Origin: Massilicoli timonensis
Lineage (GTDB): Bacteria; Bacillota_I; Bacilli_A; Erysipelotrichales; Erysipelotrichaceae
Reading direction: 5' to 3'
NCBI RefSeq assembly: GCF_900199515.1
Contig: NZ_LT963434.1
Location: 1,892,180-1,924,179 of the forward strand
DNA length: 32,000 nucleotides
This document shows positions 1 through 32,000 of the stretch, piece by piece. The position numbers and the translations under genes are program-made. Below the pieces are notes generated by a model. That model had not been told where the DNA came from and searched no databases. It saw only the letters and a list, made by a program, of their open reading frames with translations. The first letter of the stretch is position 1; every line of letters starts with the position of its first letter.

Positions 1-1573
1 TTAAAGCGACTGCCATTCCCAGCGTGTATTTATAGACATAGAAGTTGTAGTAGAAGTGTGGAATATAATAGCACTTATAGCCTTCTAATTCGTCAATGCA
101 GACACTTTCTCCGTAATAGTCTTTTGACAGCTGAATGAAATAATCAGTCAAAACAGAAGAAGATACCGGCTGATCCTGTTCGATCAGTTCATGCAGATGG
201 CTTTCAAACTTCGCATACATCGGCTGACGGTATAATGTGCCGACCAGCTGTTCCAGCAGGTTTGCCAAGATGTATTTGCGGTATTGGCGATCATCGCTTG
301 TCTTCAGCAGATAATTGTTTAACAAGATCTCATTGACCGTGCTGGCAACCTCCGCCACAAAGATACGATAATCGGACAGCAGCGGGCGCTGGGTGGTGCG
401 GGAGAAATAAGAGTGCATCGAATGGCCCAGTTCATGCGCCAGGGTGCTGAGGGAATCATAATTGCCCGTAAAATTTGTTAAGATATAAGGAAGGGAATCA
501 TGACAGCCGCCGGAATAAGCGCCGCCGACTTTCTGTTCATGCGGGAAGCAGTCTACCCAGCGTTCTTCCTGCGCACGCGTCAATAGTTTTCCATAGGTTT
601 CGCCTAACGGCGCCAGCGCTTTGCGAATGATGTCAAAGCTTTCTTCGATCGTATAGGAAACATTGACGTCCTTGATATAAGGAAGCAGTAAGTCATATGT
701 GTGCTGTTCTTTTAATCCCAGTTGTTCTTTACGGAAGGCAAAATAGTCATGGCGTGCCTGCTTGTATTTTTCATTTGCCATATGCAGCACTTTGTCATAC
801 AGCGTTTGATCCGCGCCATCTGCGAATAAACTTGCTTCCAGCGCCGATGAAAAGTTACGCATTTTGGCGTTAAACACCTGTCCTTTCGCATGCCCTTTCA
901 GCATCTGGGCGAGTGCATTGCTATAACGCTCGTATTCCTGATACAGATTCGTAAAAGCTTGTTTACGGACCTCGACATCAGGGTGAAATAAGAAAGAGGT
1001 ATAGGTCGCATCACTTAAAAACTGCTCTTCTCCATCTACCATGACCGGATCAAAACGCATTCTGAATGCGTCATAGATCTGAGCAGGGGCTGTGGCGATT
1101 TCACCGATCTCTGCCAACAGCTGTTCTTTTTCCGCGTCGAGACGATGTGGAATGGTGCGAAACAGCTCGCTCATCGGATAGCGGAAATCCGCGCATGCCT
1201 CATCCTGCAAATAAGAGTCGATCGCTTCTTTTGCTTCGATCAGTTCTACATCACAAAAGCTCAAGCCGGTCATCGCCTGCTGATACACCTGCATCGCTGC
1301 GGCTTTATTCATCGTATTTTGGGGAATGGACGGCTCTACATCACAGCTCATATTCGCATAGACGATGCACTGTTCCAGATAGCGCTCCATATCCTCCTTC
1401 GTTTCCATATAGCAGATAAAATGGTCTTTGGTATCTGCCAGATGTCCTTTCATCGCGATCAGCGCCGCTAATCCTTGTTTGGCCTTGGCAAGCGCATTGT
1501 CAAAAGCCTGCTGATCGGGGAATAGTTTGGTTAGATCCCAAGTGTACTTGGTTTCGATCTCATTTCGTTTCAT
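1..1573 (-). CDS. pepF: Oligoendopeptidase F (M3B zinc metallopeptidase), C-terminus cut by window edge
   Basis: Not in the ORF track because it runs off the window. My reverse-strand translation from ATG (complement of 1571-1573, AAGGAG SD 9 nt upstream) gives MKRNEIETKYTWDLTKLFPDQQAFDNALAKAK... An in-frame HELGH zinc motif is encoded by the complement of 422-436. The + strand ORFs 1066..1419 and 1145..1471 are antisense artefacts. Confidence 0.85.
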   Translation of the reverse strand, partial: MKRNEIETKYTWDLTKLFPDQQAFDNALAKAKQGLAALIAMKGHLADTKDHFICYMETKEDMERYLEQCIVYANMSCDVEPSIPQNTMNKAAAMQVYQQAMTGLSFCDVELIEAKEAIDSYLQDEACADFRYPMSELFRTIPHRLDAEKEQLLAEIGEIATAPAQIYDAFRMRFDPVMVDGEEQFLSDATYTSFLFHPDVEVRKQAFTNLYQEYERYSNALAQMLKGHAKGQVFNAKMRNFSSALEASLFADGADQTLYDKVLHMANEKYKQARHDYFAFRKEQLGLKEQHTYDLLLPYIKDVNVSYTIEESFDIIRKALAPLGETYGKLLTRAQEERWVDCFPHEQKVGGAYSGGCHDSLPYILTNFTGNYDSLSTLAHELGHSMHSYFSRTTQRPLLSDYRIFVAEVASTVNEILLNNYLLKTSDDRQYRKYILANLLEQLVGTLYRQPMYAKFESHLHELIEQDQPVSSSVLTDYFIQLSKDYYGESVCIDELEGYKCYYIPHFYYNFYVYKYTLGMAVAL

Positions 1574-1596
1574 CGTATCACACTCCTTTATGTTTT

Positions 1597-1641
1597 AGTA
1601 TAACCCTTTTTTCTTGAAGTGCCAATACTTTATGTTATAAT
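1597..1641. promoter_or_regulatory. Back-to-back divergent sigma-A-type promoters for pepF (-) and deoD (+)
   Basis: Minus strand: TTGGCA (1625-1620), 17 nt spacer, TATACT (1602-1597). Plus strand: TTGAAG (1614-1619), 16 nt spacer, TATAAT (1636-1641) preceded by TGt (extended -10). Confidence 0.55.
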
Positions 1642-1684
1642 GAAACCAAGAGCATAGGGCTCATCAGAAAAAGGAGGTTGTTAT

Positions 1685-2404
1685 ATGTCTACACCGCATA
1701 ATCAGGCAGCAAACGGCGAGATCGCTAAAGTGGTGCTGATGCCGGGAGATCCGCTGCGCGCCAAATACATTGCCGAAACATTTTTAGAAGATCCGACGAT
1801 GTTCAATACCGTGCGCAATATGTACGGCTATACCGGAACTTATAAAGGAACACGCATTTCCGTAATGGGAAGCGGCATGGGGATGCCTTCGATCGGCATT
1901 TACTCCTATGAACTGTTCTCTCACTATGATGTGGAGTGCATCATTCGCATCGGCAGCGCCGGCGCTTATACCGAGGAACTGCATTTATTCGATCTGGTAT
2001 TAGCAAGCGAGGCATGGAGCGAATCCACTTTTGCACTTGCCCAAAGCGGCGATGATGAAACGCGGCAGAAACCAAGTGCAAGGGTAAACGCAGCAATCAA
2101 AGAAGCAGCTGCTTCCTTGCAAAAACCATTAACGGAAGCCTGTATTCATTCCAGCGATGTGTTCTATCATGAAGCGAATGTGGATGGCCATCGGGAGTTT
2201 TATGCAAAGCATGGCTGTGTCTGTGTGGAAATGGAAAGCTTTGCGCTGTTTCACAATGCCAAAGTGCTGGGAAAACATGCGGCTTGTCTTTTGACGATAT
2301 CCGATTCTTTGGTAACGCATGAAGAGACTACGGCAAAGCAGCGAGAAAATTCATTTACCAATATGATGGAGGTGGCGTTAGAGGCCGCCCTGAAATTGGC
2401 ATGA
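1685..2404 (+). CDS. deoD: Purine nucleoside phosphorylase, DeoD type
   Basis: 239 aa. N-terminus TPHNQA..GEIAKVVLMPGDPLRAKYIAETFLED...YGYTGTYKG..ISVMGSGMGMPS and the C-terminal VCVEMES motif are typical of hexameric PNP. AAAGGAGG SD upstream. Confidence 0.9.
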   Translation: MSTPHNQAANGEIAKVVLMPGDPLRAKYIAETFLEDPTMFNTVRNMYGYTGTYKGTRISVMGSGMGMPSIGIYSYELFSHYDVECIIRIGSAGAYTEELHLFDLVLASEAWSESTFALAQSGDDETRQKPSARVNAAIKEAAASLQKPLTEACIHSSDVFYHEANVDGHREFYAKHGCVCVEMESFALFHNAKVLGKHAACLLTISDSLVTHEETTAKQRENSFTNMMEVALEAALKLA

Positions 2405-2453
2405 TCAACAAGCCTTTCTTTACAGAGAGGCTTTCTTTTAAGGAGAGAAGAGC

Positions 2454-3500
2454 ATGAAACAAAGCATCACAACGGCTCTAATGGAGTGGTATGAAGAAAA
2501 TAAACGAGATCTGGCATGGCGCAGAGATCAGGATGCTTATCGGATCTGGGTAAGCGAGATCATGCTGCAGCAGACGCGGGTAGAGGCGGTCAAAAGCTAT
2601 TATGCGCGTTTTATGGAAGCGCTGCCGACATTAAGACATTTAGCAATGGCTGATGAGACAGAGCTGCATAAGCTGTGGGAAGGACTGGGCTATTATAATC
2701 GGGTCATGAACATGAAAAAATGCGCACAGATCTGTATGGAAAACTATGACGGCTGTTTGCCTGCTGATTATGAGGAATTACAAAAGCTGCCCGGGATCGG
2801 CAGCTATACGGCAGGCGCCATCGCTTCGATCGCTTATGATCTGCCGGTGTGTGCGGTAGACGGCAATGTCATGCGGGTATTTTCCCGCTTGTGTAATGAT
2901 GAAAGCGATATTGCCAAAGCGGCAGCGAAAAAACATTTTGAAGCGGTCGTCATGCAATATGTGCCAACGTGCGGTGCCGGCATCTTTAATCAGGCGATCA
3001 TGGAACTGGGCGCGCTCATCTGTGTGCCAAACGGCGCTCCCCATTGTTCCTTATGCCCGCTGGCATCGCTTTGCGAAGCGCATCGGCTGGGCATCACCTC
3101 AAAACTGCCGGTCAAAAGCGCCAAGAAAAAACGCCGTATCGAACAAAAAACGGTTGTCGTTTATCTTTATGAAGATCAGCTTCACTTGCGCAAACGTGAA
3201 GCCGGCGGTTTATTGGCTTCCCTTTACGAATTCGATGTTTATGAAGGCGTTTATGAGGAAACGCAATTAACGAACAAGCTGCAAGAAGCTGCTCACTTAA
3301 AGCAATTAGTACCTTTAGGCAAAGCAAAGCATATCTTTACCCATTTGGAATGGCATATGAACGGCTGGCTGGCGATCTTGCAGGAACCCTTTGATCAAGA
3401 TGGCATATGGGTGGATCTGGATACGTTAAATAAACAGTATGCTTTGCCAAGCGCTTATCAGCGCTATAAAGATGCCGTTGCCTTATGGCTGAAAGGATGA
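2454..3500 (+). CDS. mutY: A/G-specific adenine DNA glycosylase
   Basis: 348 aa. Has the HhH-GPD signature (WVSEIMLQQTRVEAV, LPGIGSYTAGAIASIAY), a 4Fe-4S cysteine cluster CVPNGAPHCSLCPLASLC, and a C-terminal MutT-like domain. AAGGAG SD upstream. Confidence 0.9.
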   Translation: MKQSITTALMEWYEENKRDLAWRRDQDAYRIWVSEIMLQQTRVEAVKSYYARFMEALPTLRHLAMADETELHKLWEGLGYYNRVMNMKKCAQICMENYDGCLPADYEELQKLPGIGSYTAGAIASIAYDLPVCAVDGNVMRVFSRLCNDESDIAKAAAKKHFEAVVMQYVPTCGAGIFNQAIMELGALICVPNGAPHCSLCPLASLCEAHRLGITSKLPVKSAKKKRRIEQKTVVVYLYEDQLHLRKREAGGLLASLYEFDVYEGVYEETQLTNKLQEAAHLKQLVPLGKAKHIFTHLEWHMNGWLAILQEPFDQDGIWVDLDTLNKQYALPSAYQRYKDAVALWLKG

Positions 3501-3505
3501 TCGAG

Positions 3506-4063
3506 ATGGAATTGTTAAAACAGTTGGAAGCGCTGGTTCCTTATGATGAAACGGAACAGGCGGATCAAGCGGTCATGATCGCATATTTGAAGGAGCATGA
3601 CGACGCATTTTTGCGAAGCAATCGCATTGCCCATTTCACCGCTTCGGCATGGATCGTCAATCAAGATAAAAGTAAAGTATTGTTGATCTATCATAACATT
3701 TATGATTCATGGGGCTGGTGCGGGGGCCATGCGGACGGAGAACGGGATCTGCTTGCCTGTGCGTTAAAGGAAGCAAGGGAAGAAACCGGACTGGAAGCAT
3801 TTACCGTGCTGGATGAAAAGCCGCTTTCCTGCGAGATCGCACCGGTATTTGCGCATCGTAAAAACGGGAAAGCCGTGAACGCTCACCTGCATTTGAATGT
3901 TACTTATGCATTGATGGCAGATGATCAAAGTCCTTTGCGTATCAAGCCGGATGAAAACAGCGGGGTCAAATGGTTTGCGATCGATTGCTATGAGGAAGTG
4001 ATACGGGAACAGGATATGTTGCCGATCTATCGCAAATTGACAAAACGCATCTTGACGAAGTAA
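3506..4063 (+). CDS. NUDIX hydrolase
   Basis: Nudix box GGHADGERDLLACALKEAREETGL. The ORF track starts at 3485, with in-frame ATGs at 3497 and 3506. Only 3506 has an SD (AAGGA, 8 nt spacer). The ORF overlaps or abuts the mutY stop (3498-3500), suggesting co-transcription. Confidence 0.8.
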   Translation: MELLKQLEALVPYDETEQADQAVMIAYLKEHDDAFLRSNRIAHFTASAWIVNQDKSKVLLIYHNIYDSWGWCGGHADGERDLLACALKEAREETGLEAFTVLDEKPLSCEIAPVFAHRKNGKAVNAHLHLNVTYALMADDQSPLRIKPDENSGVKWFAIDCYEEVIREQDMLPIYRKLTKRILTK

Positions 4064-4123
4064 CGATCCATATAGGAAAATTGCCCAGCCTCCTTTGCTT
4101 TTTACGCATAGTTTAGAACAGAT

Positions 4124-4903
4124 ATGGGGGTTATGGAAGTGAAGGAGAAAAACGGTCGGTTCATACGGACAGATGCGTCCATGCCGCTTCAGGTGCTGAA
4201 ATTCGGCGGCACTTCAATGCGTACACGCACGACGCGAAAAGCAGTCATCGCACATATCAAAACGCAGCGGGAGAAAGCAAAGCTGGTCGTCGTTGTTTCT
4301 GCGATGGGCAGATTTCGCGACCCTTATGCGACAGATACCCTGCTTTCCCTCGGTTCACTGAAAATGCGGAAAAAAGAACAGGCTTCCCTCGTGTCGATCG
4401 GGGAACAGTTGTCTGCCTTGACCTTGTGTGCGGAGCTGCTGGAAGAAGGAATCAGCGCCTGTACCCTTTCTTTTCTGGAAGCGGGGATCATCAGCGATCA
4501 GCACTATGATTATGCACAGGTCAAATATATGGATCCAAGCGGTATCTTAAAAGCATTGGAACAGTTTGATGTCGTGGTGGTCGGCGGCTTTATCGCCATA
4601 GATGAGGAGATGGAAGTAACGACGCTGGGCAGAGGAGGAAGTGATTACAGCGCGGTCTTGTTCGCCGATATGCTGGGATTAAAGGAAGCGATCATCTATA
4701 CCGATGTAAACGGCGTCTATGTGGAAGATCCCAAGCAGCAAAAGAACGCCCGCAAATATGAATATCTGAGCTATGGAAGCATGCTTGCTTTGCATTCACG
4801 GGTGCTGCATGATCGCTGTGTCGTATATGCGCGTGATCATCACATCCGCATTTATGTAAAAGGTACTTTCTCGAAAGAGGAGGGAACATGGATCGGTTCC
4901 TGA
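4124..4903 (+). CDS. Aspartate kinase-like amino-acid kinase, catalytic domain only (no ACT domains)
   Basis: Motifs KFGGTS, VVVVSAMG..TD.L, TLGRGGSDYSA and IYTDVNGVY.EDP. It ends (..GTFSKEEGTWIGS) where canonical aspartokinases continue into two ACT domains. The true start is uncertain: the internal ATG at 4181 (MPLQVLKFGG) matches the usual N-terminus, but no start has a clear SD. Confidence 0.7.
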   Translation: MGVMEVKEKNGRFIRTDASMPLQVLKFGGTSMRTRTTRKAVIAHIKTQREKAKLVVVVSAMGRFRDPYATDTLLSLGSLKMRKKEQASLVSIGEQLSALTLCAELLEEGISACTLSFLEAGIISDQHYDYAQVKYMDPSGILKALEQFDVVVVGGFIAIDEEMEVTTLGRGGSDYSAVLFADMLGLKEAIIYTDVNGVYVEDPKQQKNARKYEYLSYGSMLALHSRVLHDRCVVYARDHHIRIYVKGTFSKEEGTWIGS

Positions 4904-4980
4904 TGATTTTTGGTGATCGGAAAGTGAAATTGCCGCGCATTTTTTCATCTTGCGTGCTATAATAATAGAGCGAGGTGAGT

Positions 4981-5178
4981 ATGATGAAAAAGCATATTTT
5001 AATGGTAAGCGATATGGCCTGTGAAAACTGTGCCAAGAAAATCGAGAATGCGCTGAAGCAGACAAGAGTGGATTTTGAAGTCAATCTGGAGCAGAAAGCA
5101 GTGATCGTGTACGGCGATGCGGACATGATCAATGTTGCGAAAAAGACGATCTCCGATATCGGCTTTACGGTCTTATAG
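4981..5178 (+). CDS. copZ: Heavy-metal-associated (HMA) domain protein, CopZ-like metallochaperone
   Basis: About 65 aa with an MxCxxC metal-binding motif (DMACENC) and a ferredoxin-like length. The ORF-track start at 4975 is a GTG inside the GAGGTG SD; ATG at 4981 is more likely. Confidence 0.75.
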   Translation: MMKKHILMVSDMACENCAKKIENALKQTRVDFEVNLEQKAVIVYGDADMINVAKKTISDIGFTVL

Positions 5179-5206
5179 TCTTATTGAAAATGATTGGATC
5201 AAACAG

Positions 5207-5240
5207 AAGGAAATGCCGGAATGCTTTCCTTTTTTTTGTT
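5207..5240 (+). terminator. Rho-independent terminator after copZ
   Basis: AAGGAAA (5207-5213) pairs with TTTCCTT (5225-5231), followed by a T-run of 8 or more. Confidence 0.65.
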
Positions 5241-5338
5241 TTTTGCAAGGGGAATCAGCCGGCAAAAGACGGTGTGGAAAAGAATAGGGAAACGATCATG
5301 GAAAGATGCAAAAAGATAAAACATGTTTCATGTGCATT

Positions 5339-5527
5339 TCAGCGTTTGCGAAACAGTGTGAGATTGATAAATGCACCGACTAAGAGCAGCGCTCCATATA
5401 CCATGCGCATGCCATGATGCCCCATGATTTCATAAATTCCCAGATCAAAATCAAACAGCAGATAAAGGCCGCCCTGGACGCCTAAAAGAATGGAAAGAAA
5501 CAGAGCGCTCTTTTGTAAAAGATTCAT
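5339..5527 (-). CDS. DUF378 (YuzA-like) small membrane protein
   Basis: 62 aa with two TM helices. The pattern ..FDFDL....(I)Y..LLLVGAFINL.LF resembles B. subtilis YuzA-type DUF378 proteins as I recall them. Confidence 0.65.
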   Translation of the reverse strand: MNLLQKSALFLSILLGVQGGLYLLFDFDLGIYEIMGHHGMRMVYGALLLVGAFINLTLFRKR

Positions 5528-5622
5528 GCTATCACCCTTATTACTCTATGATTTCTTTTCCTTTGATTATGTATTTTATCGACAGATTTGGCATAAATTA
5601 AAGGTGAAGAAAGGAGAACGAA

Positions 5623-6612
5623 ATGAAAGCAAAACTTATTGCGGGCATCAGTGCGCTCGTTTTGGTCGTATTGTTATTGCTGATGTGGAAACCGCAGTCT
5701 TTTGAGGATCGCTTTGACGATGTGATGCAGGATCTGACATCTTATGAATTAGAAGGCGATATGGAAATTACCAAAGGGGAAGACATAAAGAGCTTTGCAC
5801 TGTCTGTCGCCTATCAGAAAAAGGAAAAGCAGGATCTGTTTCGGGTATCGCTCTATGATAAGGAGCTGAATCAGGAACAGACCATCATTCGCAATCAAGA
5901 CGGTGTATTCGTGGCAACGCCGAGCCTGAATCAAGTGTTTCAGTTTGAAGGGGATTGGCCGCTCAATACCCCGAAGCCTTATCTGCTTCAGTCAATGGCA
6001 GAGATCGTGAACAGTGAAAAGGCGGAAATCAGTGAGGAAAAAGAAGGTTACTTAGTGAAAAGCGAGGTTGACTATCCCAATAATCCGACTTTTGCCAAAC
6101 AGGAGATGATGTTTGATGAAGAAGGCAAGATCAAATGGATCCAGATCTTTGACAAAGATAACAGCACACAGATGAAGTTGGTTTTTCATACCTGCACTTA
6201 TAACAAAAAGGTAAAGGACAGCGTATTTGAGACGCCGAAGAAGCTGGAGCAGAAAACAGCGGCTGCCACCATCAGCGAAGCCGATCTGCCGCTTTATCCG
6301 ATGCAGGTGTTTGATGCGGTCCTGCAAAACCGCAGTGTGGTGGAAACCGGTGATAAAAAGCGTTATGTCATGGAGTATACGGGGGATAAGAACTTTACGG
6401 TCATTCAAAGTGTTTATGCGCCTGCAGAAGAAACAGAAGTGGTGCTGATGAGCGGTGAAATGGTCGATGCGCTGGATCTGATCGGCTTTTATGACGGCAA
6501 TCATATGAGTGCGATTCAAAATGGGGTGGAATTCAGCGTATTCAGCGATGATCTGTCTTTGGAGGAAATGATGCGGGTCATTTCCAGCATGCAGGTGGCA
6601 GTGATGAAATAA
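5623..6612 (+). CDS. Signal-anchored LolA-like / YdcC-like exported protein
   Basis: 329 aa. N-terminal hydrophobic anchor [22 protein letters not shown]. Size and beta-rich composition resemble B. subtilis YdcC (LolA-fold/DUF4367). AAAGGAG SD upstream. The stop shares one base with the mazF start (TAATG at 6610-6614). Confidence 0.6.
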
Positions 6613-6962
6613 TGATCAGACGCGGAGATGTATATTATGCGGATCTTTCGCCGGTAGTGGGCAGTGAACAGGGCGGTATGCGCCCGGTGGTCATTATCCA
6701 AAACGACAAAGGCAACCGTTATTCCAAAACGGTCATCGTCGCGCCGGTATCCACGCGTATGAGCAAGCCGCCCATCCCCACCCATGTGATCTTTTCCGAT
6801 GACGCTTTGCATTATGTATCGATGATCTTATGTGAGCAGGTACGTACGATCGACAAAAAAAGGCTGGGACAATGGCTTTGTCATCTAAGCGGCGAAACAT
6901 TGGAAAAGGTTGATCAGGCAATCAAAATATCGCTTGGTTTAGAGCGAAATATTGGTTCTTGA
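6612..6962 (+). CDS. mazF: MazF/EndoA (PemK family) mRNA interferase toxin
   Basis: 116 aa. [42 protein letters not shown].....K...PTHV......L...[14 protein letters not shown] is nearly colinear with B. subtilis EndoA (NdoA). Confidence 0.9.
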
Positions 6963-6974
6963 TACAGGTAAATC

Positions 6975-7011
6975 AGGCTTTGGGAAACGCGTAAAAAAGT
7001 TCTCAAAGCCT
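6975..7011 (+). terminator. Strong hairpin after mazF (probable terminator, no U-tract)
   Basis: AGGCUUUGGGAA (6975-6986) pairs with UUCUCAAAGCCU (7000-7011) over 12 bp including one G-U. No T-run follows. Confidence 0.4.
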
Positions 7012-7012
7012 A

Positions 7013-7041
7013 TTGCCAATTATAGTGAAACATGATATTAT
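7013..7041 (+). promoter_or_regulatory. Promoter of tRNA-Ser
   Basis: TTGCCA (7013-7018), 17 nt spacer, TATTAT (7036-7041). Confidence 0.5.
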
Positions 7042-7072
7042 ATACGAGCATTATCAGTAATGGTTCAGAAAC

Positions 7073-7163
7073 GGAGATGTACTCAAGTGGCTGAAGAGGT
7101 GCCCCTGCTAAGGGCATAGGTCGGGAAACTGGCGCGAGGGTTCAAATCCCTCCATCTCCGCCA
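7073..7163 (+). tRNA. tRNA-Ser (anticodon GCU), CCA encoded
   Basis: Cloverleaf read by hand. Acceptor stem GGAGATG/CATCTCC, anticodon stem TGCCC/GGGCA with loop CTGCTAA, a long variable arm, and T-arm GAGGG-TTCAAAT-CCCTC. Confidence 0.9.
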
Positions 7164-7191
7164 TTATGATAATAAAAGTAAAAAAAAGTCA

Positions 7192-7219
7192 TTGACAAAT
7201 GGTTGCGTTATGTTATAAT
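7192..7219 (+). promoter_or_regulatory. Promoter of tRNA-Asp
   Basis: TTGACA (7192-7197), 16 nt spacer, TATAAT (7214-7219) with an upstream TGt. Confidence 0.6.
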
Positions 7220-7241
7220 AAGCAAGCAGTCGATAAAAGAT

Positions 7242-7317
7242 GGTCCAGTGGTGTAGTGGTTAACATGCCTCCCTGTCACGGAGGAGATCGTGGGTTCGAG
7301 TCCCATCTGGACCGCCA
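7242..7317 (+). tRNA. tRNA-Asp (anticodon GUC), CCA encoded
   Basis: Acceptor stem GGTCCAG/CTGGACC, anticodon stem CCTCC/GGAGG with loop CTGTCAC, T-loop TTCGAGT. Confidence 0.9.
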
Positions 7318-7329
7318 GTTAATAGAAAT

Positions 7330-7351
7330 GTTCCGATGCGGAACTTTTTTT
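7330..7351 (+). terminator. Rho-independent terminator after tRNA-Asp
   Basis: GTTCCG-atg-CGGAAC followed by T7. Confidence 0.7.
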
Positions 7352-7414
7352 ATGGGACTGCTTCATTGCATGCCAAACTTTTTATGGGATTTGCGAAAAG
7401 AATGAGATTTGTTA

Positions 7415-7443
7415 TTGCATTTTTTATGGAAATTGTTTAGAAT
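7415..7443 (+). promoter_or_regulatory. Promoter of tRNA-Pro
   Basis: TTGCAT (7415-7420), 17 nt spacer, TAGAAT (7438-7443). Confidence 0.5.
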
Positions 7444-7453
7444 AATGGCATAT

Positions 7454-7530
7454 CGGGATGTAGCACAGCTTGGTAGTGCACTTCGTTCGGGACGAAGGGG
7501 TCGCAGGTTCAAATCCTGTCATCCCGACCA
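7454..7530 (+). tRNA. tRNA-Pro (anticodon CGG), CCA encoded
   Basis: Acceptor stem CGGGATG/CATCCCG, anticodon stem CTTCG/CGAAG with loop TTCGGGA, T-arm GCAGG-TTCAAAT-CCTGT. Confidence 0.9.
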
Positions 7531-7542
7531 GTTGTTTCAGAT

Positions 7543-7565
7543 CGCACGGCATGTGCGTTTTTTTT
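7543..7565 (+). terminator. Rho-independent terminator after tRNA-Pro
   Basis: CGCAC-ggcat-GTGCG followed by T8. Confidence 0.65.
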
Positions 7566-7748
7566 ATTGTAGAAGAAAGCGGCTGTTTGTATGATCGGCT
7601 AATGAAAAAGAGCGGAAATACTTTTGCTAATAGGCTGTAAAATAAGAAAAGCGAAACAAAAAGACGTTTTATATCTAACGCTTAGAAAAGGCGATGCAGA
7701 GGGGAAGGTGAAAATCCGGCAGACAGCGATAAAATTGGAAAAAAGTCC

Positions 7749-7777
7749 TTGCATTTTTAGAAAACATGTAGTAAGAT
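7749..7777 (+). promoter_or_regulatory. Promoter of tRNA-Arg
   Basis: TTGCAT (7749-7754), 17 nt spacer, TAAGAT (7772-7777). Confidence 0.45.
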
Positions 7778-7805
7778 AATAAACGTACTCAAGGTATAGC
7801 AACAT

Positions 7806-7882
7806 GCGCCCATAGCTCAACTGGATAGAGCGTTTGACTACGGATCAAAAGGTTGCGGGTTCGATTCCTACTGGGCGCGCCA
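7806..7882 (+). tRNA. tRNA-Arg (anticodon ACG), CCA encoded
   Basis: Acceptor stem GCGCCCA/TGGGCGC, D-arm GCTC..GAGC, anticodon stem TTTGA/TCAAA with loop CTACGGA, T-loop TTCGATT. The T-stem has one C-A mismatch. Confidence 0.85.
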
Positions 7883-7894
7883 TTTAGAAAAATG

Positions 7895-7917
7895 CTTCTC
7901 GAAAGAGAAGTTTTTTT
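7895..7917 (+). terminator. Rho-independent terminator after tRNA-Arg
   Basis: CTTCTC-gaaa-GAGAAG followed by T7. Confidence 0.75.
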
Positions 7918-8084
7918 ATGCACGCAAAAGATATGGGACGTCAATGGTGCGTCAAGGGGCATAAAAGTGTTTGACCGTGGTGCAGGTGTCGAGAAAAGGC
8001 GTGTTTTTTTCTTCTCATAATAGGTAGTATTTTGTGTATAAGTATAGTATAATATGAGCGTTTAAGAAAATGGAGGATATTGAT

Positions 8085-9743
8085 ATGAGTTTGATTGAAA
8101 CTGAATTGAAACAAGGGATCAAGTCGGCTTTGAAACAAGTATATGACTTGGAAGTAGAAAACGACTTTGTCGTAATCGAAATCCCGAAAAATCCCGATAT
8201 GGGAGATTATTCTACAAATGTGGCAATGCGTTTGGCAAAGCAGCTGCATAACAGTCCGCGTGCGATTGCGGAAGGAATGTTGGAAGCGATCAAGGAAGCA
8301 AGTCCGTTTGTAGAAAGCGCCGAAGTAGCAGGTGCAGGTTTCATCAACTTCAGGATCAAGAAATCAAAAATTGCCGATGTAATCCATACCGTATTAAAAG
8401 AAGGGGAACATTTTGGGGAAAATGAAAGCGGGAAAGGTGTATCGATCCTCGTCGAATATGTATCTGCGAACCCGACCGGCGATCTGCATTTGGGTCATGC
8501 GCGCGGTGCGGCGTGGGGCGATTGCATTACGCGTCTGTTAAATAAATCGGGCTATAACTGCCTGCGCGAGTTCTATGTGAATGATGCGGGCGTGCAGATC
8601 ACCAAGCTGGGACAGTCCCTGCTGGCACGTTATTTACAGTTGTTCGGCATTGATGCCGCATTGCCGGAGGACGGTTACCACGGGCAGGATGTTGCGGATA
8701 TCGCCAAGATCGTAAAAGAACAGGAAGGCGATAAGTGGGTCAATGTTTCGGCCGATCAGGAAGAAGAACGCCTGCAGCATTTCCGCAAGGAAGGAATCCG
8801 TCTGGAATTGGACAAGATCAAGCGCGATCTGGATTACTTCCGCGTACATTTTGATTCTTGGATCTCTGAACAGAGTTTATATGACCGCGGTCTGGTAGAG
8901 GAAACTTTGAAAAAGATGGAAGACATGGGGCTGACTTACGAAAAGGATGGCGCTGTCTGGTTCAAGACGACCGAGTTTGGACGTGATGATAAAGACCGTG
9001 TACTGCGCAAGCAGGATGGTACTTACACTTATTTTGCACCGGATATTGCCAATCACATGGATAAGATCGCCCGCGGCTATCCGAAGATGGTAAATCTTTG
9101 GGGTGCGGATCACCATGGTTATATCGCCCGTATGAAAACAGCGATCCATGCGATGGGATATGGCTGGGATGATATGGAAGTAGATATCATCCAGATGGTG
9201 CGTTTGGTGGAAGACGGCAAAGAGGTAAAAATGTCGAAGCGTGCCGGCAATGCGATCACGATTCGCGAGCTGGTTGATGAAGTCGGTGCCGATGCGGCGC
9301 GTTACCTGTTCGTATCCAAAGCGGTAGATACGCATATGGATTTTGATATCGCCTTGGCAAAACGGAAGAGCAATGACAATCCGGTTTACTATGCACAATA
9401 TGCACATGCACGTATGTGCTCGATCCTGCGGCAGGCGCCTGCCTTAAAGGAAGTAAACGAATATACACGTTTGACAAGTGAAAAGGAAAAGGCGTTATTG
9501 AAGCTGATCGCCGAGTTCCCGGAAATGGTTGCCGATGCGGCGCTTACTCGTCAGCCGAATAAAGTATGCAACTATATTCAGAAGCTGGCACAGCACTTCC
9601 ATAGCTTCTACAATGCCTGCAAGGTGCTGGATGACAAGAATCCGGAGCTTTCCAATGAACGTCTGGCATTGTTGAATGCGACCAAGATCACGTTAGCCAA
9701 TGCGTTGGATCTGGTTGGTGTCAGCGCACCGGAAAGAATGTAA
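8085..9743 (+). CDS. argS: Arginine--tRNA ligase
   Basis: Class I aaRS with HIGH-type motif (PTGDLHLGHARG) and an MSKR-type KMSKS variant (VKMSKRAGN). Has the N-terminal Arg-tRNA-synthetase domain and a C-terminal DALR anticodon-binding region. GGAGG (8072-8076) sits 8 nt before ATG 8085; the ORF-track start at 8070 overlaps the SD. Confidence 0.92.
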   Translation: MSLIETELKQGIKSALKQVYDLEVENDFVVIEIPKNPDMGDYSTNVAMRLAKQLHNSPRAIAEGMLEAIKEASPFVESAEVAGAGFINFRIKKSKIADVIHTVLKEGEHFGENESGKGVSILVEYVSANPTGDLHLGHARGAAWGDCITRLLNKSGYNCLREFYVNDAGVQITKLGQSLLARYLQLFGIDAALPEDGYHGQDVADIAKIVKEQEGDKWVNVSADQEEERLQHFRKEGIRLELDKIKRDLDYFRVHFDSWISEQSLYDRGLVEETLKKMEDMGLTYEKDGAVWFKTTEFGRDDKDRVLRKQDGTYTYFAPDIANHMDKIARGYPKMVNLWGADHHGYIARMKTAIHAMGYGWDDMEVDIIQMVRLVEDGKEVKMSKRAGNAITIRELVDEVGADAARYLFVSKAVDTHMDFDIALAKRKSNDNPVYYAQYAHARMCSILRQAPALKEVNEYTRLTSEKEKALLKLIAEFPEMVADAALTRQPNKVCNYIQKLAQHFHSFYNACKVLDDKNPELSNERLALLNATKITLANALDLVGVSAPERM

Positions 9744-9753
9744 TAGAAAAGAG

Positions 9754-9780
9754 CAGTGAACGCGCGTTCACTGTTTTTTT
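9754..9780 (+). terminator. Rho-independent terminator after argS
   Basis: CAGTGAACG-cg-CGTTCACTG (9-bp stem) followed by T7. Confidence 0.85.
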
Positions 9781-9914
9781 GTACCGAAGCAAAGGATAGA
9801 AACGCGCATGCCGTATGTTTTGAAAAAAAGCAAAGGAAAACGCACGAACCGTTTTATATTCGCTGCATAAGGATAAAAGAAAGGATAGGAATACGGAGAA
9901 AACCGTCTTGTAAA

Positions 9915-9939
9915 TGTGATAAAAATATTTATTTTCACA
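9915..9939. promoter_or_regulatory. 25-bp imperfect palindrome TGTGATAAAAATATTTATTTTCACA (candidate operator)
   Basis: 9 of 12 symmetric positions pair, and the outer arms TGTGA/TCACA are perfect. It lies in the long gap upstream of arcA and overlaps a possible -35 region for a TGt-TAATAA extended -10 at about 9944-9952. Confidence 0.4.
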
Positions 9940-9976
9940 AGTGTGTTAATAATTGGAATTATGTATAAATAAGCGC

Positions 9977-10047
9977 GGTTCTGCCATGTTAGTAATGGTA
10001 TCCGTGCGGCTTGAAAGCAGTGTGATACCATTTGAACCGGCAGGATC
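9977..10047 (+). other. Nested two-tier hairpin (possible structured RNA element)
   Basis: Outer stem GGUUCUGCC (9977-9985) pairs with GGCAGGAUC (10039-10047): 9 bp including 2 G-U. Inner stem AAUGGUAUC (9994-10002) pairs with GAUACCAUU (10024-10032): 9 perfect bp. I recognise no family. Confidence 0.35.
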
Positions 10048-10308
10048 GTAAGAGGTGTTTATCTTGATGCGATTGTCATAATGAGGTGCAGAACGGCAAA
10101 TGAAAGCCTTTACATTGATGAAAATGCCGTATTTTTCAGTAAAAATAGGTTTTTTTAGGCGATTTGACGATGATTTTGGAGAATATACAATCTCAGACTA
10201 GGCGAAATGTCCTACAAGGGGATGAAGGAAAGTGTAAGATAAACGTGTAAAGGGAGTGAAACCCTTACAACATTCCGCGGTAGTTGTAGAATTTCATTTT
10301 TCAGTTTC

Positions 10309-10322
10309 TGTAAGCGATTACC
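10309..10322. promoter_or_regulatory. cre-like site (CcpA catabolite-responsive element) upstream of the arcA promoter
   Basis: TGTAAGCGATTACC fits the TGNAANCGNWNNC core of the cre consensus WTGNAANCGNWNNCW. It lies 19 nt upstream of the -35 hexamer. Confidence 0.5.
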
Positions 10323-10340
10323 ATTTGTGAAATAGTGGGA

Positions 10341-10369
10341 TTGACAAAGCAGAGCACAGTCATTATGGT
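10341..10369 (+). promoter_or_regulatory. Proximal promoter of the arc operon
   Basis: TTGACA (10341-10346), 17 nt spacer, TATGGT (10364-10369). A GAAGGAGAG SD precedes ATG 10404. Confidence 0.55.
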
Positions 10370-10403
10370 CTACATGAGTAGAAGAAGGAGAGATTAGTAC
10401 ATT

Positions 10404-11651
10404 ATGACAGCAATTCATGTAACAAGCGAAATCGGCAAGCTTAAAAAAGTGCTTTTGCACAGGCCTGGTAGAGAGTTATTGAACTTGACACCAGACACTC
10501 TGGAAAGATTATTATTCGATGATATTCCTTTCTTAAAAGTGGCACAGGAGGAGCATGATGCATTCGCCAAGATCCTGCGCGACAATGGTGTTGAAGTTGT
10601 TTATCTGGAAGATTTAATGGCTGAGACACTTGCTGCAAACCCGGGACTGCGTGAACAATTCTTAAAACAGTTCATCGACGAAGCCGGTATCAAGACTGAA
10701 AAATATAAAAAGATCGTATATGATTTCTTAAATTCATACGATGATAATAAAGAATTGATCTTAAAGACGATGGAAGGCATCAATGTAAACGAGCTGGATT
10801 CCAAGCTGCGCAACATTGAAAATTCACTGGTCGATCTGGTAAGCGATGAAAGCAACTTTATCGCTGATCCGATGCCGAACTTATACTTTACCCGCGATCC
10901 ATTCGGATCGATCGGCAACGGTGTTTCTTTGAACCGTATGTATTCAGTTACCCGTAATCGTGAAACGATCTATGCGGAATACATTTTCGATCATCATCCG
11001 GAATACAAAGGACAGGTAGACAAATACTTTGACCGTTATAATCCATTCCATATCGAAGGCGGCGATATCCTGAACCTGAACGATCATGTTCTGGCAATCG
11101 GTATTTCTCAGAGAACACAGGCAGACGCAATCGAAATGATCGCGAAAAATCTGTTCTCACATAAAGATGCGAAGATCGATACGATCTTGGCGTTCAACAT
11201 TCCTAACAGCCGTGCCTTCATGCACTTGGATACGGTATTCACACAGATCGATAAAGATAAGTTTACCGTGCATCCGGGTATCATGGGACCGCTTCAGGTG
11301 TTTGAGATCACTGCTGATCCAGACAACAGCAATGAAGTGCTGGTAAAAGAAATGAACGACAAGCTGGAAAATATCTTAGCTAGATATTTAGGCATTCCGA
11401 AGGTAGAACTGATCATGTGTGCCGGCGGCGACAAGATCGCGGCAGAACGCGAACAGTGGAATGACGGTTCTAATACATTATGTATCGCACCGGGCGTGAT
11501 CGTTGTTTACGAACGTAACGATGTGACCAATGCGCTGCTGAAAGAAAAAGGATTGACCGTATTGGAAATGCCGAGTGCCGAACTGTCAAGAGGACGCGGT
11601 GGTCCTAGATGTATGTCCATGCCGTTGGTGCGTGAAGAAGTAGAATGGTAA
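10404..11651 (+). CDS. arcA: Arginine deiminase
   Basis: 415 aa. N-terminus HVTSEIGKLKKVLLHRPGRELLNLTP, and the C-terminal catalytic Cys context GGPRCMSMPL. Confidence 0.95.
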   Translation: MTAIHVTSEIGKLKKVLLHRPGRELLNLTPDTLERLLFDDIPFLKVAQEEHDAFAKILRDNGVEVVYLEDLMAETLAANPGLREQFLKQFIDEAGIKTEKYKKIVYDFLNSYDDNKELILKTMEGINVNELDSKLRNIENSLVDLVSDESNFIADPMPNLYFTRDPFGSIGNGVSLNRMYSVTRNRETIYAEYIFDHHPEYKGQVDKYFDRYNPFHIEGGDILNLNDHVLAIGISQRTQADAIEMIAKNLFSHKDAKIDTILAFNIPNSRAFMHLDTVFTQIDKDKFTVHPGIMGPLQVFEITADPDNSNEVLVKEMNDKLENILARYLGIPKVELIMCAGGDKIAAEREQWNDGSNTLCIAPGVIVVYERNDVTNALLKEKGLTVLEMPSAELSRGRGGPRCMSMPLVREEVEW

Positions 11652-11707
11652 GAGCGACTTACCGATAAGCGACGAAAGTAAGAATTAAGAAAAGGAGATT
11701 AAGAAAA

Positions 11708-12700
11708 ATGCCAGTTAATTTACGTGGAAGAAACTTTTTGAAATTATTAGACTATTCAACAGAAGAAATTTTGTATCTGATCGAGCTTTCTAAAGAAATG
11801 AAACGCTTGAAACTGACGCGTACACCGCACAAATATTTAGAAGGAAAAAATATCGTGCTGCTGTTTGAAAAAACATCTACGCGTACCCGCTGCTCTTTTG
11901 AAGTAGCCGGCTATGAATTAGGTATGGGCGTTACCTACCTGGATCCGGGTTCTTCACAGATGGGCAAAAAAGAATCGATCGAAGATACAGCGAAAGTATT
12001 AGGACGTTTCTATGATGGTATCGAATACCGCGGTTTCTCTCAGGAAATGGTAGAGACATTAGCGGAAAATGCAGGTGTTCCGGTATGGAACGGTTTGACT
12101 GACATGTTCCACCCAACCCAGATGATCGCCGATATGATGACGATCGAAGAAAACTTCGGCAGATTAAAAGGTCTGAACTTCACCTTCTTCGGAGATGCGC
12201 GCAACAATGTCGGCAACTCTTTGATGGTAGTATGTGCAAAACTGGGTATTAACTTTACCGCATGTGGACCAAAAGAACAGATGCCTGCTGAAGAATTAGT
12301 AGAAACCTGCAAAAAGATCGCAGCGGAAAACGGTTCGACGATCACATTGACCGATGATGTAAAAGTCGGTGCAACCGGTGCACATGCGATCTATACGGAT
12401 ATTTGGGTATCCATGGGTGAACCGGATTCTGTTTGGGAAGAACGTATCAAACTGTTAAGTCCATATCAGGTAAACAAAGAAGTAATGGCTATGGCAGCGC
12501 CGGATGCGATCTTCATGCACTGCTTGCCTTCTTTCCATGACCTGCATACAACAGTGGGACAGGATATCCATGAAAAATTCGGTCTGCCGGAAATGGAAGT
12601 TACCGATGAAGTATTCTTATCTCGCCAGTCAAAAGTATTTGACGAAGCAGAAAACCGTATGCATTCAATCAAAGCGATCATGTATGCGACTTTGATGTAA
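11708..12700 (+). CDS. arcB: Ornithine carbamoyltransferase (catabolic, by context)
   Basis: Motifs [20 protein letters not shown] (DxxxSMG ornithine site) and HCLP. Located between arcA and arcC. Confidence 0.93.
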
Positions 12701-12714
12701 TCAGGTGATCGAGC

Positions 12715-13650
12715 ATGGGAAAAAAGTTAGTCATCGCACTTGGCGGGAACGCTTTAGGAAATACGCCTGAAGAACAGCTGGAATTAGTGAAAGACACAGC
12801 GAAAGCGATCGTTGATCTGGTAAAAGAGGGCAACGATGTGATCATCGGACATGGAAACGGTCCGCAGGTCGGCATGATTAACTTGGCTATGGATTATGCG
12901 GCAAACGGAGGAGCAGGGACTCCTTCGATGCCGTTCCCTGAATGCGGGGCAATGAGCCAAGGCTATATCGGTTATCACTTACAGCAGGCGATTCAGGAAG
13001 AACTGCGTAGAAACAAGATTCAAAAAGGCTGTGCCGCAATCGTTACCCAAGTCGTGGTAGACGCTGCGGATGAAGCATTTAAGAACCCTACAAAACCGGT
13101 AGGAATGTTCTATGACAAAGAAACCGCTGATCAGTTGGCGGCAGAAAAAGGCTTTACGATGAAAGAAGATGCCGGACGTGGTTATCGCCGTGTGGTACCT
13201 AGTCCGAAACCGGTACGCATCGTAGAACTGGATATGGTGAATCAGCTGGTAGAAGCAGGCAATATCGTGATTACGGTCGGCGGCGGCGGTATTCCGGTCG
13301 TGGAAAGCGCAGACGGCTTAAAAGGTGTTGCTTCCGTCATTGATAAAGACCGTTCCAGCGCCAAATTGGCAATGGATATGAAAGCGGATATGCTGGTGAT
13401 CTTAACGGCAGTAGACCGCGTCTGCATCAATTTCAATAAACCAAACCAGCAGGAACTGGCAGAAATCAATGTTGCACAGGCAAAACAATATATCGACGAA
13501 GGTCATTTTGCACCTGGCAGCATGTTGCCGAAAGTAGAAGCATGTCTGGATTTTGTGGAAAATAATCCGGACGGCGTGGCGCTGATTACTTCGCTGCAAA
13601 GAGCGAAGGATGCGCTGCATGGGGAAACAGGTACTATCATCAGAAAATAG
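12715..13650 (+). CDS. arcC: Carbamate kinase
   Basis: 311 aa. N-terminus KLVIALGGNALG, then HGNGPQVG and the ..VITVGGGGIPV motif of the amino-acid kinase fold. Confidence 0.93.
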   Translation: MGKKLVIALGGNALGNTPEEQLELVKDTAKAIVDLVKEGNDVIIGHGNGPQVGMINLAMDYAANGGAGTPSMPFPECGAMSQGYIGYHLQQAIQEELRRNKIQKGCAAIVTQVVVDAADEAFKNPTKPVGMFYDKETADQLAAEKGFTMKEDAGRGYRRVVPSPKPVRIVELDMVNQLVEAGNIVITVGGGGIPVVESADGLKGVASVIDKDRSSAKLAMDMKADMLVILTAVDRVCINFNKPNQQELAEINVAQAKQYIDEGHFAPGSMLPKVEACLDFVENNPDGVALITSLQRAKDALHGETGTIIRK

Positions 13651-13706
13651 TATCACGATCAATTTATCCAAAATTCAATCAAATATAAAGAAAGAGAGGA
13701 CGGATT

Positions 13707-15119
13707 ATGGAAAAGAGAAAAGGGTTTAAGATGCCTTCCGCCTTCACCGTGTTATTTTTGATCATCATCATATTATGGATCGTAACACAGTTTATCGGCG
13801 GCAGCGTAACACCTGCGAAGCTGCATCAATTATTCATGGCCGCTCCGAAAGGAATGGTAGATGCGATTGATGTATCCTTCTTCGTTATGGTTCTGGGTGG
13901 TTTCCTTGGCGTTGTTACGAAGACCGGTGCTCTTGATGCCGGTATCGCCAGGTTGGTAGCCAGAATGAAAGGCAAAGAAATCATGATGATTCCGGTGCTG
14001 ATGTTTGTATTCTCATTAGGCGGAACTTCATACGGTATGGCGGAAGAAACGATCGGTTTCTATCCGATGATCGTTGCGACGATGATGGCCGCAGGTTTCG
14101 ATGCTTTGACCGGATGCTCCGTTATTTTGATCGGTGCAGCACTTGGATGTCTGGGTTCTACGGTCAATCCGTTTGCGGTCGGTGCCGGCGTTGATGCCGT
14201 TACCAGTGCAATGGGTGAGGGATTTGTGGCAAATCAGGCTGTCCTGATCGGACTCGGCTTGATCTTGTGGCTGACTGCTTATGTTGTATGTACTTGGTAT
14301 GTTATGCGTTATGCAAAGAAAGTGCAGGCGAATAAAGCAGCGACATTGTTAAGCGCAGAAGAAGTTGCCGATTCGGAAAAAGAATACGGAAAAGGCGACA
14401 ATGAAGAAGTGCTGGAATTTACCGGCAAACGAAAAGCAGTCATGGTCATCTTTGCATTTGCGTTTGTTGTGATGATCCTCGGTATGATTCCTTGGGGTTC
14501 ATTCGGCATTACGATCTTCGATAGCTGGACCGGTTGGCTGACTGGTTTACCGTTAGGTCAATGGTACTTCCAGGATTTACAGCTATGGTTCTTCTTAATG
14601 GCAATCATTGTCGGTCTGGTATATGGACTGAAAGAAAAAGAAATCGTTGATTCTTTCATTTCCGGTGTTGCGGACATGGTATCTGTTGCATTGGTCGTAG
14701 GCGTTGCGCGCGGTATCTCTATCTTGATGGCAGAAACCGGCTTGCAGGACTATATCCTGACTGCGGCTGCGAACGCATTACAAGGCGTTAACTCTGGATT
14801 ATTTGCAAGTATGTCATACATTGTATATTTAGGATTGTCCTTCTTAATTCCTTCTACTTCAGGACTTGCATCCGGTTCCCTTCCGGTATTTGGACCGCTG
14901 GCCGCAAAACTCAGCCTGAGTCCGGAAGTCATGATCATGATTTTCGTAGCTGCCTGTGGTTTGGTAAACTTTATTACACCGACTTCCGGTGTCGTAATGG
15001 GTGGTCTTCAGACATCCCGTGTGGAATGGACGACTTGGATCAAGTTTACGGCTAAGCTGCTCTTAATGTTGCTTGTCATCGATATCATTATCCTATCTGT
15101 TGCAATGATGATGCTGTAA
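13707..15119 (+). CDS. arcD: Putative arginine/ornithine antiporter of the YfcC/ArcD (DcuC-related) family
   Basis: 470 aa polytopic membrane protein. N-terminus KGFKMPSAFTVLFLIIII is typical of YfcC-like carriers. Its position directly after arcC matches streptococcal-type arcD. Substrate is inferred from context only. Confidence 0.75.
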   Translation: MEKRKGFKMPSAFTVLFLIIIILWIVTQFIGGSVTPAKLHQLFMAAPKGMVDAIDVSFFVMVLGGFLGVVTKTGALDAGIARLVARMKGKEIMMIPVLMFVFSLGGTSYGMAEETIGFYPMIVATMMAAGFDALTGCSVILIGAALGCLGSTVNPFAVGAGVDAVTSAMGEGFVANQAVLIGLGLILWLTAYVVCTWYVMRYAKKVQANKAATLLSAEEVADSEKEYGKGDNEEVLEFTGKRKAVMVIFAFAFVVMILGMIPWGSFGITIFDSWTGWLTGLPLGQWYFQDLQLWFFLMAIIVGLVYGLKEKEIVDSFISGVADMVSVALVVGVARGISILMAETGLQDYILTAAANALQGVNSGLFASMSYIVYLGLSFLIPSTSGLASGSLPVFGPLAAKLSLSPEVMIMIFVAACGLVNFITPTSGVVMGGLQTSRVEWTTWIKFTAKLLLMLLVIDIIILSVAMMML

Positions 15120-15135
15120 AATAATCATAGTATAT

Positions 15136-15162
15136 AAAAAACCGGAACTTTCCGGTTTTTTT
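15136..15162 (+). terminator. Rho-independent terminator after arcD
   Basis: AAAAACCGGA-actt-TCCGGTTTTT with a T-run. Confidence 0.85.
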
Positions 15163-15195
15163 ATGTTATAATGAAAAAAGATAGAGGTAGCAGTT

Positions 15196-16443
15196 ATGTC
15201 AAAACTAATTGAAATTCAAAATCAGTTCTGTTCTAATTATGACCGCAAAAAATTCTGCGGTTTTGATATGGAAGTAACAGAAGCGCCTACAAAGCCGCTG
15301 ATCCATCAGACTGCCCGCTTTTTGTTTTTCATGAAAGGGCATGGGAGGCTCATCGTAGATGATATCGAATATGAAATCAAACCTTATACACTGGTAGCCA
15401 TCATGCCATGGGAGATCACGAAGATTTCCGCAGTCGAGGAACCGCTTCAAAACTATCGGATCGTGTATAATTCGGAGGTTACGAATAACATTATCAAAAC
15501 GCTGTATAATACGGATAATGAGATTCTGGATATCATTGATTCGATCACGAAGCATCCGGTCGTCTACTGCAACAGTGATGAAGCCAATCAGATTCGCTAT
15601 ATCTTGCGTGATATTCGAAGTGAAGTAGGCATGGAATCGTTTATGGAAGAAACCAACGAGGAAGAAATGGGCAACATTTTTGTCATCAGCAAAGTGATCG
15701 AGCTGATCGTAATTTTCAAAAGAGTAATGAATAAGAGTCAAATGGAAGGCAGACGTCTGGAGAAAAGTGATGATAAAAATCAGATGTTGAAATACATTTA
15801 TTCTCATGCCAGTGAGAAGCTGACACTGAATCGAATGTCCGATCTGTTTTATATGAGTGAATCTGCCATCAGCAAGTATATTCAGGATACGACAGGTTTG
15901 ACCTTTAATGATCTATTGAACGAGATCCGAATTGAGAAAGCCATTACCTTTTTGATGTATACAGATCTAACGCTCAATGAAATTGCGGCGATCACCGGCT
16001 ATGTCGATGCTTCACACATCTCAAAGGTGTTTGCTTCTCGGATAGGAACGACGCCGAATGAATATCGTAAGATCTATCGCAAGATGAATCGCATCGTCAA
16101 AGAAAAGGAAAGGCAGCTGTCCTATGAAATCATTACTTATATTCATAACAATTTTGATCAGGAAGATATGAATGTGGCTTCGGTAGCCAGCCGTTTTCAG
16201 CTCAGTATTGTGGAATTAAACCGCATTTTGATCACGCAGGTCGAAAAGAATTTTGATGACTTGATCAATGTGCTGCGCATCAATAAGGCATGTGAACTGC
16301 TGCTTTCTACGGATGAAGCGATTGCCGATATCGCGATTGAAATCGGCTACAATAATACGAAAACCTTTTCCCGCAACTTTATGAAGATCAAGAATATGAC
16401 GCCGGGCGTATTTCGCAAATCTATCGCATTGCAGGAAAAATAA
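15196..16443 (+). CDS. AraC/XylS-family regulator with a cupin-like N-domain and two tandem AraC DNA-binding domains
   Basis: 415 aa. First DNA-binding domain about residues 195-293 (LTLNRMSDLFYMSESAISKYI ... LTLNEIAAITGYVDASHISKVFASRIGTTPNEYRK). Second about residues 310-410 (MNVASVASRFQLSIVELNRIL ... IADIAIEIGYNNTKTFSRNFMKIKNMTPGVFRK). Has its own TGtTATAAT -10 at 15164-15172. Confidence 0.85.
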   Translation: MSKLIEIQNQFCSNYDRKKFCGFDMEVTEAPTKPLIHQTARFLFFMKGHGRLIVDDIEYEIKPYTLVAIMPWEITKISAVEEPLQNYRIVYNSEVTNNIIKTLYNTDNEILDIIDSITKHPVVYCNSDEANQIRYILRDIRSEVGMESFMEETNEEEMGNIFVISKVIELIVIFKRVMNKSQMEGRRLEKSDDKNQMLKYIYSHASEKLTLNRMSDLFYMSESAISKYIQDTTGLTFNDLLNEIRIEKAITFLMYTDLTLNEIAAITGYVDASHISKVFASRIGTTPNEYRKIYRKMNRIVKEKERQLSYEIITYIHNNFDQEDMNVASVASRFQLSIVELNRILITQVEKNFDDLINVLRINKACELLLSTDEAIADIAIEIGYNNTKTFSRNFMKIKNMTPGVFRKSIALQEK

Positions 16444-16457
16444 GGAGTGGAGCTGTC

Positions 16458-16847
16458 ATGTTTCGTAATTTTATGAGAGGGCGCTACGGAATCGACCAAT
16501 TAACGATCGCGCTTCTGGTAATGGTATTGATCGTAAATATCGGAATGCTGTTTTTGGCGGACAGTATCTTGCTTCGCATCATGATGATCCTGCTGCTGGT
16601 TATTTGTTATATGCGGGTATTTTCTAAAAATATCTTTCGGCGATCACAAGAGAATGCGCGTTTTTTGCGCTGTTATGATCTTTGGAAAGAGCGAATATCG
16701 CTGAAACGGCGCCGTTTGCGGGAACACCAAACCTATCGCTTCTTCCGCTGCCCTGCCTGTGGTCAGAAACTGCGGGTACCGAGGCGAAAAGGAAAGATTA
16801 CCATTACTTGTGCCAAATGCGGACATCGCTTCGATGGAAAAACGTAA
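16458..16847 (+). CDS. Membrane-anchored zinc-ribbon protein
   Basis: 129 aa with two N-terminal TM helices. C-terminal CPACGQKLRVPRRKGKITITCAKCGHRF (CxxC..CxxC). AGGAG SD. Starts 15 nt after the AraC stop. Confidence 0.7.
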   Translation: MFRNFMRGRYGIDQLTIALLVMVLIVNIGMLFLADSILLRIMMILLLVICYMRVFSKNIFRRSQENARFLRCYDLWKERISLKRRRLREHQTYRFFRCPACGQKLRVPRRKGKITITCAKCGHRFDGKT

Positions 16848-16896
16848 AAGAACTGCAACGATATCGAAAACAACGATAGAAATTGCAGTTCTTTTT
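16846..16896. terminator. Bidirectional terminator between convergent genes (zinc-ribbon gene and htrA)
   Basis: AAAAGAACTGCAA (16846-16858) pairs with TTGCAGTTCTTTT (16883-16895). An A-run lies on one side and a T-run on the other. Confidence 0.75.
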
Positions 16897-16898
16897 AC

Positions 16899-18086
16899 TT
16901 AAAATTGATTGGTATCGGTATTGCCGCTGTTGCCTAAAGTCAGCGTTATGGTCATTTCTTTGCCATCGCGTTTTACGATCATTTTCAGCTGATCGCCTGC
17001 CTTATGCGCATGAATGATCTTTTTCGCTTCGCTTGCACTGTCGATTTCTTCTCCATCCATCTGTATGATCTGATCACCGACTTTTAATCCTGCTTCATCA
17101 GCAGCAGTGCCATTTTCTACCTGTGCGATGTAAACGCCTAAGCTGCTTACACCATAACGCATTGCCGTCATTTCATCTTCTACATCGACCATTGATACGC
17201 CCAGTTTGGCCCGTGTCGTGACATAGCCGTTTTCCAGCAATTCCTCGATCACTGTTTTCGCATCGTTGATCGGAATCGCAAAGCCTAGGCCCTCGATGCT
17301 TTCTCCTGATGATTTCGCATTGACAATGCCGATCAGATTGCCGTTTGCATCAAACAAGCCTCCGCCGGAATTACCGGGATTGATTGCCGCATTGGTCTGC
17401 ATCAGCGTCATCGTTTCACCGTCGATCGTCAATTCTCGATCTAAAGCGGAAATGACTCCGGTCGTAAAGGTACCGCCAAGTGTTCCCAAAGGATTACCGA
17501 TCGCCACTGCCGTATCGCCGACCGATAATTGATCTGAGTCGCCTAATACCGCAGGCGTTAAATCATCGGCTTCGATCTTAATGACAGCCAGATCGCTTTG
17601 TTCATCGCTGCCTACATATTTGGCGTTATAGGTCTTGCCGTTTTTTAAGGTAACCGTTACTTTCGATGCACCGTCAATGACATGGTGATTGGTTACGATA
17701 TAGCCGTCTTTTGAGATAATGACACCGCTGCCTGCTCCCTCGGTAATATAATCCTGCATAAAAGATCCGGTCGTCTTTGATTCAGTCTGAATGGCAACGA
17801 CGCTGTCCATCGTTTTCTCTGCGATCTGCGTGTAAGTCAAACCGGAGCTCGTCTTAGTAGAGGTAGGGGTAGCCGTGCTGGTTTGAATAACCGGCGTACT
17901 GTCATCATTCAGCGCATTGTAACAATATGCGCCGCCGACTCCGCTGCCAAATCCCAAAGCGAGGATCGCAGCACCGCTCAGCACTCTCTTTGCCATCGGA
18001 TTTTTTGCCTTTTTCGGTTTTGGTTCTTCCGGTTGTTTCTGTGGCTCCTGCATGATCGTTTCTTCCGTTATATTAAAATCTTCCAT
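16899..18086 (-). CDS. htrA: HtrA/DegP-family membrane-anchored serine protease with PDZ domain
   Basis: 395 aa. TM anchor (VLSGAAILALGFGSGVGGAY), catalytic triad contexts TNHHVI / DLAVIKI / GNSGGGL, and a C-terminal PDZ domain (GLKVGDQIIQMDG). Confidence 0.9.
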   Translation of the reverse strand: MEDFNITEETIMQEPQKQPEEPKPKKAKNPMAKRVLSGAAILALGFGSGVGGAYCYNALNDDSTPVIQTSTATPTSTKTSSGLTYTQIAEKTMDSVVAIQTESKTTGSFMQDYITEGAGSGVIISKDGYIVTNHHVIDGASKVTVTLKNGKTYNAKYVGSDEQSDLAVIKIEADDLTPAVLGDSDQLSVGDTAVAIGNPLGTLGGTFTTGVISALDRELTIDGETMTLMQTNAAINPGNSGGGLFDANGNLIGIVNAKSSGESIEGLGFAIPINDAKTVIEELLENGYVTTRAKLGVSMVDVEDEMTAMRYGVSSLGVYIAQVENGTAADEAGLKVGDQIIQMDGEEIDSASEAKKIIHAHKAGDQLKMIVKRDGKEMTITLTLGNSGNTDTNQF

Positions 18087-18416
18087 CGTACATTCCTTCT
18101 TTCTTCTTACAGTGTATAGTTTATACCAAAAAAATCAACTTATTTGTTAGAAAAAGATGTGAAATTATCATATTTTTTTCTGTTTCTCCCTTTGAATATG
18201 TGATGGAAGGGAAAACGGAGGCACATTGCTTAACTCCCTTTCAGAAAACGTTCATTTCTCTCACTTTGAAGCGGTTTTATGAGAAAATGTCGGGTACTGT
18301 TTCTAAATTGATATATTTCTTAAAAATTCGATAGGGAAGTGTTATAATATAAGAAAGGAACAGTTTTATGTCACTGTATAAAACACGATACAATTTGGGA
18401 AAAAGGAGAACGAGTC

Positions 18417-19550
18417 ATGAAAACGGAAACAAAAGCATCGACGAGGAAAGTAAAGACGGAAATTACAAAGGAACAGGCAGTGAAAAAAACAAAGCAGACT
18501 GGCGCTAAAGGGAAAAGCACAAAAGCGGAAGTAAAGCAGATCGCCGCTAAGCCGGAAGCCAAGAAACTGACAACGGCCAAAACAGCACCGGCAATCGCCG
18601 CTAAGCCATCTCCAAAACGGATTGCGGCCGCAAAAGAGCCAAAGCGCATCGCCGCTAAAAAACAAGAAGCGCTCGAGCTGAAGAAAGCGCCGAAAAAAAC
18701 AAAGAAGCAGTTGGCGGCGGAAAAGGATGCGGTCTATGATCTAATGAATCTAGAGGACTGCTTTGCGGTCCTGCATGCACATGGATTCACGAAGCAGTAT
18801 TGGGACGTCGTAGAATTATTGACATATGAGCGTGATGTCGATGAAATTGTCAAACGGCTGGTGGAAGAATCAGAACCGCAGTTTGCTAATGCGACGTATG
18901 AAAAAGATGGCTGTGACAGAGAACTGGTAGAGCGGCTAGTGCAGTTTGTCAGATCGCAGCTGCCGATCAGTGCGCCTGATTTTGCGGATCTGTGCCGGAT
19001 GATCGACGAGTCGCTTGGGTTTGAAGCCGGCGAGGAATTCGGTTTGAACTCAGAAGAATACCTAAAAGAATTTCATTTGATGGAAAAACTGCTGGTAATC
19101 GGTCAGCGCTATCATTTAGATTCGCTGGAAAAGGTAGGAGAACTGTTAAAGCATTCGGTAATGGACTTCCCGGCGCATTTTATGAAATTTGCATATGCGA
19201 CGCTGCCGCAGTATCAGTACAAGGATGTCGTGTTCTATGAGGACTTTATGTATGAGGTATTGGGACAGTTTGCGGATCTGTATGGAGATTTGCAGCTGGA
19301 ACTGCAATTAGATGTTGCGGATCTATATATCAAGCACGGTGATCAATGGCATGGTGATGAAGATTACCGTTATCTGCTCAGAGATAATCAGATCAAGGAT
19401 TATATTTATTACCGTTATGCTTCGGTGTATTTGGGAACAGATTTATGGAAAGCAAAAGAGATTGCGCAAAGTGCGCTTGCCTGCGTAGACTGGCGTTATC
19501 GGTATTACGATGCGTTGTGCGAAATCGCATCAATGGAGCTGCCACAGTAA
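18417..19550 (+). CDS. Hypothetical protein: Lys/Ala/Pro-rich histone-H1-like N-terminal tail plus an acidic Tyr-rich helical domain
   Basis: 377 aa. Residues 1-100 are about one-third Lys, with IAAKP/IAAKK repeats. The remainder matches no motif I recognise. AAAGGAG SD upstream and a terminator downstream. Confidence 0.7.
   Translation: MKTETKASTRKVKTEITKEQAVKKTKQTGAKGKSTKAEVKQIAAKPEAKKLTTAKTAPAIAAKPSPKRIAAAKEPKRIAAKKQEALELKKAPKKTKKQLAAEKDAVYDLMNLEDCFAVLHAHGFTKQYWDVVELLTYERDVDEIVKRLVEESEPQFANATYEKDGCDRELVERLVQFVRSQLPISAPDFADLCRMIDESLGFEAGEEFGLNSEEYLKEFHLMEKLLVIGQRYHLDSLEKVGELLKHSVMDFPAHFMKFAYATLPQYQYKDVVFYEDFMYEVLGQFADLYGDLQLELQLDVADLYIKHGDQWHGDEDYRYLLRDNQIKDYIYYRYASVYLGTDLWKAKEIAQSALACVDWRYRYYDALCEIASMELPQ
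18540..18661 (+). repeat. Three phased coding repeats (54-bp / 18-aa period)
   Basis: ATCGCCGCTAAGCC starts at 18540 and 18594, and ATCGCCGCTAA at 18648, exactly 54 bp apart. They encode IAAKP.., IAAKP.., IAAKK... Confidence 0.8.
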
Positions 19551-19620
19551 ATGAGCAAGAAAGAGCCGAAAGGGAAAGCAGTCTTTGTTATTGCCGTATT
19601 TTAATAACAGAGTTGCTGGC

Positions 19621-19641
19621 AGAGCCTAGGCTCTTTTTTTG
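19621..19641 (+). terminator. Rho-independent terminator
   Basis: AGAGCC-tag-GCTCT followed by T7. Confidence 0.6.
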
Positions 19642-19710
19642 TCTTAAACGACGGATAAAAGGATGGTAAAAAAGTGCGCTTGAAAATGTTTCGAAAAGTA
19701 AAAAAAAGCA

Positions 19711-19739
19711 TTGACAGGCGCATGGTTACTTGCTATAAT
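19711..19739 (+). promoter_or_regulatory. Promoter of tRNA-Glu
   Basis: TTGACA (19711-19716), 17 nt spacer, TATAAT (19734-19739). Confidence 0.7.
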
Positions 19740-19778
19740 ATGCAAGCACGCTGATCAACAGCGTTTTACATAGATCCT

Positions 19779-19854
19779 GGCGCGTTGGAGAAACGGTTAA
19801 CTCACATGCCTTTCACGCATGCATTCACGGGTTCGAATCCCGTACGCGTCACCA
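19779..19854 (+). tRNA. tRNA-Glu (anticodon UUC), CCA encoded
   Basis: Acceptor stem GGCGCGT/ACGCGTC, anticodon stem CATGC/GCATG with loop CTTTCAC, T-arm ACGGG-TTCGAAT-CCCGT. Close to B. subtilis tRNA-Glu. Confidence 0.9.
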
Positions 19855-19867
19855 TTATAAAAAAGCG

Positions 19868-19900
19868 GACTGTGAAGAATATGAGAACACAGTCTTTTTT
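19868..19900 (+). terminator. Rho-independent terminator after tRNA-Glu
   Basis: GACTGTG (19868-19874) pairs with CACAGTC (19888-19894), followed by T6. Confidence 0.65.
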
Positions 19901-20192
19901 ATTGTTTCATGGGCTTTTCACTTCTGCTAACAGAAAAGTATGGATGTAAAAAAATGATAAAATTAAAGAATTGTGATCCTATTCAAATGGCGGCTTTTCA
20001 TCGGTGATGCAGCCTTTGCTCGTTGTCATGTGCTTAGGGCTGTGTGCCGATCACAAATACAATTTACGATTGATGATTGGGTTCGCCATGGATGTCATCA
20101 CGGAGCACATCAAAGCTGCGTTATGAAAACGCAAATGGAAACAACCGCTTTACTCAAAACGGCTGTTTTTATGTCATAAATCATTCGATCAG

Positions 20193-21869
20193 CTATTTTG
20201 TAAGCTGGTCGGCTTCATTTTGGCGAAACAGAAATTGGAATCGCTTAAAGCGCATGCCATCTCGCTCAATGGTTTCTAAAAACATATCCAGCGGGCGCAC
20301 CCACAAGGCAAAATCACCATACATCTGCCGATAGATCACATAAGGCTTTGCTTCCTCACTATGGGTTGCTAGTGCGATCACTTTATAAAGATTTCCCTTA
20401 AAATGGCGATAGATTCCATTGATAATGATCTCATTTGGATCGCTCTGTTCTGCTTGCGGCAGATTTTCTTTTGCATGTTCATTGATCTGCATGACCAAAG
20501 CATCTTCATCCGGCAAAGAATCATCTTTTTCTTCCGCAAGCATAGAAGAAAGCAGAATACAGGATTTCGGCGGCAAGGTCAAAGTGATTTCCTCATTTTC
20601 AGGGAAATACAGCGTGTGGTGAATGACATCGCATAACGGCAGATCGGAAGAGAAAGCAAGGGTGTAAGGCTGCTCATCTAAATTACAGGCAACGCAAAAA
20701 CGCTCTTTTGGACATGTGCGTTGAAATACAAATTGTTCATTTCTGACGATGACCTGTGCATAATCTCCACTTATCAGCGCAGGATGCTCTTTGCGTAAAT
20801 GGGCAAGCTCGCTGATCCAAGAAAGCAGCTCATGTGAACGGTTTTGTTGCTTGATCGCGATTGCCGGGCGCAGGGAAGCATCACTTCCATATTCTTTTTT
20901 TCCATGGATGCCCCATTCACTGCCGTAATAAATGCTCGGTATGCCGGGAATGGTAAATAATAAAGCATAAAGTGCCTGCAGATCAAAAGGATCCTGTAAT
21001 TGATCGCAGATACGAGTAACATCGTGATTATCGACAAATTGATAAAGCGGAAGTCCACGATAAATACCGCGATCACCGAACTGCCGATTCAGCGAATAAG
21101 CGATTTCGAAAAAATTGCGGGAATTAAAAGAGGAATACAGTCCTTTATAAACTTCATAATTGGTCGTACTGTCTAACATCTGCGCATTTGCCCAGCGATT
21201 GTAATCACCGTGGATCACTTCTCCAAGCAAGAAAAAATCTGCCCGTTTGGCTTTGACAAAAGTACGTAATTGTTCAAAGAACGAAAAGGCAATGCAATTC
21301 GCCGCATCCAAACGCAGCCCATCGATCTGAAATTCCTCTATCCACATCTGTATGGCTTTCAATAGATAGTCTAACACTTCTTCATTTGCCAAATTCAGTT
21401 TTACCAGATTATAATGCCCTTCCCAGCACGCATAGGAAAACCCATCATGATAGGGGGAATCCTGTGTAAAAGCAACACCTTCAAACCAGTTTCTGTAAAG
21501 GGAGCTTTCCTTGTTTTGCAATAGATCTTTGAAAGCGAAAAAATCACGCCCGACGTGATGAAAAACACCATCTAAGATGATCTTGATGCCTGCCTGATGA
21601 AAAGCAGATACGACTTGCTTAAAATCCGCATTTGTTCCCAGTCGATGATCGATCGTAAAATAGTCGATGGTATCATAGCCATGCTCCTCACTTTCAAAGA
21701 TCGGCCCTAAATAGAGCGCATCCATGCCCAGTTCCTGTAAGTGGGGGATCCAATCAATCAATTCCAGAATGCGATGTTTTATTTGTGATGATGCGATATG
21801 ATGGCTTTCACATCCAAAACAGCCTAGTGGATAAAGATGATAACAGTTCGCTTGTTCATACCAGTACAT
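20193..21869 (-). CDS. GH13 alpha-amylase-family glycoside hydrolase fused to a C-terminal DUF1653 domain
   Basis: 558 aa. GH13 regions I-IV are DGVFHH, GLRLDAANC, LLGEVIH and FVDNHD. The last ~80 aa (GIYRHFKGNLYKVIALATHSEEAKPYVIYRQMYGDFALWVRPLDMF) match my memory of DUF1653. Confidence 0.85.
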   Translation of the reverse strand: MYWYEQANCYHLYPLGCFGCESHHIASSQIKHRILELIDWIPHLQELGMDALYLGPIFESEEHGYDTIDYFTIDHRLGTNADFKQVVSAFHQAGIKIILDGVFHHVGRDFFAFKDLLQNKESSLYRNWFEGVAFTQDSPYHDGFSYACWEGHYNLVKLNLANEEVLDYLLKAIQMWIEEFQIDGLRLDAANCIAFSFFEQLRTFVKAKRADFFLLGEVIHGDYNRWANAQMLDSTTNYEVYKGLYSSFNSRNFFEIAYSLNRQFGDRGIYRGLPLYQFVDNHDVTRICDQLQDPFDLQALYALLFTIPGIPSIYYGSEWGIHGKKEYGSDASLRPAIAIKQQNRSHELLSWISELAHLRKEHPALISGDYAQVIVRNEQFVFQRTCPKERFCVACNLDEQPYTLAFSSDLPLCDVIHHTLYFPENEEITLTLPPKSCILLSSMLAEEKDDSLPDEDALVMQINEHAKENLPQAEQSDPNEIIINGIYRHFKGNLYKVIALATHSEEAKPYVIYRQMYGDFALWVRPLDMFLETIERDGMRFKRFQFLFRQNEADQLTK

Positions 21870-21998
21870 AAGATCTTCCTTTCACTTCTGCTAGTATTGT
21901 ACCACTTTTTCTACTTTATGAATATGTGCGCTGTTCAATTCCTCTTAAAGATAAGGATGCGATGTGATACAATGAAAGTGTGAAATGAGGTGCAGTAT

Positions 21999-22490
21999 AT
22001 GAATTTATGTATCAAAGAAAAGTTTTCATGGAAAGAATCATTTTATGTTTATGACGAAGCGGGCAATCCGGTTTATCAAGCAGTTGGGAAAGCCTTTTCT
22101 TTCGGGCATAAGGTCAAGATCTATAATATGGCGCAAGAAGAAGTAGCGGATATCAAACAACAGATGTGGTCGTTTACACGGAAGTATGCGGTAACGATCG
22201 CGCAAGAAACATATGAGGTGCGAAAACGATTCGCGCTGACGCCAAAATATGAAGTTGCAGGGAAAGACTGGGAAATCAGAGGCAATTTCTTTGCGTATGA
22301 TTTTGTGATGAAACAAAATGATCGTTTGATCGCGGAAGTCGAAAAGCGGATGTTTACATGGGCGGATACCTATGATTTGATGATCGTTGAGGAAGCAGAT
22401 GCTTTACTGGCGCTTTGTGTGATGCTGATCATCGACATGGATAAAGATGACGGCGCCGCATCATCGGCATCCGCAAGTGCAGGAGGGTAA
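21999..22490 (+). CDS. LURP-one-related / YxjI-like (tubby C-terminal-like fold) protein
   Basis: About 163 aa. The pattern ..IKEKF.....F.VYDE.G...Y...GK.FS.G.K..IY......V..I.Q......KY.V fits the PF04525-type family. The ORF-track GTG at 21990 lies inside the GAGGTG SD; ATG at 21999 is preferred. Confidence 0.7.
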   Translation: MNLCIKEKFSWKESFYVYDEAGNPVYQAVGKAFSFGHKVKIYNMAQEEVADIKQQMWSFTRKYAVTIAQETYEVRKRFALTPKYEVAGKDWEIRGNFFAYDFVMKQNDRLIAEVEKRMFTWADTYDLMIVEEADALLALCVMLIIDMDKDDGAASSASASAGG

Positions 22491-22600
22491 CAGTTAGACA
22501 ATGGAACAAGATCAAAAATAAGCATGTATAAGCAAAATGAGATTTTATTTTTCTGCTCGTTTTAAGAAATAAACATCAGATCATGTGCGATCGCTGTCTT

Positions 22601-22634
22601 GGATATTCTGTATTTGTGGAATATCCGTTTATTT
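22601..22634 (+). terminator. Possible terminator for the LURP-like gene
   Basis: GGATATTC (22601-22608) pairs with GAATATCC (22619-22626), followed by GTTTATTT. Confidence 0.4.
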
Positions 22635-22641
22635 ACAAATG

Positions 22642-22665
22642 AAAACGGAGCTGTTAGCAGCTCCG
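22642..22665 (-). terminator. Terminator of the lipoprotein gene
   Basis: On the minus strand, CGGAGCTG-ctaa-CAGCTCCG followed by TTTT. Confidence 0.55.
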
Positions 22666-22736
22666 CTGTCGTGTTACAGTAATTGCAGCGGCTTTACAAA
22701 AAGTGATTTCCACCTGCAACAATATAGCGATCGCTT

Positions 22737-23432
22737 TCATAAATCAATGATATCATCTAAGTTTTCCCATTCATTCGTGAAATTATTTCGTACTTGTATA
22801 GAACTTCCGGATTGTGATTTGGTATCCTTTACTTCTCTTAGTCCTGTCTGGTAATGGACGATCGCATAAGCGCCGTCGTTATGAATGTCGCTGTCTTCCA
22901 CTAAATAAGCTAAATAGGTCTTTCCTTCTTCCACATCAATGTCACCTGTGAAGTATTCTTTTACATATTTTGGCTTTTTTTCCATTTTCAGCAGCATTTC
23001 CTGTTCTTTTTCGGGACGGGTTTTCACAAATTCATTGAATTCCACTTTTCCGCCGGTACGGTAAAAAGTGATTTCCTGCTGTTCATCCAAAACATTCTTA
23101 AAACTCTTTAAGATGGTTGCTTTCCCGAAAGTCTGCGGTGTGATATACGCATCGAAAACACTGCTGTAAGTCTCAACGCCATCAATGCGATCGACATGAA
23201 TAATGGCAACTTCGATGGAATTCTCGTAGGCAAAAGCAGTATCCCGCAGATCATGGGCAAAATAACCTTCATGTTCAAAATAAATCATATCCTCATCCTG
23301 TGTTTCCTGTTGCTCGACAACCTTTGAGGATGGCTGCTCTTGTTTTGAATCCGGAGCTTTTTTATCGTTTGCATCATTTGCGAAACATCCGCATAATATA
23401 CAAATGAACAGTAACATGCTTATTTTTTTCAT
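22737..23432 (-). CDS. Lipoprotein of unknown function
   Basis: 231 aa. Signal peptide with lipobox MKKISMLLFICILCGC, followed by an acidic low-complexity linker. Confidence 0.75.
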   Translation of the reverse strand: MKKISMLLFICILCGCFANDANDKKAPDSKQEQPSSKVVEQQETQDEDMIYFEHEGYFAHDLRDTAFAYENSIEVAIIHVDRIDGVETYSSVFDAYITPQTFGKATILKSFKNVLDEQQEITFYRTGGKVEFNEFVKTRPEKEQEMLLKMEKKPKYVKEYFTGDIDVEEGKTYLAYLVEDSDIHNDGAYAIVHYQTGLREVKDTKSQSGSSIQVRNNFTNEWENLDDIIDL

Positions 23433-23523
23433 AGTGGTTCCTCCCGCTAGGTTTATTTCATTTATTTTATAATGTAATTATAGCAGTAATACAAATAAAA
23501 TGATAGCGTTTGCAGAAAAGATA

Positions 23524-23552
23524 TTGACAAACTGGTTATAACGAGTTATATT
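23524..23552 (+). promoter_or_regulatory. gntR promoter with embedded operator-like motif
   Basis: TTGACA (23524-23529), 17 nt spacer, TATATT (23547-23552). The spacer contains AAACTGGTTATAACGA (23529-23544) with the perfect palindrome GTTATAAC. Confidence 0.6.
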
Positions 23553-23562
23553 GAATGTGTAA

Positions 23563-24300
23563 ATGGAGGCTGATAAATTGCAGGAAACGTTTAACAAAGT
23601 CCCACTTTACTGTCAACTTGCATCAAAAATAGCAGAACAAATTGAAAATGGTACCTATCAAGAGGGAGATCGCATTCCTTCAGAGCGTGAACTATGTAAC
23701 ATTTACCATGTTTCGAGAATGACGGTTCGCCTCGCAATTGATGAATTAGTAAGAAAGGGGAAAATTGAAAAAAGCCAAGGGAAAGGTACTTATGTTTCTA
23801 ATAAAAGCATTGTTCAGAGTTTGAATAATGTTTATAGCTTCTCAAAAGAGATGGAAAAGCAAGGAAAGATCTCATCGACACAGATCATTAAAAGAGAAAT
23901 AGTACCTGCTGATTATAAAGTTGCGAAGCATTTAGGGATAGAAGAAGGAGAACAAGTTGTATTTCTGGAACGTCTGCGATTAGCAGAAAATGTTGCGGTC
24001 ATGGTTGAGAAGGCATGGTTTCCATATCATTCTTTCGCGTTTTTACTGAATATTGATTTCACGAAAAAAGGGTTATATAAAACATTAGAAGAAGAGTACA
24101 ATGTTAAGATCAATCGGGCGATCGAGACATTCAAAGCGACCGAGCTTAACAGCCATGAATGTAATTTACTGCATTGTCGAAAAAATCAATATGGATTGCT
24201 GGTAAAAAGAACATCCTATTGCAATGACAAAACGATTTGTTATTCGACGATCGTATCGAAAGGAGACATCTTTGAGTTTACAGTTCAATTAGGGCAATAA
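23563..24300 (+). CDS. GntR-family transcriptional regulator, HutC/UTRA subfamily
   Basis: Winged-HTH signature PSERELCNIYHVSRMTVRLAIDELVRKG plus a UTRA-sized effector domain. The true start may be TTG at 23578, 8 nt after GGAGG (23565-23569). Confidence 0.88.
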   Translation: MEADKLQETFNKVPLYCQLASKIAEQIENGTYQEGDRIPSERELCNIYHVSRMTVRLAIDELVRKGKIEKSQGKGTYVSNKSIVQSLNNVYSFSKEMEKQGKISSTQIIKREIVPADYKVAKHLGIEEGEQVVFLERLRLAENVAVMVEKAWFPYHSFAFLLNIDFTKKGLYKTLEEEYNVKINRAIETFKATELNSHECNLLHCRKNQYGLLVKRTSYCNDKTICYSTIVSKGDIFEFTVQLGQ

Positions 24301-24302
24301 TA

Positions 24303-24326
24303 TGGGAACATAGCTTCCCATTATTA
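24303..24326 (+). terminator. Possible terminator after gntR
   Basis: TGGGAA-catagc-TTCCCA followed by TTATTAT. Confidence 0.45.
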
Positions 24327-24332
24327 TGGTAA

Positions 24333-24362
24333 AAACTGGTTATAACGACATAACGATATAAT
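24333..24362 (+). promoter_or_regulatory. PTS operon promoter region with second copy of the operator-like motif
   Basis: An identical 16-mer AAACTGGTTATAACGA (24333-24348) occupies the -35 position relative to TATAAT (24357-24362). Confidence 0.55.
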
Positions 24363-24386
24363 GTGTAATGGAAATGAGGAGGAACT

Positions 24387-24830
24387 ATGATAAGAGACTA
24401 TTTAACAGAAGATTTGGTTTTATGTGATAAGAAAGTCAATGACTGGCGAGAAGCGGCACGTGTTGCAGGGAAGCTTCTGCAGGATAAGGATAAAGTAAAC
24501 GATGCATTCATTGCTTCTATGATTGAAACAGTAGAGAAATTTGGACCGTACATGATTCTTGTTCCTAAAGTGTGTTTCTTTCATGGGCAGCCAGGTGAAA
24601 ATGTGAAGGAGCCTTGTCTTTCGTTGGTCGTGTTTCGGGAGTCGATCACATTTTCTGAGTTTGACGATCAGGAGATCAGTTGTTGCTTCGCTTTTGGGGC
24701 GACGGATGTACAATCGCATATGGAAATGATCAGGAGCGTTGCCCAAATACTGCAAGATGAAGATTTTATTCAGGCGATAACAGGTAATGAGCCAAAAGAA
24801 AAAATCATGGCTATGATACAAAACTATTAG
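24387..24830 (+). CDS. PTS EIIA component (EIIA-2 fold, ascorbate/mannitol type)
   Basis: 147 aa. Size and pattern match PTS_EIIA_2, with a candidate phospho-His in VCFFHGQPG. GAGGAGG SD. In an operon with Asc-type IIB and IIC. Confidence 0.8.
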   Translation: MIRDYLTEDLVLCDKKVNDWREAARVAGKLLQDKDKVNDAFIASMIETVEKFGPYMILVPKVCFFHGQPGENVKEPCLSLVVFRESITFSEFDDQEISCCFAFGATDVQSHMEMIRSVAQILQDEDFIQAITGNEPKEKIMAMIQNY

Positions 24831-24839
24831 GAGGGTAAG

Positions 24840-25574
24840 ATGAAACAGATCGAGTATTATGAAATTCTAAAAGATCAATTAGATCGACAAGTGCATGAGG
24901 AGGCAGATGCAATCGAAAAAGCGGCTCAATATTGTGCCGAATCGGTTTGTAAAAAGCGATTGATCCATGTATTTGGGTGCGGACATTCTCAAATGTTTGC
25001 CATGGAGGTATTTTATCGTGCCGGGGGATTGGTTCCGGTCAATGCGTTGCTGATTCCTCATTTGGCACTGTTCCCGAAGGCAAAACTGAGCACTTTACAG
25101 GAACGTGTGGAAGGGTTTAGCGCTGATTACTTAAAGCTGGAAAATGTATCGAGCGATGACACAATGATCATCGTATCCATTTCCGGAAGAAATGCCGGAG
25201 TGATCGACATGGCGCTTGCCGCAAAAGAAATCGGTATGAAGGTCATCGTTTTGGTTTCAAAAGCATTTTCATCAAGTGTATCGAGCCGTCACAGCTCTGG
25301 GAAAAACTTAAGAGAGGTGGCAGATGTGGTAATTGATGTGAAGTGTGTTTGCGGTGATGCCTGCTTATCCATAGAGGGAATGGAGACGAATTTTACAGGA
25401 ACATCAACGATCTTAGGGATGACGGTCATGAACAGCATCATGGCAAGAACAGTTGAACTGTGTGTGGAAAAAGGCGTCATTCCACCGGTTTATGTAAGCA
25501 GCAATCTTGATAAGGGAGATGCGATCAATGCAGAGTACATCAAACAATATGGTGATTTGATCGACTGTCTGTAA
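24840..25574 (+). CDS. SIS-domain protein (UPF0309-like sugar-phosphate isomerase/binding fold)
   Basis: 244 aa. Motifs VFGCGHSQM and IIVSISGRNAG are typical of SIS phosphosugar-binding domains. Embedded between EIIA and EIIB. Confidence 0.75.
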   Translation: MKQIEYYEILKDQLDRQVHEEADAIEKAAQYCAESVCKKRLIHVFGCGHSQMFAMEVFYRAGGLVPVNALLIPHLALFPKAKLSTLQERVEGFSADYLKLENVSSDDTMIIVSISGRNAGVIDMALAAKEIGMKVIVLVSKAFSSSVSSRHSSGKNLREVADVVIDVKCVCGDACLSIEGMETNFTGTSTILGMTVMNSIMARTVELCVEKGVIPPVYVSSNLDKGDAINAEYIKQYGDLIDCL

Positions 25575-25595
25575 AAAGTGAGGAGGTGAAGAAAA

Positions 25596-25877
25596 ATGTT
25601 GAAGATCATTACAGTATGTGGGCTTGGCGTCGGTTCTTCTTTAATTATGAAAATGACCGTAGACAGTGCATGTGCGCAGTTAGGCGTCAAATGCGGCATT
25701 GAACACTGGGATATGGGTACCGTGAAAGGAAAACCTTGTGATTTGATCGTTACGACTAATGAGTTCAAGAAGAATTTTCAAGATCAGGAAAATGTTGTTT
25801 ATTTGACAAATATGGTGGATGTGAAGGAAGCGAAAGAAAAACTAGAAGTGTATTTTCAGGAGCATGGGATTTTATAA
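25596..25877 (+). CDS. PTS EIIB component, ascorbate (SgaB/UlaB) type
   Basis: 93 aa. N-terminal MLKIITVCGLGVGSS with the phospho-Cys. Confidence 0.85.
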   Translation: MLKIITVCGLGVGSSLIMKMTVDSACAQLGVKCGIEHWDMGTVKGKPCDLIVTTNEFKKNFQDQENVVYLTNMVDVKEAKEKLEVYFQEHGIL

Positions 25878-25898
25878 AATAACTAGGAGGAAAAGGAT

Positions 25899-27230
25899 AT
25901 GTTAGATTTTTTATTAAACATCATGAAAACGCCGGCCATCGTATTAGGGCTGGTGGCTTTGATCGGATTATTGTTGCAAAAGAAAAATGTCGGACAAGTA
26001 TTTTCAGGGACGGTAAAAACAGCGTTGGGAATGTTGGTATTAAGTGCGGGTTCCAGTTTGATCGTTTCGGAAATATCGCCTTTTGTAGATTTATTTTCAT
26101 TAGTATTTCATTTGGAAGGATTTGCGACTTCTTCAGAGGCAGTTGTCGGCGCCATGCAGAATGCCGTGCCGGTCATTGCCAGTACCAGTGCCATCATTAT
26201 GGCGGTCGGTTTCCTTGTGAATGTGGTAATTGCCCGGTTCAGTCCACTGAAATATATTTTCTTGACCGGACATATGATGTGGATCTTATCTGTTGCGATT
26301 GCCGGCAGTTTGTATGCGGCTTCATTTAGTGAAACGATGATCATGGTTGTCGGTTCTGTGCTGCAGGGGGTGCTGATGGTTGTCCTTCCGGCAATCGGAC
26401 AGCCGACGGTTCGCAAAGTGACAGGCAGCGATCATTTCGCCATTGCACATTTGACAATGTTAGGTACGGTTCCGGCTGCTTATGTAGGTGGCTGGTTAGG
26501 CGATAAGAACAAAAATGCAGAGGATATAAAGCTCCCTGAATCGCTTGAATTTTTTAAGGATACCTCGATGTCAGTGTCGATCGTGATGGGTGTATTCTAT
26601 TTATTGGTTGTCATTTTGGCCGGACCGGAAGCGGTTGCCGGATATGCCGGGGATCAGAATTATATCGTGTATGGCATCTTAAAAGCATTGGGATTCACAG
26701 CCGGTATTTTGATCTTATTGCAAGGTGTTCGTATGTTCCTTGGCGAATTGGTGCCTGCCTTTAAGGGAATCTCTGACAAATTAGTGCCTGGTGCGATTCC
26801 TGCGCTAGATGTTCCTGCTTTATTTGCTTATGCGCCGAATAGTTTAATGATCGGGTTTGTTACGGCGGTAATCGGCATGATCGCTGGTATGTTCGTATCA
26901 TCCGCACTATTCAAAGTGGTTCCGCTCGTATCTATCATCGGTGCATTCTTCACTGGGGGCGTTGCCGGTATTTTCGGTAATGCGCGAGGTGGAACCCGCG
27001 GTGCCGTCATTTCCGGATTGGTCTATGGATTCTTACTGATTGTCGGCTCAGGATTCTTATTTACGATCTTTGATTATGCCGTTTACGGTGCGGCAGGAGT
27101 CGGACATGACTGCTTAGATGTCATGGCTGTTATGATCGCAATGAAGTATCCTTATATCGGTATCGCAATTATTGTTGCGGCGTTTGCACTTCTTTGTTGG
27201 AGAGAAGCGGTGAATAAAAAAACGAAATAA
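25899..27230 (+). CDS. PTS EIIC component, ascorbate (SgaT/UlaA) family
   Basis: 443 aa polytopic membrane protein. N-terminus FLLNIMKTPAIVLGLVALIGLLLQKK is typical of the family. AGGAGG SD. Confidence 0.85.
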   Translation: MLDFLLNIMKTPAIVLGLVALIGLLLQKKNVGQVFSGTVKTALGMLVLSAGSSLIVSEISPFVDLFSLVFHLEGFATSSEAVVGAMQNAVPVIASTSAIIMAVGFLVNVVIARFSPLKYIFLTGHMMWILSVAIAGSLYAASFSETMIMVVGSVLQGVLMVVLPAIGQPTVRKVTGSDHFAIAHLTMLGTVPAAYVGGWLGDKNKNAEDIKLPESLEFFKDTSMSVSIVMGVFYLLVVILAGPEAVAGYAGDQNYIVYGILKALGFTAGILILLQGVRMFLGELVPAFKGISDKLVPGAIPALDVPALFAYAPNSLMIGFVTAVIGMIAGMFVSSALFKVVPLVSIIGAFFTGGVAGIFGNARGGTRGAVISGLVYGFLLIVGSGFLFTIFDYAVYGAAGVGHDCLDVMAVMIAMKYPYIGIAIIVAAFALLCWREAVNKKTK

Positions 27231-27245
27231 GTAAATGGCATATCA

Positions 27246-27286
27246 TAAAAAATCCTTTCAATGCGTTTCGTTGAAAGGATTTTTTC
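27246..27286. terminator. Bidirectional terminator (PTS EIIC on +, tRNA-Leu on -)
   Basis: AATCCTTTCAA (27251-27261) pairs with TTGAAAGGATT (27271-27281). Flanked by an A-run on the 5' side and a T-run on the 3' side. Confidence 0.8.
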
Positions 27287-27353
27287 ATGTAAAGCATAGG
27301 AGCAGCCTATAAAAAAACTCCAATCCCTTAATGGACTGGAAATATCTGAAAAA

Positions 27354-27436
27354 TGGTGCGGGCGAAGGGACTCGAACCCCCACGGTTGCCCGCCAGATCC
27401 TAAGTCTGGTGCGTCTGCCAATTTCGCCACGCCCGC
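27354..27436 (-). tRNA. tRNA-Leu (anticodon UAG), CCA encoded
   Basis: The reverse complement reads GCGGGCGTGGCGAAATTGGCAGACGCACCAGACTTAGGATCTGG...GTGGGGGTTCGAGTCCCTTCGCCCGCACCA. It has a long variable arm and is near-identical in outline to B. subtilis tRNA-Leu(UAG). Confidence 0.9.
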
Positions 27437-27478
27437 ATAGTTTAACGATGCGCGCCAAGATGCGCTACATGCAGTGGT

Positions 27479-27507
27479 AGTATAGCATACAAATGATTAC
27501 CTGTCAA
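27479..27507 (-). promoter_or_regulatory. Promoter of tRNA-Leu
   Basis: Minus strand: TTGACA (27507-27502), 17 nt spacer, TATACT (27484-27479). Confidence 0.65.
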
Positions 27508-27582
27508 AAGCAATCGTGAAAAAACACTTCAGAGAAATAGAAATGTGATACAATAGCCTTGATGAATAATGGAGATGAAAGT

Positions 27583-28716
27583 ATGGATGTAGAACTGATC
27601 TGTGTCGGAACAGAATTGCTGCTGGGAGAAATCGTCAATACCAATGCGGCGTATATCGCAAAGCGTTTGGCAGAAGAAGGCATGAATTTATATCATGCAT
27701 GTGTGGTCGGCGATAATCCCAAACGCTTAAAAGCAGCGCTGGAGCTGGCATTTTCCCGAAGTGATCTGATCATTACGACAGGAGGCCTTGGCCCTACTGC
27801 AGATGATGTTACCAAAGAAGTGATCGCTGATCTGCTGGGGCAGCGTTTGGTGTTTGATGCGGCCGCTTATGAGAACCTGATAAAGCGCTTAAAGGCGAAT
27901 GTAAAAGATGCGAAGATCAGTGAAAATAATCGCAAGCAGGCTTTGGTGCCGGAAGGCTGTGATGTATATGAAAATGAGTACGGCACAGCACCGGGATTTC
28001 ACTGCACCGTTCAAAACAAGCATATCATTGTCCTGCCCGGTCCGCCAAAAGAAATGCGGGCAATGTTTGAAACTGAGGTAACACCGTTTTTACGGACACA
28101 GAGCCATCTGTTTTATGCACGCCGCATGGTAAAAACACATGGCTTAAAAGAATCGACGATCAGTGAATATTTACAAAGCCATATGGAACAGAAAAATCCT
28201 ACGGTCGCGACCTATGCGAAGCCATATGGCACTGATGTGAGGGTCATGGCTTCTGCGTCATCGCTGCATCAGGCAGAACAGATGTGTGAATCCTGTGCGG
28301 CAGAGGTCTGTGCCATTCTAAAAGATGCGGTATATTCCATAGACGGCATGTCGTTAGAGGAAACGGCGATCGCCCATTTACAAGAATGCGGTCTTAAATT
28401 GATGATCGTGGATGGCGGCAGCCGCGGCGTCCTGCTTTCTTTGTTGGGAAAAGGTGCGATGGAGGAAGTGCTTTTGGATTATCGGCTCATGCATACAACT
28501 GTTTCATCACCTTTATTGGCAGCAGAAGATAAAAGCAAAGAGATCTTAACGGTTTCTATTGCTTCACCAAAGATGGATGCAGACGGGAAAATGAATGTTA
28601 CAATCACTTATCAAGGGGCGATAGATGAACAGGAAATCATTTCTTCCTATCAGGATGGCGAGGGTTTTTATAACCGGATCAGCTATGCCGTGCTCGATCG
28701 TATCAGACGAATTTAG
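27583..28716 (+). CDS. cinA: CinA-like competence/damage-inducible protein (MoCF-type N-domain, divergent C-terminal PncC-like domain)
   Basis: N-terminus MDVELICVGTELLLGEIVNTNAAYIAKRL...ITTGGLGPTADDVTKE. GGAG lies 8 nt before ATG 27583; the ORF-track start at 27559 has no SD. TGtGATACAAT extended -10 at 27545-27554. Confidence 0.85.
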   Translation: MDVELICVGTELLLGEIVNTNAAYIAKRLAEEGMNLYHACVVGDNPKRLKAALELAFSRSDLIITTGGLGPTADDVTKEVIADLLGQRLVFDAAAYENLIKRLKANVKDAKISENNRKQALVPEGCDVYENEYGTAPGFHCTVQNKHIIVLPGPPKEMRAMFETEVTPFLRTQSHLFYARRMVKTHGLKESTISEYLQSHMEQKNPTVATYAKPYGTDVRVMASASSLHQAEQMCESCAAEVCAILKDAVYSIDGMSLEETAIAHLQECGLKLMIVDGGSRGVLLSLLGKGAMEEVLLDYRLMHTTVSSPLLAAEDKSKEILTVSIASPKMDADGKMNVTITYQGAIDEQEIISSYQDGEGFYNRISYAVLDRIRRI

Positions 28717-28863
28717 GGAAATAGGGGAAACAGCTCCGACAAAAAGAGTGTGCCTGATGAGAAAAACATTTCTTGAATTGATGTTCCAGATGGAGACCAT
28801 TCTTTACAAGAACAGCTATTATCGGATCGATTTAGAAATATTTTCTCTAACAGCACACCTTCT

Positions 28864-29226
28864 TTATGAGGATAAAGCCAGTGCGATATGCCAAATGACA
28901 GCAGCAAGCAGCAGCAGTGATGCAAGCTGGTGTACCTTTCGCCAAAGCAAAGGGGAGAGACGGCGCAGCGGATAAGGCAGGATCAATAGCGCCAATAATA
29001 CCAAGATCATGATCGATTCTAAGGAAAAGCGCTTTTCCAGTTTTCCATGAAATACGCTGCATAAAAGCAATAAGATCCCTAAGGGGATATGCATACGTTT
29101 TAAGAGGCAAGCCGGCTTGCGCATTTTTGGATAACGAGCAGCCAATCGTGTGAAGCATGGCAGCAGCAGTAACAACGCCAGGCATAAGACGGCGAGCCAT
29201 GCCAATAATTGTGAGATAGAAAACAT
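28864..29226 (-). CDS. Small hydrophobic membrane protein, unknown function
   Basis: About 120 aa with about 4 predicted TM helices (LLAWLAVLCLALLLLL, IPLGILLLLCSVF, IMILVLLALLIL, LASLLLLAAVIW). AGGAG lies 9 nt before the ATG (complement of 29224-29226). Chosen over the overlapping frames 28847..29200 (-) and 28625..28975 (+). Confidence 0.5.
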   Translation of the reverse strand: MFSISQLLAWLAVLCLALLLLLPCFTRLAARYPKMRKPACLLKRMHIPLGILLLLCSVFHGKLEKRFSLESIMILVLLALLILPYPLRRLSPLLWRKVHQLASLLLLAAVIWHIALALSS

Positions 29227-29242
29227 TGATAACAACTCCTTT

Positions 29243-29260
29243 AGTTAGTTTTAACTAACT
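29243..29260. promoter_or_regulatory. 8-2-8 perfect inverted repeat AGTTAGTT-tt-AACTAACT
   Basis: Read directly from the sequence. It sits just upstream of the SD of the 28864..29226 (-) gene. The 2-nt spacer argues for a DNA operator rather than an RNA hairpin. Confidence 0.4.
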
Positions 29261-29295
29261 TCGATAGTATAACAGAACTTATTTATCTTGGCAAT

Positions 29296-29347
29296 CCTTT
29301 TTATTGAGAAAATCATACAAGCCTTTTTATTGAGAAAATCATACAAG
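29296..29347. repeat. Perfect 26-bp tandem duplication
   Basis: CCTTTTTATTGAGAAAATCATACAAG occurs at 29296-29321 and again at 29322-29347, with no spacer and no mismatch, in the divergent intergenic region. Confidence 0.9.
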
Positions 29348-29471
29348 CATAAAAGAGGTGCAGGAAAGAAGGATCGAGATAAGACTTTCGTTAAAACTCT
29401 GTAAAAACAGTAGGCAGAATAAAAAAATAACTGTTATAATAGAGCCGGAATGAATTTGTGAGGTAGATAGA

Positions 29472-30764
29472 ATGTTTACAAGAATTTTAACAAAGCTGGG
29501 GTTTACAAAAGAAGAAATTAGCTGGATCTTATATGATGTCGGCAATTCAGCGCAGGTATTAACGACGATGACGGTTTTGTTTCCGCTTCTGATCGCAAAG
29601 ATCACACCGGGTGACAGCAGCGTCTATGTCGGATGGGCCAATACGATCTATGGTCTGATCTTGGCGTTTGCCTCGCCGATCCTTGGAACGGTCGCTGATT
29701 ATAAAGGGCAGAAGATGCGCTTGTTTAAGATCTTTCTTTATATCGGAATCATTGCCGGTTTTATTTTGGCTTTGCCTTTTATAGACTATATGACGGCGAT
29801 CGTCGTGTTCTGCATCGCCATGCTGGGTTATAATGGCACGATCATTTTCTATGATGCTTTCATCGTCGATGTGTGCGATGATGATCGAGTAGATCACGTT
29901 TCGGCAGCAGGCTATGCCTGGGGCTATATCGGTTCCACTTTGCCGTTTTTGATCTTTATCATTCCTTTTGCGATCGTAACGCTTTTTGGCGATGCGAACG
30001 GCACCGCACATATCATGGGCTTTGATCTGACCTATCGGGTGGCGGTATTTATCTCGATGTCGCTGGCAGTGCTTTGGTGGGCGATCTATTCTTTGCCGAT
30101 GTTAAAAAATGTAAAACAGAAACAGTACCATGAACCGGTCGATCATGTCGTAAAAGAATCCTTTGGCCGGTTATGGCATACGTTTAAGAATATCCGACAA
30201 AATAAAAATATCTTTTTATTCTGCTTATCTTATTTCTTTTATATCGACTGTGTCAATACCGTAATCAAAATGGCGGTTTCGCTGGCAACGGAAATGGGCA
30301 TCAGTGATGTCATGAGCCTGGTCGTCGTGATTTTGATCAATCTTCTCGCTTTTCCAAGTGCGATCTATTTTGGCAGACTGATCGAACGCTTTGGCTCTAA
30401 AAAGATGATCTTTGCGGGCATCGTCGGTTATTTAGGCGTCGTGATCGCCGGTGTTTTGATTCCTTATCATCCATCACTGATCTGGGTGGTGGCATTATTG
30501 GTAGGATTGTTTCAGGGAGGGATTCAATCCGTATCCCGCTCTTATTTTGCGAAGCTGATCCCGAATAAGGAGGATTCCAATGAATACTTTGGCTTCTTTT
30601 CCGTCTTTTCCAAATTCTCCGCAATATTAGGGCCGATGTCAATTTCCATTATTATCATGATGACCGGGGAAACGAATTTAGGTATATTGGGACTGATCCC
30701 GCTGATGCTGATCGGGGCATTTATCTTGTTATTTGTAAAAGATCCTAAATCAGAAAAGCATTAA
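29472..30764 (+). CDS. MFS transporter, UMF1/YxiO-like family
   Basis: 430 aa with about 12 TM helices. N-terminus LTKLGFTKEEISWILYDVGNSAQVLT is typical of UMF1 (ATG22-like) MFS proteins. TGtTATAAT -10 at 29432-29440. Confidence 0.8.
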   Translation: MFTRILTKLGFTKEEISWILYDVGNSAQVLTTMTVLFPLLIAKITPGDSSVYVGWANTIYGLILAFASPILGTVADYKGQKMRLFKIFLYIGIIAGFILALPFIDYMTAIVVFCIAMLGYNGTIIFYDAFIVDVCDDDRVDHVSAAGYAWGYIGSTLPFLIFIIPFAIVTLFGDANGTAHIMGFDLTYRVAVFISMSLAVLWWAIYSLPMLKNVKQKQYHEPVDHVVKESFGRLWHTFKNIRQNKNIFLFCLSYFFYIDCVNTVIKMAVSLATEMGISDVMSLVVVILINLLAFPSAIYFGRLIERFGSKKMIFAGIVGYLGVVIAGVLIPYHPSLIWVVALLVGLFQGGIQSVSRSYFAKLIPNKEDSNEYFGFFSVFSKFSAILGPMSISIIIMMTGETNLGILGLIPLMLIGAFILLFVKDPKSEKH

Positions 30765-30780
30765 GATCAAGACAATAGGA

Positions 30781-30837
30781 GCGCTTTTGTAATGGCAGGC
30801 ATGGCTTGTGCGTCTGCACACAAAAGCGTTCTTTTAT
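30781..30837 (+). terminator. Terminator after the MFS gene
   Basis: GCGCTTTTGT (30781-30790) pairs with ACAAAAGCGT (30820-30829), followed by TCTTTTAT. Confidence 0.6.
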
Positions 30838-30978
30838 ATTCTGTTTTCTTTACGATCGCTTTTTCAATCATTTCATTTGATCAAAGAAAAAGATAAAAGA
30901 ATGAGAGCATAAAAAGAGAAGAAAGCAAAACAAGGACGAAAACGCCAAGAGAAGCGATGAATAAAGAAAAAAGAATAC

Positions 30979-31007
30979 TTGACGAATTCGCAAAACAGGA
31001 TTATACT
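30979..31007 (+). promoter_or_regulatory. Promoter of the DAACS transporter leader
   Basis: TTGACG (30979-30984), 17 nt spacer, TATACT (31002-31007). Confidence 0.6.
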
Positions 31008-31029
31008 GCAAGTGTAAAAAAACAAGATG

Positions 31030-31120
31030 CCTTTAAGTTTCTCCAGAGAGGGAAGCAAGGAAGATCACATATGTTTTCAACGAGCAAACGCGTATCTTCC
31101 ATTGGTAGATGCGTTTTTTT
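31030..31120 (+). promoter_or_regulatory. PyrR-type transcription attenuator (binding hairpin, antiterminator, terminator)
   Basis: UCCAGAGAGG at 31042-31051 inside hairpin 31030-31060. The alternative pairing is CAAGGAAGAU (31056-31065) with AUCUUCC-A-UUG (31094-31104). The terminator is AAACGC(GU)AUCU (31086-31097) paired with AGAUGCGUUU (31107-31116), with a U-run to 31120. Confidence 0.6.
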
Positions 31121-31142
31121 ATAGCAAAAGGGAGGAAAGCAT

Positions 31143-32000
31143 ATGAAACAGAAAAAACAAAACAGTGCTGCCAACAAGCTGGCCATTCAAATGGCGATCG
31201 CACTGGTGCTCGGTTTGATCGCCGGTGCAGGATGTATTTTGATCCGTGAACAGATGATGGCAAACGGACAGGCAGATCTCTGGAATACGATCAACTCAGT
31301 CTTATTCCAGGATATTACGGCAGAAGACGGGGCAAACGCCTTTGGTATCTTCTACATTTTGGGGCAATTATTTATCAAAGCATTACAGTTGGTCATCGTG
31401 CCGATGGTGTTCACTTCTATTACCTTGGCGATGTGTACGATTTCCGATACGCGTAAATTAGGGCGTATTTCTTATAAAACGATCAAATACTTCCTGATTA
31501 CTTCTTTTGCGGGATTGATCGTTGCCGGAATTGTCGGTATGAGCGTTTATCATTTTGGACTGTTTGATGTGGAAGTCAGCAATCTGAGTGCAAGTGCAGG
31601 TTCTACCGGTACCAATCCTTTGCTGGTTGTCGTAAATGCGATTCCATCTAATATTATCGGGGCATTTGCGGATAACGGTGCGGTATTGTCGATCGTGTTC
31701 TTGGCAGTTGCCTTCGGACTTTCCATGCATAAACTGGGAGATAAGGTAACGGTATTAAAGAAATTCATGGAAGAGATCAATGACATCGTAACTGTCATTC
31801 TAAGCTTTGTCATTACGAAATTCGGTCCTGCCGCAATCTTTGTACTGCTTACGAGAACCTTTGCGGTATACGGCATCGAACATTTGAAACCGGCTGCCGC
31901 ATATGTCATTGCCACAACACTGACGCTGCTGGTATTCTTGATCGTCGGTTATGAGTTGTTTATCAAAGTATTTACCGGATTAAATCCGTTTAAGTTCACC
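31143..32000 (+). CDS. Dicarboxylate/amino acid:cation symporter (DAACS/SDF family), N-terminal 286 codons, runs off window
   Basis: Not in the ORF track because it is open-ended. My translation gives MKQKKQNSAANKLAIQMAIALVLGLIAGAG...GQLFIKALQLVIVPMVFTSITLAM...LSIVFLAVAFGLSM... The hydrophobic pattern and the ..L.M.V.P.VF.S.. motif are typical of GltP/TcyP/SstT-like carriers. GGGAGG SD at 31130-31135. Confidence 0.8.
   Translation, partial: MKQKKQNSAANKLAIQMAIALVLGLIAGAGCILIREQMMANGQADLWNTINSVLFQDITAEDGANAFGIFYILGQLFIKALQLVIVPMVFTSITLAMCTISDTRKLGRISYKTIKYFLITSFAGLIVAGIVGMSVYHFGLFDVEVSNLSASAGSTGTNPLLVVVNAIPSNIIGAFADNGAVLSIVFLAVAFGLSMHKLGDKVTVLKKFMEEINDIVTVILSFVITKFGPAAIFVLLTRTFAVYGIEHLKPAAAYVIATTLTLLVFLIVGYELFIKVFTGLNPFKFT

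Follow-up and report, generated by a model that had tools for sequence, protein, structure and literature searches.

Within the 32-kb window, i.e., the whole stretch of DNA analysed here, positions 30979-31142 in all likelihood comprise a promoter and, behind it, a transcription attenuator of the PyrR type that controls a monocistronic gene for a DAACS carrier (SDF family; Pfam PF00375, TC 2.A.23). This confidence concerns the regulatory mechanism alone and does not extend to the substrate of the carrier. PyrR attenuation is a textbook mechanism and therefore it is the target rather than the mechanism that is new, the conserved new target being a DAACS carrier under predicted PyrR control. The carrier is missing from a published RegPrecise-based reconstruction of the PyrR regulon in 255 genomes (PMC3766115), which agrees with the view of a preliminary description of this DNA that it is not a standard member of the regulon, and no paper connecting PyrR attenuation with a DAACS carrier was found in the literature search.

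The transporter gene forms a separate transcription unit, because the upstream MFS gene is followed by an intrinsic terminator of its own (Table 1). The promoter matched the consensus at 10 of 12 positions in the consensus scan, and TTGACA/TATAAT-like boxes were present at the equivalent relative position in the orthologous loci; judging from the sequence, transcription would start near 31014-31016. The start codon lies 22 nt past the U run of the leader, and the reading frame from 31143 is open up to the end of the window, with a translation agreeing with that of P0001, a full-length and near-identical carrier protein from orthologue locus L022. The promoter, the hairpin, the antiterminator, the terminator with its U7 run and the ATG at 31143 had all been proposed in the preliminary description, and both the sequence and the folds placed them at the same positions.

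Table 1. Features of the attenuator region and its flanks, in positions of the 32-kb window
Feature	Position	Strand	Details and basis
MFS (Atg22-like) gene, upstream neighbour	29472-30764 (ORF)		Identified by Pfam
Intrinsic terminator of the upstream MFS gene	30777..30840	+	-28.9 kcal/mol, z -3.97, then UCUUUUAU
Sigma-A-type promoter	30979..31007	+	TTGACG 30979-30984, 17-nt spacer, TATACT 31002-31007; consensus scan
Putative PyrR-binding hairpin (anti-antiterminator)	31030..31060	+	Rfam RF00515 alignment; fold -9.5 kcal/mol
Antiterminator	31059..31100	+	GGAAGAUC 31059-31066 pairs with G31092 and AUCUUCC 31094-31100; nascent-transcript folding
Intrinsic terminator of the leader	31087..31120	+	Stem 31090-31097/31107-31114, inner pairs 31099-31100/31104-31105, U run 31114-31120
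Shine-Dalgarno sequence and start codon	31130..31145	+	GGGAGG 31130-31135, ATG 31143-31145; read from sequence
DAACS/SDF-family carrier, 5' part	31143..32000	+	286 of 449 codons, ends at window edge; Pfam PF00375

The hairpin (CCUUUAAGUUUCUCCAGAGAGGGAAGCAAGG) has a lower stem in which CCUU (31030-31033) pairs with AAGG (31057-31060), an internal UAA and, above it, an upper stem of 7 bp (31037-31043 with 31050-31056). Its loop had been described as an AGAGA pentaloop; ViennaRNA and Rfam agree on a CAGAGA hexaloop (31044-31049) closed by C31043-G31050, which is a trivial difference. The features of the RF00515 hairpin are all reproduced exactly, i.e., CCUU/AAGG, the UAA internal loop, the upper stem and the C-N-G-N-G-A loop within UCCAGAGAGG. 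With 2 mismatches permitted, the pattern CCTTTAA-N6-CCNGNGAG-N6-AAGG occurred once in the window against 0.00 in 100 shuffles, and the match is thus far above chance expectation.

The alternative structures whose folding had been suggested all formed in the nascent-transcript folds, with hairpin, antiterminator and terminator following one another in the expected order. The antiterminator encloses a small hairpin (31072-31086) and overlaps both of the other structures, sharing G31059-G31060 with the lower stem of the PyrR-type hairpin and 31092-31100 with the 5' arm of the terminator. It was the minimum free energy structure at transcript ends 31100 (-16.7 kcal/mol) and 31105 (-18.0 kcal/mol), the hairpin-only state having -10.4 kcal/mol. 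The terminator (-10.8 kcal/mol, z -3.15) matches the terminator part of RF00515, and a simple consensus terminator scanner gave no call for it because of the bulge in its stem. Downstream of the hairpin, the antiterminator and the terminator were mutually exclusive, as is the case in RF00515. The full-length leader had a minimum free energy of -22.4 kcal/mol with the PyrR hairpin and the terminator formed together; equilibrium therefore favours this state over the antiterminator (about -18 kcal/mol), and read-through would rely on co-transcriptional kinetics. The three-structure attenuator of PyrR type that had been proposed is thus borne out by these folds, as well as by the RF00515 match and by the sharing of the hairpin with pyrR, pyrP, pyrB and carA leaders, both considered below.

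With pyrimidines in ample supply, UMP- or UTP-loaded PyrR would bind the nascent hairpin and keep its CCUU/AAGG lower stem shut. AUCUUCC (31094-31100) would then be left free to complete the terminator (31090-31114), and RNA polymerase would halt at the U run, 22 nt short of the ATG. Under pyrimidine shortage the hairpin would stay free of PyrR, the emerging 31092-31100 would pair with GGAAGAUC and the lower stem would open; the antiterminator would prevent the terminator from forming and the carrier would be expressed. PyrR binding, its nucleotide dependence and the presence of pyrR in this genome are all presumed in this scheme.

The Rfam PyrR model (RF00515) matched the leader from end to end (model positions 1-115) with 47.8 bits and an E value of 8.8e-6 in a 301-nt search. 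The covariance-model check that had been recommended thus gave a significant match, although one under the curated gathering score of the family, which is 54 bits. For this reason the leader went unreported when the window was scanned with Rfam at default settings, which yielded tRNAs only, and the PyrR match appeared only below the gathering score. The low score is caused by the central antiterminator region, which is shorter than in RF00515, with about 32 model positions replaced by 9 nt. Six orthologous loci scored similarly, at 42-50 bits, and the match was always immediately 5' of the carrier gene. As a control, canonical pyr leaders with this hairpin scored 54-62 bits, and 3 of 8 likewise missed the gathering score; a sub-threshold score is therefore not disqualifying for the leader of the carrier. 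As the carrier leaders fall just under this score, they go unnoticed in standard annotation as well as in the published reconstruction of the regulon. The leader also gave weak matches to further Rfam families, including THF-II and PK-repBA, with E values from 0.075 to 9, and these were taken as chance.

The genes behind the same hairpin in other organisms point to the PyrR regulon. In a metagenome scan by hairpin pattern, 111 sites had a callable downstream gene, and 89 of these hairpins preceded pyrR (47), the uracil permease gene pyrP (32), pyrB (9) or carA (1). The other 22 preceded orthologues of the carrier, a share of 20% that is inflated, since the scan pattern was derived from carrier leaders. 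No further gene type was found among the 111 callable sites, the carrier being the only non-pyr gene, which argues that the hairpin marks the PyrR regulon. With regard to the identity of the PyrR proteins, one 178-aa ORF behind a scan hairpin had homologues named PyrR by NCBI, and a protein search with a PyrR from a low-GC metagenome retrieved Defluviitalea- and Vallitalea-type proteins, instead of a PyrR of Erysipelotrichaceae or C. paraputrificum, and confirmed the ORFs of about 180 aa as PyrR.

The leader was present at all 10 of the close-orthologue transporter loci examined (62-100% identity), which came from Erysipelotrichaceae, Absiella, Clostridium paraputrificum and Terrisporobacter. 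It was absent from the Lachnospiraceae paralogues of about 45% identity and the distant Halomonas carriers, which were the only matches of the carrier fragment in genome contigs and served as a negative control. Among 12 distinct orthologous hairpins, 93.9% of the cells were paired and 4 pairs showed double (compensatory) changes, with covariation in the upper stem; the sequence of L021 was excluded from the pair count, as MAFFT had put its one-base loop deletion outside the loop. The covariation score was reached by none of 500 shuffles, and slid controls were all far lower. Moreover, an equivalent UAAGG/CCUUA pairing, in which AAGG is contested by two CCUU segments, was present in about 12 of the 18 foldable orthologous leaders. 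The predicted pairing of leader and carrier is thus conserved across several gut Firmicutes families (Erysipelotrichaceae, Clostridium, Terrisporobacter, Peptostreptococcaceae). The gene neighbourhoods of the carrier were not conserved across the fetched orthologue loci, with the only exception being acn/citZ-icd upstream of the carrier in three Erysipelotrichaceae MAGs, and neither pyrR nor any other pyr gene was found in the 32-kb window or in the 358 kb of fetched orthologue loci.

The fragment of the downstream ORF belongs to the SDF/DAACS family (PF00375, E 1.3e-43, 150 bits, with the cut-off at 27.9), as had been stated of the regulated gene, and the family motifs SSSAATLP, NM(D/N)GT, PGAG and LNVxGD (HP1, TM7, HP2, TM8) are all found in P0001. 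The best sequence matches among solved structures were aspartate transporters (9bgz, E 2e-67; GltTk and GltPh, E 1e-48 to 1e-54). In P0001 and in 115 of 120 orthologues, GltPh R397 is replaced by Val, D394 by Glu and D390 by Asn; the motif mapping, which was verified against GltPh chains, placed E417 and V420 of P0001 at the positions of D394 and R397. The HP2 tip of the family is altered to GTPAAPGAG, and NMNGT stands in place of NMDGT in 91 of the 120 orthologues. In GltPh, the side-chain carboxylate of the substrate is bound by R397 (PMC5750217). R414 of P0001, a conserved Arg at the position of GltPh residue 391, might stand in for this arginine.

The carrier fell below every NCBIfam subfamily cut-off, and the HMM check of subfamilies that had been recommended gave no GltP, DctA or SstT assignment. 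A GltP/GltT-type glutamate/aspartate symporter was not supported (142 bits on the GltP equivalog, cut-off 638; no Asp plus Arg at D394/R397), and neither was a DctA C4-dicarboxylate transporter (162 bits, cut-off 513; Val at the TM8 arginine position) or an SstT serine/threonine transporter (93 bits on the equivalog, cut-off 308). In DctA the arginine of TM8 is kept and the acid at D394 is lost, the reverse of the situation in the carrier family. The nearest paralogue clade was found in LamB/YcsF lactam-type clusters and not in amino-acid operons. A tblastn search of P0001 against plasmids returned only carriers of <=35% identity, and the Lactococcus orotate transporter OroP was discarded as a homologue, as it belongs to TC 2.A.7.21.4 (DMT) and not to DAACS.

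Given a pyrimidine-specific control, the carrier most likely imports something specific to pyrimidine supply, and the absence of an arginine to bind a second carboxylate (Val at R397, together with Glu at D394) leads us to guess at a monocarboxylate. Our best guess, a tentative one, is a ring-amide monocarboxylate precursor of pyrimidines, e.g., orotate or dihydroorotate; import of orotate by a DAACS carrier is known from DctA (PMC13328217). The preliminary description had instead reasoned that the attenuator controls an importer of the aspartate/glutamate type. Such an importer would feed aspartate carbamoyltransferase at pyrimidine scarcity. Aspartate is indeed a direct precursor of the pyrimidine ring, aspartate transporters are the best sequence matches among solved structures and the regulatory part would be equally well supported, but the replacement of R397, D394 and D390 in nearly all orthologues, the altered HP2 tip and scores far under the GltP, DctA and SstT cut-offs speak against this rationale. 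Moreover, aspartate transport was lost in the R397C mutant of GltPh, which carried Ser, Ala and Cys instead (PMC5750217), and an aspartate (or glutamate) importer is therefore unlikely. The same mutant speaks for an importer of neutral amino acids such as glutamine, asparagine or serine, since loss of the arginine suffices to turn GltPh into a Ser/Ala/Cys transporter. Such a carrier could provide nitrogen or carbon to carbamoyl-phosphate synthetase and to CTP synthase, or deliver aspartate via asparagine. The neutral amino-acid carriers of the superfamily (ASCT1/2) have the lost TM8 arginine as their hallmark, an acidic Glu is retained in the present family at the D394 position, which binds the alpha-amino group, and the first step of pyrimidine synthesis uses glutamine as a substrate. 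However, a general amino-acid carrier solely under pyrimidine control would be unusual, as the known PyrR regulons contain pyrimidine-specific genes only (PMC3766115), and the SstT score and the lactam-type clusters of the nearest paralogues also argue against it. A neutral amino-acid importer is thus a rather doubtful reading, ranking second after orotate/dihydroorotate.

A further alternative is that the leader only resembles a PyrR attenuator. It would then be a terminator-bearing, structured 5' UTR that acts as a constitutive attenuator or as the site of another factor. The score under the gathering threshold, the short central antiterminator region and the fact that pyrR of this genome is assumed would all be compatible with it. 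Against it, the hairpin is identical in sequence type to those of pyrR, pyrP, pyrB and carA, with nothing else in 111 cases, it is conserved across families with compensatory changes, and bona fide pyr leaders may also miss the gathering score; this alternative is accordingly very improbable. With PyrR control and an orotate-type substrate taken together, it is possible, though we hold it only loosely, that the carriers are an unrecognised family of PyrR-controlled orotate/dihydroorotate importers in gut Bacillota, with a DAACS fold, a re-tooled site (R397 to V, D394 to E, D390 to N, HP2 GTPAAPGAG, NMDGT to NMNGT) and a sister clade serving lactam (5-oxoproline-type) catabolic clusters.

Through the link to PyrR, a transporter subfamily that is otherwise anonymous and has an unusual binding site becomes open to functional study. 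The link predicts expression repressible by uracil and uptake of orotate/dihydroorotate or of neutral amino acids. If the substrate were a pyrimidine precursor, the carrier would provide common gut anaerobes with a route of salvage; ring-amide monocarboxylates would then be a new substrate class for the glutamate-transporter superfamily and a salvage route would be added to the PyrR regulon.

The closest known systems are the pyr attenuators of Bacillus subtilis (PyrR binding loops BL1-BL3; RF00515), which have the same CCUU...UAA...stem...C-N-G-N-G-A loop...AAGG arrangement, the same anti-antiterminator/antiterminator/terminator logic and the same site between the promoter and the regulated ORF. 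The present leader differs in that its target is a DAACS carrier and not a pyr gene, its antiterminator is short and its binding of PyrR is predicted. Similarly, the uracil permease genes of Bacillota (pyrP/uraA) are single transporter genes with their own promoter and a PyrR attenuator, and the Xan_ur_permease genes in the metagenome scan were preceded by hairpins one base off those of the carrier leaders; however, pyrP belongs to the NCS2 superfamily and has a known substrate, whereas the substrate of the present DAACS carrier is putative. DctA of Salmonella and E. coli shares the DAACS family with the carrier and imports a pyrimidine-pathway intermediate (PMC13328217), but it is without PyrR control and its model scores the carrier far below cut-off. 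ASCT1/ASCT2 and GltPh R397C likewise have no arginine at the TM8 position for the side-chain carboxylate. The carrier differs from them in having Val and not Cys or Thr there, Glu and not Asp at 394, Asn at 390 and, in most orthologues, NMNGT and not NMDGT, and in being bacterial and riboregulated. DAACS genes under a cis-acting leader RNA are also known from Bacillales, in which COG1301 carriers are preceded by the ydaO (c-di-AMP) riboswitch (PMC3766115 supplement); the RNA class and the signal are different, and the ydaO cases occur in two Bacillales genomes only.

The leader of the carrier gene, a DAACS/SDF-family transporter gene cut by the window end, is read here as a PyrR-type attenuator, a regulatory reading that is well supported and that we consider quite probable. 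Scanning, folding and Pfam searches found the promoter, hairpin, terminator, SD and ATG again at the positions of the preliminary description (see the table). The loop of the hairpin was also placed correctly there, but it is, in agreement with the Rfam model, a hexaloop (CAGAGA) and not a pentaloop (AGAGA), which is a minor correction; the remaining parts are a lower stem CCUU/AAGG, an internal loop UAA and an upper stem of 7 bp. The strong terminator behind the preceding MFS gene indicates that the carrier is its own transcription unit. Between that terminator and the carrier promoter there is an unusually purine-rich stretch (30880-30975).

Features of the carrier leader and of the arginine deiminase region in the window
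Feature	Position	Strand	Basis or context
arcA	10404-11651		arginine deiminase cluster
Ornithine carbamoyltransferase	11708-12700		arginine deiminase cluster
Carbamate kinase	12715-13650		arginine deiminase cluster
YfcC/DcuC-type putative basic amino-acid antiporter	13707-15119		arginine deiminase cluster
AraC-family regulator	15196-16443		after antiporter gene
Upstream MFS (Atg22-like) gene, end	30764	+	Pfam
Intrinsic terminator of MFS gene	30777-30840	+	fold -28.9 kcal/mol, z -3.97
Promoter TTGACG, 17 nt, TATACT	30979-31007	+	consensus scan, 10/12 matches
PyrR-type hairpin CCUUUAAGUUUCUCCAGAGAGGGAAGCAAGG	31030-31060	+	sequence and fold, -9.5 kcal/mol
Terminator	stem 31090-31097/31107-31114, U run 31114-31120	+	fold -10.8 kcal/mol, z -3.15
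SD GGGAGG	31130-31135	+	sequence
ATG	31143	+	sequence
Carrier ORF, 286 codons to window end	from 31143	+	Pfam SDF/DAACS, E 1.3e-43

With up to two mismatches tolerated, the pattern CCTTTAA-N6-CCNGNGAG-N6-AAGG still had a single occurrence in the 32 kb, against 0.00 in shuffled sequences. RF00515, the Rfam model of the PyrR binding site, matched 31026-31122 end to end (model positions 1-115; 47.8 bits, E 8.8e-6 in a 301-nt search), with high posterior probability at the binding hairpin and the terminator. The match was significant by its E-value but stayed short of the curated gathering score (54), and a default Rfam scan therefore leaves the window leader out. The deficit is caused by the short middle (antiterminator) part, where 9 nt stand in place of about 32 positions of the model's antiterminator hairpin. 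When eight canonical pyr leaders sharing this hairpin were scored, five passed the gathering score (54.3-62.5 bits) and three pyrR/pyrP leaders (L041, L052 and L062) failed; all six carrier leaders tested beside them were under it and would therefore be overlooked by routine annotation. The curated threshold of RF00515 under-calls short-antiterminator PyrR sites.

Nascent transcripts of growing length were folded, and the minimum-energy fold was taken at each end point. For ends up to 31085 this was the complete PyrR hairpin (-10.4 kcal/mol). At ends 31100-31105 the lower stem opened with the upper stem kept (-16.7 to -18.0 kcal/mol), and GGAAGAUC (31059-31066) paired with G31092 and AUCUUCC (31094-31100), an antiterminator pairing that uses up the 5' arm of the terminator. 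At equilibrium the complete leader folded into hairpin and terminator (-22.4 kcal/mol). The order hairpin, antiterminator, terminator in the window leader is thus shown by computation, in agreement with the three-structure logic (anti-antiterminator, antiterminator, terminator) proposed before, and in such an order the antiterminator is a kinetic trap, which forms first unless the lower stem is held closed. Holding it closed is the role of PyrR in the Bacillus subtilis paradigm (Rfam RF00515). PyrR bound to the hairpin would hold the lower stem shut, so that the trap would not form; we infer this binding and its nucleotide dependence.

A protein search with the window fragment returned a near-identical protein of 449 aa (P0001) and many others with 61-74% identity, annotated merely as "dicarboxylate/amino acid:cation symporter" and coming from Erysipelotrichaceae, Absiella, Clostridium paraputrificum, Terrisporobacter and Peptostreptococcaceae; the nearest named relatives were from Erysipelotrichaceae MAGs (70% identity). 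Ten orthologue loci were fetched for leader comparison, and all ten had the same leader directly 5' of the ATG, in the layout CCUUUAA, stem, C(A/U/C/-)G(A/U)GA loop, stem, AAGG, followed by a terminator with a U run. At a relaxed threshold, the Rfam scan gave a full-length PyrR match at the leader in six of six loci (42-50 bits) and no other PyrR match in these loci. In 12 distinct orthologous hairpins 93.9% of cells were paired, with compensatory double changes at four of the seven upper-stem pairs; the covariation score was 0.303 vs 0.155 for shuffled alignments, none of 500 shuffles attained it, and slid registers all collapsed. Furthermore, in about 12 of 18 foldable orthologous leaders the UAAGG of the hairpin 3' strand paired in the nascent fold with CCUUA at the start of the terminator 5' arm, so that two CCUU segments compete for one AAGG. 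The carrier was monocistronic at the orthologue loci, no conserved neighbourhood beyond leader and gene was found in the fetched loci, and the PyrR leader was absent from the ~45%-identical Lachnospiraceae paralogues (L001-L013).

Several further features were observed at single loci or in subgroups. In three Erysipelotrichaceae MAGs (L023, L030 and L031, 1-4000) the genes for citrate synthase and isocitrate dehydrogenase come immediately before the carrier, which keeps its own promoter and PyrR leader, and the aconitase gene is divergent; these three are genes of the 2-oxoglutarate/glutamate branch. Clostridial and Peptostreptococcaceae leaders (L027 3850-4003; L045, L103, L113, L036) share a conserved triple that is missing from the window: a 5' flank UAGGAUACC overlapping the hairpin lower stem, GGU(G/A)UCCUA just past the terminator, and an SD AGGAGGAUAC. 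The middle segment can base-pair with the 5' flank or with the SD, which looks like a putative anti-SD/anti-anti-SD translational layer added to attenuation. At L074 a purine riboswitch (2113-2213, minus strand; 73.5 bits) lies divergently upstream of the PyrR leader of the orthologue (2653-2683, plus strand).

Six carrier leaders yielded the pattern CCTTTAANNTAGYCCNGNGAGRYTANTAAGG, which matched at least 120 loci in a scan of the JGI metagenome collection. Among the matches listed, the first downstream ORF could be called at 111 sites and was classed by Pfam as a ~180-aa phosphoribosyltransferase (PyrR; 47), uracil permease (Xan_ur_permease; 32), SDF (22, all 61-71% identical to P0001), aspartate carbamoyltransferase (9) or CarA (1), with no other gene class behind the hairpin. 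Homologues of one 178-aa ORF are named PyrR by NCBI, and the uracil-permease hairpins were one base away from those of the carrier. The 20% share of the carrier is inflated because carrier leaders were the source of the pattern; the informative outcome is that, among the matches listed, all non-carrier genes belong to the canonical PyrR regulon.

The carrier had been regarded as a non-standard member of this regulon, and this still stands. In a published 255-genome, RegPrecise-based reconstruction (PMC3766115), the Clostridiaceae rows hold pyrP, carAB and pyrB operons and codBA only, and a COG1301 (DAACS) gene is listed for two Bacillales genomes alone, there with the ydaO riboswitch as its regulator. 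Full-text searches for a link of PyrR with symporters or other transporters, dicarboxylates or aspartate gave nothing relevant in the searchable texts; the association is now seen to be conserved in multiple families. Neither pyrR nor any other pyr gene was annotated in the 32-kb window or found in 358 kb of fetched orthologue loci. The retention of the cis element with compensatory changes across families argues for the presence of the trans factor. A known mechanism would have a new target here, and an anonymous subfamily of transporters, unusual in its binding site, would be linked to a clear physiological signal.

The substrate-site helix TM8, which lies beyond the window end, was read from P0001 (L022 contig, leader near-identical to that of the window) and numbered by GltPh, in which the motif GIDAILDMGRTMVNVTGD was verified as residues 388-405 of solved chains. 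HMMER alignment gave AINRP(I/V)EMLVT(S/A)LNVxGD for the carrier orthologues, i.e., D390 is replaced by N, D394 by E and R397 by V, with T398, N401 and D405 unchanged; 115 of 120 orthologues matched this motif, and the metagenome copies likewise. The HP2 tip reads GTPAAPGAG in 117 of the 120, vs GTAGVPGAG. The NMDGT motif is near-universal in the glutamate-transporter superfamily, and in GltPh its Asp is one of the Na3-site ligands; NMNGT replaces it in 91 of the 120 orthologues (P0001-P0120), in which ion coupling may be different, and the window species has NMDGT.

In GltPh, R397 binds the side-chain carboxylate of the substrate, and in the R397C mutant, transport of serine, alanine and cysteine replaces that of aspartate (PMC5750217). 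The NCBIfam scores of the carrier were far under every cut-off of a named subfamily (DctA 162/513, GltP 142/638, SstT 93/308). Taken together with the three replacements, this indicates that the canonical aspartate/glutamate/C4-dicarboxylate site is absent, and the earlier rationale of an aspartate/glutamate importer is not supported in view of V at position 397 and the low GltP and DctA scores. Such an importer is improbable. The option of an acidic substrate does survive, since an Arg conserved one turn before (R414, position 391 in GltPh numbering) might conceivably stand in for R397. Import of neutral amino acids, following an ASCT-like logic, is less doubtful but still rather unlikely; besides aspartate, the pyrimidine pathway takes glutamine as a substrate.

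Orotate or dihydroorotate, both monocarboxylate precursors of pyrimidines, is tentatively favoured as a possible substrate, since all else under PyrR is pyrimidine-specific and since enterobacteria are known to import orotate through a DAACS carrier, DctA (PMC13328217). The sister clade of Lachnospiraceae paralogues (~45% identity; TM8 AINRPVEMALLPLNV) has the same signature of E394 and a hydrophobic residue at 397, and its genes adjoin LamB/YcsF (PxpA), CT_A_B, BCCP, biotin carboxylase and 2-hydroxyacid dehydrogenase (L002 240-6214; L003 2037-4350), a context which suggests that a lactam carboxylate, for instance 5-oxoproline, is imported. As 5-oxoproline is chemically close to dihydroorotate, this context counts for orotate or dihydroorotate.

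Besides the DAACS carrier, the genes in the window are deoD, mutY, a truncated aspartate-kinase domain, mazF, tRNAs, argS, the arcABC arginine deiminase cluster with a YfcC-type antiporter, htrA, an amylase, PTS-ascorbate IIC, cinA and the MFS carrier. The ORF at 4124-4903 (259 aa) matches aspartate kinase (214 bits vs a cut-off of 474) over the catalytic half alone, the amino-acid kinase part; ACT regulatory domains are missing, and the ORF may be a truncated or split aspartokinase. Another ORF (5623-6612, 329 aa), without a Pfam or NCBIfam match, overlaps the start of a MazF/PemK toxin gene (6612-6962) by one base and is far bigger than the usual MazE antitoxin. At 8070-16443, argS is followed by the arginine deiminase pathway cluster.
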